Part shown: in pieces, positions 1 through 64,000 of the stretch
How the letters are laid out: the number at the start of each line of letters is the position of its first letter
Position numbering within the stretch: position 1 is the stretch's first letter
Source of the DNA: an uncultured Ignavibacteriaceae bacterium
GTDB taxonomy: Bacteria > Bacteroidota > Ignavibacteria > UBA10030
Length of the DNA: 64,000 nt
Assembly (NCBI GenBank): GCA_964581115.1
Contig: CAZOMY010000010.1
Span: forward strand, 8,764-72,763
Reading direction: 5' to 3'
Position numbers and translations under genes: made by a program
Notes under the pieces: model-generated
Told to the model about the DNA's origin: nothing
Databases searched by the model: none
The model's input: the letters and a program-made list of their open reading frames with translations, nothing else

Positions 1-643
1 CAAGGTTCGCGATACGCGCGAGGGCCGAGCCTACTCCCACGAACTCGCCCCGTTCAACAAAGCGGTTCAGGACGGTCCCCGACATCGGGACCGTAATAAA
101 ACAATCGTCGAACTTTTTACGGACCAGCTCAAGCTGCAATGCGGCCTGGTCGCGCCGGGCGCGCATGGCCTCGACCTCCTCGGGGCGCAATCCGTTCCTG
201 AGTTTTGCGAGGGCCTGATGAGCCATGGTGGCGCGAAGCTCGGCGTCGTCGAGCTGCTTTTGCGGTATGCTGTTGCTCTGTCGGAGCTCTCGCATCCGGA
301 TCAGGTCACGCTGCGCGCTCTCGTCGGCCGCCTCGGCTTGTTTGAGGTCTTCGTGGCGTGGTCCGGTCGCGGCGAGCCGGTATTGCGCCTCCGCGGCGGC
401 CAGATTCGCCTCCGCCTGGCGCACCTGCAGGCGGTATTCACGCTGGTCGAGTACGAGGAGCGTGTCGCCGGCAGCGACGCGATCGCCTTCGTCGACTCGC
501 ACCGATGCGACCGTTCCTGCAACCTGCGCGCTGACGGTGACATCGGTCGCCTCGATGATGCCGGTGGCTTCAATGGCCGTGCCGTCGCCGTAGCCACATC
601 CGGACAGAGCGATCATGGTGACGATGAGGATGAATGATCTCAT
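1..643 (-). CDS. HlyD/YbhG-family efflux periplasmic adaptor, lipoprotein (3' end truncated by window edge; absent from ORF track)
   Basis: Manual translation from ATG 643, which overlaps the TetR stop (ATGA): MRSFILIVTMIALSGC (lipobox) ... ATGIIEATDVTVSAQVAGTVASVRVDEGDRVAAGDTLLVLD (biotinyl-lipoyl-like half), coiled coil, then FITVPMSGTVLNRFVERGEFVGVGSALARI; open to base 1. Confidence 0.88.
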   Translation of the reverse strand, partial: MRSFILIVTMIALSGCGYGDGTAIEATGIIEATDVTVSAQVAGTVASVRVDEGDRVAAGDTLLVLDQREYRLQVRQAEANLAAAEAQYRLAATGPRHEDLKQAEAADESAQRDLIRMRELRQSNSIPQKQLDDAELRATMAHQALAKLRNGLRPEEVEAMRARRDQAALQLELVRKKFDDCFITVPMSGTVLNRFVERGEFVGVGSALARIANL

Positions 644-1281
644 AACGACCTCTGCGTAGAATGTTGGTTCAAGATCTCTTCGACGGCATGGTAGCGTTCC
701 TCGGCGTTCGACGCCATGGCACCAAGGAAGAGGATGCGAAAGATGCTTCGGAACGCTTCGTCGGGCGCCACCGGCAGCTGAAGGAGCGCCGTCGGATTCA
801 GGATGCCTTGCACCGAATGGAAGAAGACAAGGTAGAATAGCTCAATGTTCACGTCTTGCCGCAGGACACCTTCGTCCTTCGCTTGCTGCATCAGCCGCTT
901 GACCTTTTCAAAGATGTGGATGCGCCTGAACTCTTCGATGTGCTTCCACATTCCCGGAAGGTTGCGGCGGATGTCATCCATGAAAGAGGGACTGATCCGA
1001 TTGGTGACCTGACCTGCGATCGCGAGGATCTCTGCCAGCTTCTGTTCGAAGGTCTTGTTCGACATGATCACATCGTCAATCTGACGGCCGATCCGGCGCG
1101 TCATGAAATCGATGACGCCTCGCAGAAGGTCGTCCTTGCTCGGGAAGAACTTGTAAACGGTCTTCTTGCTCATTCCGAGTGCGGTTGCGATCTCGTCGAC
1201 GGTGACCTTGGTGAAGCCTTTGGAGAAGAACTGATCGCGGGCGTTGACGATCAGTCGTTCTCGCTCATCGGCATCTACCAT
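640..1281 (-). CDS. TetR/AcrR family transcriptional regulator
   Basis: N-terminal HTH ARDQFFSKGFTKVTVDEIATALGMSKKTVYKFFPSKDDLL. ATG 1281 preferred over TTG 1293 because GGAG lies 6 nt upstream. Confidence 0.93.
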   Translation of the reverse strand: MVDADERERLIVNARDQFFSKGFTKVTVDEIATALGMSKKTVYKFFPSKDDLLRGVIDFMTRRIGRQIDDVIMSNKTFEQKLAEILAIAGQVTNRISPSFMDDIRRNLPGMWKHIEEFRRIHIFEKVKRLMQQAKDEGVLRQDVNIELFYLVFFHSVQGILNPTALLQLPVAPDEAFRSIFRILFLGAMASNAEERYHAVEEILNQHSTQRSL

Positions 1282-1294
1282 GTAGTACTCCAAA

Positions 1295-1320
1295 GAAACC
1301 GAATAAGTTCTTTTAGTTTC
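1295..1320. promoter_or_regulatory. Putative TetR operator 1 (GAAAC-N16-GTTTC)
   Basis: GAAACCGAATAAGTTCTTTTAGTTTC, an imperfect palindrome just upstream of the tetR RBS; 15/26 identical to the second site at 1365-1390. Confidence 0.5.
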
Positions 1321-1364
1321 CAGAAGGCCAAGAAAAACGGCCCAGAAATAGGGCCTGCTCGCAA

Positions 1365-1390
1365 GGAACTAATCTCGTTTCTTACGTTTC
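1365..1390. promoter_or_regulatory. Putative TetR operator 2 overlapping the predicted tetR transcription start
   Basis: Minus strand GAAACGTAAGAAACGAGATTAGTTCC; same length and end motifs as site 1; directly downstream of the -10 box. Confidence 0.45.
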
Positions 1391-1391
1391 C

Positions 1392-1420
1392 AATTTACTT
1401 CTTCTCGCGGACGATGTCAA
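1392..1420 (-). promoter_or_regulatory. Sigma-70-type promoter for tetR-hlyD operon
   Basis: Minus strand TTGACA-N17-TAAATT (-35 at 1415-1420, -10 at 1392-1397). Confidence 0.75.
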
Positions 1421-1548
1421 GAGAAATCTTCAAGGGCCTGGACGCTTATCACATCGAGAATCCTACTCCCAAACCTACGCTCTCCGCTCGAACCTAAACC
1501 GATTCATTGCGCATTTCGACTGCAGATTGACACCGAGGCCGGCCTTGA

Positions 1549-1565
1549 CTGGCTCAGTAATTGCT
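1549..1565 (+). promoter_or_regulatory. Sigma-54 (-24/-12) promoter for GH5-CBM6 gene
   Basis: cTGGCTCAGTAATTGCT: GG-N10-GC spacing with TGGC and TTGCT flanks, 42 nt upstream of ATG 1608. Confidence 0.7.
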
Positions 1566-1607
1566 GTACCCGTGGAGTCCTCAGATCACTCGGTTCCCGT
1601 GACAGTC

Positions 1608-3626
1608 ATGCTCACCTACGAACCCACATTTCGAACGGTCTGCTTCGCCGTGATCGCGGCCCTCCTGTCGATGCTCGCCGCCGTTCCGGCCTCTGCCCAA
1701 GGTTACCTCCACGCCTCCGGGCTCTACATCGTCGATGGGTCCAACAATCAGGTCATCCTTCGCGGAATGGGACTGGGCGGATGGCTCGTGCCCGAAGGCT
1801 ATATGCTCGGGACCTCGTCGTTCGCCGACTCTCCCACCGCCTTCAAGAATGTTGTTACACAGCTCGTTGGCGCTCAGAACGCCGAGACCTTCTTCCAGGC
1901 CTATCGCGCCAGCTTCGTGCGAAAAAAGGACATCGACAGCCTCGCGAAGTGGGGATTCAATTCCGTTCGGCTCCCCATGCACTACCATCTACTGACCTCA
2001 GCCCCCGGCGTCTATCTTGAAAGTGGCTTTGCAATCATCGACAGCCTCCTCGATTGGTGTGAGGCCAATCGGATGTACCTGATCCTCGATCTCCACGCGG
2101 CTCCCGGAGGACAGAATACCGGCAACATCAGCGACTACCAAGGGCCTCCTTCGTTATGGGAGAGCACGATCTATCAGGACTGGACGGCCTCGCTTTGGAA
2201 GACCATCGCCGCCCGCTACAAGAACGAGCCGTGGATCGGCGGATATGACCTTCTCAATGAAACGGCCTGGACGTTCCCGACCGGCAACGGTACCTTGCGC
2301 GCGTTCCTGGTTCGGCTGACCGACAGCGTGCGCTCGGTCGACCGGAACCACTTGATCTTCGCTGAAGGCAACTGGTACGCCACCGACTTCAACGGTCTCA
2401 CGCCGGCGTGGGACGCCAATATGGCGTGGAGTTTCCACAAGTATTGGAACGTGAACGATTACAACGCCATCTCGTACCTCCTGACACTGCGCAGCATCAC
2501 TCAACGACCCCTGTGGCTTGGCGAGTCGGGCGAGAACTCCAACCACTGGTTCAGCGAATGTCTGATGTGGATGGAGCTGAACAAGATCGGCTGGTCGTGG
2601 TGGACCCTCAAGAAGATCGAGAGTATCTCTGCGCCCCTTTCTGTCACCAGGACCGCCGGCTTTGACGCGCTCATCCGGTACTGGAGCGGACAAGCGCCGG
2701 CGCCAAGCGTCACCGCGGCCATGAACTACCTGCTGGAGCAGGCCTCGAAGTTCGAATCGGAGAATTGCACACTGCGGCCGGATTATCTCAATGCGCTCTT
2801 TGGATACCCAACTCCGGGCCAGCGGAGGCCGTACGCGCAGCTGAACATACCCGGCACGATACCGGCGGTGCATTACGACATGGGTAAGAATCTTGAAGCC
2901 TACGCCGACGCCGATCACCAGAACGTCGGCGGACCAGGAGGTTCGACGTACAATTCGGGCTGGACGTATCGGAACGACGGCGTGGACATCGAGCGCTCGA
3001 GTGATCCGTTAGGGAACGGATACAATGTGGGATGGACCTCGGCAGGCGAATGGCTGGGCTACACGGTGAACGTGACCACAGGCGGGACGTATGCGATCTC
3101 CGCCAGAGTTGCATCGGCATCGGGAGGTGGGAGCCTGAGCCTCGTGCTCGACGGAGGCGAGTCGATGCCGTTCTTCGTTCCGGCGACCGGCGGATGGCAA
3201 TCGTGGTCGTCGCTTTCCCTTGGACAGGTGAACCTGGCCGCCGGCATGAAGGACCTCCGCGTCAAGGTCCTCACGGCCGGGTTCAACTTCAGCTCGCTGA
3301 GCTTCACCCTCCTCACGTCGGCCGAAGACGGGTCCATGCCCTGGTCGGTCGAGATATCGGCCGCGTATCCGAATCCCTTCAACCCGGAGACGCGGTTCGA
3401 CGTGACGCTCCCTTCGGAAGGTCGCGTGATCCTCACGATCACCGACCTGCTTGGACGCATTGTCCACCGGGAGGACGCCGGCGTACGGCCGGCGGGACGG
3501 CATCCGATCTCGTGGAAGGCGGCGGGGGTGACGTCAGGAGTCTACTTCTACACCTGCGAAGCGTGGCCCGTCGCGCAGGGGATCGCACCGGTGGTCCGGT
3601 CTGGAAAGGTGATCCTCGCCAAATAG
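1608..3626 (+). CDS. GH5 endo-beta-glucanase (resembles subfamily 46) + CBM6 + T9SS type A CTD
   Basis: Signal peptide; GMGLGGWLVPEGYM, FNSVRLPMHY, LDLHAAPGGQ, acid/base YDLLNET, FHKYW, nucleophile WLGESGEN; CBM6-like RNDGVDIE...NVGWTSAGEWLGYTVNV; CTD YPNPFNPET...GVYFY. ATG 1608 chosen because TTG 1527 lies upstream of the sigma-54 motif. Confidence 0.9.
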   Translation: MLTYEPTFRTVCFAVIAALLSMLAAVPASAQGYLHASGLYIVDGSNNQVILRGMGLGGWLVPEGYMLGTSSFADSPTAFKNVVTQLVGAQNAETFFQAYRASFVRKKDIDSLAKWGFNSVRLPMHYHLLTSAPGVYLESGFAIIDSLLDWCEANRMYLILDLHAAPGGQNTGNISDYQGPPSLWESTIYQDWTASLWKTIAARYKNEPWIGGYDLLNETAWTFPTGNGTLRAFLVRLTDSVRSVDRNHLIFAEGNWYATDFNGLTPAWDANMAWSFHKYWNVNDYNAISYLLTLRSITQRPLWLGESGENSNHWFSECLMWMELNKIGWSWWTLKKIESISAPLSVTRTAGFDALIRYWSGQAPAPSVTAAMNYLLEQASKFESENCTLRPDYLNALFGYPTPGQRRPYAQLNIPGTIPAVHYDMGKNLEAYADADHQNVGGPGGSTYNSGWTYRNDGVDIERSSDPLGNGYNVGWTSAGEWLGYTVNVTTGGTYAISARVASASGGGSLSLVLDGGESMPFFVPATGGWQSWSSLSLGQVNLAAGMKDLRVKVLTAGFNFSSLSFTLLTSAEDGSMPWSVEISAAYPNPFNPETRFDVTLPSEGRVILTITDLLGRIVHREDAGVRPAGRHPISWKAAGVTSGVYFYTCEAWPVAQGIAPVVRSGKVILAK

Positions 3627-3748
3627 CTGTCGCATCGTTCCGTGACATGCGAGGTCTGCACACGATGCATGCCGACCTCCTTAACGATACCGCTCCCCTG
3701 CCTCCATCGGTGCGACTGTTCTGCTTCGTTCGAACGGCAGATCGTTCA

Positions 3749-5557
3749 CTACTGCAGATACATGAGCCGGTGGCCTCGCGAGCGATTGCTGCCTTCGAGC
3801 ACTCCGACGTAAATTCCCGAAGCCAGTCGTCGCGAGGCATCGGATGCAGGATCCCACCGAAGCAACGATGTCCCGGTTCCTTCCACTCCTTGCTCACTCA
3901 CCATCCGGCCTAGAAGGTCGTAGACCCGGAACATGGCTTGTTCACCCGCCGGTACGCGCAGGGCCACCTGTGTCGTTCCGTTGAATGGATTCGGATAATT
4001 ACCCAAGATCCTCATGGATTCTTCCGACGGCGCCTCTCCGAGCCCTTCATCGACGCCGGTTCCGATGTAACTCACCATCATGCCATTCAGCAGCGGTCTG
4101 TCAATCAGACCCTGAGCGTGGATGTTGATCATACCGTCGCTCACGTTGGCCAATACGCTTCGCTGATAGGCCGTCCGCCATCCCGAATTCGCATACAGGT
4201 CGAACGCGGTGACAGCGGCATTCCCCTCGACGACGATCGTCGATACCCGTTTTCCGGTCGCCGAAAAGTAGTTCTCGGCCATCATCAACGTGACCATGTA
4301 GATGCCGTTCGGCACGCGGACCGTATACTCGGTGAATCCGGCCAATTCCGTCCGGTAGACGTCTTGATACGTCGTTCCAGTGATCGCAACGCCGGGGAAT
4401 GACCCGGCGGAGCCCTCTGAATAGCCGTACTCAACCCCTGCACCCCACGGCTGGTCGGGCAAGAACGATCCACCGCCAGCGCCCCCCAGATCGATGTACA
4501 CCGGGAAGGCCAACGGCGCCGCCTTGAACGGGACGACCGCCTTCAGCGTCGAGGTGTTCGGGGTCGTCGAGCGGTCCGTGATCCCCGAGATGGCGATCGA
4601 TGAAACGCTCGTGGAAAGCACGCCCGGCACACCCAGCAGTACGGTCCGGCCATCGGACAGCAATTGCGCGGACGTGATCGTGTTCGAAGGGATCAGGAAG
4701 TTAGAGAACGTGGTTGCGGACGTCTCGGTCACCTCCTCCGAGAAGTGGATCCGAACCGCGTCCGTTTCGATGCGTGCCCATAGCGGCGTCGGCGCCACAC
4801 CATCCTGATAGCCCAGCGCGGTCTCAGACGTCAGACACAGGACGAGATTGCCGTCGCGGAAGACCGCGTTCTCGTGGACGAAATCACAGTTGTTGCCGCC
4901 CCATGTGTGAGTTGCCTTGTCCCATCGGGTCTGATCCCATGCGTCGAAGTCGTCGCGCCACTCCGTCGTAAAGTTGTTCCCCGTGCCGGTGTTCCCCCCA
5001 CCGGGCGTGTACGATGCATATCGCACCCAGTCGTAATAAGCGAACGCCGGAAGGACGGCGGCATTCCACTCCCCCGCCCAATCGGGATGGGCGGGCGGCC
5101 AGACATTCATCATGAGCTTCTGCGGTTGGTTCAACGTGGCGATATGCTCCCCCGTCTGCCGGTAGACCTCCACGGAATCGATGAACCACGCGACGTAGTC
5201 GGGGGTCCATTCGAAGCCGTAGACATGGAACTCACGCGCCGTATTGAACGGGACGTAGCGGTGGCTCACGTGGTGCGCCTGACCGGGAGTGATTGTATTG
5301 AACTGCACGTCGTTCGTATACCGGCCCATGATCTCGATGTCGATCTCATTCCACGGGGTCGAGGGATAGGAATCGTTGTACGTAAAGAACGACGTCAGCA
5401 TGCCGCTGCGACCGTTTGCCTTGATGCGGGCCTCGAACCGGCCGTACAGGAACGATTGCTTCGTGCGATACTCGGCGCCTTTGATGCTCTTGCCCTCCAA
5501 CGGCAAGACGAACAAAAAAGAAGCCAGCATCATGCAGATCAGTGCGTGAGTCTTCAT
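3749..5557 (-). CDS. Circularly permuted GH16 lichenase-type beta-1,3-1,4-glucanase + Ig-like + malectin-like domain + T9SS CTD
   Basis: GAEYRT...YGRFEARIK, WNEIDIE (ExDxE), FHVYGFEWTPD; the normally N-terminal DDFD...W...NAVFRDGNLVLCLT follows the core; malectin-like VYRTEL...YTVRVPNGIYMVTLMMAENYF; CTD NYPNPFN...GIYVGVL. Confidence 0.88.
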   Translation of the reverse strand: MKTHALICMMLASFLFVLPLEGKSIKGAEYRTKQSFLYGRFEARIKANGRSGMLTSFFTYNDSYPSTPWNEIDIEIMGRYTNDVQFNTITPGQAHHVSHRYVPFNTAREFHVYGFEWTPDYVAWFIDSVEVYRQTGEHIATLNQPQKLMMNVWPPAHPDWAGEWNAAVLPAFAYYDWVRYASYTPGGGNTGTGNNFTTEWRDDFDAWDQTRWDKATHTWGGNNCDFVHENAVFRDGNLVLCLTSETALGYQDGVAPTPLWARIETDAVRIHFSEEVTETSATTFSNFLIPSNTITSAQLLSDGRTVLLGVPGVLSTSVSSIAISGITDRSTTPNTSTLKAVVPFKAAPLAFPVYIDLGGAGGGSFLPDQPWGAGVEYGYSEGSAGSFPGVAITGTTYQDVYRTELAGFTEYTVRVPNGIYMVTLMMAENYFSATGKRVSTIVVEGNAAVTAFDLYANSGWRTAYQRSVLANVSDGMINIHAQGLIDRPLLNGMMVSYIGTGVDEGLGEAPSEESMRILGNYPNPFNGTTQVALRVPAGEQAMFRVYDLLGRMVSEQGVEGTGTSLLRWDPASDASRRLASGIYVGVLEGSNRSRGHRLMYLQ

Positions 5558-6780
5558 GGGCTCTCCGGGACCTTTCCACCCAACGCCTCAATATACTCTT
5601 TGTTGACGATGGTTCGGTCAAAAGCGCAGTTGCGCAGATACTCATCCAGCGTTGCTCGTGCCTCGGCCTCATTCGGACGGTTGGCTCGCAGGTCCGCATA
5701 CGTCGCTCGCGGCCGCGCCGCGAACCATCGTATCGTCTCCCAACCGGCCGGCCGTTGGATGCTGACGAAACAACTGGCGGCGTCGAGCTTCTTGTAAGGC
5801 CAGAAATGCCATCCGATACGGTGCCGGTCGAGGGTCTCGCGGAACTCTCTGATCCATGCGTTGGTATTCTCTCCCGATTCACCCATATAGATCGGCACGT
5901 GGTACCGGTCGCGGAACTCGAGATATTCCCGGATGACCTCCTCGGTCGGGGCCGTCCAGTACTTGTGGAATGTGTACATGGCCTTCCGGTCGAACGGGGG
6001 ACCGAAGACACGAAAGTTCGAATCCCACTGAGCGCCGCCCAGGATCACAATGTGATTCGTATCCACCTCCCGCACGGCTGCCACGATGCGACGGTACAAC
6101 GGTTCGAGGAGCGGATTCAGGCGCGTTGTATCGGCAAAGTGAGGGATCGGCTCGTTCAACAGGTCGTAGCCGATGACGATCGGCTCGTCCTTGTACCGGC
6201 CGGCGATCGTTCGCCAAAGGTCGATCGTCAGTTGCTGGCTGGATGGGCTGGTCAACAGGAACGGCATGCCCCAGCTGTCATCGATGTTGTCCCCTGTTTG
6301 CCCGCCGGGTGCGCAGTGCATGTCAAGGATCACCAGCAGGCCTTCGTCGCGGCACCAGCCGATGACCCGGTCGAGCATCTCGAATCCCGGTCCGCCCCAC
6401 ACTGTCGGCTCATCCTCGCGGACGAAGAGCCGAAAGTTGAACGGGACGCGGATGCTGTTGAACCCCGTTTTTTTGATGAAGCGGATATCGTGGCGCGTAA
6501 TGTAGATATCCCTGAAGCGTCTCCAGAATTCCACCGCCTCTCCGGGACCGATCAGCTCATTCAGTACACCGTGGATCATCCGAGGAGACGACGCCGTATC
6601 GAACTTGAACATGTAGCCCTCGGGAACGAGCCAATTACCGAGATTCACGCCGCGGAGCAGTAAGGGCTTCCCGCGTCCGTCGATAAGCTCGGAACCCCGA
6701 ACCGTCACAAACGACTGGGCATCAATGGCGCCGGCAGCGACGAGCAGAAGAGCGAAGGCACGGACCATCCTCATGGTCAA
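5554..6780 (-). CDS. GH5 glucanase (resembles subfamily 46), single domain, probably periplasmic
   Basis: Signal peptide; GVNLGNWLVPEGYM, LDMHCAPGGQTGDNID, YDLLNEP, TFHKY, YMGESGEN; no CTD; 4-nt overlaps with both neighbours. Confidence 0.92.
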   Translation of the reverse strand: MTMRMVRAFALLLVAAGAIDAQSFVTVRGSELIDGRGKPLLLRGVNLGNWLVPEGYMFKFDTASSPRMIHGVLNELIGPGEAVEFWRRFRDIYITRHDIRFIKKTGFNSIRVPFNFRLFVREDEPTVWGGPGFEMLDRVIGWCRDEGLLVILDMHCAPGGQTGDNIDDSWGMPFLLTSPSSQQLTIDLWRTIAGRYKDEPIVIGYDLLNEPIPHFADTTRLNPLLEPLYRRIVAAVREVDTNHIVILGGAQWDSNFRVFGPPFDRKAMYTFHKYWTAPTEEVIREYLEFRDRYHVPIYMGESGENTNAWIREFRETLDRHRIGWHFWPYKKLDAASCFVSIQRPAGWETIRWFAARPRATYADLRANRPNEAEARATLDEYLRNCAFDRTIVNKEYIEALGGKVPESP

Positions 6781-9266
6781 TTCCTCAGTGCGATGGACTC
6801 GGTGAACCGGATCAGGCGAGACGAACTACCGACGCGGATCCCGTAGTCGCCGGGAGGCGCCACCCAGTTCTTCACGTGCGTATCGTAGTAGGAAAATGCC
6901 CTCGGTTCCAGCTCGATCCGAATGCTCCGCCGTTCGCCGGGAGCCAGGTCCACCCGTGCAAAACCGCGAAGCTCCTGTCGTGGACGCTCAAGAACCCCTG
7001 AAGGATTAGCAACATAGACCTGCGCGATCTCCGCCCCGGCCCGTTCGCCCGTGTTGACGATATCGAATGTCACTTCAACGCGAGGGGCCGGAAGCCCCTC
7101 CTGAAGCTTGACCCGGAGGTTCTCATACGTGAAGGTGGTATACGACAGCCCGTGTCCGAATGCGAAGCGTGGCTCAATGCCCGCCCGGTCCACGTGACGG
7201 TAGCCCACGAAAACGTCGTCGGTGTACTGCGCAACGCCGGGCTCGTTCGGATAGGTGCCGTACGACGAGTAGTCTTCCCAGCGCTTCAGAAAGCTGGTCG
7301 TCAGCTTGCCCGAAGGATTCACGTCGCCGAACAGGACCTGTGCGATCGCGTGCCCTCCCTCTTGTCCGGGATACCATGCCTCGAGCAACGCCGGCACGTC
7401 GCCGACCCAGTCTTCCATCAACACTGCGGCACCGCTGTTCAGAACGACCACCGTCCGCGGATTGGCGGCCGCAACGGCCTTGATGAGCCGTACTTGGTCC
7501 GCAGGCAACAAGAGGTCGGGGCGGTCGAAGCCCTCACTTTCGAACCTGGCGGAGTATCCCACGAAGAGCACGGCCGCATCGGCCGACCGGGCCGCCGACG
7601 CCGCTTCCTCGATCTTTCCTTTTTGATCCACCGACCACCCGCACCGGACAACGGCACTTCCGCCGTCCTCGTAGTATTCGAGCTTCAGCTCATAGGTCCG
7701 GCCGGCATCGAGGTTCACGCGGACCTTGTGATAGATCTCGGCATGGTTCTTCCAATCGTCGACCAGCATGACCCCGTCGAGCCACAACCGGATCCCGTCG
7801 TCGCTGGAGACCTCCAAGAGGCGCTCGCCGGCAACGTCCGGCGTCAATGTCGCCGTCCAGCGGGCGGAGAACTGATCGGACGGAATGGTCGTGTCCGGGC
7901 TGTCCCCCACCCAATCATGATCGATGAGGGGTTCGACCCGCGTCAGCTTCGGCTTCCCGGCGAGGTTCATGTTGTCGAAGTATTCCGCCTTCCAGCCTTT
8001 GCCGGACATGCCGCCGCCCGGCGTCAATTGCGCCGGGTCGATCGGGACCAGATCCCCTTCGAGCTTGACCCCTTGTGCGAACCGAACGTCGAGGCCTGGA
8101 GCGGCTTCACGGATGGATGCCAGCGGAGAGACGGCCAAGGTCGGACTGACCATGGAGCTCCCCCCGCCGCCGGTCCGCAAGATGTCGGCATTCGGGCCGA
8201 TCACCGCAAGCGACCTCAAAGACGAACGATCGAGCGGAAGGATGGATCCTTCGTTCTTGAGCAGCACGATCCCTTTGGCCGCCGCCTCGCGATTCAGTGC
8301 CTGATGCGCACGGCTCGTGATCACCCCCGCATCGGCCTTCGGAGATGCCTGATCGATCCTGTTGTCCAGCGCCAGGCGCAGGATGCGCGAGACGTGATCG
8401 TCGATCGTCGACTCTTGGACCTCTCCGGAACGAACGGCCTGAAGCAGACTGTCGCCGAAGTGCCTGCCGGTCGGCATCTCCAGATCGAGTCCCGCATTGG
8501 CGGCCGGCGCCACAGCATGTGTCGCCCCCCAGTCGGACATCAGCAAGCCGCGAAATCCCCAGCCGTTCTTGAGGATGTCCAGATTGAGGTGGGCGCCTTC
8601 TGTTGTGTAGGGTCCGTTCAGTCGGTTGTACGAGTTCATCACCGCCATCACATCCGCCTCGCGCACCGATGCTTCGAAGGCCGGGAGGTAGATCTCGCGA
8701 AGCGCCCGCTCACTCACCCGGGCATCGACCGTCTCCCGCTCGAGCTCCTGATTATTGACGGCGAAGTGCTTGACGGTTGCTGCAACACCTTCGGACTGGA
8801 CGCCCCTGATATACGCCACGGCCATCCGCGCCGCCATGAACGGGTCTTCGCCAAAACTCTCGAAGTTGCGGCCACCGTGCGGTACGCGATGGATGTTGAC
8901 GCATGGCGCCAGGAGGACATTCTTGTCCTTCGCTTTCGCCTCTCTCCCGAGCGCTTCGCCCACGCGTCGAACGAGGGCCGTATCCCAGCTGGCAGCCAAC
9001 GCGATCGAAGCCGGGAATGCGGTCGCCCGGCCGGTCCTGACTCCGAGCGGGCCGTCGGTCATGCGAAGTGTCGGGATCCCAAGGCGAGGGATCGCCTTCG
9101 TGTCGAAACCTGTCCCCCCCATCAGGGAGACTTTCTCTTCAAGCGTCAGTCTGGAGAGAAGGTCGGCAATAAGCTTCTCACGCTCGAGAGCCGATGCCCA
9201 CGGTTGGCCAACGGCCGCGATCGAGAGAGCGATGGTCAGCGCCAAGGAACGAAGCAAGGCTTTCAT
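6777..9266 (-). CDS. GH3 beta-glucosidase with PA14 insertion and Fn3-like C-terminal domain
   Basis: TDGPLG, GRNFESFGEDP, KHFAVN, nucleophile MSDW, PA14 (GWKAEYF...FSARWT...SSDDGIRLWLDG), SEGFDR, FVGYR...FGHGLSYTTF; signal peptide, no CTD. Confidence 0.93.
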   Translation of the reverse strand: MKALLRSLALTIALSIAAVGQPWASALEREKLIADLLSRLTLEEKVSLMGGTGFDTKAIPRLGIPTLRMTDGPLGVRTGRATAFPASIALAASWDTALVRRVGEALGREAKAKDKNVLLAPCVNIHRVPHGGRNFESFGEDPFMAARMAVAYIRGVQSEGVAATVKHFAVNNQELERETVDARVSERALREIYLPAFEASVREADVMAVMNSYNRLNGPYTTEGAHLNLDILKNGWGFRGLLMSDWGATHAVAPAANAGLDLEMPTGRHFGDSLLQAVRSGEVQESTIDDHVSRILRLALDNRIDQASPKADAGVITSRAHQALNREAAAKGIVLLKNEGSILPLDRSSLRSLAVIGPNADILRTGGGGSSMVSPTLAVSPLASIREAAPGLDVRFAQGVKLEGDLVPIDPAQLTPGGGMSGKGWKAEYFDNMNLAGKPKLTRVEPLIDHDWVGDSPDTTIPSDQFSARWTATLTPDVAGERLLEVSSDDGIRLWLDGVMLVDDWKNHAEIYHKVRVNLDAGRTYELKLEYYEDGGSAVVRCGWSVDQKGKIEEAASAARSADAAVLFVGYSARFESEGFDRPDLLLPADQVRLIKAVAAANPRTVVVLNSGAAVLMEDWVGDVPALLEAWYPGQEGGHAIAQVLFGDVNPSGKLTTSFLKRWEDYSSYGTYPNEPGVAQYTDDVFVGYRHVDRAGIEPRFAFGHGLSYTTFTYENLRVKLQEGLPAPRVEVTFDIVNTGERAGAEIAQVYVANPSGVLERPRQELRGFARVDLAPGERRSIRIELEPRAFSYYDTHVKNWVAPPGDYGIRVGSSSRLIRFTESIALRN

Positions 9267-9320
9267 GTCCATTCGGAGTGTGGAATGCGATCGGAACGAT
9301 GTGCGGTCGAGCGTTGCATC

Positions 9321-12300
9321 TCAACGGGTCAGCACCAACTTCTGCGTTCGTTGGAAGGCCCCTGCCCGCATCCGACAGAGGTAGACACCCGACGGTCGAC
9401 CGGAGGCATCCCACGCCACGAGGTGCGTGCCCGCAGGACGAACGCCGTTGACGAGCGTGGCGACCGGCCGACCCAGCAGATCGAGGATATCGATCGAACA
9501 CTCGCCGGTGAGCGGGAGGTCAAACCGGACCATGGTGGCGGCATTGAAGGGGTTTGGATATGGCGCCGAGAGACGGTACGCGCCCGGCACCGTCATTCCA
9601 TCCCGTCCGACGCCGACCGGTGTCGAACCATGGACCTCGAATTCGAACAGCGAGTAGCCGAACGTGGTCCCGCGCTGCAAGCCCAACATCATGATCTTCC
9701 TCGCTGTCGCGTTGACGGCGACCCGGTCGAGACCGCCGTCGCCGTTCGTTTCGTGGTGGACCTCGACCCAGGCGCCGATGCCATCGCTGATGCTGATGAT
9801 GTATTCCTTTCCGTACGCCCATTCCCAGTAGAGCGTCACATCGTCAACATGGAATAACGCCCCCAGGTCGACAATGAATGCTTGCGGGTCGCTGAACGAC
9901 GAAGACCAGCGCGTCCCCATGTTCCCATCGACGGCCTTCTCCGGCCCGTACGTACTCCCTTCCATCGAGGTGGCCGAGGCGGTCTTGTAAAGAGCCAGGT
10001 TCGGCTTGGCCGGCTCATGCACGCGCAGGGTCCGAGAACCCGAGTTGTTCCCCTCCTGAGCTTCATCAACCAGGCCGTCAGGGTCGATCGTGGCCGTCAG
10101 TGTGTACTCGCCCGCATGGGCCGGAACCCAGGCCGCTCCGCCCGATGGACCGACGGTCGCCTCAATGAAGCCCATGCCACCCGGGGGGATCGAGCGGACC
10201 GGTGTCACGCTCCAGCCGACGATCGCGCCGCCGACAGAGAACTCCACCTTCAACGGCAATCCCGCAAGCGTGGGCGCGGCGCCGATGTTACGGACCGTTG
10301 CGATACAGATCACGCTTTGGCCCGGTTGCGGGTAGGCCGGGACCGTTCGGATGTGTCCAAGGACAAGGTCGGGCTTTGCGGTGACGTTCAGGACCTCCAG
10401 GTCACCACGAAGCGGCAGTTCGTTCGACGCGGGACCGACCAGGATACGATAACGTCCGGGTTCGACGGTGAACGCATTCAGGAATTCATCGAAGTAGTAC
10501 AACTCCTCGCTTCCGACCGTGAACGACGCCTCGGCGGACTGTCCGGCCGGTACCACAACGCGGGCAAAACCCTTCAGTTGTTTGACGCTGATCGAATGTG
10601 TCGTCGCCGAATCGCTGATGTAGAGCTGGGCGACCGCTTCGCCGTCGCGGGACGACGTGTTCGTGATGGTGCACCTGACGGTCGCCGAGCCGCCCGGCAC
10701 GATGGTGGACGGCGTGATCGTCAGATCGCTGTACGAGAACGACGAATAGCTCAGCCCGTGCCCGAAGGCAAATCGAGGCACCTGGCCGGTCTTGTCGAAC
10801 CAGCGATAGCCCCCGCCGTGATCGTCGGTGAAATCGTCGTTCCACGCGGGCATCTGCCCGTCGTTGAGCGCGATGGTGACCGGAAGGCGGCCGGAGGGAT
10901 TCGTGATGCCGAACAGGATCTCCGCCAGCGCCGTCCCGCTCTCCTGACCGGGATAGAACGCGTACAACAGGCTTCGGATGTTTGCGATCGAGCGACTCAA
11001 ACCGCACACCCCGCCGCTGTACATCACAACGACGATGTTCGGGTTCTCGGCCGCCAGCGCGTTGATCAGGTCCTGCTGCTTGCCCGGAAGCTCCATCGAC
11101 CCGCCCACCCGGTCGAAACCTTCCCCCTCCTGCGATGGATCCAGGCCGCCGACGAAAACGACGACATCGGCCTGCTTTGCGAGAAGCCGCGCCGCCGGAA
11201 AGCCGGACGTGTCGGTCGAGTGAATCTCACACCCTTTGAGATAGTCGACCTTTGCCTCGCCCAGGTAGGCCTGCAATCCCGCCAACGGCGAGACTGACGC
11301 GGCAGGATCGACCCAGGAGCTTCCACTTCCGTCGGTGCGGCAGACGGCTGCGTTGGGACCGATGAGTGCGACCTTTGCGACCGCAGCAGCGCTCAATGGG
11401 AGGAGCGGTCCTTCGTTCTTCAGCAATACGATCGATTTACGAGCGGCCTCTTCACACAATCGTCGATGCTCTTGGCTGTTGACGTCGGACGGGTCGCCGG
11501 CAGGCAGGTAACCCCACACACCCGAGAGCAGCTTCGTCCGAAGAAGATTGCGCACGGCCTTGTCGATCGTTGCAATTGAAATGGCACCGCTTCCTACGAG
11601 CGTCGCCAGTTGCTGGCCGTAGAGATTCGACCCCATCTCGAGGTCACAACCGGCCTCAATGGCCTTCTCGGCGCTCCAGATCGAACCCCAATCGGAAACG
11701 ACAAAATGCGGAAAGCCCCAGTGTTCCTTCAGGATCGTGGTCAGAAGCGTGGAGTTCTCGGCGCACTTTTCTCCGTTGATCAGATTGTAGGCGTTCATCA
11801 CCGCGAAGGCCCCGCCGGCTTGGACGGCCATTCGGAACGGAAGGCCGTTATGCTCCTCCAGCGTTCGGCGTGAAGCGATGATGTTGTTCGTCAGCCGGCC
11901 ATTCTCGCGGTGGTTGGCGGAGAAATGCTTGATCGTGGCCAGCACGGGCTGCGACTGGATGCCCTGCACAACCGCCGTGGTGATGCGGGCGCAGAGATAT
12001 GGATCCTCCCCTCCTGTTTCGGGGCTACGTCCATTGCGCGGATCGCGGTCGAGGTCGAGCGCCGGTCCGAGCGCCATGCTTCTCCCTTTTCCGCGGAATT
12101 CCTTCCCCATCGCCATACCGACACGATACGCCAGCTCTGGGTCCCACGTGGCGGCCATTCCGATGCCGACAGGGAATGACGTCGCCAACCCGTTGCGGAC
12201 GCCGTGCGGTCCGTCGTCCATCAGAAACCCGGGGATCCCCAATCGCTGATTGTCGGCCGTGTTCATGTTCCCTTCGCCGTGCAGCTGAAGGATCTTTTCC

Positions 12301-12416
12301 TCCAGCGACATCTGGCCCAAGACGGCGTCGATGCGTTCGTCCAGCGTCTGGGCGATGGCAATGGGAGAGGCGAGCGCCATACCGAGCGCCGCGATGCGAA
12401 CGATGAAGCGAGCCAT
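9321..12416 (-). CDS. GH3 beta-glucosidase + CARDB + CBM32 (F5/8 type C) + T9SS CTD
   Basis: DDGPHG, KHFSAN, VSDW, FGHGLSYS; CARDB KPDLV...ATVRNIG...ATIDPDGLVDEAQEGNN; CBM32 NLALYK...AVDGNMGTRWSS...YSLFEFEV; CTD YPNPFNAAT...GVYLCRM. Confidence 0.92.
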   Translation of the reverse strand: MARFIVRIAALGMALASPIAIAQTLDERIDAVLGQMSLEEKILQLHGEGNMNTADNQRLGIPGFLMDDGPHGVRNGLATSFPVGIGMAATWDPELAYRVGMAMGKEFRGKGRSMALGPALDLDRDPRNGRSPETGGEDPYLCARITTAVVQGIQSQPVLATIKHFSANHRENGRLTNNIIASRRTLEEHNGLPFRMAVQAGGAFAVMNAYNLINGEKCAENSTLLTTILKEHWGFPHFVVSDWGSIWSAEKAIEAGCDLEMGSNLYGQQLATLVGSGAISIATIDKAVRNLLRTKLLSGVWGYLPAGDPSDVNSQEHRRLCEEAARKSIVLLKNEGPLLPLSAAAVAKVALIGPNAAVCRTDGSGSSWVDPAASVSPLAGLQAYLGEAKVDYLKGCEIHSTDTSGFPAARLLAKQADVVVFVGGLDPSQEGEGFDRVGGSMELPGKQQDLINALAAENPNIVVVMYSGGVCGLSRSIANIRSLLYAFYPGQESGTALAEILFGITNPSGRLPVTIALNDGQMPAWNDDFTDDHGGGYRWFDKTGQVPRFAFGHGLSYSSFSYSDLTITPSTIVPGGSATVRCTITNTSSRDGEAVAQLYISDSATTHSISVKQLKGFARVVVPAGQSAEASFTVGSEELYYFDEFLNAFTVEPGRYRILVGPASNELPLRGDLEVLNVTAKPDLVLGHIRTVPAYPQPGQSVICIATVRNIGAAPTLAGLPLKVEFSVGGAIVGWSVTPVRSIPPGGMGFIEATVGPSGGAAWVPAHAGEYTLTATIDPDGLVDEAQEGNNSGSRTLRVHEPAKPNLALYKTASATSMEGSTYGPEKAVDGNMGTRWSSSFSDPQAFIVDLGALFHVDDVTLYWEWAYGKEYIISISDGIGAWVEVHHETNGDGGLDRVAVNATARKIMMLGLQRGTTFGYSLFEFEVHGSTPVGVGRDGMTVPGAYRLSAPYPNPFNAATMVRFDLPLTGECSIDILDLLGRPVATLVNGVRPAGTHLVAWDASGRPSGVYLCRMRAGAFQRTQKLVLTR

Positions 12417-12467
12417 GTTCGGTGTTCGTCCGATACTGAGGCCGGCCGCGTCGTCAGAACGGGCCGG

Positions 12468-13307
12468 TCACTTGCGCCGGAAGACGCGCACGTAGTCGAT
12501 GGTCATGCGCTGCGGGAAGACCGTGAACTCGTCGGTATTACCCGGCCAGTTGCCGCCGACGGCGACATTCAGGATCATGAAGAATCGCTTGTCGAACGGA
12601 GGTCCGATCGACGCCTGATAGTACTTCACGTCATTTACATACCAACGGATCTGCGTGGAATCCCACTCGAGCGCGAAGACATTGAAGCCGCCCGCAAACG
12701 TACCGGCTGGAAGCGTGTAACTGCCACCCGACTGCTGACGGGTCGCCGGCGACGTTCCGAAATGGATCGTCCCGTAGGTCTTCCACGGCTCGTGCCCGAG
12801 CAGTTCCATGATGTCGATCTCGCCGCTAGAGGGCCATCCGCCGTATTCGGAATCGGTCGGCATCATCCAGATCGCGGGCCACAGTCCTTTGCCGTAAGGG
12901 AGCTGGGCTTTGATCTCAAATCGTCCGTAGCGCCAATCCCCCTTGAGTCGTGTGATCATTCGGGCCGACGTGTATTGTCGCGTGAGGTACGGTTCCTTGC
13001 GGGCCTGAATGACCAACGATCCGTCCTCGATGAACGAATTCTCGGGCCTTGCCGTGTAGTACTGGAGCTCGTTGTTGCCTCCACCGTAATCGTTGACCTC
13101 GTGGGTCCACTTCGTGGAGTCGATCCTCGGACCCGAGAATTCGTCGTTCCACACCAGCATCCATCCGGCGGGCGTAGGTATCGTATCGTTCGGAGCACCG
13201 GGCTCGCCGCTTGTCGGCGAGGACTTTTCCTGACAGCTCAGAATGGCGATGGCAGCCCCCGCAAGGGCGCCGGTCAGCGAAACGCTTCGTCTCATGATCG
13301 CATTCAT
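12468..13307 (-). CDS. GH16 laminarinase-type endo-beta-1,3-glucanase, lipoprotein
   Basis: Lipobox ILSC; LVWNDEF, GNNELQYY, YTSARM, GLWPAIWMMP, WPSSGEIDIME (ExDxxE beta-bulge type), LNVAVGGNWPG. Confidence 0.93.
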   Translation of the reverse strand: MNAIMRRSVSLTGALAGAAIAILSCQEKSSPTSGEPGAPNDTIPTPAGWMLVWNDEFSGPRIDSTKWTHEVNDYGGGNNELQYYTARPENSFIEDGSLVIQARKEPYLTRQYTSARMITRLKGDWRYGRFEIKAQLPYGKGLWPAIWMMPTDSEYGGWPSSGEIDIMELLGHEPWKTYGTIHFGTSPATRQQSGGSYTLPAGTFAGGFNVFALEWDSTQIRWYVNDVKYYQASIGPPFDKRFFMILNVAVGGNWPGNTDEFTVFPQRMTIDYVRVFRRK

Positions 13308-13367
13308 CGATGTGCTATGTGTGCCGTGCGTGCCTCAGGTGTCTTCTATGGCGCGTATGCTCGAACG

Positions 13368-15203
13368 CTACAGCGGCCACTGGACCGATGGCGGCAACTG
13401 GCGGACCCAATCCCACAACGGCAGGAGCATCGGGGCGCCGTTCATCCATCCGCCGAACCCGAGGTAGCGGCGCGTGAACATCGGCACCGAGGTAAGTGCG
13501 GTGCGCTTCACCGCGTCGGCCTCGACGCGCACCCGGCGTCGCTGCGCGAGGTCGGCGATATAAGCATTGACTCGCTCGTGACCGATGCGGTCCTTGACGC
13601 CGGACCCAAGCACTCGCGTCAAGTGCTCCCCGCGAAGGCCGTGCTCCGTTGCCCGAATGCCCAAAACACGTGCGACCACATACCCTCCATCCACGGCCAA
13701 CGGTCCGATCACAGCACCCGAGTCGGCCAACAGGGCATGAAATCCGACCATCGGGTCATCGACCGGGTCATACCAATCCGACGAGCCATCCGACTGGATC
13801 CGCGACGAACGTGTGGGACGCGAGTCGGCGAGTTCGTCGATCGACGCACCTTGCTGCACAGCCGCTGCGAGTCGCTTCGCCTCGACGGGGTCTTTCGTCC
13901 AGACCTCCTGTGTTCGGACTGAAGCCTTGCCTCGGAGCTGGCCGCGGCGCGCCACCAACTCATCGACGAGATCATTTCTCGTGACCGCGACCGTCTCGCG
14001 GATGGACCGGATCATCTCGCCCGCCGCCCAATACTCATTCCAAGCGCGGAGGTCGGATCGAACCGAGGGATCCGAGATCATGCCGCGCGCGCGCGCTTCC
14101 CGCGCAAGGTACTCTCCGGCCGCGACGCGTTGAATCTGCTCATTCAAGCGATTCCAGAACCGTAGGCCCTCGGGCTGGTCGCTGATGAACGGCTCGTAAC
14201 GGAACATCTCCACGACCTGGCCGACCGTCAGATCATCCCCCTCCATCACGACCAGACTTTTCGAGCCGGCATCACCCAAGCGAGCATGCAGGACATCAAC
14301 CATGTCGGAGGTCAACTCAAACCCGGACGGTCGGCGATAGCGGGCCGTATCTTCGAGCCAGAGACGGGAGATCTCGCCGGCCAGCCGAAAGAACGACGCC
14401 GAATCCGATCGCGCCCGTTTTCGGGCGAGCGACTGACGATAGTATCGCTCGGCCTCGCGACCATCCAGACGCGACTGAAGCAGACGCCCCGCCGCTCGTC
14501 GCTGCTCTTCGTCCGATTGCTTGGCCGCCAACGGATTCGGCACCCGTTCCAGCAACTCGAGTACCACCCAACGATTGTCCGTCATGCGATGGGGCCGAGA
14601 GATTCCCGAGACGCCGATCTCGTACACGAGTCGTTCCAGCAGCGTGTCCGTCATGCCGAAGGAAGCGGCCACAGTATCGCGGTCGAGGATCCGAAGTCCG
14701 CCGGTCGACATGTCGACTGACGCTGATCGACGCAACCGGGCAGCAAGCGAATCCGCTTCGCCGCGGCTCTGGAGAACATACAATACGACTGTTCGATTCT
14801 CCCGGTAGCGCCGGAGTGCCTCTCCCGCTTCAGCTTGGGTCGGACGTGAGCGTCCCGCGACCTCGCGACGGAACAAGGCGTCACGCTGGAGCACGTTCTC
14901 CAACCCCCATCGTAGCAGATCATACCGGCGATCCCCGGTCAGGCCTCGAACCGTCGCTTCAGTCGCCAGCAGTCGCTCGGCAATGAGCGCCGAGACCGCC
15001 TGCGACCGTACAGAATCGAGGGTCGACGGTCGTATCGGGCCGGGCCACGGCATCAGTTCAACGCGTGCGCGCATATCCCGAGCCAAGATCGGCTGGTCAT
15101 CCACCCAAGCCAGCGTATCCAGCGCCAAGGTCGGGATCATCTGGCCAGTGGCCGATCCGATAAGGAGGCCGGCGACCAACGCCGATGAGCACACGCGCTT
15201 CAT
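13368..15203 (-). CDS. SurA/parvulin-like periplasmic protein (two SurA-N-like halves, degenerate PPIase domains)
   Basis: Signal peptide; DTLAWVDDQPI...SALIAERLLATEATVRGL, second half LTVGQV...RVAAGEYLAREARARGM; rotamase-like EAKRLAAAVQQGASIDELA...GAVIGPLAVDGGYVVARV. Confidence 0.6.
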   Translation of the reverse strand: MKRVCSSALVAGLLIGSATGQMIPTLALDTLAWVDDQPILARDMRARVELMPWPGPIRPSTLDSVRSQAVSALIAERLLATEATVRGLTGDRRYDLLRWGLENVLQRDALFRREVAGRSRPTQAEAGEALRRYRENRTVVLYVLQSRGEADSLAARLRRSASVDMSTGGLRILDRDTVAASFGMTDTLLERLVYEIGVSGISRPHRMTDNRWVVLELLERVPNPLAAKQSDEEQRRAAGRLLQSRLDGREAERYYRQSLARKRARSDSASFFRLAGEISRLWLEDTARYRRPSGFELTSDMVDVLHARLGDAGSKSLVVMEGDDLTVGQVVEMFRYEPFISDQPEGLRFWNRLNEQIQRVAAGEYLAREARARGMISDPSVRSDLRAWNEYWAAGEMIRSIRETVAVTRNDLVDELVARRGQLRGKASVRTQEVWTKDPVEAKRLAAAVQQGASIDELADSRPTRSSRIQSDGSSDWYDPVDDPMVGFHALLADSGAVIGPLAVDGGYVVARVLGIRATEHGLRGEHLTRVLGSGVKDRIGHERVNAYIADLAQRRRVRVEADAVKRTALTSVPMFTRRYLGFGGWMNGAPMLLPLWDWVRQLPPSVQWPL

Positions 15204-15306
15204 TGGTTCGATCCAGTGGCGAGATATGGGATGCGGCTCATGCTCAGATGGTAGCCGCCAAACGCCTCATCCGCAATGACCGCGCCTGTCTTCCTCACAT
15301 CCATCG

Positions 15307-17304
15307 TCATCGGATCAACACCGCCTTCTGTGTCGAGGTCTGATCGCCCGTCGTTAGCCGCATAACGTACACGCCGCTGGAACAGCCCCCCGCGTCCCAT
15401 GAAGTATGGTGAATGCCGGCCGGCAGATCGGCATCGACCAGACGCCCCACTCTTCTCCCAAGCAGGTCCAGAACTTCGATCGAGACATGGGCCGCGTTCG
15501 ACATCCGGAAGCGGACGTTCGCACACGGATTGAACGGATTCGGAAAGACCGGGTCCAACCGACATTCCCCGGGCACGTCGGACGGGCGACCGATCACCCC
15601 CGTGGAACTCGTTTCACCCGCAAGCACCCCAGCGACGAAGACGAGCGGCGCGTTCCAATTGATCGCGATCTCGTTCGACGCGTAGCTGTCCTGGTCATCG
15701 ACGTACCACATGGCTGGCGGATCGGCGTCCGAGAAACGGGACGCGAGTTCGAGGTCGCCTCCGAATTGGTTGGGGCCGCCGACTAGTAGCCCTGGAACCG
15801 GCTCGGCCACGCCGTCGGATATCGACGGTCGATGATGCGGCGCCATCGGACGATGCGTCCCGATGCCGGTCACAAAGGTCATGGCGTGTGGATTGACTCC
15901 AAGCACGTAATGCAACTGGTCTTCGGCTGCATCCCGGTAGGCGCTGGCTCCGACCTCGCGAGCTGCCACGAGCAGAAGCAAAGCATGATTCAAGGCGTCC
16001 GAATTGCTCCCCCACACGAACTCGCCCGGAACGAGCGTCAGATGAAGTCCGCTTGCCGATCGCCTCGCAACCAAAGCATCGGCCACGGACGTGAGTGACG
16101 ACCTTAATTCGCCGACAATGCCGTCGTCGCGGGGTCGGTCCGTGGTCAGATAGGCAATGTGAGCCAGGTCGGTGACGAACGGCCATGAGAGCTTCGTGCT
16201 GAACAAACCCCGCGCCGACGCGTTAAGAACGTAGAACAGCTCGTAGTCAGACCCGCCCGTCGCGGCGAATAGCTCGGCCGCGGCCCAAAGTCGCTCGTCG
16301 CGGTCGTCGGTATCTCCGTAGACCCCGGTGGATGTCCCCGACGGATTGGTAAAACCACCAAGGGGCACGATCGAGGGGTGGGAAGCGAGAAATGCCCACG
16401 CGCTTTCGGCAGCTGCACGGCATGTCGCGGCGAAGGTCGCGTCGTACGACTGGTACGTCGCCGAGGCTCTCGCCATCACGGCCGCGAAGTCGCCCGTCGC
16501 CGTCGACGATATCTGGTAAATGTAACGCGCTCCGGCGTCGTTCTGCGGCATAACGAATGATTCGAACGCCGGTTTGGTCAGCTTCGTGAACACTCCACCG
16601 TTGCCGGCCTGCATCTTGAGCATCCATTGCAGTTCGAACCGCACTTCGTCGAGCAGGTCGGGAATGCCGTTGCCGCTCTCCGGAATGCCGAGGTTGTCCG
16701 CGGAGAAGCGCTCCGGGTAGAGGTCGTACGCCAACAACAACGTGCCCACCGTGATCCCGGCATTGACGACGTACTTGCCGTAGTCCCCGGCGTCATGCCA
16801 TCCGCCCACGGCGTTGACGGTGCCCGACGATTCTGCCGTCGCATGGAACGTCGCGTCGCCGGTGTGGCAATAGCCGTGAAGATACCAGCCGGCATGCGCG
16901 AACGGCAGTGAGACGCCGCAGCGCTGGTAATAGAAGCCTTTTAGAGCTGCCCGGATCACACGATCAAAGACCGTGTCGGCCACGATGAAATCGGGCGAGA
17001 CGTCGTTCAGGCTTGTGCGCACGCGATATCGGCCCGGCGTCGAAACGGAGGAAAGATCGCCGCGCCGGATGTTCCAACCCGTCGCCGGGTCCGCCGATCT
17101 CCAGAGATTGAATGCGCCTCGCAGAACGACATTCCCGCTCACGACCTCCTCGACGAGGAAGCTGTCCGCAGCCGAATGAACGAAGACGAACTTGGACGCG
17201 GACGGTCGATAGCCCGCCTGATCGATGAGCACTTGGCCGGCCGCCGGTACGGCGATCGCGGCCAAGAGCGGCACGAGAAGTTCGTATCCCTTCAGCGTCC
17301 TCAT
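15307..17304 (-). CDS. GH9 endoglucanase with N-terminal Ig (CelD_N) domain and T9SS CTD
   Basis: IDQAGYRP, FYYQRCG, GGWHDAGDYGKY, PDLLDEVRFEL, DERLWAAAEL, PHHRPS, YASNEIAINWNAPL; CTD FPNPFNP...GVYVMRL. Confidence 0.95.
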   Translation of the reverse strand: MRTLKGYELLVPLLAAIAVPAAGQVLIDQAGYRPSASKFVFVHSAADSFLVEEVVSGNVVLRGAFNLWRSADPATGWNIRRGDLSSVSTPGRYRVRTSLNDVSPDFIVADTVFDRVIRAALKGFYYQRCGVSLPFAHAGWYLHGYCHTGDATFHATAESSGTVNAVGGWHDAGDYGKYVVNAGITVGTLLLAYDLYPERFSADNLGIPESGNGIPDLLDEVRFELQWMLKMQAGNGGVFTKLTKPAFESFVMPQNDAGARYIYQISSTATGDFAAVMARASATYQSYDATFAATCRAAAESAWAFLASHPSIVPLGGFTNPSGTSTGVYGDTDDRDERLWAAAELFAATGGSDYELFYVLNASARGLFSTKLSWPFVTDLAHIAYLTTDRPRDDGIVGELRSSLTSVADALVARRSASGLHLTLVPGEFVWGSNSDALNHALLLLVAAREVGASAYRDAAEDQLHYVLGVNPHAMTFVTGIGTHRPMAPHHRPSISDGVAEPVPGLLVGGPNQFGGDLELASRFSDADPPAMWYVDDQDSYASNEIAINWNAPLVFVAGVLAGETSSTGVIGRPSDVPGECRLDPVFPNPFNPCANVRFRMSNAAHVSIEVLDLLGRRVGRLVDADLPAGIHHTSWDAGGCSSGVYVMRLTTGDQTSTQKAVLIR

Positions 17305-17381
17305 ACGAGCTCGGGCGATGTTCCTTGAACAACAACGGCGGCCCCATCAGCCGCCGCCGGTCATTGGCCTCACCTTGCTCC

Positions 17382-18359
17382 TCACAGTGTGTGTGGGCTG
17401 GCCTGGAGCTCATTCCAGATCAGCGCACCCGCTCCCAGGACGGCCGTGTTCCCATCGGGAAGTCCGGACGGAAGAACAGCCACTTTGTCCTTGAAGATGT
17501 TCAAGACGTTCGCCTCCAGATACCGTTTGACCGGCTTCAGCAGGAGATCTCCGGCGGCGGCCACGCCTCCGACGAGGATGATCGCCTGAGGGCTGAGATA
17601 CGCCACGGCGTCGGCCAGGCTGGTTCCAAGCCATCGAGCCGTCCGGTCGAACGTTTCGAGCGCCAGCCGATCACCCCGCCCGGCCGCTTCGGCCACCTGC
17701 TTCGCCGTCAGGTCGTTGAACGGGATCTGGCGCAATTCGCTTGCGTCCATCGTCGTCGCGATCAGTTCATATACGGTCCTCCGAACGCCATTCGCCGAGG
17801 CGTACGCCTCGAGACAACCGCGCCGGCCGCATCCGCACTCGCGTCCGTTGCGTTCGACGATCGTGTGGCCGAGCTCACCGGCGAATCCATCCGCCCCGTA
17901 GATGAGCTGCCCGTTGGCGACGATGCCGCTCCCCAGGCCGGTCCCGAGGGTGACGACGATGAAGTCCTTCATCGACCGAGCCGCACCGAACAGCATCTCG
18001 CCCAAGGCGGCGGCATTCGCATCGTTCGTGACGGCTACCGGTACCTTGAAATGCCGGGAGAGCTCGCCGACGACGTCGACGTGGTCCCAACTGAGATTGG
18101 GCGGCTGCTCGATGGTCCCGCGATAGTAGTTCGCATTCGGCGCGCCAACGCCGATGCCCATGAGCTCCCACGAGCCCGACAGGGAGCGCCCAAGGTCGGC
18201 GGCGGCCTTCTGAACCCGGTTGAACAGAAGCGACGCAGGCTGGTGGGCATTTGTGGGGATCGACGTCTCGCCCATGAGCCGGCCGGCCGGATCCACAAGG
18301 CCAAGGACGGTGTTCGTTCCGCCGATGTCGATGCCGAGGCACAACCCCTTGGAATTCAT
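17382..18359 (-). CDS. glk: ROK family sugar kinase (glucokinase)
   Basis: LGIDIGGT, GIGVGAP, TNDANAAALGE, TLGTGLGSG, GELGH, CGCGRRGCLEAY. True start 18359; the track's upstream extension is an off-frame read of the transporter gene. Confidence 0.92.
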   Translation of the reverse strand: MNSKGLCLGIDIGGTNTVLGLVDPAGRLMGETSIPTNAHQPASLLFNRVQKAAADLGRSLSGSWELMGIGVGAPNANYYRGTIEQPPNLSWDHVDVVGELSRHFKVPVAVTNDANAAALGEMLFGAARSMKDFIVVTLGTGLGSGIVANGQLIYGADGFAGELGHTIVERNGRECGCGRRGCLEAYASANGVRRTVYELIATTMDASELRQIPFNDLTAKQVAEAAGRGDRLALETFDRTARWLGTSLADAVAYLSPQAIILVGGVAAAGDLLLKPVKRYLEANVLNIFKDKVAVLPSGLPDGNTAVLGAGALIWNELQASPHTL

Positions 18360-18382
18360 CGACGACTGTCCGCGCTGATCGG

Positions 18383-19693
18383 TCAGGCGTGCGCGAGCGC
18401 CGGACGATGTCCGCGGGCTCCGTAGTATGCGATGTAAGCGTAGCACAGGACAGGAATGATGAACGCCGACTGAATGCCGATCGAGTCGGCCAGTACGCCC
18501 TGCAAAACAGGCACGATGGCGCCGCCGACGATCGCCATACACAGGATCCCCGAGCCCTGGCCGGTGTGACGTCCCAGTCCATGGATCGCAAGCGTGAAGA
18601 TGGTCGGGAACATGATGGAGTTGAACAAGCCGACCGCGAGGATCGCCCACATCGAGACGTGACCCGTCGAGAGGATCGCGGTGATGACCAGCATCATCAC
18701 CGCGACGGCATGGATGGTCAGAACCCTTCCCGGAGCGACGGAGCGCATGACCGCCGATCCGATGAAGCGACCGACCATGGCTCCGCCCCAGTAGAATGAG
18801 ACGTAGCGACCCGCCTCTGCTACCGACATGTCGCCGATCGACGGCTGGCTGATATAGTTTACCAGGAAGCTTCCGATGGCGACCTCCCCGCCGACGTAGA
18901 CGAAGATGGCGATGGCGCCCAGGACGAGGTGACGGTACCGCCAGGCGCTCGGATGCAGATGGTCCTGATTGTGCCCGCTCTCCGACGCCGCCTCGGACGC
19001 TTCGACCCGCGGAAGCTTGAACAGGCCGAAGACGAACGCGACGATCAGCAATGCCGACGCCAGGCCGATGTATGGATTCTGGACCGACGCCGCCTCGGCC
19101 GCCCGGTACGCCTCGACCTCCACCGCACTCATAACGTTCAATTCCGCCGGCGTCTTGACGGCGTTCGAGAGGATGATCCACGAACCGAACAAGGGCGCCA
19201 CGGTGGTGCCGAGCGAATTGAACGCCTGCGTGAGCGTCAGACGGCTGCTGGCGGTCTCGGGCCGGCCCAAGATGGCCACGTAGGGATTCGCCGCCACCTG
19301 TAACAGCGTGATACCCGACGCGAGAATGAACAACGCGATGAGAAAGATCTCATACGATCTCTCCCCCGCCGCCGGGTAGAACAGGATGCAGCCGACGGCC
19401 GCCGTCACGAGGCCGACGATGATGCCGGCCTTGTAGCCGAACTTTTCGACGAACCAACCCGACGGCAACGAAACGACAAAATACGCCGTGAAGAAGCTGA
19501 ATTGAATGAGCATCGCTTGGGCGTAGTTCAGGTCGAACACCGCCTTGAGGTGCGGAATGATGATGTCATTGAGACAGGTCAGAAAGCCCCACATGAAGAA
19601 GAGCGACGTGAGCACGGTCAACGCCGGCGTATAGTTTGCCGACGGCGGTACGTCGACCATCTTCGTGGGTGTCGTGCCGGGGGTCGAGGCCAT
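18383..19693 (-). CDS. gluP: Glucose/galactose (GluP/FucP-type) MFS transporter
   Basis: [70 protein letters not shown]; about 12 TM segments. Confidence 0.93.
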
Positions 19694-19766
19694 ACAGGTC
19701 TGGTGTGGATCGGAATGGGTTCAGGTCTTCCGGGCAAGCCCGGCGTTCATGAGATCTGCCAGCAAC

Positions 19767-21566
19767 TCAATACGTCAATCCGAAACCGAATGGGAACAAC
19801 GGATCGGCTTTCGCGTCGCCGATATTGATCGGGATCTGGCCCATCGAGCGGGGCCATGAATGGGGCAGCTTTCCGTTCGGCGCGACCACACCGAACAGGA
19901 CGTCCGTCACCCCTGCCCCCTCGGAACCCGGGAGCCATGCCGCCACCAACGCGCTGCATTTTGGGAGGATCTCGTCGACGATCAACGGACGCCCCGACAG
20001 CAACACCACCACCGTCGGCACGCCGGTCGCATGAACGGCATCGATCACGGCGAGGTCTCGGGAATGCAGGCGAAGGTCGCTTCGGTCTCCGAACATCTCG
20101 GCGTACGGCTCTTCGCCCACAACGACGATAGCAACATCGGCACTGTCGGCCCCCTTGCCGTCGGCCGAGTACGTCACGGTGGCGCCAAGGCCGACGCTTT
20201 GCTCGACGGCGTGCAGGATGGTCGTGCCGCCGGTCAGCCGGCGTCCCTCTCTACCCTGCCAGTCGATGGTCCATCCGCCGCACTGTCGTGCCATGTCATC
20301 GGCGGCACTGCCGGCCACGTGGATCTTTCCGGTCAGCTTCGAAAGCGGGAGGACCTTGTTCGCGTTCTTCAGCACGACGACCGACTTCTGGACGGCCGTG
20401 CGGGCCACGCGACGATGCGCTTTCGAACCCACGGACTCCAGACCCGCCTCCGTCGGCGCCTTCCGGTCGACAAGACCCATCTCCATTTTGACCGTCAGGA
20501 TGCGGCGGACGGCGTCGTCGATGCGCGACATCGGAACGGCACCTTTTTTGACGAGCTTCGTCAGTTCCGTGACAAACTCGATATAGTTGTTCGGTTTGTC
20601 AGGTCCATTCGGGATCATCACCATGTCGATTCCCGCGTTGATCGAGGAGGCGATCTGTTCGGGGTACGTGCCGGGAAGCTGATCGATGGCGGCCCAATCC
20701 GACACGATGAAACCCGAGAATCTCAGCTCGCCCTTCAACACGTCGGTCATGAGGTACCGATGGCCGTGCAGCTTCGAGCCGTTCCAGCTGCTGTACGACG
20801 CCATGATCGAACGGGCTCCAGCCTTGATGGCATCGATGTATCCTGGAAGATGGATCTTCCGCAGGGTGGCCTCGTCCATCTCGGTGTTCCCCTGGTCTTT
20901 GCCTCCTGTCGTCCCGCCGTCGCCGACATAATGCTTTACGCAGGCAAGCGCCGATGTCGGCGCTGCAAGATCGGCGCCTTGCATGCCTCGGACATACGCA
21001 GCTCCCAGTTGCCGTACGAGTTCTGGGTCCTCTCCGAAACTCTCGTACGTCCGGCCCCACCGCTCATCTCGTGCCACCGCGACGCAGGGGGCAAAATCCC
21101 AATTGATGCCGGTGGCCAACATCTCGGCGGCCGTCACGCGGGCGACCGCTTCCACGATGCCAGCATCGCGCGTCGCACCCAGGCCCACATTGTGCGGCAT
21201 GATCACGGCATCCGTCAGATTGTTGTGGCCGTGGACGGCATCAACGCCAAGCACAAGCGGGATCTGCAGCCGGGTCTTCGAGGCCAGCGCCTGCAATTCT
21301 CCCGAGACGCGGAGCCAATGGGCGGCCGAAACCTCCGGTAGCTCGGTATTGCCCCCCCAGAGAACAGAACCGAGCGCATACGTCGTGACGTCCTCAAACC
21401 GCCCCTTGAGGGCATCGTAGTCGGCCTGCGTCATCTGGCCGACCTTCTCTTCCAGCGTCATGCGCTTCAGAAGTTCATCGACGCGCTGCGGGACCGATTG
21501 CGCGAGCGTGAGGCTGGATGTGCACGCGGCCATCAGAAAGGTCCGGCGAAGGATTCGATCGATCAT
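19767..21566 (-). CDS. GH3 beta-glucan glucohydrolase (exo-1,3/1,4-beta-glucanase type)
   Basis: EEKVGQMTQ, DAVHGHNN, RWGRTYESFGE, KHYVGDGGT, IVSDW, CGGWTIDWQG, GEEPYAE, LFPFGFGL. Start MIDRILRR at 21566 with signal peptide. Confidence 0.92.
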   Translation of the reverse strand: MIDRILRRTFLMAACTSSLTLAQSVPQRVDELLKRMTLEEKVGQMTQADYDALKGRFEDVTTYALGSVLWGGNTELPEVSAAHWLRVSGELQALASKTRLQIPLVLGVDAVHGHNNLTDAVIMPHNVGLGATRDAGIVEAVARVTAAEMLATGINWDFAPCVAVARDERWGRTYESFGEDPELVRQLGAAYVRGMQGADLAAPTSALACVKHYVGDGGTTGGKDQGNTEMDEATLRKIHLPGYIDAIKAGARSIMASYSSWNGSKLHGHRYLMTDVLKGELRFSGFIVSDWAAIDQLPGTYPEQIASSINAGIDMVMIPNGPDKPNNYIEFVTELTKLVKKGAVPMSRIDDAVRRILTVKMEMGLVDRKAPTEAGLESVGSKAHRRVARTAVQKSVVVLKNANKVLPLSKLTGKIHVAGSAADDMARQCGGWTIDWQGREGRRLTGGTTILHAVEQSVGLGATVTYSADGKGADSADVAIVVVGEEPYAEMFGDRSDLRLHSRDLAVIDAVHATGVPTVVVLLSGRPLIVDEILPKCSALVAAWLPGSEGAGVTDVLFGVVAPNGKLPHSWPRSMGQIPINIGDAKADPLFPFGFGLTY

Positions 21567-21657
21567 GTGTGGCTCCGATTCGCTGATGACATCCGTAGAC
21601 CCGGGTCGACCGTCAGGACGCCGGGAACCATGCGATAGTACTTCGGTCGTTCCGGCG

Positions 21658-22677
21658 TCAGAACTGCACGCCGAGGGTGATCTTCTGAACGCTGGCCAGG
21701 CGCGCAAAGTCCTGGTACGCGTAATCAAGGCTTAACCGCACATTGCCGATGACATACTGACGGACACCCAGGCCGAGCGCCAGGCCTTCCTCCGAGTCGG
21801 CAAGGAAGAGGGTCTTGTATCCTCCGCGTACATACAGCACGTCGTTGAACTGGAACTCGCCTCCGACATTCACGCTCTCGAAATCGTCGCTGGGGTGCTG
21901 TGCGTCGGCCGCGAGCGTCAGATGGCCCACCTCGCCCATCGGCAGGTCGTAGGCCAAGCCGACGCGAAAGTTGAGAGGAAGCTCCCATTCCTCCGTGGCC
22001 AACTGGGCGGGGATACGGCCGTTGTTGCCCGAACCCGACGGGTCCGGGTCATAGAGCACCAGCGCGTTGTTCCCCTGCATCTGTATCTTCGTCCCGAAGT
22101 TGGAGATCGACATGCCGAGCGTGAACCCTTCGAACGGCGTGCGGTATTTGACGCCAAGGTCGATGGCGAAGGCCGTCGCGCTCATCTTCCAGATCTTCTG
22201 GTGGACGAACTTCGGCGTGAACCCGATGGCGAATGCGTCCGTCAACTTGATGCCGTACGACAATCCCACGGCCAGGTCGGAGACCCCGAACACCTCTCCC
22301 GTCCCCTCCTGACGCTCGACGGTCGTCACCGCCATGTCGCCGATGTTCGACATCGTCACGCTGAAACCGACAACCCCGATCGGTCCGGCCGAGACCGTCG
22401 CACCGACGTAGTTGTAGGTGATATCGGCGATCCACGAAGTATTGTCGACCAGGAATCCAATGCCCTCGAGATCTGCAAGGCCGGCGGGGTTCCAGTAGAG
22501 GGCCGACGGGTCATTGACCACGGCCACGAACGCCCCGCCCATGGCCATGCCGCGGGCTCCCTGCGCGATCGAGAGGAAGGTCGCGGCGGTCGTGCCGCGC
22601 TTCGAGACATTCTGCCCCACGACGGTCGTGCCGACGGCGATGAGGCCCAAGAGCAATCCGAGAACGATCCGTTTCAT
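21658..22677 (-). CDS. PorV/PorQ-like outer membrane beta-barrel
   Basis: Signal peptide; GTTAATFLSIAQGARGMAMGGAFVAVVNDPSALYWNPAGLA N-terminal motif; alternating beta-strands; ends in aromatic GVQF. Confidence 0.85.
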   Translation of the reverse strand: MKRIVLGLLLGLIAVGTTVVGQNVSKRGTTAATFLSIAQGARGMAMGGAFVAVVNDPSALYWNPAGLADLEGIGFLVDNTSWIADITYNYVGATVSAGPIGVVGFSVTMSNIGDMAVTTVERQEGTGEVFGVSDLAVGLSYGIKLTDAFAIGFTPKFVHQKIWKMSATAFAIDLGVKYRTPFEGFTLGMSISNFGTKIQMQGNNALVLYDPDPSGSGNNGRIPAQLATEEWELPLNFRVGLAYDLPMGEVGHLTLAADAQHPSDDFESVNVGGEFQFNDVLYVRGGYKTLFLADSEEGLALGLGVRQYVIGNVRLSLDYAYQDFARLASVQKITLGVQF

Positions 22678-22684
22678 GTTCGCC

Positions 22685-25600
22685 TCACTTCACGATCGCG
22701 AATTTACCGACATGCTCGCCGACTCCGGGGGCTTCGACGTGGTAGATGTACAGACCGTAGGCGACCTCCATCCCGTCGTCGGAGATGAGGTTCCAGGGCA
22801 ACGATCCATCCATCGGCGACGAGTTTTTTCGAAGCGTCGCGACGAGTCCGCCGCTCACGGTGTAGATGCGCACCGTACATTGGGCCGGGAGGTTCTTGAA
22901 CTCGATCTTGCGTTCGCCCCGCCCCGTCACATACAACGTACGCCGCTCCCACGACGCGGTTGCGATGTAAGGGTTCGGCACGACCGCGATCCGGTCAAGG
23001 CCGTTTTTGGCGCCCTCAAGGTCGGTCCGCGAGCCGCGCGTCGTGAACTGGAACTCGTCTCCCGTCAGGAAAGGCCGGAGCGTCTTGATGAGATACCGGT
23101 CGTCCGGTTGAGGATAAAGCGTGTCGGCTCCGAACGGCCGGCCGTACGTCAGCTTCCACGTGAACTTGAAGTTCGACGGACTGACGAATTGCTCCAGCAC
23201 CCGGATCGTGTCTCCAATGCTCAACGTGTTTGAACCGTCGATGTCGTGCACGATGAATTTCGACCGCCCGCCCGTCCACAGGTTGGTGACGGTGAAATTG
23301 ACCGGCATCAGGGGATACTTCGACGCTGGTGCATTCAACGCCGTCGTGTCGACCACATGGTCGAACCACTTGATCTCGTAATCGGTCGGCCATGCCACGG
23401 CCCGCGAGGTCACCGTCATGTCGCGCGCCACGCGCATGAACAGGTTGCTGCGGCCGACCACCCATCCGGTCGCGGAGTCATTCAGCACCACGGCGGTGTC
23501 ATTGGCCACCGACAGCACCATTCCGTCGAACGGCGGCGAGAACCGTCCGGCCCCGATGTTGGCACTATCCAGGCCCCGATACAGCGTGTCCGTCACCGTT
23601 CCGGTCGTTCGGAACAGATCATACGATCGTGTTCGGTAGGCAGGAACGGTCGAATCGGCCTTGAAGCGGACGGTATACCGAGCCCCGTCGATCACCTGGC
23701 TCGGGTCAAGGATGATCAGACCGAGCGAGCCAGTACCGAGGCCGGAGGTCACCCGTTGAAGATCCCCCTCTGCCGTCGGCGGCTGGTAGCCGGCGGCCGG
23801 TCCGTTGGGAGTCACGACCGCACAGTTGATATCGATGAACTTGAGCGAGCCGGCGAAATCCTCCGTGATGATCTTGGTGCACTCTGTCGGCTGCAGCCCT
23901 TTTGTGCCCCGGTTCGGATCACCGGTGTCATACGAGACGAGGGCATAGTAGTAGCGAACGCCGTTCAGGACGGTCGTGTCGATGTAGGAGTGGACGAGAC
24001 CGGTGTTGGAGCCCCGCCAGAAGCTCGCGCCGTTGATCCCCACAGGGTCAGGTCCCGCGATGCTGTCGACGATGTCCCACTGAGCGATCGGCTTCCAGTA
24101 CTTGCCGGATCCCTTGGAATCCGTGATGATCTTGATATCGTTGAATTCCGCCTCCGTACTCCGGTACAGAAGATACCCCTCGAAATCCCTCTTATAGCCC
24201 TTCGAAGGGTCGCTCGGATCCTGGAGACCCATGAAGCGGTCCACGGAGCGTTCCGCCGTGTTGTCCCAGTAGAGGAACACGCGGCCATTCCCCGGTACGG
24301 CGGTCAAGCGCGGCGTGAAGGGCGGCTTGGAGAAGTTGTAATTGGCGTTATAGATCTCCTGGACCGTTTCCTTGTTGAAGATCAGGTCATCGAGGTTCTC
24401 GCCGAGAGCGAGAGCCATGGAGAAGCGCTCCCGCCTCCCTTGCCGGAGCGGGAACGGCCCCGACGAAAAGGTCATGCTGATGTTCGTGTTGGCAATGGCC
24501 GTGTCACGGAATCCGCTGTTCATCTTCTGCCAGATGATCTCGTCATTCTTCGGCCAGCCGCCCGACGGTCCCTTGTCGGCCAACGCCCAGATCGCCGCCG
24601 AAGAGAGACCGATCTGGTCCGACTCATCCTTGTCCGTCTGATCGAAGTTCGGTTCGCCCGTCGTCGGAACGCCGTCTCCCTCCCCCGGATCCGGCCCGGA
24701 GTACTGCAGGTCGGTCGGACCGACGCCGTCCCGTCCCAGGTCGTCGTTCAGCGGCTCACCGGGATCCCATGTTCCGCTGGCATTCAGATCGGTGAAGGAC
24801 ACCCAGTCGTTGTCATTGTCAAGGAGGTCGTCGCGGCGTTCGTCGATCATGCCGTCTTCGTCGTCGTCGAGCCCGTTCAGGGCATTGCCGGGGCTCTCGA
24901 GGTAGGCGTAGCCGACGTAGCCCGTTTTCCAGTTGTCGGGCACCCCCATGCCGCTGGTATTCCATGCGTAGGCCAGGTCCAAGAGCGAGTTGTACCGTGC
25001 GCTGTTGCCTGATGCGCTCGGTCCGCCCACACCGGGGTCGGTGTAGAAGCCGAAGCAGGTCGAATCGTAGTCCCAATCGGAGATGTTGACGATGTCGTAG
25101 TGCCAGAAGATGATGTCCTCCGCCAGAACGTGCGACCACTGAAAGCCGCGCACTTCGACGCGGAATCCGAGACCTCCGCGGGCGGAATCGCCGGCGACCG
25201 GATAGTAGAGGAATGGCGGCCGCGTGAACTCACGGTCTTTCGAGTCGTCCATGACGAAGAAGGTCTCCAGGTCGGAGTTCGTCACGCCCCGTCCGAAGTA
25301 GCCGTACCAATGACCGTTCCATGATGGGTCAAGGCCAAGCGCCGACGGCCAGAACCGAGGGAACGTGGACGTGTCGCGGTTGACGGCCGGGGTGGGCGTG
25401 GGTCGACGGCTGGGGTTGTCGTATCCCGGCACCGGCTGCAAGACCCACTCCATGCCCGTAACCGGGTCTCGATCGACCTCCTCGCGGTATGCCGACAGAA
25501 TGGGAGAGATGATGTTCCCGTTGCCGGGAGCGATCGTGCGCGCACCGATGAGAACGGCGACGCCGTCCATGTACGAGTGATTCGTCCCCTTGGGCCACAC

Positions 25601-26131
25601 CACCGACGGCTGGAAATTCCATTTAGCCACTTCGCCGTGGTTGTAGAACAACGTCGAGATGAGGTTGCCGTTCATGACCCCCTCTCGACGGGCCGTCACA
25701 TCGCCCAGCCGGTCTGCGCGGTAGACGATCGTGCTCGGGTCGAGCACGACATCGCCAAAGGCCGTCACCCGCACCGGTCGCGGAACCGTCGAGGAATTGC
25801 TCGTGAACGTGACGGACGCGGTGTCCAGACCGGCTTTGCGCGGACGCCAGGTCATCGTCACCTGAAAGGAGTCTCCCGGCGCGATGACGGCGAGAGCGGG
25901 ACCGAGCTTGAGGGCGAAGTTCGATGAAGCCGCTGCGGAGATGGTCAGCAGACCCGAACCGGTATTCTTCACGAACAGCTGGGTCGAGGCGATCGGCTGA
26001 CCCACCCTCACGCTCCCGAGATGGAGGGAATCGGAGTTCGGCGTCAGGACGGGTTGTGCCACGGCGGACGTCGCGCCGGCAAGGAGGAGTGCGCACACAT
26101 GCGTTCGGATCACGGTCAGCTCCTGGACCAT
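22685..26131 (-). CDS. Large secreted protein of unknown function: Ig-like (ASH-type) domain, conserved core, acidic Ca-binding-like repeats, Fn3, atypical CTD
   Basis: Signal peptide (start ATG 26131 or GTG 26113, which has AGGAG); DSLHLGSV...LFVKNTGSGLLTI Ig domain; GNLISTLFYNHG core; DDDEDGMIDE/DNDND repeats; PRLTAVPGNGRVFLYW; C-terminal IAVVPNPY...IEFKNLP...IRIYTVSG-like...GLYIYHV...KFAIVK. Confidence 0.85.
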   Translation of the reverse strand: MVQELTVIRTHVCALLLAGATSAVAQPVLTPNSDSLHLGSVRVGQPIASTQLFVKNTGSGLLTISAAASSNFALKLGPALAVIAPGDSFQVTMTWRPRKAGLDTASVTFTSNSSTVPRPVRVTAFGDVVLDPSTIVYRADRLGDVTARREGVMNGNLISTLFYNHGEVAKWNFQPSVVWPKGTNHSYMDGVAVLIGARTIAPGNGNIISPILSAYREEVDRDPVTGMEWVLQPVPGYDNPSRRPTPTPAVNRDTSTFPRFWPSALGLDPSWNGHWYGYFGRGVTNSDLETFFVMDDSKDREFTRPPFLYYPVAGDSARGGLGFRVEVRGFQWSHVLAEDIIFWHYDIVNISDWDYDSTCFGFYTDPGVGGPSASGNSARYNSLLDLAYAWNTSGMGVPDNWKTGYVGYAYLESPGNALNGLDDDEDGMIDERRDDLLDNDNDWVSFTDLNASGTWDPGEPLNDDLGRDGVGPTDLQYSGPDPGEGDGVPTTGEPNFDQTDKDESDQIGLSSAAIWALADKGPSGGWPKNDEIIWQKMNSGFRDTAIANTNISMTFSSGPFPLRQGRRERFSMALALGENLDDLIFNKETVQEIYNANYNFSKPPFTPRLTAVPGNGRVFLYWDNTAERSVDRFMGLQDPSDPSKGYKRDFEGYLLYRSTEAEFNDIKIITDSKGSGKYWKPIAQWDIVDSIAGPDPVGINGASFWRGSNTGLVHSYIDTTVLNGVRYYYALVSYDTGDPNRGTKGLQPTECTKIITEDFAGSLKFIDINCAVVTPNGPAAGYQPPTAEGDLQRVTSGLGTGSLGLIILDPSQVIDGARYTVRFKADSTVPAYRTRSYDLFRTTGTVTDTLYRGLDSANIGAGRFSPPFDGMVLSVANDTAVVLNDSATGWVVGRSNLFMRVARDMTVTSRAVAWPTDYEIKWFDHVVDTTALNAPASKYPLMPVNFTVTNLWTGGRSKFIVHDIDGSNTLSIGDTIRVLEQFVSPSNFKFTWKLTYGRPFGADTLYPQPDDRYLIKTLRPFLTGDEFQFTTRGSRTDLEGAKNGLDRIAVVPNPYIATASWERRTLYVTGRGERKIEFKNLPAQCTVRIYTVSGGLVATLRKNSSPMDGSLPWNLISDDGMEVAYGLYIYHVEAPGVGEHVGKFAIVK

Positions 26132-26135
26132 CTTC

Positions 26136-28859
26136 TCAGAAATTCCACGTGACACCCAACCGTACCTGGCGCGGTGCCGAGAACGAGGCTGGGTTGTTGA
26201 CATACTCGTCGATCGTGTTCAGGCCGATGATCCGGCCTGCGAGGTACGTGTAAAGGTCGATATTCGCTCGTCCGCTGGCGGTATTGACGCCGTACTCGTT
26301 CTTCGTGTCGAGCAGGTTGTACACGAGCGCGAACACGGTGAGATCCACCGGGCCGAACGAGATGGTCTTTTCAGCCCGTAGGTCGACGTTGAAGGTCGTC
26401 GGTCGGGTGCCGCCGTTCTCGAAACGGAGGCCGTTCGACACGCGTACATCTTCGGTGTATGGGAAGCCATTCCCGTACTGTGCGATCAGGCCGACGTTCC
26501 AGTCGCCCGGGTCGCCCACCGTCACCGAGACGTTCAGCGTCGAACGCTGGTCCCAGTCGAGCGGCACGACCTTCTTGTTGGTTTCGGTGGGCGGATCGGT
26601 CTGGTTGTTGTAGTACACGGCATACGGGTCGGAAGCGTTCCCCTCGGCGATCTGATAGGTGTAATCGGCCCGTACACTGAAGCCGCCGATGAAACGCCGC
26701 TCGAGGCTCAGGATGAACCCCTTCACGTTCGCATAGTCTCGATTGATGAAACGCGAGAACCGGAAGCCTTCGTAGGTGCTCAGGATCTCCATCCCGAGCA
26801 GATTGCGGATGTCCCGATAGTAGATGGTGAAATCGAGACCCAACTGACCGAAGAGCACCTGCTGCAATCCGAGTTCGTACATCACCGTTCGCTGCGCTTC
26901 GAGGTCCGGATTGCCGAGAATGCTCGAAAGGTTGTCGCCCTGGTTGACGAGATAGTTGGAGTTCAGGTAGAGGTTCTCGAAACTCGGGATCTGGAAGAAG
27001 TGCCCATACGAGAAGTGGATGATCCCTTCGTCGGTGATCGGGAACGATACACCGAGCCGTGGACTCACCTGGACCTTCGGCGTCGTCTCTTTGACACGAC
27101 CGGCGTTCGGAAACTCCGGGTTCCCCGACGGGTTACGCAGGTCGAGTGGATACGACGCGTTCGGGTTGAAATAGTCCACCCTCACACCTGCATTGATGAT
27201 CATGATATCGAATTCGATCTTATCCTGCGCGTAGGCGGAGAATTCGTACGGCTCCTTGAAGTAGAGCGTGTGGCCCGACGTGCCGACATCCGGATAGCCG
27301 ATCTCAAAGAGGAGGGCCCCGGTACTGTCCGTCAGCACGGTGTTTCGGTTCAGGATCGTCTTCCAGTGGTTGTAGATCTCGTGCATGCGTCCCTCGATGC
27401 CGATACCGATCTTGTGGTGGGCATCGAGCTGGGACGAAAGCGACCACTGACCGATCCACGACCGGGTGTGACGGTCGTAGCGGTCGGAGGCCTGTCCGCC
27501 TGAACGGAAGGTGTAGTTCGAAATGGGCGTTCCCTGCGAGGGGTCGACATACCGGGGGTCGAACTCGTCCTCGTACACATAACCCTTGTAGTCGAACTGA
27601 TTGTACGATGCCTTGAAGGTCTGGTAGGTATTCGCCGTCGGAGAATGGGTGACCTGGAATGACGAGACCCAGTTCGTCCGGTAGTGGTTCATGATGCCGT
27701 CGGGCGTTCGGGAGAATCCATGATCATAGTACTTGTTCCAGTGGTCCTCCCACAGCAGACTCCCGCTGAACTTCAGATACCCCAGGCTGTACGAAAGCTT
27801 CCCGTTCGCCGTGGTGCGCTTCGTGGGATTCATCGGGACATACGCACCGTCTCCGGAGTGAGGGATGATATAGACCGGATCGCCGTTCGGCAACAGGATC
27901 GCATTGCCGATCGGGTCGCGCAGCTGGTACGGCGAACGGTCCGATGTTCGGAACACACGACGGCCGTACAAGTAGCCGTCGTCCTGGTATGCGCGCAGGC
28001 TGCCGAAGAACGAGAATCCGCCGGCGATCGGGCCGCTCAGGCTTCCCTGAATGTTGGCCGTCCGGAACGGATCGACCTGTATCAGGTTCATGTAGGTGGA
28101 ATGGTGCGACGTGATGTAGTCGCCCGCATACATCGACAGGGAGCCGTGGAAATCCGAGGCCCCCTCCTGTGTGACGATATTCACGACGCCCGACATTGCC
28201 TGGCCGTACTCCGCGTTGAAGGTGCCGCTGATGACCTCCATTTCGCGGATCGTCGTATTGTCGACCTCGACGCTCATGCGGCCGTTGAACGGGTCGACCA
28301 CCGAGACGCCGTCGATGAGGTACGCCACTTCGTTCGACCGACCGCCGCGGAAATGGCCGCCGACGACACCCGCCTGAATGTTGACCACCTGGCTCAGGTT
28401 CTCCGTCGGGATGCGCTTGAGGTCGTCCGCCGAGAGTGTCACAGAGCTCGACGTCAGGTCCTTCTGGACCAGCGGCCGCTCGGCTCGGACGATGACCTCC
28501 TGTCCTTCGATCGCTTCCGCCTGTAACTTGGCGTCGACGCGGGTGGTCTGGTCGATACGTACCTGCACATTCGTCACCGTCGTCCGGCGATAGCCGACGT
28601 AGCTCACCACCACTTGATACACCCCGGGAGGGATGTTGTTGATCGTGTAATGTCCGTCGACGTCGGTCGTCGTTCCCAGGGTCGTACCGACCAGCAGAAC
28701 ATTCGCACCGACGAGCGGCTCGCCCGTCGTGTCGTCGGTGATCGTGCCGGCGATCTTACCGGTCGTGCCGCCCAACACCAGGGCGGGTATCAGCAGGAGC
28801 ATCCACAGCAGACCGGCGGCGCGGCCGCCGCGCTCGAAGTGGCGTCGGAAGGGATTCAT
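26136..28859 (-). CDS. TonB-dependent receptor (carboxypeptidase-regulatory-like N-domain + plug + barrel), not SusC-type
   Basis: GTTGKIAGTITDDTTGEPLVGANV; plug HFRGGRSNEVAYLIDGVSV...MEVISGTFNAEYGQAMSGVVNIVT; barrel SPRLGVSFP...FSYGHFFQ; terminal PRQVRLGVTWNF. Confidence 0.93.
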   Translation of the reverse strand: MNPFRRHFERGGRAAGLLWMLLLIPALVLGGTTGKIAGTITDDTTGEPLVGANVLLVGTTLGTTTDVDGHYTINNIPPGVYQVVVSYVGYRRTTVTNVQVRIDQTTRVDAKLQAEAIEGQEVIVRAERPLVQKDLTSSSVTLSADDLKRIPTENLSQVVNIQAGVVGGHFRGGRSNEVAYLIDGVSVVDPFNGRMSVEVDNTTIREMEVISGTFNAEYGQAMSGVVNIVTQEGASDFHGSLSMYAGDYITSHHSTYMNLIQVDPFRTANIQGSLSGPIAGGFSFFGSLRAYQDDGYLYGRRVFRTSDRSPYQLRDPIGNAILLPNGDPVYIIPHSGDGAYVPMNPTKRTTANGKLSYSLGYLKFSGSLLWEDHWNKYYDHGFSRTPDGIMNHYRTNWVSSFQVTHSPTANTYQTFKASYNQFDYKGYVYEDEFDPRYVDPSQGTPISNYTFRSGGQASDRYDRHTRSWIGQWSLSSQLDAHHKIGIGIEGRMHEIYNHWKTILNRNTVLTDSTGALLFEIGYPDVGTSGHTLYFKEPYEFSAYAQDKIEFDIMIINAGVRVDYFNPNASYPLDLRNPSGNPEFPNAGRVKETTPKVQVSPRLGVSFPITDEGIIHFSYGHFFQIPSFENLYLNSNYLVNQGDNLSSILGNPDLEAQRTVMYELGLQQVLFGQLGLDFTIYYRDIRNLLGMEILSTYEGFRFSRFINRDYANVKGFILSLERRFIGGFSVRADYTYQIAEGNASDPYAVYYNNQTDPPTETNKKVVPLDWDQRSTLNVSVTVGDPGDWNVGLIAQYGNGFPYTEDVRVSNGLRFENGGTRPTTFNVDLRAEKTISFGPVDLTVFALVYNLLDTKNEYGVNTASGRANIDLYTYLAGRIIGLNTIDEYVNNPASFSAPRQVRLGVTWNF

Positions 28860-28870
28860 AGGATCGGCGG

Positions 28871-28906
28871 AGAAAAGAAAGGGGCGCACCGGGGTGCGCC
28901 CCTTTC
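28871..28906 (-). terminator. Intra-operon intrinsic terminator/attenuator
   Basis: 14-bp perfect inverted repeat GAAAGGGGCGCACC-NN-GGTGCGCCCCTTTC followed on the minus strand by TTTTCT; 8 nt after the stop at 28915. Confidence 0.75.
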
Positions 28907-28914
28907 CGGGTTGG

Positions 28915-31419
28915 TCACTTCACGAGCAGCATCTTCCGGATGGCGGCGTTGGCTCCCGCCTCCAGCCGGAGGAAGTACACGCCGGATGCGATCGAGCGAC
29001 CCGACCGGTCGGCGTTGAACGTGACGACATACGAGCCGGCGTCCTGCGTGCGGTCGACCAGCGTCTCGACCTCGCGGCCCATCATGTCATACACCCGCAG
29101 ACTCACAGGACCCGACGTTGGAACGCTGTAGCGGATCTCCGTGGTGGGGTTGAACGGATTCGGATAGTTCTGGCCCAGCTCAAACGACGTCGCAACGTCG
29201 CTCACCTGTTCGACGCCGACCGTCGAGGACTTGTCGCCGATCCAGGTGTAGGTCCAGTAGAACATGTCGCTCCACGAGTTGTCGTTCGTCAGCGTCGAGT
29301 AGCACATGATGCCATCGCGCGTCGCCTTCGTGTCGCGGTCGTTGATGGCGAAGTCGATCGGGATGCGCATGCCTTCCACCGGCGAGAAGAGCGCGTCGCC
29401 GGCATGGAGCGCCGCCAGGTCCGTCCAGCGGATGCGCGCTTCAGACACGTAGCCCGGCGAAAGCAGCTTCTCCGTCCAAGCATAGTCGGCGCTGATGGTG
29501 TCAACCCGCTTGCCGCCGTTGTCGAGCCAGATGCGGTGCTTCGAGAACCGGAGGTGATAGTCCGGGGTCGCGCCGCGCGTGTAGCCTGAATGCCGCTTCC
29601 CGCGCCAGTCATACAAGCCCACGAAGATATCGGCGCAATCCTGCTCGTAGTCCGTCGCACCGATATCGACCAGAACGACGTCGTCGGTGACGTCGAAAGC
29701 GACATAGAGATAGGTCGCGTCCATGGCGACATAGGCCGTCGCCGACAGGTCGTTGTCGCCCGTGATCGGGAAATTCGGCACGGCATGCGCCGTTCCCGAC
29801 ACCGTCGACAGGACGAACGGCGTGATCGTCGACCATTCAGACAGATCGCCGTCGGCCGTAAAGGTCGCTGGACCCGTCTTCGAGATCGTCGGCACGCCTT
29901 TCGCCAGCGTCGTCACCGGGGTCGTCATGATGACCGGCGAACTCTCGTTGCCGGCCGGGTCCTTCGACACGACGCCGTAGTAGTAGGTGAGATTCGCATC
30001 GGTCTTCGGAACGCGGAGCGGATGCGTCGCCACCGCGCTGGTAATGTTGTACGGCGGCAGGTCTTCGACTGTCGAGTCGTCGACGGCGGTCCACGGATGG
30101 TCGGCGAAGTACACGTTGTAGCGAATGCCCGGCTCGTTCGGGACGTCGTTCCAGGTCACCAGATTGACGTAGCCGGTGCCCGCGCCCGCAAGGCCTGAAG
30201 GCGCATCCGGCGGAATGACGTCAAACTCGGGCGCCCCGGTCCACAGGTCGGTGATGTAGATGACCTTGCCTGCGATGCCGGAAGCTTCGGCCATGATGCC
30301 GAACGTGTTGACGTTCGACGAGTCAAAGCCCGTCGTGCCGTCCTGATAGACCATGTTTCGGAGGGCAAAGATGTAGTCGTGCCATGCACCGTCGGCGGTC
30401 GGGGTGAAGACCACGCCGACCTTTCCCTTCTGGCTGGGATCGCCCAGACGCGGAGACTCGAACTGAACGCGAAGCGCGCCGACCCCTGCTTCAGCCTTCA
30501 TCTTGAACTTGAGGCTGTCCTTCACCCAACCGCCGGCGAGGTTGAAACCGGGGTTGATGTCGAAGCCGATACCCGTCCAACCGTTGCCCCATTCGTTGCC
30601 CTGCGTCCACTTGATGGCGTTCGTCTTCGGCAACGGACCGGCGTTTAACTCGAGCGTGATCGATGATTGGCCCCAAGCCCACTTATTCGTGATCTGCGGC
30701 GAATAGTCGCGACCGTTGAACATAACGGCCGGCACCGCCCGCAACCCGAACCGCTGGAAACCGTCCAGCTTGAATTCGAGCGAGTCGGCCGGGAGGTTGG
30801 CACCCGGGTCCCAGCCAGAAGTCACGAACGCGATCTTCCAGCCGACGATCTTGTCGCGGTCGAACTTCTTGTTGTTGTAGGTGAAGCCGCCCCAGTTCGT
30901 CGGGGCGTAAACAAAGCCGGCGTCGCTCGGGACCGTCGAGCCGTCCGAGACCCGCTCGGTCAGGGGGATCTTCAGATTGACCCAGTCGCTCACGGCATCC
31001 AGGATCGTCGCGTTCTCATACAGCCAGTCCTCTCGCGTACCATCCGTCGAGTCGACGAGGTGGATGCGCATGACCATATTCGCCGGGATCTTCGGCGCTT
31101 CGGTCACCTTGATCCAGATGCTGACGGAATCGCTGATGCTGATGTCGACCACGGTACCGCTCGGCCAGCGCGCCTCGATCTGCGAGAAGGAACCCCATCC
31201 ATGGAACGCACCAATGGCCGTCCGGATGTTCGTCGAAGCGATCCCCTCCTGCTTGTCGGCGAGGTCTTGCGTCATCCTGATGTACGTCGGAGCCCCTTCC
31301 GACGCAAAAAAGAATGCCGAATCGGGATTCGGGGTATCAAAGGACTCGATGACCGTCTGGCCGAATGCCGGAACGGCAACGAGCGCCATGATGACCAGTA
31401 GGAACTGTAGCATCCGCAT
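28915..31419 (-). CDS. Non-catalytic T9SS cargo with two galactose-binding-fold/CBM-like domains, Fn3-like and CBM9/DOMON-like sugar-binding domain
   Basis: Strong RBS AAAGGAGA; signal peptide; aromatic-rich jelly-roll-like segments; DVIPPDAPSGL Fn3 start; ADGDLSEW...DLSATAYVAMDATYLYVAFDVTDD CBM9-like; CTD QNYPNPFNPTT...SGVYFLRL. No GH catalytic motif recognised. Confidence 0.75.
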   Translation of the reverse strand: MRMLQFLLVIMALVAVPAFGQTVIESFDTPNPDSAFFFASEGAPTYIRMTQDLADKQEGIASTNIRTAIGAFHGWGSFSQIEARWPSGTVVDISISDSVSIWIKVTEAPKIPANMVMRIHLVDSTDGTREDWLYENATILDAVSDWVNLKIPLTERVSDGSTVPSDAGFVYAPTNWGGFTYNNKKFDRDKIVGWKIAFVTSGWDPGANLPADSLEFKLDGFQRFGLRAVPAVMFNGRDYSPQITNKWAWGQSSITLELNAGPLPKTNAIKWTQGNEWGNGWTGIGFDINPGFNLAGGWVKDSLKFKMKAEAGVGALRVQFESPRLGDPSQKGKVGVVFTPTADGAWHDYIFALRNMVYQDGTTGFDSSNVNTFGIMAEASGIAGKVIYITDLWTGAPEFDVIPPDAPSGLAGAGTGYVNLVTWNDVPNEPGIRYNVYFADHPWTAVDDSTVEDLPPYNITSAVATHPLRVPKTDANLTYYYGVVSKDPAGNESSPVIMTTPVTTLAKGVPTISKTGPATFTADGDLSEWSTITPFVLSTVSGTAHAVPNFPITGDNDLSATAYVAMDATYLYVAFDVTDDVVLVDIGATDYEQDCADIFVGLYDWRGKRHSGYTRGATPDYHLRFSKHRIWLDNGGKRVDTISADYAWTEKLLSPGYVSEARIRWTDLAALHAGDALFSPVEGMRIPIDFAINDRDTKATRDGIMCYSTLTNDNSWSDMFYWTYTWIGDKSSTVGVEQVSDVATSFELGQNYPNPFNPTTEIRYSVPTSGPVSLRVYDMMGREVETLVDRTQDAGSYVVTFNADRSGRSIASGVYFLRLEAGANAAIRKMLLVK

Positions 31420-31452
31420 ATGCGGTCTCCTTTGAGACAGTGAAAGGGTGAT

Positions 31453-31469
31453 TGCAGATTGGCTGCCAG
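31453..31469 (-). promoter_or_regulatory. Sigma-54 (-24/-12) promoter of the 14-gene locus
   Basis: Minus strand cTGGCAGCCAATCTGCA, GG-N10-GC; predicted start near 31442, about 23 nt before ATG 31419; a sigma-54 activator is encoded 260 bp upstream. Confidence 0.75.
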
Positions 31470-31732
31470 GAGCGCCGACGGCCTGTTGACTGGCAGCCGG
31501 GGACCACCTCCAAGACCGGCTGTGGAATCAATCTTCGTACCACGCTGAGTTGCCTGTTTTCCGTCAACAGAGGGGAATGCGACGGCGATAGAGAGCAAAA
31601 AATTATCGGAACAATAATATCCCTTCCCGCTACCAACAGCGTGGATCCGCCTTCGCAAGGAGGCCGAATCCTCAAGAAATGAACGAATTGAACGTTTATG
31701 AAGGGTGGACCGTGCTGTGGACCCGACAGGGA

Positions 31733-33193
31733 TCAGGACTTGAGCCCCAAGTCCTTGCACATTCGATGATAGTTCGGGGGTGCCAGGCCAAGTTTCTTCG
31801 CGGCCTCGGCATCGGAAGAGGAATTCGACCGGACAAACTGGAAATACCGGAGACGGAACAACCTCTCCATCTCACGCAACGGCAAAAGATCGTCCGTACT
31901 GCTGAAAGCAATAGTGTGCGGGCTGTCTGGCGGGGGGATCGCAGGGGCGAGGGAGAGGTATTCCGACACGATGTCGGCCGTGATCACCGACTCGCCCATC
32001 AGCAGCAGGCGCTGTACGACATTCTTGAGCTCGCGCACATTGCCCGGCCAGGCGTAACCGGCGAGCACGCGGTGGGCGCCGTCCTCCGTCATCGGCGCAG
32101 GCACGCCCATGTCGAGGCTCATCTGGCGGACAAAATGTTCCCACAAGACGGGAACATCCTCTTTCCGGTCCTTGAGCGATGGAAGGTGGATCGGCACGAC
32201 GTTCAGACGATAGAACAGGTCTTCGCGGAATCGACCGGAGGAGATCTCGTTCTGAAGGATCTTGTTCGTAGCCGCAATGATCCGGACATCGACCTTGGTA
32301 CGGTGTGTCCGTCCGATCTTTTCGATCTCGCCGTCCTGCAACACCCTCAGCAGCTTGACCTGCGCCGGCAATGGGAGCTCGGCGACCTCGTCAAGAAAGA
32401 TCGTTCCGCGATGGCCCGCCTCGAACAGGCCGATCTTGGGACGGTCGGCTCCCGTGAAGGATCCCTTTTCGTGTCCGAACAGTTCGCTCTCAACAAGATG
32501 ATCGGGAATGCTTCCGCAATTGATCGGCACATAGTTCTCCAGCCGGCGGCCGCTCTGATAATGGATCTGCGATGCCACGAGTTCCTTCCCCGTGCCCGAC
32601 GCGCCGCTGATCAAGACGGAGGCATCGGTTGAAGCCACCTGGCGGACCTGCGCCCGGACCTTTTGGATCGCAGGCGAGACGCCGATCAACCGCGTGCGAG
32701 CCAGCACCTCCTCGGCATTACGGACCAGTTTGCCTTCGGTTCGGTCCTGCTCGCGTCGCAGCCGGCGTTGTTCCGCTGCGTTGACAATGCTGAGGATAAA
32801 ATCCGTCGGCTGATAGATCGCCTCCTCAATGTCGGTCGGATACTTCGTGCAATACCAGAACGCACCGGACTTGAGAAGCCGGTTGGCGAACTCATAGTCG
32901 GTGATGTTCACCGTCATCTTGGTGATGACGATGATGGGCAGCGACGGTTGCCAGCGTTTGATCTCGCGAATGAGCGCCTCGCCCATCACACCACCCGCGA
33001 TCTGCATGTCCATGATGACGACGTCGAGGTTCTCCCCTTCCGCACGAACGAGGTCGATCGCCGCGTCGCCATGCGACACGACCTGCCGGATCTGCAGCTG
33101 TTCGGCGAAGGGCTGCAGCGTACGGCGGACGCGGCGCACGTCGAAAGCCTCGTCTTCGATCAGCAGGATCCGTACCGGGTGGGCGACGAGCAT
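31733..33193 (-). CDS. Sigma-54-dependent response regulator (NtrC/NtrX-like: REC + AAA+ + HTH)
   Basis: ILLIEDE, VIMDMQ (phospho-Asp), Walker A GASGTGKE, ESELFGHEKGSFTGA, Walker B IFLDEV, RFREDLFYRLNV, WPGNVREL, C-terminal AAKKLGL. True start 33193. Confidence 0.93.
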   Translation of the reverse strand: MLVAHPVRILLIEDEAFDVRRVRRTLQPFAEQLQIRQVVSHGDAAIDLVRAEGENLDVVIMDMQIAGGVMGEALIREIKRWQPSLPIIVITKMTVNITDYEFANRLLKSGAFWYCTKYPTDIEEAIYQPTDFILSIVNAAEQRRLRREQDRTEGKLVRNAEEVLARTRLIGVSPAIQKVRAQVRQVASTDASVLISGASGTGKELVASQIHYQSGRRLENYVPINCGSIPDHLVESELFGHEKGSFTGADRPKIGLFEAGHRGTIFLDEVAELPLPAQVKLLRVLQDGEIEKIGRTHRTKVDVRIIAATNKILQNEISSGRFREDLFYRLNVVPIHLPSLKDRKEDVPVLWEHFVRQMSLDMGVPAPMTEDGAHRVLAGYAWPGNVRELKNVVQRLLLMGESVITADIVSEYLSLAPAIPPPDSPHTIAFSSTDDLLPLREMERLFRLRYFQFVRSNSSSDAEAAKKLGLAPPNYHRMCKDLGLKS

Positions 33194-33210
33194 ACGCGAA
33201 TGGGGATCGT

Positions 33211-34713
33211 TCAGGCCGTGAAGGCGAAGGTGAATCGGGCGCCGCTTCCCGGGATGTTCTCTGCATTCAGCGACCACCCGAGACGTTGGGTGGCGATCTC
33301 GTGAGCGATGAAGCAGCCGTAGCCGGAGTGTTCCTTGGATCCTTGGGGCGCGGCGCTGACATGCTCCAGGAACAGCCGCTGGATGCCTCGGACGTCGGGC
33401 TGAAGCAGTTCGTTGCGGATGCCACGGCCATTGTCCTCGACGACGATCGTGGCCTGCCGGGAGGATGCGTCGTAGGTTGTGCGCACGTGCACCACGACGC
33501 CTGCAACGCCCGCGTGGTCGAGGGCGTTCTGGAGCACCGGTTCGACGATCTCCCACAGGACATATTCATTGACGGCGACGCAAGGCAGGTGGGGGTCGAG
33601 GTCGAGGTCGAACCGGAACGTGGAGGTTCCGCCGGCGACACGGCGGAAAATGTTGTCGACCAAGAATCGAAGGACCTCGTTGATGTCGGTCGAGAACATC
33701 GGCCCGCGCACGGTCTGGATCGGCGGGTCGTACCATTTCATATCATAGATGACGCGGGCAATGAAGCTGGCGTACTTGCCGATGCGATACCGCACCTCCT
33801 CCATGTTGGCCACGGTCATCGAGCGGAGATCTTCCTTGATGAAGCCTCCGATCTTCTCAGCCTTATGGTGGGCATGATAGATCCTCTTGGCGAAGATCGT
33901 CTCTTTTTGATGATGGATCTCATCGGCCAGATGGCGCTTCTGCTCCTCGAACAGCGCCTGGAGGGCGTCGTTCCGCTCGCGGAGCGTGCGCGTCGACACC
34001 ACGTACATCCCAAGAAACCCTATGAAGATCAGGCCGGCATAGACCAGCGCCGTCTGGTCGTTGATCGCCGAAAGGGCGCCGGTCAAGAATGAGAGGTCGG
34101 GGGCGCTCTTCATATAGACGGCCCCGGCAAACTCACCCTGCGGCACAAAGGGCACGAACACGTGAAAAGCCCCGAGGTCATCGACCACGGTGGTGATCTG
34201 CTCCCGATGGCGCAGACGCGGCTCCAGCATGCGGTACCATCGCAAGGCTTCGGCATGCGCGACCGTATCGCTCCGAACGTGTCCCCCCTCGCGGTACAGC
34301 AGCTCGAACAGCTCTTGCCCGTCGTCCACGATCGCGAGTCCCTCCGGCCCTCGGATGAGAATGCAGACACTCTGGACGTTCTTGTCGAGCAACTGTTGGC
34401 TGAAGATGATGTTGAACTCCTGCACGATCTGCAGGGCCCGGTCGTCGCTCATCGACTGTCGCGTCGGGTGCGATTCGAGCAGCAGTTCGATCGACGTGGC
34501 TGAAAGGTTGGCGATGCGTTCGGCGGCGTCCTGTCGGTACCACTGCTGGGTCTGGTCGAACACGTCGTGGAGCGCGCTTTGGTTCAGGAACAGGACGATG
34601 ATTTGAAAGCCGATCAACACCAACAGCAGAACGGTGAGATGGCGGATCTCGAACCGGTATTTGCGCAGCGGATGCAGGAGCGCTGCGAAACGGGCCTGGA
34701 AATCGGGCCTCAT
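33211..34713 (-). CDS. Membrane sensor histidine kinase with periplasmic domain and atypical H-box
   Basis: Two TM helices flanking a ~190 aa periplasmic domain; HATPase VLQNALDH, VEDNGRGI, HSGYGCFI; H-box region reads RIYHAHHKAEKIG. Confidence 0.8.
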   Translation of the reverse strand: MRPDFQARFAALLHPLRKYRFEIRHLTVLLLVLIGFQIIVLFLNQSALHDVFDQTQQWYRQDAAERIANLSATSIELLLESHPTRQSMSDDRALQIVQEFNIIFSQQLLDKNVQSVCILIRGPEGLAIVDDGQELFELLYREGGHVRSDTVAHAEALRWYRMLEPRLRHREQITTVVDDLGAFHVFVPFVPQGEFAGAVYMKSAPDLSFLTGALSAINDQTALVYAGLIFIGFLGMYVVSTRTLRERNDALQALFEEQKRHLADEIHHQKETIFAKRIYHAHHKAEKIGGFIKEDLRSMTVANMEEVRYRIGKYASFIARVIYDMKWYDPPIQTVRGPMFSTDINEVLRFLVDNIFRRVAGGTSTFRFDLDLDPHLPCVAVNEYVLWEIVEPVLQNALDHAGVAGVVVHVRTTYDASSRQATIVVEDNGRGIRNELLQPDVRGIQRLFLEHVSAAPQGSKEHSGYGCFIAHEIATQRLGWSLNAENIPGSGARFTFAFTA

Positions 34714-36014
34714 TTGAGCAACACCGTGTTCGTGCGGACCATGGCGTCGGCCTGTCGGAGAGCGTCGTCGACGGCCAGCTCACCCCGGATCGCACGGTGG
34801 AAGTAATGCGAGACGACGTCGGACGTGCGGGTGTAGTCGACGATCATCGGTCGGTGAAAGCCGCGCTGGACGAGTCCGTGGTAGAAGGAGAGTTCGGGAT
34901 GCGCAACGATCAGGCTCGAATCGCGATACACCTCCGAATGGACCGGAATGAAGCCGCTCCGTACGAACAGGAGCCGCTGCGAGCGTGGGGCTTGAAGGAA
35001 TCTGATGAATTCAACCGCCTCGGCCTTCTTCAACGAAGCACGCGAGACCATCAGGTTCCATCCGCCGAACACCGACCGCGAAGCGCCGCCTCGGCTGTGC
35101 GGCAGGGGCGCCCGTCCCACCGAACGAAGCTTGGCCGTGTCCGGGTAGAACCCGGCGAAGTTCTCGATAAAATTCGGCCACCCTCGCACGAAGACGGCGT
35201 CGCGGTCCAGGAAGTACCGATAGCTTTGATTCTCGTCGAAGACGGTCGCCTCCGCCGGCGTCCACCCCTCCTGCACGAAGCGTATAAGACGTGCCAGAGC
35301 AGATTTCGCCGCCGGTACTCTCATATCGAGCCTGTTCCGATCGAGATAGGTGCTGTCGTCTCCCATAGCTTGTTCAAGGAAGCAACAGACCAGGCCTTCG
35401 TAGGCCTTGGCAGGGTAGAGAAAGAACGGGCGATGCTCGTACCCCATGCGCCGGCGCAGCGCATCCAGTTCGTCCCATGTCATCCCCTCCTGCAATCGCC
35501 GCTCGACCGCCGCGCCGTCGGGCAGGCTTCGAATGAGGTCCCGCCGATAGTAGAGGAGCCCGACGTCGAGATACATCGGAGCCGCGACGAGCGTGTCGCC
35601 GACGATGCACGAGGACAGCGCCGTGGCCATGAACTTGTTGCGCTCGTCGGGAGGAAAGTAGGCGTCGAGCGGCTCTCCCCACCGGGCGAACCTTGAGACC
35701 CAGATCAGGTCCACCGCGAACACGTCGAGCTTCTCGCTCTTGCTGCGCAGGGAGCGCGCAAGCAACTCCTTGCGCTCATTCGTCGAGAATTTGTCGAATG
35801 GCAGGTCGACCGGCACCACTTCGATCCGGCCGGCATAACGACGGTTAAACTCGGCGATCAGCTCGCGATGAGCCTGCGAGATATGGTCGGCGTAGTAGAC
35901 GCGAACCGGATCGGAGCCGTTGGCCGGGCCCAATGGAGGTCGGAGGTACGCGTTCAGGGCCAGCAACAGCGCAAAGCTGGCCGCCACGAGCAGGGCAAGG
36001 TTCCTCAGCCGCAT
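34710..36014 (-). CDS. Extracellular sugar-binding protein (ABC SBP family 1 fold) with no ABC permease/ATPase nearby
   Basis: LDVFAVDLIWVSRFA, DVGLLYYRRDL, TWDEL, YEGLVC, AVFVRGWP, SVFGGWNLMVS, EAVEFIRFL; ATGA overlap with the kinase. Confidence 0.88.
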   Translation of the reverse strand: MRLRNLALLVAASFALLLALNAYLRPPLGPANGSDPVRVYYADHISQAHRELIAEFNRRYAGRIEVVPVDLPFDKFSTNERKELLARSLRSKSEKLDVFAVDLIWVSRFARWGEPLDAYFPPDERNKFMATALSSCIVGDTLVAAPMYLDVGLLYYRRDLIRSLPDGAAVERRLQEGMTWDELDALRRRMGYEHRPFFLYPAKAYEGLVCCFLEQAMGDDSTYLDRNRLDMRVPAAKSALARLIRFVQEGWTPAEATVFDENQSYRYFLDRDAVFVRGWPNFIENFAGFYPDTAKLRSVGRAPLPHSRGGASRSVFGGWNLMVSRASLKKAEAVEFIRFLQAPRSQRLLFVRSGFIPVHSEVYRDSSLIVAHPELSFYHGLVQRGFHRPMIVDYTRTSDVVSHYFHRAIRGELAVDDALRQADAMVRTNTVLLK

Positions 36015-36056
36015 GGGCAGGCCTGTTCAAGATCGGACGTCATCGGCGTTCGTCGA

Positions 36057-37337
36057 TCACCGTCGGCCGCGACCCGTCGCTGGCTTCTTGGTGGGAGGCC
36101 TCACGGCACGGCGGGACGGTGATGCCGATCGCCTCGCCCCCATACCCGCCAGGATCGCCACCACATGCTCCTGCATCGGAAGTCCGGGCACGATCACCTC
36201 GCCCGATGGCGAAATGACGACGTCGATCTCGCTCCGAACCCCGAACCGGTCGCGCAGATAGATGCCCGGCTCGATCGAGAAGGAGGTCGACGGCAGAATG
36301 CGCCGTTCATCGTGTGTTTCAAGGTTGTCCATGTTGGCGCCGTTGCCGTGGATCTCTTCGCCGATCGAATGGCCGGTACGATGGACGAAGAAGTCTCCGT
36401 AGCCGTGGGCCGCGATGTACCTTCTCGCGGCGTCGTCCACCTCGTACCCGCAGATCGGCTGCTTCTCTGCAAACCGCTTGCGGACGAGCGCCAGGGCCGC
36501 ATCCCTTCCACCCTTCACCACCTGGAAGACCTTCTCATACTCGTCGGGAACCGTCTCGCCGATGAACCCCGTCCACGTGATGTCGGCATACACCGCTCGC
36601 GCTTTCTTTTTCTTCGCCCACAGGTCGAGAAGAACGAAGTCGCCTTTCTTGAGCGGGCTGTGGACCTCTTTGGTCGGTTCGTAGTGCGGATTGGCGCTGT
36701 TGGCGTTGACCGAACAATTGGGGTCGCTTTCGGTATGGAGGCCCCGCTTCTTGAACTCGTCGAGCATGTATTGCTGGACGTCGTATTCCGTGGTCTTCTT
36801 GCCCGCCGCGATGCGGTCGCGGATGAACCCGAATACTTTGTCGACGATCTCGCGCAGATGCTTCGCGGTTACGGCGTTGTCCTTCATCTGCTCGTCATCC
36901 CAGACCGCCTCGAAGGCCGCTACCAGGTTGGCCGACGATACGACCTGTACACCTGCCGATCGAACGAGCTCCACGGTGCCGGCGTCGACGGTGGACACGT
37001 ACGGGATGGCGCACTGCGGCGAGTATTCCATGGCCACATTCCTCGCACCGGCAAGGATCTGCTTCAGGCCCTCTGCCAGCGACGGCCAGCTCAGATAGAC
37101 CGTCTTCAAGCCCGGTGCGGTGTCAAGGTTCCATTCCTCGATACGGTGGACAAGCTTGCGCGGCTCACCGTTGGCCGGAATATAGAAGAAGTACCGCCGC
37201 GTGCACATGATGTGCTTCGGCAGGTCCAGTAACCGCGTGGCGAACACGTTCGACCCGCGGAAGTTGTAGAGTAGCCAACCGTCGAGGCCCTCGGAGCGGA
37301 GAACCCTCTGGATCTCCTGAATTCTAGCAGAGGTCAT
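36057..37337 (-). CDS. M24 family (Xaa-Pro) metallopeptidase
   Basis: LLDLWAK, YADITWT, HRTGHSIG, FSIEPGIY, RSEIDV; start MTSARIQ at 37337. Confidence 0.9.
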   Translation of the reverse strand: MTSARIQEIQRVLRSEGLDGWLLYNFRGSNVFATRLLDLPKHIMCTRRYFFYIPANGEPRKLVHRIEEWNLDTAPGLKTVYLSWPSLAEGLKQILAGARNVAMEYSPQCAIPYVSTVDAGTVELVRSAGVQVVSSANLVAAFEAVWDDEQMKDNAVTAKHLREIVDKVFGFIRDRIAAGKKTTEYDVQQYMLDEFKKRGLHTESDPNCSVNANSANPHYEPTKEVHSPLKKGDFVLLDLWAKKKKARAVYADITWTGFIGETVPDEYEKVFQVVKGGRDAALALVRKRFAEKQPICGYEVDDAARRYIAAHGYGDFFVHRTGHSIGEEIHGNGANMDNLETHDERRILPSTSFSIEPGIYLRDRFGVRSEIDVVISPSGEVIVPGLPMQEHVVAILAGMGARRSASPSRRAVRPPTKKPATGRGRR

Positions 37338-37351
37338 TGGTATACCCTTTT

Positions 37352-37437
37352 GATTGCGGATTGCGGATTGGCGATTTCGGATTATCATAGGAGGACTTCC
37401 GCCGATAATCTGAAATCCACATTCCGCAATTCGAAAT
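37352..37437. repeat. Inverted pair of degenerate heptamer arrays (GATTGCG/GATTTCG units)
   Basis: Left arm GATTGCGGATTGCGGATTGGCGATTTCGGATTATC; right arm GATAATCTGAAATCCACATTCCGCAATTCGAAAT; 17-nt spacer. Confidence 0.75.
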
Positions 37438-37499
37438 GATCCAGTACAAACACTGAAGCCCAGGATTTCTCCCGGGCTCCAATGTAATCCGTCTTCTTC

Positions 37500-38660
37500 T
37501 TACTTCCCAGCAGGACTTTCCGATGTCGTCACCGCTTCGGCCGGCACGGGCGTCTTGCGGTGCGACGGGCGCTTCTTCCGCATGTACTTTCGCTCCACCG
37601 GATGTTGCTCCGGCCATTCCTCTTCGACGTCCGGATAGGTGAAGATGTCGTACTTGTAGTTGCGGAGGATGATGTCCTTGCCGTTGCGGCCCAGCACATA
37701 TTGCGGCAGGAGCGGGATCTTGCCGCCTCCGCCCGGCGCGTCGATCACGTAGTAGGGCACCGCCAGCCCCGACGTATGGCCGCGGAGCTTGTCCATGATC
37801 TCGAGCCCAACGCGCACGGGGGTTCGGAAGTGGTTGGTCCCCTTGGTCAGGTCGGCCTGGTAGATGTAGTACGGCCGGACCCTCATTTTGAGCAGCTTCC
37901 GATGGAGCTCGAGCATCACATCGGGGTCGTCGTTGACCCCCTTCATCAGCACAGCCTGGTTGCCCACCGGACAGCCGGCGTCGGCCAGCATCGCACAGGC
38001 CTTCTCGGCCTCGGGTGTGCACTCCCACGGGTGGTTGAAATGCGTGTTGACGTAGATGGGATGGTACTTCTTGAGCATCTTGACGAACTTCGGTGTGATG
38101 CGCTGCGGTAGAACGCAGGGCATCTTCGTGCCCAGCCGGATGATCTCCACATGCGGTATGGCGCGAAGACCGGCCAGCACGCGCTCGAGTGCGTAGTCGG
38201 TGACCATCAGCGGGTCGCCGCCTGAAAGGACGATGTCGCGGATCTCGGGATGCGCCGCGATGTAGTCGAGGCCTTGCTGGATCCACTTCGCATTGATCTT
38301 CGTCGAGTCGCTCACCTTCCGCTTGCGGGTGCAGAAGCGGCAGTACATGGAGCATTGACTCGTGATGAGGAAGAGCACGCGGTCGGGATAACGGTGGGTG
38401 ATGCTCGGCACCGGGCTGTGGGCGTCCTCGTTGAGCGGATCTTCGGGCGCGCCGTCATCCTCCAGCTCGACGGCGTCGGGAATGCACTGCAGCCAGATGG
38501 GATCGCCCGGATATCGGATGAGGCTCAGATAGTACGGGTTGACCCGAATGTGGAAGAACTTGTTCAGCTTTTCGGCGGTCGAGGTGTCGAACCCGAATCG
38601 CTCGACGAGATCCTTGCCGCTATCCACGCTCTGACGCAGCATTTCCTGCCAGAGTTCCAT
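37500..38660 (-). CDS. kamA: KamA-family radical SAM enzyme, lysine 2,3-aminomutase
   Basis: HRYPDRVL, CSMYCRFCTRKR (CxxxCxxC), LSGGDPL, HFNHP, NQAVL, PYYIYQAD, RGHTSG, VIDAPGGGGK (PLP lysine and both substrate-binding Asp positions kept). Confidence 0.9.
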   Translation of the reverse strand: MELWQEMLRQSVDSGKDLVERFGFDTSTAEKLNKFFHIRVNPYYLSLIRYPGDPIWLQCIPDAVELEDDGAPEDPLNEDAHSPVPSITHRYPDRVLFLITSQCSMYCRFCTRKRKVSDSTKINAKWIQQGLDYIAAHPEIRDIVLSGGDPLMVTDYALERVLAGLRAIPHVEIIRLGTKMPCVLPQRITPKFVKMLKKYHPIYVNTHFNHPWECTPEAEKACAMLADAGCPVGNQAVLMKGVNDDPDVMLELHRKLLKMRVRPYYIYQADLTKGTNHFRTPVRVGLEIMDKLRGHTSGLAVPYYVIDAPGGGGKIPLLPQYVLGRNGKDIILRNYKYDIFTYPDVEEEWPEQHPVERKYMRKKRPSHRKTPVPAEAVTTSESPAGK

Positions 38661-38683
38661 ACCGGGGGAACGTCCTCCTTCCG

Positions 38684-39208
38684 TTACAGGTGTTTGGTGT
38701 AGATGACCAGGTCGTCGTCCGGGGCGTAGTAGCCGCGGATCCGGGCCGTCTCGTCATACCGATGGCGGCGGTAGAAGCTCCGCGTCGGCTCATACTTCGG
38801 CAGCGATGAGGTCTCGACGACGATGAGCGTCCCTCCGCTCGCTGCAATGCGTCGTTCACAGTGTTCCAGCAGTGCCGACCCGATCCCACCACCGTGGCAT
38901 GTCGGGTCGACGGCGATCCAGTACAGATCGTACGTCGAGCGCGTCATCGAAGTGTGACCGTAGCAGTAGTAGCCGCGTACGGTCCCGCCTTCGTCCTCGT
39001 ACGTCGCCAACAGATAGTCGGTCTGCGACGGATCGTTGACGGAGGCGTCCATCAGTTCGAGCGCCACCTCCACCTCTTCGTCTCGGAACACACCGGTGGC
39101 CTCGAGGATCCTTCGCAACGGCTCACGGTCCGATCCCCGAAACTCCCGGATGAATCCTTTCGTCCGGACGACCTTCTCAGCCGCCACCGTCGATGTCAGC
39201 TCAGCCAT
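38684..39208 (-). CDS. GNAT family N-acetyltransferase
   Basis: YDLYWIAVDPTCHGGGIGSALL acetyl-CoA motif A; VETSS...TRSFYRRHRY. Confidence 0.9.
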   Translation of the reverse strand: MAELTSTVAAEKVVRTKGFIREFRGSDREPLRRILEATGVFRDEEVEVALELMDASVNDPSQTDYLLATYEDEGGTVRGYYCYGHTSMTRSTYDLYWIAVDPTCHGGGIGSALLEHCERRIAASGGTLIVVETSSLPKYEPTRSFYRRHRYDETARIRGYYAPDDDLVIYTKHL

Positions 39209-39281
39209 TTGCTGATCATCCGCCACGAAGTGGCCGCTTTGCGGCGATCGACAATCTTCAATCCGAAATTCCCTCTCGACC

Positions 39282-40376
39282 TCACGGAGTCCTTTCCCAA
39301 GCGTACTCCACGATCCTTCCGATGATCTCATTGAAAGACAGCCCGTAAGCGCGGGCCGAGCGCGCAAAGCCAGCGTCGTCGGAGATGTCCGGGTTCGGGT
39401 TGACCTCGAGGATGTGGAGATTCCCTTTCGCATCCAACCGCATGTCCACGCGGCCGTAGTCGCGAAGGTTCATCAGCTTGTACGCCTTCAACGCGATCTC
39501 TTTCGCCCTGAGCTCGGTCTCTTTGGGAATGTCGGCGGGACATACGCCCTTCGTGCCAAGGTATTCCGGCGTTCCTTCCATCCACTTCGCGGCGTAGCTC
39601 ACGATCTTCGGGTAGTCTTCCGGAAGGCCGGAGAAATCGATCTCGGAGATCGGCAGGACGATCGGCCGCTTGTTCCCCATGATGGCCACGTTCAATTCCC
39701 GACCCACGATGTATTCTTCCACGAGGGCCGGCTGGTCGAATGTCTGAAAGATGTAGCGAATGCGCTTCCGCAGCGCAGGGATCGAATCGACGATCGAATT
39801 GTTGTCGATGCCGACGCTCGCATCCTCGCCCGACGGCTTCACGATGACCGGGAACCGGAGATCGAAATCTTCGAAATTCAGCGTGCTCGAATGCTTGAAC
39901 AGCGCGAACCGCGGCGTCGGAAGACCGTGTGCCGTCAGGATCTCCTTCGTGCGGAACTTGTGCAGACATGTCCCAAGCGCAAACGCCGAAGCGCCGGTGT
40001 ACGGAACGCCCATCAGCTCGTAGAGCCCGGCCACGTGCATTTCGTGGATCGACTCGTTCCCGACCGATTCGCACAGGTTGAAGATGATATCCGGCTTCGA
40101 CTCCTCCAGAAAAGCGATGAGACGCTTGATGTCGCCATTCATATTGAAGAGCGACGACCGGTATCCACAGTCTTTGAGGGCCTGCTCGACATGCTCCCGT
40201 TCCTCGAGCACCCCCACCTCGGACAGATCGATCGCAACCTGGGCCGCCTTTTCCTTCATTTCGGCGTGCGTTGGAATTGCCTTCAATTCCCCGGTCTCGG
40301 AGACGTATTTTCGCCCGTTGAGCGTCTCGATTGTCGGTTCATTGAAAACAACGGCTACATGCACCTTTTTGGCCAT
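39282..40376 (-). CDS. D-Ala-D-Ala-ligase-like ATP-grasp ligase (copy B)
   Basis: IIFNLCES, VPYTGA, LHKFRTK, FPVIVKPSGEDASVGI, LVEEYIVGRELNV, SYAAKW, YGRVDMR, ILEVNPNPD; lacks the canonical Ddl GGxSxE N-terminus. Confidence 0.88.
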   Translation of the reverse strand: MAKKVHVAVVFNEPTIETLNGRKYVSETGELKAIPTHAEMKEKAAQVAIDLSEVGVLEEREHVEQALKDCGYRSSLFNMNGDIKRLIAFLEESKPDIIFNLCESVGNESIHEMHVAGLYELMGVPYTGASAFALGTCLHKFRTKEILTAHGLPTPRFALFKHSSTLNFEDFDLRFPVIVKPSGEDASVGIDNNSIVDSIPALRKRIRYIFQTFDQPALVEEYIVGRELNVAIMGNKRPIVLPISEIDFSGLPEDYPKIVSYAAKWMEGTPEYLGTKGVCPADIPKETELRAKEIALKAYKLMNLRDYGRVDMRLDAKGNLHILEVNPNPDISDDAGFARSARAYGLSFNEIIGRIVEYAWERTP

Positions 40377-40456
40377 GGCTCTTCCCGCAAGTTATTGGAG
40401 GATGGTGCGTTCGGTCCGACGTTCTCTGCCGGAAGTTGAGCGTTCGTCGGCAGGTG

Positions 40457-41569
40457 TCATGATGGCAAGGAGTTGTGGCGTCCGATGCGGACCAAGGCCG
40501 CGTCCAGCACCATGTTGATCATCCGATCGTAATCGATGCCCGCCGCGCGGGCCGCCTGCGGAAAACAGGAATGGTCGTCGGGGTTGGGAAGGATGCCGGG
40601 AAGAGGATTCAACTCTATCAGATTCGGCTCGCCCGCCGCGTCAAGTCGCACGTCAATGCGGCACCAATCGCGGCAGCGCAAGAGTCGGTACGAACGCTTG
40701 CAGAGATCAATGATCTTCTGTTCGAACGCAGGAGAAAGCTTCGCAGGACACTCGTGAACGTCGAGCGGCTTGTCAAGTGTATCCCACATCCACTTCGCCT
40801 CGAACGACCAGATCGGATTTGCGCCGTCCGGCAGATCGTCGAATTTGATCTCGACGATCGGCAGGACGCGAAGGTCTTCGCCGTTGCCGATGAGGGCCAC
40901 GGTGAATTCCCGTCCGGTGAGGAATTGTTCGATGAGGGCCGGTTCGTGGTAGCGCTCGGTCACGCGGCGCACCTCCGCTTCGAGCTCCTGCGGCGTGCGC
41001 ACGACGGAAGAATTCATGATCCCTTTGCTCGAACCTTCGTGCAGCGGCTTGACGATCGACGGAAGCGGAAGGTCGAGTCCGACGAGATCATCCACCGAGT
41101 CGACGACATGGAACGCGGGCGTAGCGACACCATGATACGCCAGCACTTCTTTTGCGCGCGACTTGTCGAGACAGATGCCGAGGGTCAACGGGTCGGACCC
41201 GGTGTACGGAATGCCCAGCATCTCCAGCATGGCGGGGATCTGCGCCTCGCGCGAAGGACCGCGAAGCCCCTCGGCGATGTTGAACACGATGTCGGGCTGG
41301 AGATCGGCGAGTGCGTTGAAGGCGTTACGATCCGCTTCGACGAGACTGACACGATGGCGCTGTTCCAGGGCTGATTTGACGGCGAGAATGGTCTCTTCGG
41401 TGTCCCATTCAGCGTATGTGTCGTCTCTCGTGAGGAGGGCGCGAGCCGTCTCGACATTCGTCGAGTCGTGAACTCGCGGCGAGGTCGGCGTCGCTTCAGC
41501 AACCGAAGCGATCGGTGCAGATTCGTGCTTGATGTTGTAGACGAGAGCGACGTGCAGTGCGGTACTCAA
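40457..41569 (-). CDS. D-Ala-D-Ala-ligase-like ATP-grasp ligase (copy A)
   Basis: IVFNIAEG, IPYTGSD, LDKSRAK, IVKPLHEGSSKGI, LIEQFLTGREFTV, SFEAKW, WCRIDVR, IELNPLPG; TTG start, position uncertain. Confidence 0.88.
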   Translation of the reverse strand: MSTALHVALVYNIKHESAPIASVAEATPTSPRVHDSTNVETARALLTRDDTYAEWDTEETILAVKSALEQRHRVSLVEADRNAFNALADLQPDIVFNIAEGLRGPSREAQIPAMLEMLGIPYTGSDPLTLGICLDKSRAKEVLAYHGVATPAFHVVDSVDDLVGLDLPLPSIVKPLHEGSSKGIMNSSVVRTPQELEAEVRRVTERYHEPALIEQFLTGREFTVALIGNGEDLRVLPIVEIKFDDLPDGANPIWSFEAKWMWDTLDKPLDVHECPAKLSPAFEQKIIDLCKRSYRLLRCRDWCRIDVRLDAAGEPNLIELNPLPGILPNPDDHSCFPQAARAAGIDYDRMINMVLDAALVRIGRHNSLPS

Positions 41570-41663
41570 GCAGCGCTATCAACCTCGTGTTGGTGAACGA
41601 TCGTCGCGTCCGACTTCCTGTCAACCGCCGGGCAGGCCGTCATCGACGCTCAACGTTGATACT

Positions 41664-41691
41664 AATATAAGGGTTTGACATCCGTTGTCAA
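41664..41691 (-). promoter_or_regulatory. Sigma-70-type promoter of the ligase-ligase-GNAT-kamA operon, overlapped by palindromes
   Basis: Minus strand TTGACA-N16-TATATT; TTGACA-N5-TGTCAA dyad over the -35; TCAACGTTGA (41650-41659) near the predicted start. Confidence 0.6.
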
Positions 41692-42071
41692 GTTTTTCTG
41701 ACCTCGAGCGAGCTCCGAGCGAGTCCCGAACTCATCCATCGAGACGAGTCGAGGAGCGAGTCGACCCTCGACGTTGCTCGGGTCGACCCCAAGCATTCGA
41801 GGGGTCGAAAGGTCAGCTGCCGTCCACCATCCGACCGACTTCAGTCGCGGACGATCACACCTCCCCCCATCGTACGACCTCCGACCCGAGATCGTCCGAC
41901 GATGATCGATCACGATCGAGAGACGACGGATCGGACCGACGACGGCCCGGTCGAAGACGGGACGATGGCTAGACTTGACGACGAAGAGTCGAACGGGTAA
42001 CGAACGGTGGACCGGAGCACGCGGAGAGGAGGATGACGAAGCGGTAAGGCGTTGACGGGCGGTCGGAGGAC

Positions 42072-44255
42072 TCAGCCGACCGATCCCAGATCGAAGAGGT
42101 CTCGGTAGTTTTCCTCGAAATGTGTGCGAATTTCGCTATGCTCAGGCTTACGAAGGTGCGGATCGGCCTCGACGATCCTTCCGGAGAGGACACGAGCCCG
42201 TTCGAGAAGCTCTCGATCCCTGATCGGGTCGGCCACGGTCAGTATGGGGGCACCGCTCTGACGGGTGCCGAAGAACTCCCCCGGTCCACGAAGCTCCAGG
42301 TCCACCTCCGAGATCCGGAAGCCGTCGGTCGTCTCTTCCATGGTCTTCAACCGACGGATCGCCCGGTTCTCCTCCGCCTTCTGCTGCGCAGGGTCCAGCC
42401 CCTTGAGGCTTCTATGATAGAGTGGGGCATTGGAGATCAGGATGCAATAGGACTGGTCGGCCCCCCTCCCCACCCGGCCGCGCAACTGGTGAAGCTGCGA
42501 CAACCCGAACCTCTCGGCATTCTCCACGATCATGACTGTCGCGTTGGAAACGTCAATGCCGACCTCGATGACGGTCGTCGAGACCAGGACATCGACCCTT
42601 CCCTCCTGGAGGTCCCTCATAACCGCCTCCTTCTCCTCCGAGGTTTGCCGGCCGTGTAACAGCGCCAGCCGAAGCCCCTTGAGCGGACCTTCGCGCAGGT
42701 CTTCAAACGCCACCGTGGCCGCTTTCAGATCGACCTTTTCCGACTTTTCGATAAGGGGGAACACAACATAGGCCTGTCGTCCCCGGGCCACCTCATGACG
42801 GACGAATTCGTACACCTTTCCCTTCTGTTCCTCCGTCCTGATCGCCGTCCTGATGGGACGCCGGTTGGCCGGCATTTCATCGATGGTGGAGATGTCCAGG
42901 TCGCCGTAGATCGACATCGCGAGGGTTCTGGGGATCGGCGTGGCGGTCATGACAAGCACATCCAGGTCGATCCCTTTCTTTCGAAGCGCCGCCCGCTGTT
43001 CTACGCCGAATCGGTGCTGTTCATCAATGACAGCCAGACCCAGGTCGGCGAACTCCACCCCCTCTTCTAACAGTGCATGCGTCCCGACGACCAATTGGGC
43101 GATTCCACGCCGGATGTCCTCGAGAATATCCCGCCTCAGACGTTTCTTCTGCCCTCCAACGAGCGTCCGCACCTGGACCCCCAGCCCTTCGGTCATTCGC
43201 CGCAGCGTCCATGCATGTTGCTCTGCCAACACCTCCGTGGGGGCCATAAAGGCCGCCTGGGCGCCATGGTCGATCGCGCGCAGACAGGCCAGAAGCGCCA
43301 CGACCGTCTTTCCGCTTCCAACATCACCCTGCAGGAGGCGGTGCATCGGTCGGGGCGATCGCATGTCGTCAGTGATCTCGGCGAGCACTCGCTTTTGTGC
43401 GGAGGTGAGTTGATAGGGCAGCAAAGCGAGCAAGCGATCAGCCAGCGGGGTCGGACCGTCAAAGCGGCGTCCGGGGCGCGCGGCAGTGGCCACCCGACGC
43501 AGATGCATCATCAGTTGAATGAAGAACAGCTCGTCGAAGGCCAGCCGCTTTCGCGCTTCGGCCAACGAGGTCCATGAGAGCGGAAAATGGACCTGTTCGA
43601 CGGCGCGATGGATCGGGAGGAGGTGCTCGGAGCTGATCAGAGTCGAGCCGAGTCGTTCGGGAATGCATGTCGGGACGCGAGGCAGAGCGTTCCGCATCAC
43701 GCGCCTGATCCCACGACTATCGAGTCCGACGGCGGTCAGTTCGGCGGTCGAAGAGTATTTGGGGATGATGGCGCCGGTGTTGAACAGCTTGCCCCAGTCG
43801 GGCTCGTCTTCCTCGGAGCTGGCCAGACGGTCGAACTGCGGATGGATGAATTGCGGCCGACCCAGCCGATCGAGCGTCGGGACCGCCGAGAGGGCCAACA
43901 CCTCTCCTTCGGCGAACGCATCCTTGAGCCACCGGTAACCCTCGAACCAGACGCAGGTCAGCGTTCCGGTCCCGTCCGAGACGCTCAGCAGGAACATCAT
44001 CCGGTGGGTCGTCCTGGTCTTTCGAGCTTCGACCTTGATAACGTTCCCAACGACGGTGACATCCGGCGCGTCGGCAACGGACCTGCGGAGGTCCCGAATG
44101 CTGATGATGCGGCTGCGGTCGAGATAGTCGAACGGGAATCTGAGCAGGAGATCGCGGACGGACCGGATCCCGTGCTTCTGAAGGACCTCCGCCCGACGCG
44201 GACCGATGCCTTTGAGGTACTGGAGGTCAGACGATGTTGAAGACTTTGCGATCAT
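42072..44255 (-). CDS. recG: ATP-dependent DNA helicase RecG
   Basis: LKGIGPRR, RLAFDELF, LLQGDVGSGKT, MAPTEVLAEQH, IDEQHRFG, MTATPIPRTL, LHQLRGRVGRG, DLELRGPGEFFG. Confidence 0.98.
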   Translation of the reverse strand: MIAKSSTSSDLQYLKGIGPRRAEVLQKHGIRSVRDLLLRFPFDYLDRSRIISIRDLRRSVADAPDVTVVGNVIKVEARKTRTTHRMMFLLSVSDGTGTLTCVWFEGYRWLKDAFAEGEVLALSAVPTLDRLGRPQFIHPQFDRLASSEEDEPDWGKLFNTGAIIPKYSSTAELTAVGLDSRGIRRVMRNALPRVPTCIPERLGSTLISSEHLLPIHRAVEQVHFPLSWTSLAEARKRLAFDELFFIQLMMHLRRVATAARPGRRFDGPTPLADRLLALLPYQLTSAQKRVLAEITDDMRSPRPMHRLLQGDVGSGKTVVALLACLRAIDHGAQAAFMAPTEVLAEQHAWTLRRMTEGLGVQVRTLVGGQKKRLRRDILEDIRRGIAQLVVGTHALLEEGVEFADLGLAVIDEQHRFGVEQRAALRKKGIDLDVLVMTATPIPRTLAMSIYGDLDISTIDEMPANRRPIRTAIRTEEQKGKVYEFVRHEVARGRQAYVVFPLIEKSEKVDLKAATVAFEDLREGPLKGLRLALLHGRQTSEEKEAVMRDLQEGRVDVLVSTTVIEVGIDVSNATVMIVENAERFGLSQLHQLRGRVGRGADQSYCILISNAPLYHRSLKGLDPAQQKAEENRAIRRLKTMEETTDGFRISEVDLELRGPGEFFGTRQSGAPILTVADPIRDRELLERARVLSGRIVEADPHLRKPEHSEIRTHFEENYRDLFDLGSVG

Positions 44256-44280
44256 CGATCTGTTCCGCCGATGTGGAGGT

Positions 44281-44370
44281 GACCACGAAGAGCACGAAGC
44301 CACACGAAGAAATGATGCGACAGCTGAATCTGCAAAAAATCACTCCGTGCTCTTGGTGCCCTTCGTGGTT
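44281..44370. repeat. Inverted doublet of 9-10-mer tandem units (CACGAAG / CTTCGTG)
   Basis: GACCACGAAG AGCACGAAG CCACACGAAG, 33-nt spacer, CTCCGTGCT CTTGGTGCC CTTCGTGGTT. Confidence 0.75.
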
Positions 44371-44371
44371 C

Positions 44372-46042
44372 CTATTTGAGATCAGCACGTCGCTCGTACA
44401 CCACCCGCCCCCCAACGATCGTCACATCGACCTTCACATTCTCGATCTTCACCGGATCGATCGAGAAGATATCATCGGACAGCACGACGATGTCGGCAAG
44501 CTTGCCGGGGGTGAGGCTTCCTTTCTCGTCCTCCTCGAAGGCCGCGTAGGCGTTCGTGAGCGTATAGGCCTCGACCGCTTCGGCCACGGTGATCTTTTGC
44601 TCGGGGAACCATCCACCCGGTGTCGCTCCGTCGATCGTCCGGCGCGTGACGGCCGCGTAAATCCCCAGCAGCGGGTCGAGCGGACCGACGGTCCAGTCGC
44701 TGCCGAAGCTCAACTTGATGCCGGCGTCGAGGAAGGAGCGGAAGGGATAGGTCGTGCGGCAACGCTCGTGGCCGATCCGCTTCTCCGCCCACCGACCGTC
44801 ATCGATGGCATGGTAGGGCTGTGCCGATGCGATGACGCCGAGCTGTTCGAATCGGACAAAGTCCTTGGGATGGATATGTTGGGCATGTTCGATGCGGAAT
44901 CGCCGGTCCCACGCAGGATTCTCGCGGCGGATCCTCTCAAAGAGGTCGAGCATGAGACTGTTGGCGCTGTCGCCAATGGCATGGATCGAAAGCTGCAGTC
45001 TCGCCTTATCGGCCGCGAACGCCCACGTCTCGAGCCGGCCGTCGAGGACGATATCGCTTGGGAGGCCCCGCGTCGATGGGTCGGAGTCGTACGGCCTGTA
45101 GAACAGCGCCGTCGAGGAACCGAGCGAGCCGTCGGCGAATGCCTTGAGCGATCCCACGCGGATCCATTCGTCGCCGAAGGGCGCTTCGAGCCCTGCATCG
45201 GCCAGCGATTTCCATTCTCCTATCGGTATGCGGCAATGGAATCTTGCCGTAAGATTTCCAGCGCGACGAACGGACTGATAGGCGCGGATATGGGCGCCCG
45301 TCGAGACATCCTGGATCGAAGTGACGCCGAACCGTCGTGCCTCGGCCAAAGCCAGCAATGCCGCCTCAACCAGTTCCTCATGCGTCTCGGCGGGCATGAC
45401 GCGATAGACGAGCGTCATGGCTTCGTCTTTCAAGATGCCGGTCGCTTCGCCGGTCAGGGGGTCGCGGACGATCGAGCCGCCAGGAGGGTCGGGCGTCGAC
45501 TTCGTGATACCGGCGAGCTTGAGCACGTGCGAATTCGCCAGCGCCATATGCCCGTCGTATCTATTCACAAAAACGGGCGTCGAGCCCGTGACCGCATCGA
45601 TCAGCTCTTTGGCCGGCAGAGGACCTCCGGGCCATGCGTCATGGTCCCAATCGCCGCCCGTGATCCATCTTCCAGGATGCTTCGCGGCCCGTTCACCGAT
45701 GCGGCGGGCAAACTCCTGCGGCGTCGCCGCGTTGCGAAGATCGACCGACTGCAGCTGAAAGCCGCCGGTCATGAAATGCGTGTGATTGTCGATGAATCCG
45801 GGAAGCGTTCGACGGCCTTTGAGGTCGATCACCGTTGCGTTCGGGCCGGCCATCGCCCGAACGTCAGTGTTGGACCCGACAGCCAGGATCCGGTCCCCCG
45901 CGACCGCGATTGCCTGGGCCTCGGGTCGAGAAGGGTCGACGGTCCAGATCTTGCCGTTGACGAGAAGGAGGTCGGCAGGTTTTGGCTGGCCAAGGACGAT
46001 GGTCGATGCCAGGAGGAGGGTTGTTGCACGTCGAACAAGCAT
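44372..46042 (-). CDS. YtcJ-like amidohydrolase (amidohydrolase 3 family), secreted
   Basis: RBS GGGAG; signal peptide; LPGFIDNHTH, RYDGHMALANS, LKAFADGSLGS, IHAIGD, RIEHAQ, FGSDW, GSLTPGKLADIVVL. Confidence 0.92.
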   Translation of the reverse strand: MLVRRATTLLLASTIVLGQPKPADLLLVNGKIWTVDPSRPEAQAIAVAGDRILAVGSNTDVRAMAGPNATVIDLKGRRTLPGFIDNHTHFMTGGFQLQSVDLRNAATPQEFARRIGERAAKHPGRWITGGDWDHDAWPGGPLPAKELIDAVTGSTPVFVNRYDGHMALANSHVLKLAGITKSTPDPPGGSIVRDPLTGEATGILKDEAMTLVYRVMPAETHEELVEAALLALAEARRFGVTSIQDVSTGAHIRAYQSVRRAGNLTARFHCRIPIGEWKSLADAGLEAPFGDEWIRVGSLKAFADGSLGSSTALFYRPYDSDPSTRGLPSDIVLDGRLETWAFAADKARLQLSIHAIGDSANSLMLDLFERIRRENPAWDRRFRIEHAQHIHPKDFVRFEQLGVIASAQPYHAIDDGRWAEKRIGHERCRTTYPFRSFLDAGIKLSFGSDWTVGPLDPLLGIYAAVTRRTIDGATPGGWFPEQKITVAEAVEAYTLTNAYAAFEEDEKGSLTPGKLADIVVLSDDIFSIDPVKIENVKVDVTIVGGRVVYERRADLK

Positions 46043-46159
46043 GGCGACTCCCTGAACGTTCGAGCGCCAAAGTACCGACAAGCCGACCCAATTTCAAACG
46101 GGTTGAACATCTCAAGAAGGTGGAGTACGTTTCCAAACAGACAAACTGCAGGTCAACTC

Positions 46160-46660
46160 ATGACACGACGTCCATTCATCTTCACGATCCTGTCCCTCGC
46201 ATCGACGGCCATCCTTTCGGCCCAGCAGGTGGAGGAACCGCCGATCCCTGTGATGATCGTCTGCCCGTATCATGAGGATAGTCTGCGTCGGGCGTACGAG
46301 TCAGACTTCGCGATGGACGGCAACCCCCAGCGCCATCAGTTGGACTCGGTCAGCCTCCGTGCCATTCGGGCTGCTACGGACATGTCGGCGCAGATGGAGC
46401 GGTCGTTCACATTCTTGTATCTCCTTCTGGCCATCCTGGCCCTGACTTCGATCGCCGCCCTTCGTGTGGCCTATCGGCTGAGGTCGGAGTTGCAGGACCT
46501 GCGTCGGTCACAGCACGTTCCGACTCTCTCGTTGCCCGCTCCCGTGGTCGTCGATTCGTCGCCGCTTCGCAGCCCAAGCCGGAAAAACTCAAGACCGAAA
46601 CCCACCCAACGACCGTCCAAGGTCAATCGATCTTCAGGGCGTCCCCGTTCCCGTCGTTGA
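46160..46660 (+). CDS. Hypothetical membrane protein (signal peptide, one TM helix, Arg/Ser/Pro-rich tail)
   Basis: MTRRPFIFTILSLASTAILSAQQ; TM FTFLYLLLAILALTSIAAL; fills the gap divergent from the amidohydrolase. It is the last 166 aa of the 808-aa track ORF. Confidence 0.65.
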   Translation: MTRRPFIFTILSLASTAILSAQQVEEPPIPVMIVCPYHEDSLRRAYESDFAMDGNPQRHQLDSVSLRAIRAATDMSAQMERSFTFLYLLLAILALTSIAALRVAYRLRSELQDLRRSQHVPTLSLPAPVVVDSSPLRSPSRKNSRPKPTQRPSKVNRSSGRPRSRR

Positions 46661-46684
46661 AGACGGCGAATCATCCGTACCTAC

Positions 46685-46710
46685 AATTGTAAATTGTACA
46701 ATTTACAATT
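46685..46710. repeat. Perfect 26-bp AT-rich palindrome
   Basis: AATTGTAAATTGTACAATTTACAATT equals its own reverse complement; 7-bp internal period. Confidence 0.9.
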
Positions 46711-46911
46711 TCGAGCGAGACGGATTCCCTCTTTGCAGCAGTTTTTCGGCACATCACGCGCTGGCACGGGAGTGGTGCATCCATCGGTGCCGAAGTGTGA
46801 AGTGGTCGGCCTCTTGGTCCCTCGTGGGTCTATCCAGGAGTAGGTTGCGCAGGCGAATCGTCTCGGATCACCTTTAGGGTTGAAAGGCGCCGCGAACGTT
46901 CGCCCAGGAAT

Positions 46912-46951
46912 AGAAGGTCCGGTCTCCCCCCCCCGGACCTTCTTTTTTTTT
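46912..46951 (+). terminator. Intrinsic terminator
   Basis: AGAAGGTCCGG-N10-CCGGACCTTCT followed by a run of 8 more T. Confidence 0.85.
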
Positions 46952-46973
46952 GCTCTCTTTGGACCCAAAAAGT

Positions 46974-47058
46974 GAACGCAGATGAACGCTGAAAAAAGAG
47001 GATGACCGCTGATCTTTGATCTGCGTCCATCCCTTCCTTCTGCGTCATCAGCGTCCCC
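46974..47058. repeat. Inverted cluster of 9-mer units (AACGCAGAT / ATCTGCGTC)
   Basis: GAACGCAGATGAACGCTGA...GACCGCTGAT versus ATCTGCGTCCATC...TCTGCGTCATCAGCGTC. Confidence 0.65.
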
Positions 47059-47130
47059 GCTTCTCCCGATAGAACGACGAACGCCGACTTCTGCCGGCGT
47101 TCTTGTGTACCCATCGAGGACGTGATGCGA

Positions 47131-48006
47131 TCAGTTGACCAATCTCACGGTCGCGAGTTTACGTTCTGCAACAGACCGCAACGATGACAGGGGATGCTCG
47201 TTGACGATCCGCTCGTACGCATTCCGCGCCAGATCCCGGCGACCCATGCCTTCGAAGACCTGACCGAGCATCAAGATCGCTGCCGTGCGCTTGTCCGACG
47301 CGACATCGCGGCTGACGGGCTCGAGGGCCAACCTTGCGCCGACGAGATCCCTCAGTTGGAACCGACTCACGCCCTGCCAGAATCGGCAGTTGTCGGCCAA
47401 CGACGGCTCGACCGGTGCCTGCAGGGCCTTGCCGAACATCACCTCCGCCTCGTGATACTTGCGCTGTTGATAGGCGCCGATCGCGGCCGCATACAGCGAC
47501 CGGACGGAGGCGCGTTCACGCGGTCGGCGTCGCCCGACCGGCGATGTTGATGCAACCGGCGCCGGATGACCCCGTTCGGACATCAGTCGGACCTGCTCGA
47601 TGATCTCTTCCAGCCGGAGATTCTGTTCGCGGATCAAGGCAAGCAGCGCTTCCTCGCCGGGCGTCAGATCTCGCCGCCGTTCGCTCACGACCTCGGCGAC
47701 GTCCTGACGCGCTTCGATCGCGGCGAGCCGGCGCTCCAATTCGGCCATGCGGCGACCCTGCTCGCGCATCATCTGACGCAGCATCGGCTCCATGCCGCCT
47801 GTCGCTTCTGATGGCACAGTGAACTCCGGAATGACGGCCCCCTCCGCTTCGCGTTCGACCCGCGCCACGCGGACCGGATCAAAGTACTCGTCGCCGCCCT
47901 GGTCAGGCTTCGACGACGAGCAACCGCCAAGCACCGCGACAGCCAATGCCAGAAACAAGGAGAATCGGAGTTGACATGTCGCGAAATAAGGGAATCTCAG
48001 GATCAT
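47131..48006 (-). CDS. TPR lipoprotein, YbgF/CpoB-like (coiled coil + TPR)
   Basis: Lipobox LGGC; coiled coil MAELERRLAAIEARQ; TPRs YAAAIGAYQQRKY...ADNCRFWQG...AAILMLG...AYERIVNEHP. Confidence 0.75.
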   Translation of the reverse strand: MILRFPYFATCQLRFSLFLALAVAVLGGCSSSKPDQGGDEYFDPVRVARVEREAEGAVIPEFTVPSEATGGMEPMLRQMMREQGRRMAELERRLAAIEARQDVAEVVSERRRDLTPGEEALLALIREQNLRLEEIIEQVRLMSERGHPAPVASTSPVGRRRPRERASVRSLYAAAIGAYQQRKYHEAEVMFGKALQAPVEPSLADNCRFWQGVSRFQLRDLVGARLALEPVSRDVASDKRTAAILMLGQVFEGMGRRDLARNAYERIVNEHPLSSLRSVAERKLATVRLVN

Positions 48007-48052
48007 CTTAACGACCTCCATTCGCGATCAAACGCTGAGCAAAGTTCGATCC

Positions 48053-50017
48053 CTATCGAAGCAGCACCATGCGTACGACCCGAGCCTGGCCGTCGACAAC
48101 CAACCGGGCGAAATACGTGCCGCTCGGGAGCCCGAAGCCGTCGAATACGGCCTGGTGATCTCCCGCCTGAAACTCTCGTTGCTCCACGATCGTCGCCACT
48201 TTTCGACCCAGCATGTCCCTCACGTCAAGCGTTACGACTTCCGATCGAGCCAGTCGGAACGGAATGACCGTCGTGGGGTTGAATGGATTGGGATAGTTCT
48301 GCAGCAGTTGTATCCGATCCGGCGTGAGCAAATCGGATGAGCCTGCACCCAGCACGGCGTCGCCGAGATAGGCGCGGACCGCAAGATTGTAGCCGGCTCC
48401 CCAATTGTTTGGATCCTCGAAATTGTACCATTGCAGACCTGAACCGGCGTCATAGTACGAGGAGGAGCGCGACGTTGGATTCGCGCCATCATCAGCCACG
48501 AACTGTAACGTGTCGCCGGCTGTGCCTACCACCTCGAACACGACGTGGAAGTTCACGCCGTTGGTCATCATGAGACCCAACGAGGTCAGGTCCACTTCAT
48601 TGAACACGCCCGTCGTCAACGATGAGAACGGAACCAGCACCGACGGACCTTGTTGTATGTTCGGGATCCCGCCCAGACTGCCTGGCTTGTCCGAAAAGAC
48701 TGACACCTTCAGCGAGCCGTTTCCTTGAACCGCGACCGGAGCGCCGTTCAGCCGGAAATCGACCTTGAGCAACGGTGCGGTACGCCCGGGCGTGAAGCGC
48801 ACGGCATATTTCAGGTCGTCGTACTCCGAAGGCAGCCGAAAGACATATGCGAGCGCACCATGATATTGCAGGACGGCAGCATCGCCCGGCGGCGCCGCAT
48901 TGTTGGCGACGAGGCTCGCGGTCGTCGAGGCACCGGCAGAGACCGACACCCCCACTCGAGCCGAGGACGTGTCGCTCAGCGGATCTCCCGATTCGCCGGC
49001 ACCGTTGAAGTATTCCGGCGATACCGGAGTGATGAACGACAGCCCAGACAGGTCGTCCGCATACGGGCCGACGCTCGATCCGCCGGTGAACGACGTACGC
49101 ACCGGCTCGATCTTCACCCAGTAGGTCCCCGGTGGAAGTCCCGATATCGCATAATTCCCCGTTCCCTGCTGAAGGTAATCCGTCACGGTCGAATACTGAC
49201 CCATGAGCGAGTCGGCAATGTTGATCGCCACGACCACGGCCCCGCGGACAGGAGACAGGTCCGACCGTGTCACCGAACCGGAGATCGTTCCTGTCGTTGA
49301 AGCGAAGGACGCATCAGGGTACAATCTTGATACGGAGACAATGTCGTCGGGATTGAGCGTGGCCAGTTGCGTATCGTCATCCGACGATGTGGGGTACATC
49401 GTCGGCAGATAGACGTCGTCAGCGGCATTGCCGTTGCCGGCCAGCGTGGCATTGACCTGCGTGTGGTCGAGTCCGATGAAGTGGCCGAACTCATGGACGA
49501 AGGTCGACGTGAATTCGGCCTCCGTGAACACCGTACCGGCCATCGTGCCGTTCATGACGGCATGACCTTCGACGAAGAATCCTTCATTCGGACCGCTCAG
49601 CGCGTACGACGAGCCGGCGAATCCGATGACGTTCGACGAAGCTCCTTCGCCCACGATCGCGTCGATGATCGACCCGTCATGGTCGAAAATGATCGGGTTC
49701 AGCCCGTCGGAGAAGTTGCCAACGTATGAAGCGTAGTTCGCCGCCGTTACATCGACCGACAACGAATCGCGCTTGAACGTGATGACGGCGGTCGGCACAT
49801 CCTGCCAGACTTGAAAGCTCGCCGCGGCGATGTTCTGCGCCACGGCCGACGAGAATCCGCCCATGGGGCCCTTGTCGAGATGATACACGACCGGCTGCGT
49901 CGTCCGGTAGCGAACGGGGACGCCTTTGTGCACGCTGAGCGGACCGCCCGCGTACAGCTTGAACGCGGCACACGCCAGGGTCGACGCCATCAGCGCTGTG
50001 CGAATGCGGCTCGTCAT
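48053..50017 (-). CDS. Metzincin (matrixin/M10-like) metalloprotease + carboxypeptidase-regulatory-like domain + T9SS CTD
   Basis: HEFGHFIGLDH (HExxHxxGxxH), Met-turn PTMYP, LNPDD; GTISGSV...GAVVVA...GNYAISGLPPGTYWV; CTD QNYPNPFNPTT...SGTYFARL. Confidence 0.9.
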   Translation of the reverse strand: MTSRIRTALMASTLACAAFKLYAGGPLSVHKGVPVRYRTTQPVVYHLDKGPMGGFSSAVAQNIAAASFQVWQDVPTAVITFKRDSLSVDVTAANYASYVGNFSDGLNPIIFDHDGSIIDAIVGEGASSNVIGFAGSSYALSGPNEGFFVEGHAVMNGTMAGTVFTEAEFTSTFVHEFGHFIGLDHTQVNATLAGNGNAADDVYLPTMYPTSSDDDTQLATLNPDDIVSVSRLYPDASFASTTGTISGSVTRSDLSPVRGAVVVAINIADSLMGQYSTVTDYLQQGTGNYAISGLPPGTYWVKIEPVRTSFTGGSSVGPYADDLSGLSFITPVSPEYFNGAGESGDPLSDTSSARVGVSVSAGASTTASLVANNAAPPGDAAVLQYHGALAYVFRLPSEYDDLKYAVRFTPGRTAPLLKVDFRLNGAPVAVQGNGSLKVSVFSDKPGSLGGIPNIQQGPSVLVPFSSLTTGVFNEVDLTSLGLMMTNGVNFHVVFEVVGTAGDTLQFVADDGANPTSRSSSYYDAGSGLQWYNFEDPNNWGAGYNLAVRAYLGDAVLGAGSSDLLTPDRIQLLQNYPNPFNPTTVIPFRLARSEVVTLDVRDMLGRKVATIVEQREFQAGDHQAVFDGFGLPSGTYFARLVVDGQARVVRMVLLR

Positions 50018-50571
50018 GGCTTCACCTCGCGCACCAGCGCACGAAGTCGGCCGGTGAATCCCTCAAAGTCGTAGGAACCCTCTCGATCGGGCGCCAAGGA
50101 TGTGCGTGCGGAGGTCTTCATCAGGTCGGCCGTTCGCGCCACCTGGGTGACTCGCTTGCCCGTACGTGACTCTCGAACGCGAAAGACGCCCTGCCCCAGA
50201 CCGACAGGGCTTTGAAAACCTGCTTGCTTCGAAGCGGGATAGAGCAACAGGATCACCTCTTCCCCCATCGCCAGCCGCGGCAAGTCGGGCGTCGGCGTGA
50301 CGATCCCGTCCACCGTCCCCCCGAATTGTTTGTAGCGCACGGTCGTCGACGGCGCGCCGTAGAAGTTCTCGCGCACCTCGACCGTCGTCCAGGTGGCCGG
50401 GAGACCCGTGCGTGGATCACGGCCGGTCTCGGTTGCAACGACGCGGCCGTGGACGACGACGCCGGCCTGCCTGACCATCCGCTCGAGACTTAGGGGGATC
50501 GACCTCTGAGCCGGCGCGGAGACGGTCAGTGCCAAGGTGAGAGCTGCAACGATGAGTGGCGGATATCGCAT
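50014..50571 (-). CDS. Small secreted protein, probable OB/NTR-like fold, coupled to the protease gene
   Basis: Signal peptide; LSLERMVRQAGVVVHGRV...TTVEVRENFYG...QFGGTVDG...GEEVILLL...VGLGQGVFRV; ATGA overlap with the protease start. Confidence 0.75.
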   Translation of the reverse strand: MRYPPLIVAALTLALTVSAPAQRSIPLSLERMVRQAGVVVHGRVVATETGRDPRTGLPATWTTVEVRENFYGAPSTTVRYKQFGGTVDGIVTPTPDLPRLAMGEEVILLLYPASKQAGFQSPVGLGQGVFRVRESRTGKRVTQVARTADLMKTSARTSLAPDREGSYDFEGFTGRLRALVREVKP

Positions 50572-50575
50572 GCGG

Positions 50576-52210
<1,635 letters not shown>

Positions 52211-52232
52211 TCACAAAGAGGTGAACCGTTGA

Positions 52233-52267
52233 GAATGCGGAATGCGGATGTGCGATTTCGGATTATC
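52233..52267. repeat. Second copy of the GATTGCG-type heptamer element
   Basis: GAATGCGGAATGCGGATGTGCGATTTCGGATTATC, 31/35 identical to 37352-37386; contains the kdsB stop codon. Confidence 0.8.
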
Positions 52268-53021
52268 GAGGTGGTCCGACCTGCCTCAGAAGGGCCATGA
52301 CCCGAGTGACGTCTTCGGGAGTGTCGATCGGAATACTATCGAACTTCGTGACGGCCGTACGGATACGATAGCCGGCCTCGAGAACGCGCAGCTGCTCAAG
52401 TCTTTCCACTCGCTCCAGACGACCCTCCGGAAGCGCTGCGAAGATCCTGAGAAACTCCCGGCGAAAGACATAGATACCGATGTGCTTGTACAACAATCCC
52501 GACAAGATCCAACGGCTGGGGTTCGACTCGTCCCGCACATGCGGGATCGGTGAGCGGCTGAAATACAGGGCATCGCCGTTCGCAGCCACGGCCACTTTGA
52601 CCACCGACGGATTCACCACGTCGGCAGGATCTTCGATGGGACGGATGAGCGTTCCCATCGATACATCGGCGCGATCGCGCACGACCGCCACGGCGGCGTC
52701 GATCATCTCCGGCGCGATGAGCGGCTCGTCTCCCTGAATGTTGACGAAGATGTCTCCTGAGATCTGTTCAGCCACCGCCGCCACCCGGTCGCTGCCGCTC
52801 CGGATGTCGGGCGAGGTCATTACGGCTTCGGCACCGTCGGCACGCACGACGGCCGCAATGCGTTCGTCGTCGGTCGCAACGACGATGCGCTTAACACTCT
52901 TCGCCCGGCGTACGCGGTCGACGACTCGCAGGACCATCGGCCGGCCCAGCAGGTCGACGAGCGGCTTCGCCGGAAGCCGGGTCGACGAATATCGCGCGGG
53001 AATGACGCCGACGACGGTCAT
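52263..53021 (-). CDS. kdsB: 3-deoxy-manno-octulosonate cytidylyltransferase
   Basis: IPARYSSTRLPAKPL, SGSDR, VNIQGDEP, ALYFSRSPIP, HIGIY, LEQLR, IDTPED. Confidence 0.97.
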   Translation of the reverse strand: MTVVGVIPARYSSTRLPAKPLVDLLGRPMVLRVVDRVRRAKSVKRIVVATDDERIAAVVRADGAEAVMTSPDIRSGSDRVAAVAEQISGDIFVNIQGDEPLIAPEMIDAAVAVVRDRADVSMGTLIRPIEDPADVVNPSVVKVAVAANGDALYFSRSPIPHVRDESNPSRWILSGLLYKHIGIYVFRREFLRIFAALPEGRLERVERLEQLRVLEAGYRIRTAVTKFDSIPIDTPEDVTRVMALLRQVGPPR

Positions 53022-53311
53022 TTGTCGCCGATGACCTTCGGTACCTTGAAGAATTCTTCGGTCCGGGCGGGAGCGTTCGCCAAGGCCTGCCCGACCGAAA
53101 GCCCGGGCTTCACTTCATCCCGCCGGAGCACGTTCTCCGTCTCGATGACCTGAGCCAGCGGCGCCACGGACGACGTGTCGAGGGTGTTCAACTGGTCAAT
53201 ATACGCCAGGATCGTGTTGAGCTGGTCCGTGAACTGCCGCTTCTCGTCATCCGAGAACGACAGCCGGGCCAACGAGGCGATGTGTTCGACATCTTTGAGC
53301 GTGACGGACAT
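53018..53311 (-). CDS. gatC: Asp-tRNA(Asn)/Glu-tRNA(Gln) amidotransferase subunit C
   Basis: DVEHIASLARL, LNTILAY, LRRDEV, LANAP...FFKVPKVI. Confidence 0.96.
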   Translation of the reverse strand: MSVTLKDVEHIASLARLSFSDDEKRQFTDQLNTILAYIDQLNTLDTSSVAPLAQVIETENVLRRDEVKPGLSVGQALANAPARTEEFFKVPKVIGDK

Positions 53312-53314
53312 GTG

Positions 53315-53398
53315 GATGAAAGGTGAAAGGTGAGTGGTGAATGGTGAATGGTAAATGGTAAATGGTAAATGGTAAATGGTGAATGGTGAATGGTGGAA
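53315..53398. repeat. Heptamer tandem array (GGTRAAT) x12
   Basis: gatgaaa ggtgaaa ggtgagt ggtgaat x2 ggtaaat x4 ggtgaat x2 ggtggaa, counted directly. Confidence 0.95.
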
Positions 53399-53413
53399 GG
53401 TTGTTTCTGGCCT

Positions 53414-53480
53414 CTGACCCCTCGGCTCCGCTCGGGGCTAGTTTTTGACCTCTGACCGCTGGTCTCTGACCGCTGATCTG
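53414..53480. repeat. REP-like palindrome followed by CTGACCN heptamers
   Basis: CTGACCCCTCGGCTCCGCTCGGGGC, then tgacctc tgaccgc tggtctc tgaccgc tgatctg, which encode the plsC C-terminal tail. Confidence 0.65.
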
Positions 53481-54208
53481 TTCACCCTCTCTTCTTTTCC
53501 GCTCTGGTCCCGATAGTGCTTTTCAATTTGCGCCCGCACCTCGGCCATCAGCGCCAGCTCTCCTTCCTTCCCTTCCCGTCCTGCCGTTGTGATCTCAGGA
53601 GAAAGTACGATCTCGATCTCGGAGGATCGGATGTTCAGCGAGCCCTTGCGAAGGATTCCGAACGTGCCGTTGATCGTAACGGGAATGACCGGCACGCCCG
53701 ACTTCGCGGCCAGCGCGAACGCTCCCCGCTTGAAGGGCTGTAGCGACCCCGTGGTCGTGCGGGTGCCCTCAGCATAGATCAGCACCGACTTGCCTTCGCG
53801 AATCGCCGCCGCCGAACGCTCAAGCGCCGCGTTGGCCTCCCGGGCGTTTTCACGGTCGATCATGATGTACGGACTGATCGCCAGCATCCAACCCCAGATC
53901 GGAACGCGGCTCAGCTCTTTCTTGAACATGATGTGAACGTCATCGGGGATCGCGTCGAGCGCCGCCATGATGTCGAACATGCTCGCGTGATTCGCCGCGT
54001 AGATGTACGTCTGGCCTGGACGCACATACTCGGCCCCGACGAGCCGCGTTCGAATGCCGCAAATGCGGAGGACGCCTGTGGCCCATCGACGCGCATGCCG
54101 GTGGAACCATGAGACGTTCCGATCGATGAGCAGCGCGACCAAAATGATCAACGACATCAGGAGGGTCCAAAGGGCCGACAAGCCCACTTTGACGGCGGCC
54201 GAGATCAT
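53438..54208 (-). CDS. plsC: 1-acyl-sn-glycerol-3-phosphate acyltransferase
   Basis: ANHASMFD, FKKEL, IDR, YAEGTRT, FKRGAF, PVIPV. Confidence 0.93.
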   Translation of the reverse strand: MISAAVKVGLSALWTLLMSLIILVALLIDRNVSWFHRHARRWATGVLRICGIRTRLVGAEYVRPGQTYIYAANHASMFDIMAALDAIPDDVHIMFKKELSRVPIWGWMLAISPYIMIDRENAREANAALERSAAAIREGKSVLIYAEGTRTTTGSLQPFKRGAFALAAKSGVPVIPVTINGTFGILRKGSLNIRSSEIEIVLSPEITTAGREGKEGELALMAEVRAQIEKHYRDQSGKEERVNRSAVRDQRSEVKN

Positions 54209-54420
54209 GATCGACCCGCGGCAGCGATCGCCGGCAAAGAGATCCGGATTACGGAGAATCGCGACGGAGGGTTGGCAAAAGGGGACGGTGAACCGATGCT
54301 GCGGACAACACGAACACTACCGGGCGGTGGGAACCCGAAGAGCATGCAACATGACGGACAGGGGTGAATGCCGGGATGGTTTATCCAAGATAGCCACCCG
54401 CGGGCTCAAAAACAACGGCA

Positions 54421-55374
54421 TCATTCGAGTACGCGGAGTCGGACGATCGACGCGGTCGAAGCAGAATCCACGCCGGAGATGAAGCGCGTCAATGCCAGGT
54501 GTGGCCCCCGCACTTGGACCACTCTCAGAGAGGCCACCTGTCGCGAGCGGTCTCCCTCGATCTGGAGAACAGGGAGCACCTGGCCTTCGCGCACGCCATC
54601 ATCGGTGCCCAGACTGATGAAGGCATCGTTCCCCTCGATGAACACGATCTTTCCTTCGACCACCCGCTCGCGAAAGTCGATGGTAAGGGAGTCCGACCAG
54701 CCCCTTTCGCTGTCCCCCCGGACGCGGTGGGAGGCCAGACCCGGGATCCTTTCAAGCAGTTCGTCGGAGAACCTTCGGGCCGCTTCCAGGCAGGCCTGAC
54801 CGATGACGGTGCGGGTGAATTCCTCGCTTCCGAACCGGATCGCATTCAGGTCGCGGAATTCCACCGTTCGTTGAGTCGGCTTTCCCAGGAGCGTCCAAGC
54901 CAGCGACCGGTCGGCGAATTCACCGCTCGTTTCGCCGCGCGCCACAACCAGCAGGTCCCCCGAGCGTTCAAGCCGATCCAGATCGATCACTTCGTATGCG
55001 ACGCTAACCTCACCCTTGAACGCCTCATAGCCGCCGACGGCCGGCTGACCCGTTACGAACCGGCTGACGTCGAATACTTCGACACTGCCCCCGACGAGGT
55101 ATTTCACGCCGAATCTTTGTCGAATCTGCCGCCAGAATTTGACGTCGTCCCACGACGGCATCGGGCGCAGGTCTTCGCGAAATGCTCCGACGACGGAGAC
55201 CGAGACTACCGAGAGACGCTGTTCGGCCCTGAGAAAGGCGCCCAGGTAGCGCGGCATCTCGATCGCCGGGTCCCACGATCCCTCGAAATCGCTGTGGTTC
55301 TCGAACCGAATGAACGCGACCCCGCGTGTTTGCGACGAAGCCTCTGCGGCGAGCAGAAGGAGAAGGACCACCAT
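54421..55374 (-). CDS. Secreted CsgG/TolB-N-like protein with FlgT-C-like C-terminal domain
   Basis: Signal peptide; VAFIRFEN...KYLVGGSVEVFD...AYEVIDL; C-terminal GKIVFIEGNDAFISLGTDDGVREGQVL...VASLRVVQV. Confidence 0.6.
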   Translation of the reverse strand: MVVLLLLLAAEASSQTRGVAFIRFENHSDFEGSWDPAIEMPRYLGAFLRAEQRLSVVSVSVVGAFREDLRPMPSWDDVKFWRQIRQRFGVKYLVGGSVEVFDVSRFVTGQPAVGGYEAFKGEVSVAYEVIDLDRLERSGDLLVVARGETSGEFADRSLAWTLLGKPTQRTVEFRDLNAIRFGSEEFTRTVIGQACLEAARRFSDELLERIPGLASHRVRGDSERGWSDSLTIDFRERVVEGKIVFIEGNDAFISLGTDDGVREGQVLPVLQIEGDRSRQVASLRVVQVRGPHLALTRFISGVDSASTASIVRLRVLE

Positions 55375-55553
55375 ACGAATGGTGCGAACTCCCCTCCCCC
55401 CCCTCGAATCAAGAGAGTGTTTTGAAGAGAAAGGAACCCCGCGAGCTCCAAAGGCGCGATCAGGTTCGACGATGTGATGATGGTTCATTTCACTCGGATC
55501 AATGCAACAGCCGTAACGGACGACCGCACGAATTCCTTGACTCCACTCCTCGG

Positions 55554-55593
55554 TTCCTCCACTACCCTATTCCTCCATGACTCCGCTACTCCA
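55554..55593. repeat. Degenerate octamer array x5
   Basis: ttcctcca ctacccta ttcctcca tgactccg ctactcca, just after the namZ stop. Confidence 0.6.
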
Positions 55594-55619
55594 TCCGCCG
55601 AGCTCCTACCCTCCCGATC

Positions 55620-56870
55620 TCAATCGTACAACAGATATCGCTCCCGCTTGATCATGAAGGGAGCCCGGGCCTGATCGAGGCGGCTGACGATCTCATCGGG
55701 CTCCATGCCGGCGGCCAGCCAGCGGCGCACATCGTAGGTACCGACGACCTTGTCAAACATCTGTAATCGCTCGGGCTTTGCGCGTTCGAAGATGTTCCAG
55801 TTCGGGTAGACTCGAAGCAGCGCCGACAGAATGTGCAACTGCACCTGCGTCATATCAAGGCGCGCGCGGTCATGCACATGCACCTGGACGCCTTCATACC
55901 GGATGCCGCTGGTGTCAAAATAGAAAGGCTTGTACCACATCGGCCGGAAGACGACGCCCGACAGGTTCTTCGAGTTAAGGTATGCGGCCAACTCTCCCCC
56001 CTTGACCCATGGGGCGCCGATCAGTTCGAACGGCAGCGTGTATCCGACACCCTGATTGGCCGTTCCGAGCTCTCCCAGCAGACCGGTCAGGACGTAGTGG
56101 ATGGTCGTGTGTGCGTGCGGAACATGGGGTGACGTCGGCACCCACTCGAGGCCCGTGTCATCCCACCACATCGATCGCTTCCATCCATCCATCTTCACCA
56201 CCGTCAGGCTACACTTTCGCCCTCCGTTCAGCCACCCCTCGCCGTTGACCATCTCGGCCATCTCGCCGGCCGTCATTCCATATACATACGGCACCGGATA
56301 CGCTCCCACGAACGACTTGTGCTTTGGCTCGAGCATCGGACCGGTGACGATGAGCCCCGTCAGCGGATCGGGACGGTCGAGAACGACGAATGCGATGCCA
56401 GCTTCGGCCGCCGCTTCCATCGCCAACCCCATCGTCGAAATGTACGTGTATGAACGAACGCCGATATCCTGGATGTCATAGACGAGGACGTCGATCCCCT
56501 TCAGCATCTCGGGCGTCGGCTTCCGCGTCTTTCCGTAGAGACTGTAGACCGGCAATCCGGTCGCGCGGTCATTGTAGAATTCGACATACTTGCCGGCCTC
56601 GACGTCGCCGCGGACGCCGTGCTCCGGACCGAACAGCGCCACGAGTTGGACCCCCGGAGCGTTGTAGAGGATGTCGATCGTCGACGTCATGTCGTACGAG
56701 ATGCCGGTGGGATTCGTGATGAGCCCCACCCGCTTGCCGCGAAGGAGGTCGAAATTGCGCTCGCGGAGTACGTCGATCCCCGGCTTGACGGGCGGTTCGG
56801 CGGGTACTTCGGCCAGCAACGGCAGGTCGTACGCCGCTAAGCACCAGAACAGCAGGAGCATGGTTCGCAT
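55620..56870 (-). CDS. namZ: Exo-beta-N-acetylmuramidase NamZ (DUF1343/YbbC)
   Basis: VGLITNPTG, LFGPEHGVRG, SLYG, DIQDIGVRSYTYISTM, VLDRPDP, GMTAGE, WVPTSP. Confidence 0.92.
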   Translation of the reverse strand: MRTMLLLFWCLAAYDLPLLAEVPAEPPVKPGIDVLRERNFDLLRGKRVGLITNPTGISYDMTSTIDILYNAPGVQLVALFGPEHGVRGDVEAGKYVEFYNDRATGLPVYSLYGKTRKPTPEMLKGIDVLVYDIQDIGVRSYTYISTMGLAMEAAAEAGIAFVVLDRPDPLTGLIVTGPMLEPKHKSFVGAYPVPYVYGMTAGEMAEMVNGEGWLNGGRKCSLTVVKMDGWKRSMWWDDTGLEWVPTSPHVPHAHTTIHYVLTGLLGELGTANQGVGYTLPFELIGAPWVKGGELAAYLNSKNLSGVVFRPMWYKPFYFDTSGIRYEGVQVHVHDRARLDMTQVQLHILSALLRVYPNWNIFERAKPERLQMFDKVVGTYDVRRWLAAGMEPDEIVSRLDQARAPFMIKRERYLLYD

Positions 56871-56871
56871 G

Positions 56872-57510
56872 TCAGGCCCCTTTCTCGTTCTGCGCCCGCG
56901 CAGCCGAGAATTCGATGGCGACGAACAGGCCGATGATCACGAAGGCGGTGATCCAGCCCAGAATCGACGTCGGACCTTCGAAGATGAGGAGGAGAATGAA
57001 GATGAGGAACGCCAGTCGAGAGGCGCGAAGCACGTCTTTCATGGTCTCAGCCCTTGAGGTTGATGCCTTAGGGACAGCAGAGAGGACCGGTCCACCTTCC
57101 ACAAATGGCAATGGCCGGCCGTCCACTTCCCAATTCTTGATCCGGGACAGGTCGCTACACAACGTCAGAAAGCGGGCAAATGATTCCTCGTCGGCCTGCA
57201 GGTACGACTGCACGAAACGGTCGCGCGGTCCGGTCGGAGCTCTCTCGAGAACGGTCCGGAGCAACGTCATCGTCCGTTCGACGCCCGCCTGGAATTCTGT
57301 TGCCATCTGGTCGAATCCCCCGGCCCCGCGGCCGATGCGCCGCATCACCTCTTGTGAACGAACGAGGAACTTGGCGTGAAAGCAAGCATCGAGGAACGGC
57401 TGCGCCATCCCCTCGGAAGCCCGTTGCAGGAGAAGCGTCAGTGCCTCACGGTCCGAGAGAGGTCCTTTGCCGTCGGTCTCGAGAGCGGTCAAGAGATCAG
57501 GTATCGTCAT
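56872..57510 (-). CDS. Hypothetical protein with two C-terminal TM helices
   Basis: Helical N-terminal region; TM pair LAFLIFILLLIF / ILGWITAFVIIGLFVAI; GTAT/ATGA-style coupling to both neighbours. Confidence 0.7.
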   Translation of the reverse strand: MTIPDLLTALETDGKGPLSDREALTLLLQRASEGMAQPFLDACFHAKFLVRSQEVMRRIGRGAGGFDQMATEFQAGVERTMTLLRTVLERAPTGPRDRFVQSYLQADEESFARFLTLCSDLSRIKNWEVDGRPLPFVEGGPVLSAVPKASTSRAETMKDVLRASRLAFLIFILLLIFEGPTSILGWITAFVIIGLFVAIEFSAARAQNEKGA

Positions 57511-58358
57511 AAAGAGATGCGCAATGCAATGAAAACGAGCACAGCGAACGTTCCGCTCAGATAGATCGCACGTATCGCGTTTCGGGGTCGCGCCGTCGTC
57601 GGGTCGAGCAGGCGGACGGTCGAAGCAAGGATGGCGACGTCCATCACGCCGATCGCGACGAGATAGACGGGGTCAAGACGCCCGATCAGGAACGGCGCAA
57701 GACTCAGGACGACGAGCGATCCGAAGATCGCTGCGCTGACGTACATCGCTGCAGCGCGTCCATGCACGATCGCCAACGATCGGGAGCCGATCAAACGGTC
57801 CCCCTCGGCGTCCATCGCGTCGGCGGCGATCTCTTCACCCAGATCGAGCAGGAAGGCGATCGCACCGAACCACCAGACGAGCCATTCGTCCGTCCGCCCA
57901 ACCGAGATCCCGCCGAAGACAAACGTCACCCCGACGGAGAATGCGACCATGAGGTTCCCTGCGAGCCCTGAACGCTTGAACCGCCAGTTGTAGAGGATGC
58001 CGATCACCCAGACAACGAAGGCGAAGCCGAGGGCAACGGGCGACAGCACCGCGCTCAGTGCCAGACCTGACGCAGCGACGACCAGCGACAACACGATCGC
58101 CTGACGGGGTGTGACGGCGCCGGACGGCAACGGCCGATGCGGGGCGTTCACCCGGTCGACCTCCAGATCGAAAACGTCGTTCAGGATCAAAGCCGTCGCT
58201 GAGATACAAAAGATGCTCGCGAACCCGAGCGCGACCGTGGTCCATCTCGGCAACTCACCGAGAGCCAGGATCTGTCCCAGCACCACGCACAGCCCCGCCG
58301 TGAGCGGCAACTCCAACCTGAACAGCCGGAACATCCCTTCGATCGATGCTCGGATCAT
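57507..58358 (-). CDS. UbiA-family prenyltransferase (DGGGP-synthase-like)
   Basis: LNDVFDLEVDRVNAPHRPLPSG (NDxxDxxxD), second motif GEEIAADAMDAEGD; multi-TM. Confidence 0.88.
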   Translation of the reverse strand: MIRASIEGMFRLFRLELPLTAGLCVVLGQILALGELPRWTTVALGFASIFCISATALILNDVFDLEVDRVNAPHRPLPSGAVTPRQAIVLSLVVAASGLALSAVLSPVALGFAFVVWVIGILYNWRFKRSGLAGNLMVAFSVGVTFVFGGISVGRTDEWLVWWFGAIAFLLDLGEEIAADAMDAEGDRLIGSRSLAIVHGRAAAMYVSAAIFGSLVVLSLAPFLIGRLDPVYLVAIGVMDVAILASTVRLLDPTTARPRNAIRAIYLSGTFAVLVFIALRISL

Positions 58359-58424
58359 GATGCGAAGATCTGATCGACGGCCACTGACCTCTCGCTTTCC
58401 CCGGCAGTGTCGTGTCGAGTCCTT

Positions 58425-58517
58425 CCGATGATCACTGACCCCTCCACTCGCTTCGCTCGCTCGGGGTCGCTCGGGGCATGCCGCTGATCACTGATAACCG
58501 ATCACTGACAACCGACT
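58425..58517. repeat. REP-like element embedded in a CTGATCA-type heptamer array
   Basis: CTGACCCCTCCACTCGCTTCGCTCGCTCGGGGTCGCTCGGGGC, then ctgatca ctgataa ccgatca ctgacaa ccgactc. Confidence 0.7.
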
Positions 58518-58526
58518 CTCTCTTCC

Positions 58527-59111
58527 TCAATCCTTCATCGCCCAGACCCTGAGGAGTCGCTCGAGATCCTCCTCCGCAATCTTTGGCATCTCGTATGCCC
58601 CCGCCTTCATCCTTTGTCGCGCCGCTTCGAACAACGACACGGCACAGGCGACGGAGACATTCAGACTCTGGATCATCCCGAACATCGGGATCATGACCGA
58701 TCCATCGGCCTCAGATGCCGCTTCGTCGGAGACGCCCCGATGTTCGTTACCGAACACGAAGGCGGTGGGTCGGGTCAGGTCGAGGTCGTAGAGCGACCGG
58801 GCCTGCGAGTCGAGCCGGGTGGCATAGACGGCGAATCCTTCGGACCTCAGGCGAGCGTAACATTCGGCGACCGAGCGGTGCGAGGTGCGCTCCACCCACT
58901 TGCGGGCGCTGGCCGAACTTTTGGCCCCGATATCGGGGAACGACTCATGCGTATAGACCAGATGCACGCCCAGGACCCCCACAGCGTCGCACGAGCGGAG
59001 CATCGCGCTGACGTTGTGCGGGTCGTGGATGTTCTCCATGACGACGGTCAGGTCGGGCTGTCGACGCCTCAAGGCCGCGCGCAGCTTCGCAAGGCGCTCG
59101 TCGGTCCTCAT
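58527..59111 (-). CDS. trmH: tRNA (guanosine-2'-O)-methyltransferase, SpoU/TrmH family
   Basis: RRRQPDLTVVMENIHDPHNVSAMLRSCDAVG, FGNEHRGVS, IPMFGMIQSLNVSVA; true start 59111. Confidence 0.93.
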   Translation of the reverse strand: MRTDERLAKLRAALRRRQPDLTVVMENIHDPHNVSAMLRSCDAVGVLGVHLVYTHESFPDIGAKSSASARKWVERTSHRSVAECYARLRSEGFAVYATRLDSQARSLYDLDLTRPTAFVFGNEHRGVSDEAASEADGSVMIPMFGMIQSLNVSVACAVSLFEAARQRMKAGAYEMPKIAEEDLERLLRVWAMKD

Positions 59112-60043
59112 GCGTGCTCCTCGGGGATCTCGGCCCCGCTGCCGCGAAGCTGGAGGACCAGAACGGCTGAGAGGATCAGCACTCCGCCAAACACCTGAGT
59201 CGCCGAGACCGTCTCGCCCACCATGATCCACGCCGCGACGATCGCCACGATCGGCTCGAGCGTTCCAACGATACCGACGGCCGAGGCCTCCAAGCGATGC
59301 AGGCTGTATGCGAAAAAGCTGTATGGAAGCAGGACCGATAGGCACGAGAATAGGAGAAAGACAAGCCAGTCGTACGGTGTGTAACCCTCGGCGGCGAGCA
59401 CCCACGGGGGCTGGACCAGCAGCCAGAAGACCGTCGCGACACCGAACAGATACGTCAGCACCGTCCATTGTGAATATCGTGCGAGGAGCCGCTTGCTGCC
59501 GACAATCATCACGGCAAAGCAAACGGCCGAGCCCGGACCGCTCACGATCGACCATCCGGGAAGCGCGAGCGTTGCTCCCTCGCCTTTGACGGCAAGGTAG
59601 CAACCGACCAGGGCGAGCGCGAGCGCTCCGACCTTCAGGATGGAGCCCTGCTCCTCCTTTCGGACAAGGACCATGTAGAGCATGACGAGCGCCGGCGCCG
59701 TGTATTGAATGAGGATGGCCGCGGCGACGCTGGCTTCGCTGACCGTCAAGTAGTAGGTGTAGTTCGTCATAGCGACGCCGACGATCCCCAGCGCGATGAA
59801 GCGCGGGAGGTCACGACGTTGGATGCGGAAGACGCGACGATCGCGCCACACGAACCAGGCTGAGAGCAGGAGGAACGCGAAGGTCGGCCGCATCTGCGTG
59901 ATGATGAGCGGCGTGTACTCGCGCTGGAACAGGAACTTGGCAAGACCTGCGGAACTGCCCCAGAGCGCGACGGCAACGATCATGGCCAACGTGCCGGAAA
60001 GCGCGTTCCGACGAACGTCAATTGCGGGAACGGTCGATGTCAT
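59108..60043 (-). CDS. EamA/DMT family transporter
   Basis: Ten hydrophobic segments in two repeats; ALWGSS, ILIQYTAP, GTLEPIVA. Confidence 0.92.
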   Translation of the reverse strand: MTSTVPAIDVRRNALSGTLAMIVAVALWGSSAGLAKFLFQREYTPLIITQMRPTFAFLLLSAWFVWRDRRVFRIQRRDLPRFIALGIVGVAMTNYTYYLTVSEASVAAAILIQYTAPALVMLYMVLVRKEEQGSILKVGALALALVGCYLAVKGEGATLALPGWSIVSGPGSAVCFAVMIVGSKRLLARYSQWTVLTYLFGVATVFWLLVQPPWVLAAEGYTPYDWLVFLLFSCLSVLLPYSFFAYSLHRLEASAVGIVGTLEPIVAIVAAWIMVGETVSATQVFGGVLILSAVLVLQLRGSGAEIPEEHA

Positions 60044-60551
60044 CCGCGAGCGTGCGGTAGTAGCGCGCCTGCTCCTCGTCGCCCGTCATTTCACAGAGAT
60101 AGGCCAGACGCAACAGGACAACCTTTTTGTTCCCGACGACGGGAAGGCCTGAGCGCAGGAACGACAAGAGCTGTTCGACGGGAGGAATGTTGAGGTCGGG
60201 TTCATAGCAATCGGCGGCATTGACGTACGGCTCGACCTCCTCCGGCTTCGTCTCCGCCGCCTTGCGGTAGTAATGCAGGGCCAGCTCGAAATTGTCGTAT
60301 GCTGAATACGTCACCTCAAAGACGCTGGCCAACCATAGGAAGACATCATAAGCGAGGTCGGCGTGCTCCTTGGCCAACCGCTCGCCGAACAATCGTACTT
60401 CGTCGGGCGAGAGGGCGTTGTTCCAGAACAGCAGACGGTAGAGCTCAAGGTCCTTCACGCCGGCTTGAAGCGCCTCCTCAAAGGCGTCAAAGATGACGTT
60501 GAAGTCATCCGACGTGGAAAAGATCGAACGAAGTTCCTCGAGTGAGCGCAA
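60018..60551 (-). CDS. Hypothetical helical/TPR-like protein
   Basis: All-alpha pattern, ALHYYRKAAETKP; co-oriented in the operon; TTG start uncertain. Confidence 0.65.
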   Translation of the reverse strand: MRSLEELRSIFSTSDDFNVIFDAFEEALQAGVKDLELYRLLFWNNALSPDEVRLFGERLAKEHADLAYDVFLWLASVFEVTYSAYDNFELALHYYRKAAETKPEEVEPYVNAADCYEPDLNIPPVEQLLSFLRSGLPVVGNKKVVLLRLAYLCEMTGDEEQARYYRTLADDIDRSRN

Positions 60552-60628
60552 GGCGACGTCCTTGGTCGGCGGCGTGTGGCCACAACGTAGCCACTACAGG
60601 CCGCAGTTGCAATGCGGCCCGAGGACCG

Positions 60629-63600
60629 TCAGCGAATAAGCGTCACTTTGCGGGCCAACCGCCGTCCGCCGGCCTCGAGCACGATGAGGTACGTGCCCGA
60701 AGGCATGCCGCCGGCCTCCCAGGTCGTCATAAACGTCCCCGGGGGACGGGGCCCTACCATCAGGTCGGCCACCGACCGTCCGAGCAGATCGAAGACCCGC
60801 AGGCGGACTTCGGCCGCCTCCGGCAACATGAACCGGACCATCGTGCTGGGATTGAATGGATTAGGATAGGGAGCGAGCAGAGCGGCCTCGGCGGGAACAG
60901 AGCTCGCGTTATCCACGTGCGTGATCGGGCCTGAACCGCCTGATTCGGCATAGCGCCGGGCGAATTCGCGGACATACTGTCGCGCCAGCGGCCCCGAATG
61001 GATGATCAACGTGTTCTCGTCGTTGTCGGTCTCAGCCGACGACGACCAGTTGTGACTGCCGGTGATGGCGATCGGGTCACTCGCATCGTGGAACGGGTCG
61101 ACGACGCCATACTTGTGGTGGAAGTCTCCCAGAACCACTCCGTGTCCGGCCTTAAGGACATCCACCCCCGCCGATTGCAGAGGCACGAATTCCGAACCCG
61201 AATCGGTCGTGTTGTCGATGATCCCCCGGACGATCACGCCGGCGTTGCGTCGCGCGATCAATTCCATAGCGATGTCATCTCGCGTGAAGCTGAACAATCC
61301 GAACATGGCGTTGTGGTCGGCCGAATGCAGGGCCCGGATGATCGCCGCCGACGTCCGGTCGGATGGGCTGAAAAAGACCTCGACCTTCCGTCCTCCGACG
61401 ATGGTCCAGTGGGGGGTGTCGTCACGCTTGGTCGGTCCGAATCGCGCCGCGGAGGCGTTCGGGACGTCCGTGGAGCTTCCGAACATCTCATCGAACTCCT
61501 TGGTGTAGATCGACGCCAGCGACCGGTCCTGAATGAAGAGTGCGTTCTGCGCGTCGCGATACGTCCCGGCGTCCGTCACATTCCACGACCCCGTCACCAC
61601 CCAATCGTCCGTTGCATCCTCCGTCCCGCGGCCGTCAAAGACCCAGAACTTGTTGTGCATGCCCGAACCGGTGCTGACGACCGTTCGCTTCAAGACCGGG
61701 ATGCCGGCGTTGATGAGCGTGCTCAAGGGCACGGTCGTCGCCCGGTCGTGGAACACGACGCGCACAGACACCCCTCGGGACTTCGCCGCCACAAGCGAGT
61801 CTGCCACCCTCCCGGCAATGTCGTTCGCCAGCGCTGAAAAATCGTCGAACGAGTAGAGTGCGACGTCGATGGAATGGGTCGCCGCTGAGATTCGCTCGAG
61901 CAACTTGGCACCAAGATCGACACCGCCTTCAGCCGATTCAGCGAACGGCAGCGACGCTTCCACGGAATGGTTGAAATACAGCAGCATCTGTCCGCTGCTG
62001 GTCGACGATGTCGTCACGACATAGGCAGGCCCCGCGTCGCTCGTTCCCGAGGCATTCGCCGAGATAGCATAGTAGGTGTAGATCCGACCGGGCATGAGAC
62101 CGGTCACCATTGCGACGTGGTCCGTCGTCTCTCCGAGCATCGAAACGGAATCGCTCATCGCGTCGGAGGACCCATACAGCAGCTTCGTGCTACCGTCCGT
62201 GACCGTCGACCACCTCACCCTGAATCCGGTGTCAAAGAGGGAATCGACCACGGGGGTCGCGGAGATCTGGGGTCCCGGCAATGCCACCAGGTCAGCTGAG
62301 GTCCTCGGGATCAGTTGATACCGTGCCTGGTACTGGCCCAAGACACCGGTCGCATGGAGCGCGCCTGCAGGGATCGTGAGTCCGACAAGGGCCGATCCGG
62401 CCGGGATCCGAACGTCAAGTTGATTGACGCCGTCGGAGATCTGGTAGGTGGTGTTGCCGGCGAAGCTGCCGGACTGCACGAAGCGGACCTTCTCGAAGCG
62501 GACAAGCATCCCCTCGAAGGGTTCGGCCGCTTGCGGTAGGGTCAGCGTGCGGGCCGACGGCAACGGATGACCTGAACCGAAGGACCAGACACTGTCGATA
62601 TTCTTGATCTCCTGCAGGTTGTTGAACACGTCCATCGTTCCACGCACCTCGACGGAATCCCCCACGAGAAGACCGTTCGTCATCGGATCGTACAGTGCGA
62701 TCCCGCCCGTCGCGTCCTGGAGGTAGACCGTGTTCGTCGTCCCAGGCTGGACGTAGGTGACCAATCCTCTCACCCGCACGATACTGCCGACGGCGTATCC
62801 CCGGGCAACGCTCATGTCGATCCAGGTCTGGTTGGGGGCCGGGTCGCTCACGCCGACATCGCCGAACGACCTCGGCATGAGGCGGTAAGAGCCGTTGAAC
62901 TCATTCACGACGCCGACAACGTTCACAGAGTCGGCAGGGATCGGCGTGCCGGGAATGTTCGAATCCTTGTCAATGCGCACCTGGAAGGCACCGGACGGGT
63001 CGCCAGCCTGATACGTGCTGTCGACCCCAGCACCAAAAGCCCCAGCCTGGAAGAACTTCACCCGGTCGATGCGCACCAGCTTCGACTCGTGGATCTCGCC
63101 AAGATCCTCCGCGCGGATGCGGAGCGGGACAACGGGAGGACCTGCTGAGGTCACGCGCAACGAATCGGTCAGCGGGTCGATCTCGAGCAGACCGTTGAAG
63201 TCCTTCAGTGCCCCTTCCACCTCCCACACGTCGCCCGGCTTCGCGCGCTGGCTGAAGGTGTTGTTGAAGACAGCCAGTCCGGCCGACGTATCCTGCAAGT
63301 AGGCGGGCGATCCGAACTCACCGCCGACCGTGACCGTGCCTCGAACGCGTACGATCGACCCCGTTCCGAGCGTCCGGGCTTGGGCAATGGGAATGACACC
63401 GGAAGCGAACGTCAGGTTCTGAGGCGCGCTCATGGCGTTGCCGCTCGTGTCGGCGACGCTGGAAACGGTCAGGGTGTAGACTCCCGGCGCCATCGGGGAG
63501 GTTGTGAGGAGCACCCTTGAGCGGTTGGCGACATCGCGCGAAGCGTTCATGACCGTTGCGCCACCCGACAGAGCGTAGTTGGCCGTCAATGATGACGAAG

Positions 63601-64000
63601 CAGAATCCAGCGATTCGGTGAACTGGAGCCGAAGCGAAGTGTTGGTGAGGACCTTCAACGACAGGACCGCCGGGGCTTCGGTATCGGGACCTGCGCTCGG
63701 TGTTTCAATCGGGCTGGCCGCGTTCTGCGGCTGTGGAACATCGCGCAGAAGGAAGTCGACGCCGTTGTCGTTCGAATCGTAGCCATTGCCCAGCTCAGAG
63801 TCTGCCATGAGCATCGAAGCCGTCGTCGAGGATGACCGGGCCTTTCGTTCAATCGATTTCGGGTTACTGGACGTGGTCCCAGCGGCCGTGAAAGGCGTGC
63901 CCTCAAGCCCGAGAGTGTTGGCCGCATCCCAAGCAACCAGGTCGATCACCTGGTTTGTCGCCGTGTTGAAGATGCGCACGACGGCACGGTTGCTGCTGTT
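60629..64000 (-). CDS. T9SS multi-domain PLD-superfamily enzyme (lamin-tail-like, Ig, tandem OB folds, Fn3, two HKD domains, CTD); 5' end outside window
   Basis: Frame open to base 64000; VIDLVAW...SIERK...DSNDNGVDF (LTD-like); two OB-fold pairs (IVRVRGTV...YLQD); HKD motifs HNKFWVFD and HHKYGVVD, each followed by GSxN; CTD YPNPFNPST...SGTYLI. Confidence 0.88.
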   Translation of the reverse strand, partial: NSSNRAVVRIFNTATNQVIDLVAWDAANTLGLEGTPFTAAGTTSSNPKSIERKARSSSTTASMLMADSELGNGYDSNDNGVDFLLRDVPQPQNAASPIETPSAGPDTEAPAVLSLKVLTNTSLRLQFTESLDSASSSLTANYALSGGATVMNASRDVANRSRVLLTTSPMAPGVYTLTVSSVADTSGNAMSAPQNLTFASGVIPIAQARTLGTGSIVRVRGTVTVGGEFGSPAYLQDTSAGLAVFNNTFSQRAKPGDVWEVEGALKDFNGLLEIDPLTDSLRVTSAGPPVVPLRIRAEDLGEIHESKLVRIDRVKFFQAGAFGAGVDSTYQAGDPSGAFQVRIDKDSNIPGTPIPADSVNVVGVVNEFNGSYRLMPRSFGDVGVSDPAPNQTWIDMSVARGYAVGSIVRVRGLVTYVQPGTTNTVYLQDATGGIALYDPMTNGLLVGDSVEVRGTMDVFNNLQEIKNIDSVWSFGSGHPLPSARTLTLPQAAEPFEGMLVRFEKVRFVQSGSFAGNTTYQISDGVNQLDVRIPAGSALVGLTIPAGALHATGVLGQYQARYQLIPRTSADLVALPGPQISATPVVDSLFDTGFRVRWSTVTDGSTKLLYGSSDAMSDSVSMLGETTDHVAMVTGLMPGRIYTYYAISANASGTSDAGPAYVVTTSSTSSGQMLLYFNHSVEASLPFAESAEGGVDLGAKLLERISAATHSIDVALYSFDDFSALANDIAGRVADSLVAAKSRGVSVRVVFHDRATTVPLSTLINAGIPVLKRTVVSTGSGMHNKFWVFDGRGTEDATDDWVVTGSWNVTDAGTYRDAQNALFIQDRSLASIYTKEFDEMFGSSTDVPNASAARFGPTKRDDTPHWTIVGGRKVEVFFSPSDRTSAAIIRALHSADHNAMFGLFSFTRDDIAMELIARRNAGVIVRGIIDNTTDSGSEFVPLQSAGVDVLKAGHGVVLGDFHHKYGVVDPFHDASDPIAITGSHNWSSSAETDNDENTLIIHSGPLARQYVREFARRYAESGGSGPITHVDNASSVPAEAALLAPYPNPFNPSTMVRFMLPEAAEVRLRVFDLLGRSVADLMVGPRPPGTFMTTWEAGGMPSGTYLIVLEAGGRRLARKVTLIR

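What the first reader, a model, noticed from the sequence alone, without database searches (positions are those of the whole stretch)
21658..28859. TBDR + large atypical-CTD protein + private PorV-like barrel: candidate SusC/SusD-independent import machine
Seen: three tightly coupled genes (gaps of 4 and 7 nt): a non-SusC TonB-dependent receptor, a ~1150-aa secreted protein with no catalytic motif, and a PorV-like barrel, placed at the head of a glycan operon where susC-susD normally sits. Established: PorV binds T9SS CTDs at the cell surface. Inference: the large protein is exported by the T9SS, stays docked on its cognate PorV paralogue and caps the receptor, acting as a functional SusD analogue. 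I recall similar triads in Ignavibacteria/Calditrichota-type genomes but know of no functional characterisation; this needs a literature check. Best candidate for an undescribed system in this window.
Basis: partly seen in the sequence, partly recalled or inferred. Interest (0 to 1): 0.92.

Follow-up and report, generated by a model that had tools for sequence, protein, structure and literature searches.

The report
SusD-less outer-membrane glycan import triad
Three tightly linked genes (a TonB-dependent receptor, an unannotated ~1,100-residue surface protein with a variant type IX secretion tail, and its own PorV-like barrel) form a widespread, uncharacterised module that probably does the job of SusC/SusD in bacteria that mostly lack those genes.

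Summary
On the minus strand lie a non-SusC TonB-dependent receptor (26136-28859), a 1148-aa protein with no catalytic domain (22685-26131) and a PorV/PorQ-family barrel (21658-22677). The gaps are 4 and 7 nt, and the genes sit inside a ~35-kb beta-glucan locus.

The order receptor, large protein, barrel is kept in essentially every one of about 80 loci from Ignavibacteria, Rhodothermales, Calditrichota, Marinimicrobia, KSB1 and others. The three proteins co-diverge. Their subfamilies follow the CAZyme type of the locus (starch, beta-glucan or PF10091-type) rather than taxonomy: the nearest relative shares the type in 35-37 of 38 cases.

The large protein has a signal-peptidase-I signal and no lipobox. 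A confident AlphaFold model (pLDDT 88.6) is all-beta, with a supersandwich like the non-catalytic domain of glycan phosphorylases. Its C-terminus is homologous to type-A T9SS CTDs (hhalign 93%) but carries a conserved insertion.

T9SS export, docking on the private barrel and capping of the receptor remain inferences; no multimer prediction was possible. The searchable literature holds no description of the system. The module usually includes a fourth gene, a canonical-CTD binding protein, and often a SurA-like PPIase.

The parts
26136..28859 (-). TonB-dependent receptor, 907 aa: signal peptide, CarboxypepD_reg N-terminal extension, Plug, 22-strand-type barrel. Not SusC family.
   Evidence: Pfam and NCBIfam, (TIGR04056 79 bits against cutoff 368). 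PDB sequence hits cover only the N-terminal 17-194 of SusC homologues. Conserved directly upstream of the large protein in 65 of 70 loci.
22685..26131 (-). Large surface protein ('BIG'), 1148 aa, from a family with no Pfam or NCBIfam model for its body. Domains (residues, then nt): SPI signal 1-26; Ig (choice-of-anchor D/ASH) 27-125, nt 25757-26053, absent from many homologues; beta-supersandwich core 131-420, nt 24872-25741; acidic Ca-binding-like irregular region 421-510, nt 24602-24871; FN3-like 606-740; variable beta-sandwich domains 741-1045, nt 22997-23911; variant type-A CTD 1046-1148, nt 22688-22996, with an insertion at 1054-1071.
   Evidence: 4837 representatives at E<=1e-3; no PDB sequence hit; CTD hhalign 93.4%; AF2 pLDDT 88.6, pTM 0.79; Foldseek; no lipobox; conservation by region.
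21658..22677 (-). PorV/PorQ-family 14-strand FadL-type outer-membrane barrel, 339 aa. A paralogue distinct from canonical PorV and PorQ.
   Evidence: NF033709 215.6 bits (cutoff 90); PorV equivalog 83.7 (cutoff 250); PorQ equivalog 98.4 (cutoff 220). PDB PorV 6h3i_F E 2e-7. Directly downstream of BIG in 71 of 78 loci. Tandem triads each carry their own copy.
28915..31419 (-). CBM9 + canonical type-A CTD protein, 834 aa. Likely the T9SS-displayed surface glycan-binding protein of the module (the 'fourth gene').
   Evidence: Pfam CBM9_1 and Por_Secre_tail, TIGR04183. Syntenic in close relatives and some Marinimicrobia. In 36 of 52 loci the gene just upstream of the triad carries a type-A CTD.
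28876..28907 (-). 14-bp GC-rich hairpin followed by a U-rich tract, between the CBM9-CTD gene and the receptor gene. Terminator- or attenuator-like.
   Evidence: RNAfold -27.3 kcal/mol, z -3.4. A strong hairpin occupies the same position in 9 of 9 related loci, with unrelated sequences.
31733..36014 (-). Sensor and regulator genes: periplasmic solute-binding protein (34710-36014), histidine kinase (33211-34713) and sigma54-dependent response regulator (31733-33193).
   Evidence: Pfam annotations (L002, identical contig). A sigma54 response regulator recurs beside related triads.
15307..21566 (-). Downstream operon genes: periplasmic GH3 beta-glucosidase (19767-21566), MFS sugar transporter (18383-19693), ROK kinase (17382-18359) and GH9 + CTD endoglucanase (15307-17304).
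13368..15203 (-). SurA-like PpiC-type PPIase family member, 611 aa and divergent (no Pfam hit). A recurrent companion of the triad.
   Evidence: A profile built from the 21 flanking PPIases hits it at E 5.7e-43. A same-strand homologue is present in 25 loci.
1527..13307 (.). Rest of the beta-glucan locus: GH5+CBM6+CTD-like (1527-3626, +), GH16+malectin+CTD (3749-5557, -), GH5 (5554-6780, -), GH3+F5/8+CTD (9321-12416, -) and GH16 (12468-13307, -).

Best explanation
The three genes encode a substrate-specific outer-membrane nutrient-import module. It takes the place of SusC/SusD in FCB-group lineages that have few or no susCD pairs.

Proposed mechanism:
1. Extracellular, T9SS-displayed glycan binders and hydrolases of the locus (CBM9-CTD, GH9-CTD, GH16-CTD) capture and cut beta-glucan.
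2. The TonB-dependent receptor imports the oligosaccharides.
3. Periplasmic GH3, the MFS transporter and the ROK kinase finish the pathway.
4. [quoted passage not shown]
5. Instead of being cleaved and linked to LPS, it keeps its CTD and is held non-covalently by the cognate PorV/PorQ-family barrel encoded next to it, as PorZ is held by PorQ and PorU by PorV.
6. So anchored, its conserved N-terminal supersandwich, Ca-binding and FN3 parts contact the receptor. Its variable C-proximal beta-sandwich domains (residues 741-1045) bind the glycan and hand it to the receptor. This makes it a functional, non-homologous analogue of SusD or of a surface glycan-binding protein.

Shown: gene order, family assignments, conservation, co-divergence, co-variation with CAZyme type, CTD homology, absence of a lipobox, and an all-beta non-catalytic fold.

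Inferred: T9SS export, CTD retention on the private barrel, contact with the receptor, and glycan binding.
For: Conservation and coupling:
- Near-universal order receptor, BIG, PorV-like in about 80 loci from at least six phylum- or class-level lineages.
- Gaps of -4 to about 30 nt in most loci suggest translational coupling.
- Pairwise distances of the three proteins correlate (r 0.78-0.89). Nearest neighbours agree in 45-58% of cases against 1.6% by chance.
- Subfamilies follow locus CAZyme type across phyla: the nearest neighbour shares the type in 37, 35 and 35 of 38 cases; permutation mean 13, maximum 26.

Locus context:
- Flanks hold CTD-bearing GHs and CBMs, LacI or sigma54 regulators, and SSF, ABC or MFS sugar transporters.
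- 104 of 342 flanking ORFs carry a type-A CTD.

The large protein:
- Its tail is homologous to canonical CTDs (hhalign 93.4%, E 2.5e-7). It keeps a Lys six residues from the C-terminus (K1143), which I read as the near-invariant C-terminal Lys of type-A CTDs described in PMC10994853 (alignment not extended to it; one search stops at residue ~1135). It carries a conserved insertion.
- SPI signals with no lipobox across the family.
- The AF2 model (pLDDT 88.6) is all-beta. It resembles the non-catalytic beta-supersandwich of GH94, GH149 and GH15-type enzymes, and PorZ is the top hit.
- The most variable region is 741-1045 and the most conserved are the Ca-like region, FN3 and CTD.

Literature precedents:
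- Retained CTDs bound to PorV or PorQ, and cognate PorP/SprF barrels (PMC10202324).
- FadL-type BamG anchoring surface BamH (PMC12611786).
- Non-SusD lids on non-SusC transporters (bioRxiv 10.1101/2023.03.17.533168).
- susCD is scarce in Ignavibacteriales and absent in Kapabacteria CAZyme clusters (PMC10576277).
Against: - No physical interaction was tested or predicted.
- The CTD does not reach the Pfam or TIGR type-A thresholds.
- The test of whether BIG's CTD is unusually conserved compared with cleaved cargo CTDs was inconclusive.
- Some triads sit in loci without CAZymes, or beside peptidoglycan-type enzymes, so 'glycan' may be too narrow.
- The immediate canonical-CTD neighbour (CBM9, CBM20, FG-GAP and others) could be the real substrate binder, which would leave BIG a different role.
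- A separate canonical PorV in this genome was not demonstrated.
- Foldseek TM-scores are low because of the multidomain query.
Confidence: 0.55

Rival explanations
1. BIG and the private PorV-like barrel form a locus-specific attachment or organising complex. They collect and tether the locus's canonical CTD cargo (the CBM-type binder and the GHs) around the receptor. BIG plays a PorZ/PorU-like scaffolding role rather than binding substrate or capping the receptor.
For: PorZ is the top Foldseek hit, and the only NCBIfam hit to the tail is the PorZ CTD. In 37 of 42 loci a canonical type-A CTD gene lies directly next to the triad. BIG's conserved regions are the same whatever the substrate class.
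Against: PorZ similarity has a very low TM-score and BIG lacks PorZ's beta-propellers. BIG has a strongly variable region that tracks locus type, which fits substrate recognition better. A general attachment complex would not need one copy per locus.
Confidence: 0.15
2. BIG is a shuttle, not a lid. It is exported by the T9SS with the private barrel acting only as its dedicated export carrier, as SprF does for SprB. Its CTD is then removed, and BIG is released or LPS-linked. It captures glycan at a distance and delivers it to the receptor, in the manner of a hemophore.
For: Type-A CTDs are normally cleaved. Binding to PorV outside the translocon is expected to be weak (PMC10994853). The cognate PorP/SprF requirement for particular cargo is established (PMC10202324). 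A 1,000-aa multidomain protein is much larger than any known lid.
Against: The conserved CTD insertion and the one-to-one co-divergence of barrel and BIG suggest a lasting specific contact. So does the tight co-divergence with the receptor. A soluble shuttle would be costly in open water, where the Marinimicrobia that carry the module live.
Confidence: 0.15
3. BIG is a new all-beta, Ca-dependent carbohydrate-active enzyme (hydrolase or lyase) that processes the polymer at the mouth of the receptor.
For: There are many invariant acidic and aromatic residues (E289, D296, R328, W332, E412 and others). The Ca-binding-like region is conserved. All-beta GH and PL folds exist.
Against: No catalytic family matches in Pfam, NCBIfam or PDB sequences. 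Structural matches are to non-catalytic domains only. The invariant residues are shared by subfamilies tied to alpha-glucan, beta-glucan and other loci, which is unlikely for one active site. The loci already encode the expected endo-acting GHs.
Confidence: 0.07
4. The adjacency reflects co-regulation only. The receptor imports on its own, and BIG with its barrel is an unrelated surface adhesin or S-layer-like pair that travels with it.
For: No interaction data exist. Some loci lack CAZymes.
Against: Near-100% adjacency across phyla, conserved order, tiny gaps, equal divergence rates and congruent phylogenies that track substrate type are hard to explain without a shared function.
Confidence: 0.05

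Closest known systems
SusC/SusD pairs of Bacteroidota polysaccharide utilisation loci
   Same: A TonB-dependent transporter with a CarboxypepD_reg N-terminal extension is encoded beside a non-catalytic surface partner. The pair sits in a co-regulated CAZyme locus, has many paralogues and shows subfamilies that follow substrate type.
   Different: The receptor is not SusC family (79 against 368 bits). The partner is unrelated to SusD: all-beta rather than TPR-helical, about twice the size, and with an SPI signal plus CTD instead of a lipid anchor. A third, obligatory barrel gene is present.
PorZ-PorQ and PorU-PorV pairs of the T9SS attachment complex
   Same: A CTD-bearing surface protein whose CTD is proposed to be retained and held by a PorV-family FadL-type barrel. 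PorZ is the best structural and NCBIfam match to BIG's tail.
   Different: Those pairs are single-copy housekeeping parts of the secretion system and are not encoded beside a transporter. BIG lacks PorZ's propellers and PorU's protease domain. The barrel fails both the PorV and the PorQ equivalog cutoffs.
Type-B CTD cargo with cognate PorP/SprF barrels (e.g. SprB-SprF)
   Same: The gene for a large surface protein is clustered with the gene for its own PorV-like barrel, which is needed for its export or anchoring.
   Different: BIG's tail is a type-A variant, not type B (CHU_C hit in 1 of 32 members). The barrel scores as PorV/PorQ family, not PorP/SprF (E 0.004, below cutoff). No transporter is involved in the SprB-type pairs.
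Non-SusD lids of non-SusC TonB-dependent transporters in Bacteroides (BtuG-BtuB; Price et al. 2023)
   Same: Non-homologous surface partners encoded next to non-SusC transporters and proposed to cap them.
   Different: Those lids are lipoproteins for small substrates such as vitamins. BIG has no lipobox and is found in glycan loci.
BamG-BamH canopy of the Bacteroidota BAM complex
   Same: A FadL-family barrel used as a membrane anchor for a large extracellular protein next to another barrel. The partner BamM has a metal-structured region without secondary structure, like BIG residues 421-510.
   Different: BamH is a lipoprotein and the complex serves OMP biogenesis. The window barrel scores only 26 bits against BamG (cutoff 250).

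Membership tests
Canonical SusC/SusD PUL | SusC/RagA-family TonB-dependent transporter (TIGR04056) | tested here: not met
   79.1 bits against cutoff 368.25. The match covers only residues 35-160, the N-terminal extension.
Canonical SusC/SusD PUL | Adjacent SusD/RagB-family lipoprotein | tested here: not met
   No SusD Pfam or NCBIfam hit in the large protein. No lipobox in 62 family members. The model is all-beta.
Canonical SusC/SusD PUL | Co-located CAZymes, regulator and inner-membrane sugar transporter | tested here: met
   GH3, GH9, GH16, GH5, MFS, ROK, and SBP-HK-sigma54 RR in the window. The same holds in related loci.
TonB-dependent receptor | Plug domain plus TonB_dep_Rec beta-barrel | tested here: met
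   PF07715 30.2 bits (cutoff 23.9) and PF00593 87.4 bits (cutoff 27).
T9SS type-A CTD cargo | C-terminal domain matching TIGR04183 / PF18962 | tested here: inconclusive
   No hit at the curated thresholds. Only FlgD_ig hits in 4 of 32 members. Profile-profile comparison with the window's seven canonical CTDs gives 93.4% probability, E 2.5e-7, with a 14-residue insertion.
T9SS type-A CTD cargo | N-terminal Sec signal peptide, and a T9SS present in the organism | tested here: met
   SPI-type signals ending A-Q across the family. At least seven canonical CTD proteins are encoded in the window. Core T9SS genes themselves are not in the window.
T9SS type-A CTD cargo | T9SS-dependent export | not testable with these tools
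   Needs a T9SS mutant or a secretome analysis.
PorV/PorQ family (NF033709) | Score above the curated subfamily cutoff | tested here: met
   215.6 bits against cutoff 90, over the full length 29-339.
Canonical PorV (NF033710) or PorQ (NF033711) | Score above the equivalog cutoff | tested here: not met
   PorV 83.7 against 250; PorQ 98.4 against 220.
Type-B CTD / PorP-SprF pair | CHU_C (PF13585) tail and PorP_SprF (PF11751) barrel | tested here: not met
   CHU_C hits 1 of 32 BIG members at E 0.004. PorP_SprF scores 17 bits against cutoff 22.3.
PorZ-PorQ-like stable CTD-barrel anchoring | Uncleaved CTD bound to the cognate barrel at the cell surface | not testable with these tools
   Only indirect support: adjacency, co-divergence and a conserved CTD insertion.

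The most novel reading that the evidence does not exclude
The triad is a previously unrecognised kind of outer-membrane machine: a three-component 'T9SS-anchored utilisome'. A TonB-dependent transporter is permanently partnered with a giant Ca-structured surface protein, and that protein is fixed to the membrane by its uncleaved secretion signal plugged into a dedicated FadL-type barrel rather than by lipid. It would be the main route of polysaccharide uptake in Ignavibacteria, Rhodothermia, Calditrichota, KSB1 and the abundant ocean Marinimicrobia, and an evolutionary alternative to SusCD.
Probability: 0.35. Interest if true: 0.9.

Novelty: new variant of a known kind. Interest (0 to 1): 0.82.

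Why it matters
PUL prediction, and much of marine and soil carbon-cycle genomics, keys on susC/susD pairs. Lineages without them are scored as poor glycan users or left unexplained (PMC10576277).

This module offers a concrete, testable answer and a new genomic marker. The central protein family is large: 4,837 50%-identity cluster representatives at E<=1e-3, and thousands of members in each of three clades. Every source-given name in the lists returned is 'hypothetical protein'. It is abundant in ocean metagenomes.

Mechanistically, it would extend the role of the T9SS CTD and of PorV-family barrels from secretion to the permanent assembly of nutrient-uptake complexes. It would also show a second, independent solution to putting a substrate-binding partner on a TonB-dependent transporter.

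Cultured carriers exist, so experiments are feasible. Roseithermus sacchariphilus RA was verified here, and carriage by Ignavibacterium album is inferred from NCBI organism names on hits at 61% identity. Probable carriers include Rhodothermus marinus (Rmar_1070-1072).

Tried and rejected
- First AF2 run used a shallow alignment (33 sequences, at least 57% identity). It gave pLDDT 62, and the Foldseek output was dominated by the N-terminal Ig domain, so it was uninformative. A 63-sequence three-clade alignment fixed this.
- Profile search of the large protein against PDB sequences: no hit.
- Pfam on 32 diverse family members: nothing for the body.
- Test of whether BIG's CTD is more conserved relative to its body than the CTDs of ordinary cargo: ordinary cargo shows the same pattern in 3 of 4 clusters, so the test does not discriminate.
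- Sigma54 promoter: a TGGCAG-N5-CTGCA element lies 34 nt upstream of the CBM9 start (31454-31468). Such matches occur at chance frequency in the window (58 against 49 expected). A strict pattern found none in 11 related loci. Left as a weak lead.
- The consensus terminator scan missed the intercistronic hairpin. Direct folding found it.
- Single-linkage clustering of flanking ORFs with loose coverage merged everything through CTDs. It was redone with 60% coverage of the longer sequence.
- Literature: nine searches found no description of the triad.
- R. marinus Rmar_1070-1072 (PMC6987092, Table 1) looks like the same triad but could not be verified. The genome-collection scan and the homology searches were exhausted.
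- Multimer or fused-chain prediction was not possible.

Full report
**What is there**

All genes of interest lie on the minus strand.

- The receptor (26136-28859, 907 aa) has a CarboxypepD_reg N-terminal extension, a Plug and a TonB-dependent barrel. It scores 79 bits on the SusC/RagA model against a cutoff of 368, and only over the N-terminal extension. In the PDB only its first ~190 residues resemble SusC homologues.
- Four nucleotides after its stop codon (TGA-gaag-ATG) begins a 1148-aa protein (22685-26131), here called BIG. Its only family hits are an N-terminal choice-of-anchor-D/ASH Ig domain and a weak hit to the C-terminus of PorZ.
- Seven nucleotides later (TGA-ggcgaac-ATG) begins a 339-aa barrel (21658-22677). 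It passes the PorV/PorQ family model (215.6 bits against cutoff 90) but fails both the PorV and PorQ equivalog cutoffs. Its only PDB sequence match is F. johnsoniae PorV (6h3i_F, E 2e-7).

**Context in the window**

- Upstream lie a solute-binding protein, a histidine kinase and a sigma54-dependent response regulator (31733-36014). They are followed by a CBM9 protein with a canonical T9SS type-A CTD (28915-31419).
- Downstream lie GH3, an MFS transporter, a ROK kinase, GH9+CTD and a 611-aa SurA-like protein. Further on are GH16, GH3+CTD, GH5, GH16+malectin+CTD and GH5+CBM6.
- This is a beta-glucan utilisation locus of about 35 kb whose extracellular proteins use T9SS tails instead of lipid anchors. 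The triad is not the first gene of the operon; the CBM9-CTD gene is.

**Is the triad real and conserved?**

- BIG belongs to a very large family whose source-given names, where present in the lists returned, are all 'hypothetical protein'. It has 4,837 representatives of 50%-identity clusters at E<=1e-3 and 619 at E<=1e-30.
- Three searches seeded from three clades each returned thousands of proteins. Where a source gave a name, it was 'hypothetical protein'.
- A scan of one genome per GTDB species returned 80 loci. They come from Ignavibacteria, Melioribacteraceae, Rhodothermales, Calditrichota, Neomarinimicrobiota, KSB1, Krumholzibacteriia and Stahlbacteria.
- I searched the ORFs of these loci with the window's three proteins. 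A homologous receptor lies directly upstream of BIG in 65 of 70 assessable cases, and a PorV-like gene directly downstream in 71 of 78. Every exception is a permutation within the same cluster (L016, L029, L063, L020), a truncated fragment (L084) or an ORF-boundary artefact (L030, L086).
- Some contigs carry two triads in tandem, each with its own barrel (L045, L053, L085).
- An 'Ignavibacterium album' MAG carries a 31%-identical paralogue, while I. album also has the 61%-identical orthologue. Genomes therefore hold several paralogous triads.

**Do the three proteins evolve as a unit, and with the locus?**

- Pairwise distances of receptor, BIG and barrel across 65 triads correlate at r = 0.89, 0.78 and 0.81. 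Mean divergence is almost identical (0.61 each). Nearest neighbours agree in 45-58% of cases against 1.6% expected.
- Clustering triads by receptor + BIG distance groups them by the CAZyme content of the locus, not by taxonomy.
  - One clade, spanning Ignavibacteria, Calditrichia and Rhodothermales, always sits with PF10091 glycoamylase-like enzymes, GH94 and LacI.
  - Several clades spanning Marinimicrobia, Calditrichota, Rhodothermales and Ignavibacteria sit with CBM20/X25 binders and GH13.
  - The window's clade, and a Marinimicrobia clade, sit with CBM9, GH16, GH3 and GH2.
- Among 38 triads with an unambiguous locus type, the nearest relative shares that type in 37 (receptor), 35 (BIG) and 35 (barrel) cases. 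Permutations give a mean of 13 and a maximum of 26.
One caveat applies: orthologous loci inherited together contribute to the signal, although the clades do cross phylum boundaries.

**Flanking genes**

- Of 342 flanking ORFs (three on each side), 104 carry a type-A CTD, in 60 of 81 loci.
- The gene immediately upstream on the same strand has a canonical CTD in 36 of 52 loci, and the gene immediately downstream in 28 of 59. At least one of the two does in 37 of 42 loci.
- These neighbours are mostly non-catalytic binders: CBM9, CBM20+X25, FG-GAP and unknown families.
- The most recurrent single neighbour is a ~600-aa double-rotamase, SurA-like PPIase (21 loci among the three flanking genes per side; 25 loci anywhere in the ±10 kb held, counting two window-duplicate contigs). 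The window's 611-aa protein at 13368-15203 matches its profile (E 5.7e-43) although Pfam sees nothing in it.
- Other frequent neighbours are LacI or sigma54 regulators and SSF, ABC or MFS sugar transporters.
- Not every locus is a plant-glycan locus.
  - In the cultured Roseithermus sacchariphilus RA the triad sits with an FG-GAP-CTD protein, Amidase_2, SpoIID and GHL10.
  - In an abundant marine Marinimicrobia lineage a four-gene cassette (CTD protein, receptor, BIG, barrel) lies next to tonB and housekeeping genes.

**What is BIG?**

- It has a signal-peptidase-I type signal, as do 62 relatives, and no lipobox. It is not a lipoprotein, unlike SusD and the other known lids.
- Its last ~100 residues are homologous to the window's own canonical type-A CTDs (hhalign 93.4%, E 2.5e-7). 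A lysine six residues from the C-terminus (K1143) is conserved in the family. I read it as the near-invariant C-terminal lysine of type-A CTDs described in PMC10994853. The hhalign alignment stops before it, so this equivalence was not aligned here.
- The tail carries a ~14-residue insertion after the first strand (residues 1054-1071). The insertion is conserved across the family. It is the only low-confidence stretch in an otherwise confident AlphaFold model (pLDDT 88.6, pTM 0.79). 'Atypical CTD' is thus accurate.
- The model is almost entirely beta. It has a large N-terminal sandwich; a 90-residue acidic region without secondary structure but with high confidence, reminiscent of Ca-structured repeats (DxDxDG motifs, invariant D/E/G); an FN3-like domain; further beta-sandwich domains; and the CTD.
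- Foldseek finds PorZ first (E 2e-7, low TM-score). It then finds the non-catalytic N-terminal beta-supersandwich of GH94, GH149, GH116 and GH15-type glycan phosphorylases and hydrolases, for example 6hq6 over 484 columns at rmsd 6.6 A. No catalytic domain is present.
- Conservation is highest in the Ca-like region (0.60), CTD (0.54) and FN3 (0.52). It is lowest in residues 741-1045 (0.27-0.30). This is what one expects if the conserved parts build the complex and the variable parts recognise different substrates. That reading is an inference.

**Mechanism**

The most economical reading is an outer-membrane import module that replaces SusC/SusD. The receptor imports oligosaccharides. BIG is Sec- and then T9SS-exported and stays at the surface because its variant CTD is held by the private PorV-family barrel. 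From there it works with the receptor as binder, lid or both.

The anchoring step has direct precedent. PorU and PorZ keep their CTDs and remain bound to PorV and PorQ, and type-B cargo needs cognate PorP/SprF barrels encoded next to it. The review that summarises this suggests that cognate PorV-like barrels protect CTDs from cleavage (PMC10202324). FadL-type BamG likewise anchors surface BamH next to BamA (PMC12611786, PMC12578637). Non-SusD lids on non-SusC transporters are known in Bacteroides, but they are lipoproteins (bioRxiv 10.1101/2023.03.17.533168).

None of the physical contacts was tested here. I put 0.55 on this explanation as a whole. I put much more on 'conserved substrate-specific uptake module' and considerably less on the specific picture of BIG capping the barrel like SusD.

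The rivals are:
- a locus-specific attachment scaffold for the neighbouring CTD cargo;
- a cleaved, released shuttle, with the barrel acting only as export carrier;
- a novel enzyme;
- mere co-regulation.

**Comparison with what is known, and novelty**

- The system works like a PUL but fails both defining membership tests for a canonical one: no SusC-family transporter and no SusD.
- The barrel is a member of the PorV/PorQ family but is neither PorV nor PorQ.
- The tail is a divergent type-A CTD.
- Nine full-text searches found no paper describing the triad. One paper notes that susCD is scarce in Ignavibacteriales and absent in Kapabacteria CAZyme clusters (PMC10576277).
- The R. marinus xylan locus table lists Rmar_1070 (TonB-dependent receptor), Rmar_1071 (hypothetical, Por tail) and Rmar_1072 (hypothetical) without comment (PMC6987092). 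This is probably the same triad, but I could not verify it.
I could not check what that family is.
- The library excludes most subscription journals, so prior description elsewhere cannot be ruled out.
- I rate the finding as a new variant of a known kind, namely TonB-dependent glycan import with a surface partner. There is a real chance that it is a categorically new type of outer-membrane complex.

Noticed in passing
window 28876-28907 (-); same position in L001, L005-L009, L011-L013: A 14-bp GC-rich hairpin (-27.3 kcal/mol, z -3.4) followed by a U-rich tract sits in the 55-nt gap between the CBM9-CTD gene and the receptor gene. All nine related loci checked have a strong hairpin at the same place with unrelated sequence. 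This suggests a conserved attenuator or transcript-stabilising element that sets the ratio of binder to transporter.
   Followed up: partly
window 13368-15203 (-); 25 loci, e.g. L016:10273-12090, L014:11905-13569: A ~600-aa SurA-like protein with two PpiC rotamase domains is the most recurrent companion of the triad and is always on the same strand. The window's copy matches the family profile (E 5.7e-43) but has no Pfam-detectable rotamase domain. The T9SS translocon and the Flavobacterium BAM canopy also contain PPIase-fold subunits.
   Followed up: partly
window 31454-31468 (-): A sigma54-like -24/-12 element (TGGCAGccaatCTGCA) lies 34 nt upstream of the CBM9-CTD start codon, next to the sigma54-dependent response regulator gene. 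It is not above chance in the window and was not found with a strict pattern in 11 relatives.
   Followed up: partly
window 33211-36014 (-): The solute-binding-protein gene overlaps the histidine-kinase gene by 4 nt, and the sigma54 response regulator follows. This looks like a binding-protein-dependent sugar sensor controlling the locus, in place of the hybrid two-component or ECF/anti-sigma systems of Bacteroides PULs.
   Followed up: no
L045, L053, L085: Two complete or near-complete triads lie in tandem on one contig, each with its own PorV-like barrel. In L085 a rotamase and an FG-GAP-CTD gene lie between them.
   Followed up: partly
L089 (Roseithermus sacchariphilus RA, CP020382.1:1957202-1980621): A cultured, completely sequenced carrier. 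Here the triad sits with a LytTR two-component system, an FG-GAP-CTD protein, Amidase_2, SpoIID and GHL10. The substrate may be peptidoglycan-like rather than a plant glycan.
   Followed up: no
L090 (marine Marinimicrobia contig; protein P0482, listed in 255 blocks of the contig collection): A minimal four-gene cassette (unknown CTD protein, receptor, BIG, PorV-like) lies next to a divergent tonB gene, with no CAZymes nearby. It is very abundant in ocean metagenomes.
   Followed up: no
I could not tell whether it covers part of this family.
   Followed up: no
window 60629-63979 (-): A 1116-aa secreted protein has two PLD-like domains, DUF5689, a Big_5 domain and a canonical T9SS CTD. It is probably a surface or secreted nuclease or phosphodiesterase, unrelated to the glycan locus.
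   Followed up: no
PMC6987092 Table 1 (Rhodothermus marinus DSM 4252 xylan locus): Rmar_1070 (TonB-dependent receptor), Rmar_1071 (hypothetical with Por tail) and Rmar_1072 (hypothetical) sit between CTD-bearing xylanases and beside a canonical susC/susD pair. If this is the same triad, both systems coexist in one locus of a genetically tractable organism.
   Followed up: no

Follow-up and report, generated by a model that had tools for sequence, protein, structure and literature searches.

The gene located at 28915..31419 on the minus strand of the 64,000-nucleotide stretch of DNA analysed here (the window) encodes a protein of 834 aa (ORF list and translation), which probably serves as a non-catalytic glycan-capture protein feeding beta-glucan to an adjacent outer-membrane importer. 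This reading is the best supported one because the modules of the protein have the folds of binding, spacer, and sorting domains, the clamp of its CBM9 module is conserved, and the gene belongs to a receptor cassette found within beta-glucan loci. An earlier note on this DNA had described a multi-module glycan-binding T9SS cargo. The architecture, folds, and genomic context supported this core reading, whereas its statements on the lead gene and on the novelty of the first module (D1) did not stand as made.

The protein consists of five all-beta modules behind a Sec signal peptide, in the order signal peptide, D1, D2, FN3-like, CBM9, and T9SS CTD. The AlphaFold2 model (mean pLDDT 88.6) showed beta-sandwiches throughout. 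The Trp content was 3.1%, compared with 1.66% in 20 other window ORFs, and reached 3.9% in D1, 4.6% in D2, and 3.5% in CBM9, in agreement with the Trp-rich CBM-like modules proposed earlier. More than 320 full-length homologues with identities of 47–87% were found, and the nearest locus was L086 of a "Bacteroidetes bacterium" MAG (80% identity). The family alignment contained 51 invariant columns with ~50% identity across phyla. Such unusual conservation over the full length suggests that constraints beyond glycan binding, e.g., protein–protein contacts, may act on this family. It should be noted that the profile scan of genome contigs with the family alignment was dominated by the generic CTD motif NYPNPFNP; nearly all proteins retrieved were unrelated CTD proteins, and the useful loci were L081 and L003 only. 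The DNA was also present in freshwater metagenome runs, and among RNA runs none was found to contain the gene. The Rfam and tRNA scans across the window gave no matches.

The Sec/SPase I signal peptide MRMLQFLLVIMALVAVPAFG (31360..31419, minus strand) was read directly from the translation, as was its cleavage between AFG and Q, which leaves Gln21 as the mature N-terminus; no lipobox Cys was present in the translated signal peptide. Q21 was kept in at least 90% of 74 homologues, and the AlphaFold model of this region showed a helix at residues 2–18 with low pLDDT at 16–20. The C-terminal sorting domain (aa 745–834; 28918..29187, minus strand) scored 39.6 bits against TIGR04183 (cut-off 23) and 29 bits against PF18962 (threshold 27), and its profile matched the cargo CTD chain 8glj_D in the PDB, so that the CTD claimed earlier was recovered. 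Judged by these sequence features, the protein is a T9SS type-A CTD cargo with a Sec signal peptide. At least six other window proteins had CTD or CTD-like (FlgD_ig/PorZ-type) C-terminal matches, and a PorV/PorQ-family gene was present as well, while the T9SS core genes SprA, PorK/L/M/N, and PorU were not found within the window.

The D1 module (aa 21–226; 30742..31359, minus strand) was all-beta in the AlphaFold model. Its orthologue in P0040 matched Pfam CBM_11 (PF03425) over residues 19–158 (E 1.5e-7, 32.1 bits, GA 27), a faint CBM_11 match was seen in the paralogue P0312, and P0332, with three stretches matching D1, carries a CIA30 Pfam match as well. Among the 56 homologues scanned, CBM_11 was detected in one (E 0.013). 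The Pfam search of the isolated D1, D2, and FN3 modules of the window protein returned nothing even at E 10, and the PDB sequence search with D1 of P0040 was likewise empty. Foldseek of the full-length model matched the CBM22 tandem 4xup over D1–D2 as well as CBM11. The Foldseek rows with the lowest E values, namely the phage lambda tail-tip protein J and receptor ectodomains, were rejected because they superposed at a TM of ~0.1 and represent generic chains of Ig/FN3-like domains. As the D1 of the window protein missed the PF03425 threshold, its predicted tie to CBM11 is a distant relationship and not a membership.

The D2 module (aa 227–399; 30223..30741, minus strand) is a Trp-rich beta-sandwich, the domain model of which had a pLDDT of 96.7. 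The per-domain Foldseek check proposed earlier was run for D2 and returned the CBM30/CBM11 fold at TM 0.66–0.74: the CBM30 structures 1wzx and 1wmx were matched at TM 0.70–0.74 (E 4e-8; identity to 1wzx 12–15%) and the CBM11 structure 6r31 at TM 0.66–0.68. Further matches were NDUFAF1/CIA30, CBM8, the laminarin-binding X584 (8qx6), and CBM22/16/4. The identity of D2 to its Foldseek neighbours was 10–17%, and those best superposed globally were non-catalytic CBMs, several of them beta-glucan-binding. The link to CBM30 is one of fold, as D2 itself had no Pfam match and the CBM30 Pfam family was seen in 1 of the 56 homologues scanned (E 0.012). The CBM11 (1v0a/6r31) and CBM30 (1wzx/2c24) modules of Clostridium thermocellum cellulosomal enzymes share the concave type-B beta-sandwich with D2, but the identity is 10–15% and the window protein reaches the threshold of neither family. 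The ligands of both families are beta-1,4 and mixed-linkage glucans, in line with the set of GH genes at this locus.

It had also been proposed that the first two domains may be new CBM families. This was overstated for D1, because the P0040 orthologue passes the CBM_11 gathering threshold, and it stands in part, mainly for D2: with a known CBM30/CBM11/CIA30 fold and no sequence-family match, the modelled D2 could represent a new sequence family of that fold. No relationship between D1 and D2 that would indicate a duplication was detected by hhalign. In P0347, a GH20 catalytic domain is followed by D2-like modules, and in P0331 a D1-like module occurs together with an esterase, so both modules are found within carbohydrate-active enzymes, as expected of a CBM in the CAZy sense. 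Elsewhere in T9SS cargo, they are combined with CBM_4_9, CBM20, dockerin, or cohesin, and most occurrences are in non-catalytic proteins. By sequence matching, then, D1 and D2 are shuffled independently of each other among T9SS cargo proteins, a behaviour known from mobile CBMs.

The FN3-like spacer (aa 400–511; 29887..30222, minus strand) was modelled as a beta domain with seven strands; its profile matched the FN3 of chitinase A1 (1k85) weakly (E 0.035), and weak fn3/Tissue_fac matches were seen in homologues. The CBM9 module (aa 512–738; 29206..29886, minus strand) matched Pfam CBM9_1 (PF06452) at residues 554–722 (E 1.8e-18, 67.5 bits vs 23.4), as did all 56 homologues scanned (56/56). In the PDB, 1i82 was found by profile at E 2e-10 and 7nwn was matched too, and Foldseek superposed the module on 1i82_A with TM 0.81 (normalised to the target; rmsd 3.2) and on 7nwo and 7nwn with TM 0.73–0.74. 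The CBM9/DOMON-like domain of the earlier reading is thereby specified as CBM9. In the alignment of 74 sequences, the clamp residue Y591 was Y in 60 and W in 14, W716 was W in 47 and Y in 27, and D597, H622, and R624 were invariant. These five residues (Y591, W716, D597, H622, R624) align to Trp71, Trp175, Glu77, Gln96, and Arg98 of TmCBM9-2. The module shares the CBM9_1 match, the fold, and the clamp with TmCBM9-2 (1i82) and CkCBM9.3 (7nwn) at an identity of 20–23%, and CkCBM9.3 likewise has the Tyr/Trp clamp and a His at the Gln96 position. CkCBM9.3, which binds cello-oligosaccharide, has Tyr89/Trp191/His114, the same Tyr/Trp/His variant (PMC8280721). On this alignment, the module is a CBM9 that retains its Tyr/Trp clamp, and carbohydrate binding is predicted. 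Known CBM9s are attached to xylanases in Gram-positive bacteria or Thermotogae, whereas this one is part of a non-catalytic T9SS cargo and directly precedes the CTD.

The cassette is formed by the target gene and the genes of a non-SusC TonB-dependent receptor, a CTD protein of ~1,100 aa, and a PorV/PorQ paralogue. The receptor (26136..28859, minus strand; Pfam CarboxypepD_reg, plug, and barrel) scored 78.8 bits against the SusC/RagA model TIGR04056 (cut-off 368) and is, by this measure, not SusC-type; it adjoined the target orthologue in 8/8 loci. The protein of ~1,150 aa in the window (22685..26131, minus strand) has a choice-of-anchor-D Ig domain (NF012200, E 3.6e-15), Asp-rich repeats, and a CTD-like C-terminus with a PorZ C-terminal-like match. 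The PDB search found no relative of this protein, and it holds its position in all loci. The PorV/PorQ-family outer-membrane beta-barrel paralogue (21658..22677, minus strand) scored 215.6 bits against NF033709 (cut-off 90), stayed below the equivalog cut-offs for PorV (83.7 vs 250) and PorQ (98.4 vs 220), and matched PorV 6h3i in the PDB (E 2e-7); its relatives had identities of 59–96%. The four genes were strictly syntenic in eight loci from Ignavibacteriales, Calditrichia, and Bacteroidota MAGs, surrounded by GH16/GH3/GH5/GH9/GH12/GH30/GH2 families, and the window locus encodes nine glycoside hydrolases.

Since the receptor cassette also exists without the target protein (locus L087), the latter seems to have an accessory part in capture and not to be an obligate partner in the manner of SusD. 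No SusD family member was found among the window ORFs scanned. The 611-aa protein encoded at 13368-15203, which had no Pfam match, was considered as a hidden SusD and rejected: its own sequence and its counterparts in L002 and L088, which matched SurA_N_3/Rotamase_2, point to a SurA/PpiD-like chaperone. No description of the family or of this conserved, SusD-free, presumed uptake cassette was found in the literature that could be searched, which included a review of glycoside transporters from 2026.

The start codon of the target gene is preceded by the Shine-Dalgarno sequence AAGGAG (31427..31432, minus strand), 7 nt 5' of the ATG. With an anti-SD duplex energy of -8.9 kcal/mol, it ranked first among the 17 locus starts tested, ahead of the PorV-like gene (-8.3), and an SD was absent at most genes of the locus, which agrees with the strongest RBS noted previously. 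A GGAGG-type SD precedes the orthologues in L083, L084, L085, and L002, and a weaker one (GAGAGGA) that of L001. The motif scan located a sigma-54-type -24/-12 element, TGGCAGCCAATCTGCA (TGGCAG-N5-CTGCA; 31453..31468, minus strand), 33 nt 5' of the ATG, between the target and a sigma-54 activator gene directly upstream (31733-33556; PF00158, E 2e-67). The motif alone was not above chance (14 matches vs 11.8 expected). However, -24/-12 elements sit at the equivalent place, 3' of the activator gene, in L083, L084, and L001, that of L083 being perfect (TGGCAC-N5-TTGCA). In the window locus, the target is a lead gene after a putative sigma-54 promoter, as had been stated, but this is not a property of the family: it directly follows the activator in five of the eight loci, and in the remaining three either a GH2-CTD gene and an SSF transporter or an SSF and a SurA-like gene lie ahead of it. 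The palindrome TTATTG-TTC-CGATAA (31603..31617, minus strand) is a candidate enhancer (UAS) that the activator would bind; L083, L084, and L001 also have palindromes of the form TTATYR-TTC-YGATAA in this intergenic region.

An intrinsic-terminator-like hairpin with a T-tract (28871..28907, minus strand) lies inside the 55-nt gap before the ATG of the TonB receptor. Its 14-bp stem had a dG of -27.3 and an RNAfold z-score of -4.7, and 0/200 shuffles folded as well; it went unlisted in the consensus terminator scan, though RNAfold recovers it clearly. A stable hairpin with a stem of 11–17 bp was found 3' of the orthologue stop codon in 8/8 loci, the sequences being unrelated. The presumed abundance of the protein is supported indirectly by the conservation of the strong SD and the post-gene terminator hairpin. 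The two signals together would make a neat case of operon stoichiometry control.

In the proposed mechanism, transcription would start from the sigma-54 promoter under control of the upstream SBP/histidine-kinase/NtrC-type module, and the strong SD and partial terminator would raise expression of the target above that of every other operon product. The protein would be exported by Sec with cleavage by signal peptidase I, be carried over the outer membrane by the T9SS via its type-A CTD, and probably stay at the cell surface. The cleft-type modules D1 (CBM11-like) and D2 (CBM30/CBM11 fold) come first in the chain and would be held away from the sorting domain by the FN3-like spacer, while the Tyr591/Trp716 clamp of CBM9 should grip chain ends of glucan or oligosaccharide. 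Jointly, the modules may bind beta-glucans (mixed-linkage, beta-1,4 and/or beta-1,3) and the fragments produced by the T9SS-exported GH16, GH5, GH9, and GH3 enzymes of the locus, and this capture would concentrate the fragments beside the non-SusC TonB-dependent receptor for import. The domain architecture, folds, conserved clamp, conserved cassette and loci, regulatory motifs, and conserved hairpins were observed; we infer that the protein binds glycans of this type, stays at the surface, is abundant, and acts together with the receptor.

Several known systems resemble this arrangement. Like the SGBP-B/SusE-SusF proteins of Bacteroides PULs, the target is a predicted non-catalytic multi-domain beta-sandwich protein, has its gene next to that of a TonB-dependent importer of glycans within a GH locus induced by substrate, and presumably captures glycan at the cell surface; the full-length model matched the SGBP-B of the BT beta-1,3-glucan PUL (7kwb) with a Foldseek E of 4e-5. 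Unlike them, it lacks the lipobox of a lipoprotein and presumably relies on its T9SS CTD for anchoring or export, its partner receptor is not SusC-type, and no SusD accompanies it among the window ORFs scanned. The SGBP loci are regulated by a hybrid two-component system or an ECF/anti-sigma pair, in contrast to sigma-54 and an NtrC-type activator here. There is no sequence relationship between them, in line with the earlier wording that the target is analogous but unrelated to them; the presumed likeness is one of function.

CHU_1279 of Cytophaga, a CBM22/CBM11-like tandem, is an essential cellulose-binding protein of an atypical PUL, yet its binding-deficient variants still complemented (PMC12016534); the essential role of an analogous protein need not be binding. 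Both proteins have two CBM-like beta-sandwiches of ~170–200 aa resembling the CBM22 tandem of Xyn10C (4xup) and CBM11, belong to an atypical PUL that lacks SusD and serves beta-glucan or cellulose use, and show sequence identity too low for CAZy family assignment. The two were likened by description: CHU_1279 has 375 aa and two modules only, whereas the target adds FN3, CBM9, and the T9SS CTD, and the cassette partners differ. The Rhodothermus marinus xylan cluster Rmar_1069-1072, also compared by description, has a similar gene order, namely a CTD protein with two N-terminal CBMs, a TonB-dependent receptor, a hypothetical CTD protein, and a hypothetical protein (PMC6987092), but its first gene encodes a catalytic GH10 xylanase.

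This last case raises the question of a cryptic enzyme, in which D1 or D2 would be the jelly-roll catalytic domain of an undescribed GH or lyase family and the other modules its CBMs. The R. marinus gene ahead of the TonB receptor does encode a CBM4-CBM4-GH10-CTD xylanase (PMC6987092), the beta-jelly-roll fold is common to several GH and PL families, a PL20 lyase appeared at rank 35 for D2 (TM 0.48), and D1 has the invariant charged residues D55, R118, D123, E130, and D212. Nevertheless, searches of the target in Pfam, NCBIfam, and the PDB, by sequence or profile, returned no catalytic family, and the well-superposed global matches of D2 and the full-length model (TM normalised to the target 0.6–0.8) were single-domain non-catalytic CBMs, while GH entries matched at TM ~0.2 over 276–329 columns. 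D1 itself relates to CBM11/CIA30, and invariant acidic residues in CBM11-like CBMs commonly bind Ca2+. As the locus also encodes its own nine hydrolases, we consider an enzyme very improbable; the absence of a catalytic signature reported previously was borne out by sequence, profile, and fold searches, and non-catalysis is predicted.

PorV binds cargo CTDs, and the cassette encodes a PorV-family barrel (6h3i, 8glj matches). The target could, therefore, be a structural subunit that builds or stabilises an outer-membrane complex with the cassette proteins, its CTD possibly held by the PorV-like barrel and glycan binding being secondary or dispensable. The strict synteny of the four genes in eight loci, the high full-length conservation across phyla, and the restored growth with CHU_1279 variants damaged in binding (PMC12016534) are in line with this. 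However, conservation of the CBM9 clamp and polar residues is what a working sugar site would show, D1 and D2 move between unrelated architectures, and the cassette persists without the target in L087, which makes a mainly structural role unlikely. We regard as similarly unlikely a released "glycophore", from which the CTD is cleaved and which, once shed, binds soluble beta-glucan fragments or coats insoluble substrate, acting in hemophore-like delivery or as an adhesin or substrate-targeting protein. Type-A CTD cargo may be shed instead of anchored, the expression signals suggest large amounts, and a set of modules that differ in how they bind would be well suited to scavenging; against this, an FN3 spacer beside the CTD is typical of surface-displayed proteins, and the tight synteny with the receptor favours local action. 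Surface capture of glycan beside the receptor is thus retained as the preferred reading.

A bolder version of glycan capture, which we put forward as a tentative and rather doubtful idea, is that the target, the receptor, the ~1,150-aa protein, and the PorV/PorQ paralogue form an outer-membrane glycan-import machine replacing SusD. The PorV-like barrel would hold the sorting domains of both CTD proteins, maybe uncleaved, and so tether the multi-CBM arm to the transporter.

Ignavibacteria, Calditrichia, and other FCB-group lineages beyond the classical Bacteroidia are degraders of polysaccharides whose glycan capture and import are, to our knowledge, largely unstudied. Conservation across phyla, together with a link to sets of beta-glucan enzymes, marks both the target family and its four-gene cassette. 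Should binding be confirmed, the family would be a T9SS-linked counterpart of the SGBPs, would include one or two so far uncatalogued CBM sequence families, and would provide a concrete testable model for SusD-independent glycan uptake. If the import-machine idea is true, the cassette would represent a T9SS-derived, SusCD-independent type of polysaccharide utilisation common to Ignavibacteriota, Calditrichota, and some Bacteroidota.

The gene examined here (28915-31419, minus strand, ATG start) encodes a protein of 834 aa in a window with a G+C content of ~61%. Read from the sequence, its N-terminus is a classical Sec/SPase I signal peptide, MRMLQFLLVIMALVAVPAFG|Q, without a lipobox cysteine. 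Gln21 is kept in at least 90% of homologues, which fits the pyroglutamate "Q-rule" of Bacteroidetes secreted proteins. Pfam and NCBIfam recognised only two modules, CBM9_1 (residues 554-722, Pfam E 1.8e-18) and a type-A T9SS C-terminal sorting domain, CTD (residues 752-831, TIGR04183 39.6 bits against a cut-off of 23). Run against the PDB sequences, a profile built from 74 homologues matched the CBM9 structures of T. maritima and C. kristjansonii, a cargo CTD and, weakly, FN3 (residues 399-495), and it found no PDB relative for the first 400 residues. The AlphaFold2 model built with the 74-sequence alignment was confident and all-beta (mean pLDDT 88.6), with five domains: D1 (residues 21-226), D2 (227-399), an FN3-like domain (400-511), CBM9 (512-738) and CTD (745-834). 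The Trp content was 3.9% in D1, 4.6% in D2 and 3.5% in CBM9 compared with 1.66% in the other ORFs of the window. The Trp-rich modules, the CBM9-like domain and the CTD claimed in the earlier note were thus all recovered. The homologues are annotated solely as hypothetical, "T9SS type A sorting domain-containing" or "sugar-binding" proteins.

Foldseek was used for the comparison of the full-length model with the PDB. The matches included CBM9 (1i82, TM 0.81), the CBM22-1/CBM22-2 tandem of Xyn10C (4xup, ~400 aligned columns), CBM30, CBM11, CIA30/NDUFAF1 and SGBP-B of B. thetaiotaomicron (7kwb). The lowest E-values belonged to the phage lambda tail-tip and receptor ectodomains, but these were rejected, as their TM was ~0.1 without global similarity. 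When D2 was modelled separately (pLDDT 96.7), the top match was CBM30 (TM 0.70-0.74), followed by NDUFAF1/CIA30 and CBM11 (TM 0.66-0.68); the CBM-like N-domain of GH50 agarases, CBM8, CBM44, the laminarin-binding X584 module (8qx6), CBM22, CBM29, CBM16 and CBM4 were also found. The identity of D2 to these fold matches was 10-17% throughout. D1 of the window protein had no match in Pfam, but its orthologue P0040 (52% identical) exceeds the Pfam CBM_11 threshold over residues 19-158 (32.1 versus 27 bits), and one distant paralogue has a faint CBM_11 match. In another relative, P0332, D1 was matched in three stretches alongside a Pfam CIA30 match. No relationship between D1 and D2 themselves was detectable. 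The suggestion that both may be new CBM families is therefore supported in part, chiefly for D2, which could form a new sequence family within a known fold, and is weakened for D1 by the CBM_11 match of its orthologue.

The absence of a catalytic signature was upheld. No GH, PL or CE family matched the protein at any threshold in the Pfam, NCBIfam and PDB sequence or profile searches, and every domain has a binding, spacer or sorting fold. GH85, GH144 and xanthanase entries did appear in the full-length Foldseek search, with TM ~0.2 over 276-329 columns and no global superposition; we infer that these matches run through accessory beta-sandwich domains and not through the catalytic domain. A jelly-roll enzyme of an unknown kind could be hidden within the protein, and the residues D55, R118, D123, E130 and D212 are indeed invariant in D1. 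However, no catalytic jelly-roll family occurs in the full-length Foldseek list, and the sole one in the D2 search is a PL20 lyase at rank 35 (TM 0.48), so that we consider a cryptic enzyme very improbable.

The binding site of the CBM9 domain was examined by alignment with TmCBM9-2. Y591 and W716 take the places of its clamp residues Trp71 and Trp175, and D597, H622 and R624 those of Glu77, Gln96 and Arg98. Among the 74 homologues, position 591 is Y in 60 and W in 14, position 716 is W in 47 and Y in 27, and D597, H622 and R624 are invariant. The same variant, a Tyr/Trp clamp together with His in place of Gln96, occurs in CkCBM9.3, which binds cello-, xylo- and xyloglucan-oligosaccharides, gripping them mainly via their reducing ends (PMC8280721). 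Judged from these residues, the CBM9 site looks functional.

An exhaustive phmmer search with residues 21-400 against 1.84 billion cluster representatives returned just 114 of them at E <= 1e-3, the full-length relatives ranging down to ~25% identity. D1 and D2 were also found apart from each other in other T9SS cargo proteins: D2 without D1 is followed by CBM9_1 and CTD, D1 without D2 by five FN3 domains and CTD, CBM_4_9 or LTD stands N-terminal to D1-D2, and D2 is joined with CBM20, dockerin or cohesin. In P0347, a GH20 catalytic domain precedes two D2-like modules, and P0331 combines an esterase with a D1-like module. These varied arrangements in T9SS cargo show D1 and D2 to be mobile modules, shuffled as CBMs are, and "X-FN3-CBM9-CTD" is a recurrent scaffold, which is also seen in locus L003 with Laminin_G_3 as its head. 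Two of the cargo proteins, P0273 and P0345, carry a D2-like module, CBM9_1, dockerin and cohesin domains, a hint of cohesin-dockerin assemblies on T9SS-secreted proteins.

The gene lies in a beta-glucan utilisation locus with neither SusC nor SusD among the ORFs scanned. Read along the minus strand, the genes are those for SBP_bac_1, histidine kinase and sigma-54 activator proteins, followed by our gene and by a TonB-dependent receptor (CarboxypepD_reg, plug and barrel) scoring 78.8 bits with the SusC/RagA model against a cut-off of 368. Then come a protein of ~1,150 aa, which combines a choice-of-anchor-D domain with a CTD-like tail, a barrel of the PorV/PorQ family, GH3, a GluP-type MFS transporter, ROK kinase, GH9-CTD, a 611-aa SurA-like protein, GH16, GH3-CARDB-F5/8-CTD, GH3-PA14, GH5 and GH16-malectin-CTD; the opposite (plus) strand carries a GH5-CBM6 gene. 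The cassette of our gene, receptor, ~1,100-aa CTD protein and PorV/PorQ paralogue recurs in seven other loci (L001, L002, L083-L086 and L088) from Ignavibacteriales, Calditrichia and Bacteroidota MAGs, and GH16, GH3, GH5, GH9, GH12, GH30 or GH2 genes neighbour it in all eight. Another locus, L087 (Ignavibacteriales, 1-11026), combines the receptor with a 1,163-aa protein and the PorV-like gene, and contains neither an orthologue nor a remnant of our gene; a GH5-CBM9_1 enzyme, GH30 and 945 bp free of ORFs lie upstream. As the cassette exists without it, our protein appears to be accessory to the transporter core.

Several neighbouring genes deserve mention in their own right. The ~1,150-aa protein (22685-26203, minus), which occupies the same position in all cassettes, contains an Ig domain of the choice-of-anchor-D/ASH type, a long, seemingly Ca-binding stretch rich in Asp, a CTD-like tail (VPNPY...GLYIYHVEA) and ~900 central residues without a Pfam or PDB relative; its true start is likely Met25 (26131). 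The PorV/PorQ-family barrel (21658-22677, minus), encoded within a glycan-utilisation operon, falls below the PorV and PorQ equivalog cut-offs and is better conserved than our protein (59-96% identity; 2,294 relatives at E<1e-10). The 611-aa protein (13368-15203, minus) is secreted, helix-rich and without a Pfam or PDB match; SurA_N_3/Rotamase_2-like genes lie immediately upstream of the orthologue of our gene in L002 (8484-9965) and L088 (133-1581), and the 611-aa protein may be a SurA/PpiD-like periplasmic chaperone devoted to the system. Elsewhere in the window, long ORFs overlap on opposite strands (44234-46660, plus, 808 aa, without a Pfam match; 44372-46081, minus). A T9SS CTD protein outside the glycan locus (48053-50017, minus), with a weak Peptidase_M66 match and a CarboxypepD_reg domain, illustrates the extent of T9SS use in the secretome.

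The periplasmic SBP_bac_1 protein, histidine kinase and sigma-54 activator (31733-36014, minus) make up a sensor module, which is conserved upstream of the cassette in five of the loci. Listed with a GTG start and 607 aa, the activator ORF exceeds its orthologues (485-490 aa) by ~120 aa, and its real start is probably near 33190. Our gene, called the lead gene in the earlier note, directly follows this module in five of the eight loci, the window included; other genes precede it in the remaining three. A -24/-12 element, TGGCAG-N5-CTGCA (31453-31468, minus), lies 33 nt before the ATG. The count of this motif in the window is at chance level, but the proposed sigma-54 promoter has counterparts, placed alike behind the activator gene, in L083 (with a perfect consensus), L084 and L001. 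Upstream of the element, a palindrome of the form TTATYR-TTC-YGATAA (31603-31617, minus), also present in the intergenic regions of these three loci, may be an enhancer for the NtrC-type activator. As the earlier note states for the RBS, no SD in the locus is stronger than AAGGAG; SDs of the GGAGG type stand before the orthologues. Between the stop codon and the receptor ATG are 55 nt, which contain a GC-rich hairpin at 28871-28907 with a stem of 14 bp and, behind it, TTTCTTTTCT (dG -27.3, z -4.7). At this place a stable hairpin is present in 8/8 loci, with sequences that are unrelated; that the structure but not the sequence is retained speaks for a functional attenuator or an element stabilising the mRNA, which would raise the output of our gene relative to the downstream genes.

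The data are best explained by a beta-glucan capture protein that is non-catalytic, highly expressed and exported by the T9SS, and that serves the adjacent TonB-dependent importer. We infer that it binds glycans, and likewise its specificity, location, abundance and physical contact with the receptor; the protein would capture beta-glucan and hand it over to the receptor for import. That it is mainly a structural subunit of an outer-membrane complex is improbable, and we regard a shed "glycophore" or an adhesin as equally so. The capture protein would work like SGBP-B/SusE-F, as was anticipated, and most closely like CHU_1279 of Cytophaga hutchinsonii, which binds cellulose, has CBM22/CBM11-like modules in tandem and is essential to the atypical PUL that encodes it (PMC12016534). 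The capture protein does not belong to these families: it lacks both a lipoprotein anchor and a SusC/D partner, and its sequence is unrelated to that of SGBP-B/SusE-F. It is conceivable, if rather doubtful, that the PorV paralogue of the cassette tethers CTD proteins to the receptor, giving a T9SS-derived, SusD-independent import machine. No description of the protein family or the cassette was found in the literature searched. Neither the folds of the protein nor the idea of a surface glycan-binding protein with an accessory role is new; its anchoring mode, its partners and the sequence family of D2, possibly also that of D1, would be new variants.

Follow-up and report, generated by a model that had tools for sequence, protein, structure and literature searches.

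Histidine kinases stimulated by solute-binding proteins (SBPs) are established (PMC8050422), the cellobiose sensor CuaDSR among them (PMC10384115). The three adjoining genes described here, encoding an SBP, a membrane kinase and an NtrC-family activator (hereafter, the triad), seem to belong with such SBP-dependent "three-component" systems as AioXSR and CuaDSR: the SBP gene lies beside the kinase and regulator genes, there are no nearby ABC genes, and the extracytoplasmic domain of the kinase is placed between two transmembrane helices. No description of this triad family was found in the literature searched, and it appears to be undescribed.

The arsenite system AioX-AioS-AioR of Agrobacterium and other Proteobacteria likewise combines an SBP that plays no part in transport, a kinase whose periplasmic portion is a single Cache-like domain, an NtrC-type activator and an adjacent operon (PMC8050422). 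However, AioX is of the phosphonate-binding SBP family and binds arsenite, whereas the triad SBP is of the SBP_bac_1 family; in addition, the triad kinase has a distinct H-box without a HisKA match, the predicted triad targets are glycan uptake and degradation genes, and the lineage is the FCB superphylum rather than Proteobacteria. AioR is a sigma-54 activator. Membership in AioXSR was rejected on account of the SBP family and of the neighbouring genes, which are CAZymes and not arsenite oxidase genes.

CuaD-CuaS-CuaR of Ruminiclostridium cellulolyticum and XylFII-LytS-YesN of Clostridium beijerinckii also place a dedicated sugar SBP beside a two-component system, with a breakdown product inducing sugar genes, but both are found in Gram-positive bacteria and target ABC transporters (PMC10384115; PMC8050422). 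In contrast, the output of the triad is a sigma-54 enhancer-binding protein, and its predicted regulon is a TonB-receptor/type IX secretion locus with MFS import. XylFII-LytS-YesN has a LytS-type kinase and an AraC-type regulator, and neither its regulator nor that of CuaDSR is known to be sigma-54-dependent; nor is ChiS, the Vibrio chitin sensor, known to work through a sigma-54 activator. ChiS shares with the triad a periplasmic oligosaccharide-binding protein (CBP) that controls a membrane sensor for polysaccharide degradation after outer-membrane uptake (PMC8050422; PMC12704726), but CBP is of the SBP_bac_5 family, additionally supplies an ABC transporter and keeps ChiS repressed while no ligand is bound (PMC8050422; PMC10667598), and the periplasmic domain of ChiS is dCache-like (PMC8050422). 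In Enterobacteriaceae, QseG-QseE-QseF likewise unites a kinase and a sigma-54 activator with an accessory periplasmic protein (PMC6075780), although QseG is a lipoprotein of the outer membrane instead of an SBP, and the system functions in envelope homeostasis, not in sugar sensing. Finally, the HTCS, SusR and ECF-anti-sigma regulators of Bacteroidota PULs resemble the triad in that each glycan locus has a single sensor facing the periplasm, encoded at the border of a TonB-receptor/CAZyme cluster, and in that members lie beside different CAZyme sets, whereas the triad consists of three proteins instead of one polypeptide, has a sigma-54 output in place of an AraC-type domain, and accompanies a receptor without a SusD partner.

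The triad and the adjoining beta-glucan locus

Within the window (the whole 64-kb stretch of DNA analysed), the triad is encoded on the reverse strand by genes for the SBP (34710..36014; 434 aa; Pfam SBP_bac_1, E=4e-15, also SBP_bac_8), the membrane histidine kinase (33211..34713; 500 aa; HATPase_c, E=3e-13) and the NtrC-family response regulator, a bacterial enhancer-binding protein (31733..33196; 487 aa; Response_reg, Sigma54_activat with E=1e-67, AAA_lid_14). The sequence-only reading of this DNA had noted an SBP gene overlapping the kinase start, an NtrC-like regulator next in order and a glucan operon directly downstream, all of which are borne out: the SBP stop and kinase start share an ATGA, the regulator combines REC, sigma-54 AAA+ and HTH domains, and Pfam and NCBIfam place a 28-kb beta-glucan degradation locus immediately after the triad. 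The activator ORF as listed (31733-33556) was over-extended and was replaced by one starting at the ATG at 33196, 14 nt past the kinase stop. In its translation a GSFTGA loop and, at the C-terminus, an HTH of the Fis type can be read, so that with its REC domain and an AAA+ domain bearing this GAFTGA-type loop it has all the features of NtrC-family enhancer-binding proteins; its NCBIfam matches are NtrC/AtoC-like, under equivalog cut-offs. No rpoN was present among the scanned ORFs of the window.

The first target gene (28915..31419, reverse strand) encodes an 834-aa CBM9-like surface protein (Pfam CBM9_1 and Por_Secre_tail, a type IX secretion C-terminal sorting domain), and a gene of this kind likewise comes next after the triad in related loci L001, L081 and L084. 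According to Pfam and NCBIfam scans, the rest of the co-directional locus (3749..28889, reverse strand) encodes a TonB-dependent receptor (26136-28889), a choice-of-anchor-D protein of 1172 aa (22685-26203), a PorV-family protein (21658-22677), a GH3 enzyme (19767-21566), an MFS importer (18383-19693), a ROK kinase (~17382-18340), a GH9 enzyme (15307-17304), an unknown protein (13368-15203), GH16 (12468-13307), GH3 (9321-12416), GH3-PA14 (6777-9272) and GH5 (5554-6780) enzymes, and a GH16-malectin protein (3749-5557), with type IX secretion assigned to the GH16, GH5, GH9 and GH3 enzymes. A divergent gene on the forward strand (1608..3626; Pfam Cellulase, CBM_6), with a signal-peptide-like start at 1608, encodes a secreted GH5-CBM6 glucanase and is probably a second transcription unit of the regulon. 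A canonical Bacteroidota PUL was rejected: NCBIfam and Pfam scans of the window returned no SusD-family match, the TonB-dependent receptor scored 78.8 against the SusC/RagA model (cut-off 368), leaving no susC/susD pair, and the regulator is the triad, not an HTCS, SusR or ECF system.

Among 80 related loci, 70 have the SBP, kinase and activator in the same collinear order, and a contig end truncates nine of the remaining ten; the triad is therefore not a chance arrangement. The order is kept in 43 of the 44 loci of at least 15 kb. In 14 of 61 triads the gap between the SBP and kinase genes is -4 (ATGA), and in 57 of them it is at most 33 nt. Together the three genes make up a single conserved cassette, translationally coupled and lacking ABC partners, a conclusion supported by several searches that uphold the absence of ABC permease and ATPase genes already remarked on in the sequence-only reading: none was found in the 64-kb window by a Pfam scan of large ORFs, in the annotation of syntenic relatives spanning 36-46 kb, or in a six-frame scan of the window for EAA, LSGGQ and Walker A motifs, where one LSGGQ match, in a spurious overlapping frame, was discarded. 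A CUT1-type sugar ABC importer was rejected for the window, which has the SBP_bac_1 fold but neither MalF/MalG-type permeases nor the ATPase.

Ligand, kinase and the division of sensing

The SBP begins with a hydrophobic helix that lacks a lipobox Cys and continues into a type-II sugar-SBP fold (AF2 model, pLDDT 88.9), for which the best Foldseek matches were MalE3 (6dtq) and TMBP (1eu8), with TM 0.76-0.87, and the profile match to 1eu8 in the PDB had E=4e-61. Among proteins of solved structure, its nearest relatives by structure and profile comparison are binders of disaccharides, for instance maltose and trehalose, and its own ligand may be a gluco-oligosaccharide. These relatives, like the fold itself, all come from ABC transporters, and several known signalling SBPs have dual functions (PMC8050422), as expected if the protein were mainly a transport component for an ABC importer encoded elsewhere that neighbours a two-component system through co-regulation or dual use, like Vibrio CBP, ChvE and GltB. 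We regard this as unlikely. In one locus, L021, the SBP gene does lie two genes downstream of a CUT1-type permease with an EAA motif, which counts against a purely sensory role, but in the other 79 of the 80 related loci no such motif occurs (about 10 kb around), nor does it in the window, and ABC families are absent from the top 25 Pfam families of first downstream genes. A transport role is also opposed by the position of the SBP gene, which always leads the cassette in translational coupling with the kinase gene, by the MFS or SSF importers that the loci bring with them (an MFS importer in the window), and by the Melioribacter genome, in which only MFS, SSS and TonB systems were named as probable carbohydrate transporters (PMC3534657). 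The SBP would then be dispensable for transport.

The kinase comprises TM1 (residues ~26-43), a PDC/sCache-like periplasmic domain (~46-205) and TM2 (~222-240), which continues straight into the DHp and then the CA domain. In the AF2 model (pLDDT 75.7 overall) the periplasmic part is an alpha/beta domain of ~160 aa between two hydrophobic helices, modelled with moderate confidence (pLDDT about 70-80). Although HATPase_c was its sole Pfam match, with none to HisKA, the DHp-CA region has the canonical fold and superposes on WalK, HK853 and ZraS in Foldseek; family conservation places an invariant RIYH-x-HHKAEK with H280 and H283 in the long DHp helix. Relatives outside the triad family were found by the CA domain only.

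PDC/Cache domains commonly bind small ligands, as in CitA and DcuS. Because PDC-type domains often bind ligands directly, the kinase might sense the sugar by itself, with the SBP only tuning sensitivity or buffering ligand and not needed for signalling, as reported for CuaD: in R. cellulolyticum, cellobiose is still perceived by CuaSR in the absence of CuaD, which just improves efficiency (PMC10384115). The divergence rate of the periplasmic domain also matches that of the SBP (mean pairwise distances 0.54 and 0.52, respectively). We nevertheless consider a directly sensing kinase quite unlikely, given that the SBP gene precedes the kinase gene in essentially every locus of sufficient length, often with stop/start overlap, and that large blocks of the periplasmic domain are invariant across loci with differing CAZyme content, a better fit to a protein-docking surface than to varied ligand pockets. 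No other pair of domains shows as high a correlation in divergence as the SBP and the kinase periplasmic domain (r=0.76; partial r 0.38-0.59), although simple linkage would also give such a mirror-tree correlation. The SBP and the kinase are presumed to make physical contact.

A shared palindrome and sigma-54-type promoters

Comparative analysis of the related loci yielded a family palindrome, TTATYR-N3-YRATAA, as candidate upstream activator site (UAS), frequently in tandem copies 21-23 bp apart. It clusters after the activator gene: of the 121 copies in related loci with a located activator stop, 54 lie within 400 nt past that stop, in about 2% of the sequence, and do so in 37 of 61 loci. 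A family promoter, TGGYNY-N5-TTGN, follows 34 of 86 UAS clusters (2.3 expected) at a distance of 57-111 nt, helically phased at roughly 11 nt; relative to the predicted start, the UAS falls at about -85 to -140. TTGA and TTGT are commoner than TTGC as the -12 element of the family promoter.

The only exact consensus match in the 64-kb window (TTATTG-TTC-CGATAA, 31603..31617, no strand assigned) lies between the activator and the first target gene, and with one mismatch allowed there are two matches versus 0.22 expected, both of them in intergenic regions that, alone in the window, contain -24/-12 elements at suitable positions. A -24/-12 promoter had been proposed ahead of the glucan operon, and we indeed find two candidates there. 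P1 (TGGTACGAAGATTGA, 31542-31528, reverse strand) matches the family promoter and lies 68 nt from the centre of the UAS, with the ATG of the first target gene following about 110 nt downstream; P1 is kept in L081, and L084 has a promoter of the same type, but the -12 element of P1 is TTGA where the canonical one is TTGC, which counts against sigma-54 control. P2 (TGGCAGCCAATCTGCA, 31468-31453, reverse strand; TGGCAG-N5-CTGCA), 35 nt upstream of the ATG, agrees at 9 of 11 consensus positions and has GG-N10-GC, but is conserved only in the close relative L081. P1 is accordingly the putative family-consistent promoter, and P2 a more canonical-looking second candidate of uncertain status. Upstream of the divergent GH5-CBM6 gene, the second candidate UAS (TTATCACATCGAGAA, 1446..1460, no strand assigned), with one mismatch, precedes a sigma-54-type promoter (TGGCTCAGTAATTGC, 1550..1564, forward strand) located 58 nt before the ATG at 1608.

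That the glucan locus is not what the triad controls, the palindrome being the site of an IHF-like or global regulator, is very improbable. The palindrome is AT-rich, contains TATCA and so resembles IHF sites, is common to all paralogues, and in 15 of 54 loci is also found upstream of the SBP gene with no promoter aimed at that gene. It is, however, symmetric, occurs in tandem at two helical turns, keeps the phased spacing and distance typical of enhancers, and tracks the activator gene, whose invariant HTH fits an equally invariant site. The proposal that the locus is switched on through sigma-54 is largely borne out as to its wiring, with a predicted activator site and sigma-54-type promoters before the glucan locus.

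We favour, as the probable reading, a periplasmic sensor dedicated to glycan detection, which would drive the neighbouring beta-glucan locus from sigma-54 promoters. Type IX-secreted glucanases would cleave beta-glucan extracellularly, and the TonB-dependent receptor would import oligosaccharides to the periplasm, where the transporter-less SBP, probably anchored at the inner membrane via its N-terminal helix, would bind a short gluco-oligosaccharide. Liganded SBP could then dock on the PDC-like domain and shift the kinase/phosphatase balance, leading to phosphorylation of the activator REC domain; as to the sign of control, the liganded SBP might activate, or ligand might lift a repression that apo-SBP exerts. 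The activator, bound at the palindrome and at its weaker copy, would remodel sigma-54 holoenzyme at P1 and at the promoter of the GH5-CBM6 gene, switching on both the receptor/enzyme operon and that divergent gene, and the MFS carrier would take the sugars into the cytoplasm.

Recurrence of the triad across genomes

The triad and its own putative DNA recognition site recur beside genes for sugar degradation in hundreds of genomes from uncultured, Ignavibacteria-like bacteria, the triad loci coming from Ignavibacteriota, Calditrichota, KSB1 and Cloacimonadota. It is conceivable, at somewhat less than even chances, that the triad is a general modular glycan sensor of SusD-less TonB-receptor/type IX secretion loci in Ignavibacteriota, Calditrichota, KSB1 and neighbouring phyla, a sigma-54 counterpart of the Bacteroides HTCS in which each paralogous SBP reads a different oligosaccharide and all activators share one enhancer. 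If so, sequence would allow glycan regulons to be predicted in hundreds of uncultured genomes. The near-invariance of the activator HTH and of the binding-site core among paralogues counts against the favoured reading of the triad as a dedicated sensor, in that it does not account for the separation of loci. A suggestion in the sequence-only reading, that the triad replaces HTCS/SusR logic, stands as an analogy, and the likeness is reasonable because family members adjoin diverse CAZyme/TonB-receptor loci in lineages poor in SusD. Among the first genes downstream of triads, the 25 top Pfam families include T9SS-tail, GH5, SSF, CBM6/35, TonB-receptor domains, GH16, GH3 and MFS.

The probable sensory triad and its conservation across genomes

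Three co-directional genes on the minus strand, at 31.7–36.0 kb, encode a sugar-binding protein (SBP) of 434 aa (34710-36014; Pfam SBP_bac_1 and SBP_bac_8), a histidine kinase of 500 aa (33211-34713; sole Pfam match HATPase_c), and a sigma-54 activator of 487 aa (31733-33196; Response_reg, Sigma54_activat at E=1e-67, and AAA_lid_14), the last bearing a GSFTGA loop and a C-terminal Fis-type HTH. As the sequence-only reading had proposed, the first two genes overlap, the SBP stop and the kinase start sharing ATGA. The activator starts 14 nt past the kinase stop, so the 607-aa ORF given from 33556 extends too far upstream. Spanning the activator stop codon is a perfect inverted repeat, AGGACTTGGGGCTCAAGTCCT (31735-31755, minus strand), with a 6-8-bp stem; it is unlike a classic terminator in that no T-run follows. 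The description of the SBP as an orphan also held: neither an ABC permease nor an ATPase was found in the window by Pfam scans, by a six-frame motif scan, or in the annotation of two syntenic relatives for 36-46 kb.

More than 849 SBP homologues were recovered in a word-indexed protein search, and relatives are present in at least 574 species genomes, labeled Ignavibacteriota, Bacteroidota (MAGs), Calditrichota, KSB1/Zhuqueibacterota, Cloacimonadota, and others. The order SBP-kinase-activator is held in 70 of the 80 best loci, and nine of the ten exceptions are due to a contig edge; an exceptional arrangement occurs in locus L041 (8316-12701), where an L-arabinose isomerase gene overlaps the SBP start (AraA-SBP-kinase) and no activator is adjacent. 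Among 61 complete triads, the gap between SBP and kinase genes is -4 in 14 and at most 33 nt in 57. Only one locus, L021 (92-5588), has an ABC permease motif nearby (CUT1-like, two genes upstream of the SBP), and its contig stops directly after the SBP. The triad can occur more than once per genome, with two copies (L006 and L014) on chromosome OY969585.1, and the flanking CAZyme sets vary, from GH5/GH30 (L083) to GH116 with CBM9/receptor (L084) to the alpha-mannosidase families GH92/GH47/GH125 (L085). The first downstream gene, assessed in 58 loci, typically encodes a T9SS-tailed protein, GH5, sodium:solute symporter, CBM6/35, GDSL esterase, TonB receptor, GH16, GH3, MFS, or GH2.

The predicted SBP structure (pLDDT 88.9) adopts a type-II sugar-SBP fold, and the nearest solved structures (Thermotoga MalE3, the Thermococcus trehalose/maltose-binding protein, a Thermus alpha-glycoside binder, SmoF, and LpqY) all have disaccharide-sized ligands. 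Both the window protein and its homologues begin with a hydrophobic helix that has no lipobox cysteine, which suggests a signal peptide or membrane anchor. There are strong grounds to infer that the SBP supplies the kinase with its ligand-binding input: the two genes are invariably adjacent and translationally coupled, ABC partners are missing, MFS/SSF importers are present, and no other pair of domains diverges in such close step as the SBP and the kinase periplasmic domain (r=0.76). Our best guess at its ligand, from locus content and the disaccharide-type fold, would be a beta-gluco-oligosaccharide of DP 2-4. The liganded SBP may activate the kinase, or apo-SBP may repress it.

The kinase model (pLDDT 75.7) runs from TM1 through a periplasmic domain, TM2, and a DHp helix to a CA domain, and superposes on the kinase cores of WalK, HK853, and ZraS. 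In this model the periplasmic domain (approximately residues 46-205) has the helix/beta-sheet architecture of the PDC/sCache type, and TM2 is continuous with the long DHp helix, which bears the invariant RIYH-x-HHKAEK. The H-box itself (KRIYH-x-HHKAEK...RVIYDMKW, residues ~270-330) goes unrecognized by every Pfam HisKA model. An exhaustive profile search returned about 20 full-length 50%-identity clusters, followed by a sharp drop to CA-domain-only matches, and detected no relatives of the sensor and DHp regions beyond those clusters; this drop indicates that the sensor and DHp parts define a discrete family. Its members are mostly annotated just as ATP-binding or hypothetical proteins, and Pfam and NCBIfam yielded no specific family for either SBP or kinase.

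A shared candidate enhancer motif and sigma-54-type promoters

We counted perfect palindromes in the 350 nt following the activator gene in 62 regions and compared them with matched coding controls. This singled out TTATYR-N3-YRATAA, which was absent from the controls and is present in 128 copies in 1.27 Mb of loci. Among loci with a located activator stop, 54 of 121 copies, from 37 of 61 loci, lie within 400 nt past that stop; copies also precede the SBP gene or genes further along the operon. Copies are often in tandem, paired 21-23 bp apart. A promoter-like element, TGGYNY-N5-TTGN, follows 34 of 86 motif clusters (2.3 expected), at palindrome-to-promoter distances of 57-111 nt that cluster in steps of ~11 nt.

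A strict TGGCAC-N5-TTGCA model was dropped, having yielded good sites after the activator gene in just 11 of 60 loci, and the model was relaxed because the -12 element downstream of the palindrome is usually TTGT or TTGA: in 35 family promoter sites, the base following TTG is T in 18, A in 9, and C in 8. The canonical form is TTGC, and standard GG-N10-GC searches miss about half of the family promoters. The enhancer was recovered solely through the cross-locus palindrome count; a search for shared k-mers and palindromes among three promoter regions of the window gave nothing convincing. The related locus L082 was dropped from footprinting, its promoter region being interrupted by an assembly gap (a run of N).

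A search for sigma-54 autoregulation of the triad found the palindrome upstream of the SBP gene in 15 of 54 loci but a promoter aimed at that gene in none. Covariation between variable positions of the enhancer and the activator HTH, sought as proof of binding, gave no signal, because the latter is nearly invariant. Across 38 triads whose members flank different CAZyme sets, there is hardly any variation in the HTH, SDAEAAKKLGLAPPNYHRMCKELGLK, or in the enhancer core, and such near-identity across paralogues raises the question of cross-talk.

Relation to known sensory systems

Kinases stimulated by SBPs are established, and include LuxP-LuxQ, TorT-TorS, ChvE-VirA, HptA-HptS, XylFII-LytS, AioX-AioS, BctC-BctE, CBP-ChiS, and GltB-GtrS (PMC8050422), as well as CuaDSR, which responds to cellobiose (PMC10384115). 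The triad is nearest in wiring to AioXSR, and nearest in function to CuaDSR, CBP-ChiS, and the Bacteroides HTCS, but none of these combines its SBP family, kinase family, sigma-54 output, and TonB/T9SS regulon. Neither full-text literature searches nor the genome papers on Melioribacter and Caldithrix mention the triad, and it is likewise absent from PULDB and from a 2025 survey of sigma-54 regulons; we therefore rate it as a widespread, uncharacterized variant of this established class.

Soils, sediments, and bioreactors harbor abundant Ignavibacteria-like bacteria that degrade polymers. Most of their CAZyme clusters are without the SusC/D hallmark, and substrates have not been matched to these clusters (PMC10576277); we found no description of how these clusters are regulated in the literature searched. 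A sensor cassette with a defined enhancer/promoter motif allows loci and regulons to be delimited by sequence alone. The family also represents natural sensors, predicted to bind oligosaccharides, whose input (SBP) can be separated from their output (sigma-54 promoter) and which could become biosensors, and it offers new cases both for the recruitment of SBPs from transport to signaling and for the avoidance of cross-talk among many paralogous enhancer-binding proteins that share one DNA site.

The glucan locus and its candidate promoters

The triad had been placed directly upstream of a glucan operon, and a same-strand beta-glucan locus does begin 313 bp downstream. This utilization locus of ~28 kb, which lacks SusD, encodes in order a CBM9-like protein with a type IX secretion tail, a TonB-dependent receptor, a 1172-aa choice-of-anchor-D protein, a PorV-family protein, GH3, an MFS transporter, a ROK kinase, GH9, an unknown 611-aa protein, GH16, two further GH3, GH5, and GH16-malectin; a GH5-CBM6 gene (1608-3626) is divergent. 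The only exact palindrome in the window is at 31603-31617, and of two candidates for the -24/-12 promoter noted ahead of the operon, the one that fits the family pattern is TGGTACGAAGATTGA (31542-31528), which starts 68 nt from the palindrome center. This element is conserved in the related locus L081, and its type is found again in L084. A more canonical-looking second candidate, TGGCAGCCAATCTGCA (31468-31453), lies inside the predicted leader.

Allowing one mismatch adds a single palindrome (1446-1460), for a total of two in the window versus 0.22 expected. It is situated 97 nt ahead of TGGCTCAGTAATTGC (1550), which is itself 58 nt before the GH5-CBM6 start. The predicted wiring, with the activator bound at the candidate enhancer and switching on sigma-54 promoters at either end of the glucan locus, is well supported by comparison across loci.

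Within the locus, a weak third -24/-12-like element, AGGCGCGGTCATTGCG (15287), occupies the 100-bp gap after GH9, ahead of the gene for the 611-aa protein (13368-15203, minus strand), which sits amid the glycoside hydrolase cluster and has no Pfam match. Another sequence fitting the family promoter pattern, TGGCTTCTTTTTTGT (5526, minus strand), falls 31 nt inside the longest GH16-malectin ORF (3749-5557), reflecting either a later start of that gene or chance.

The first four genes (21658-31419, minus strand) form an uptake module, also without SusD, that recurs in the related loci L001, L081, and L084: a CBM9-like T9SS-anchored protein, a TonB-dependent receptor with a CarboxypepD_reg N-domain, a choice-of-anchor-D protein of ~1150 aa, and a PorV/PorQ-family outer-membrane protein. 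In these lineages, the module may stand in functionally for SusC/D together with surface glycan-binding proteins.

By Pfam scans, the remaining large ORFs in the window are housekeeping genes only. On the other side of the triad (37500-41569, minus strand), a lysine-2,3-aminomutase-like radical SAM gene, a GNAT acetyltransferase gene, and two D-Ala-D-Ala-ligase-type ATP-grasp genes adjoin an M24 peptidase gene, with synteny kept in L081 and L082; the radical SAM and GNAT pair resembles the ablA/ablB route to N-epsilon-acetyl-beta-lysine.
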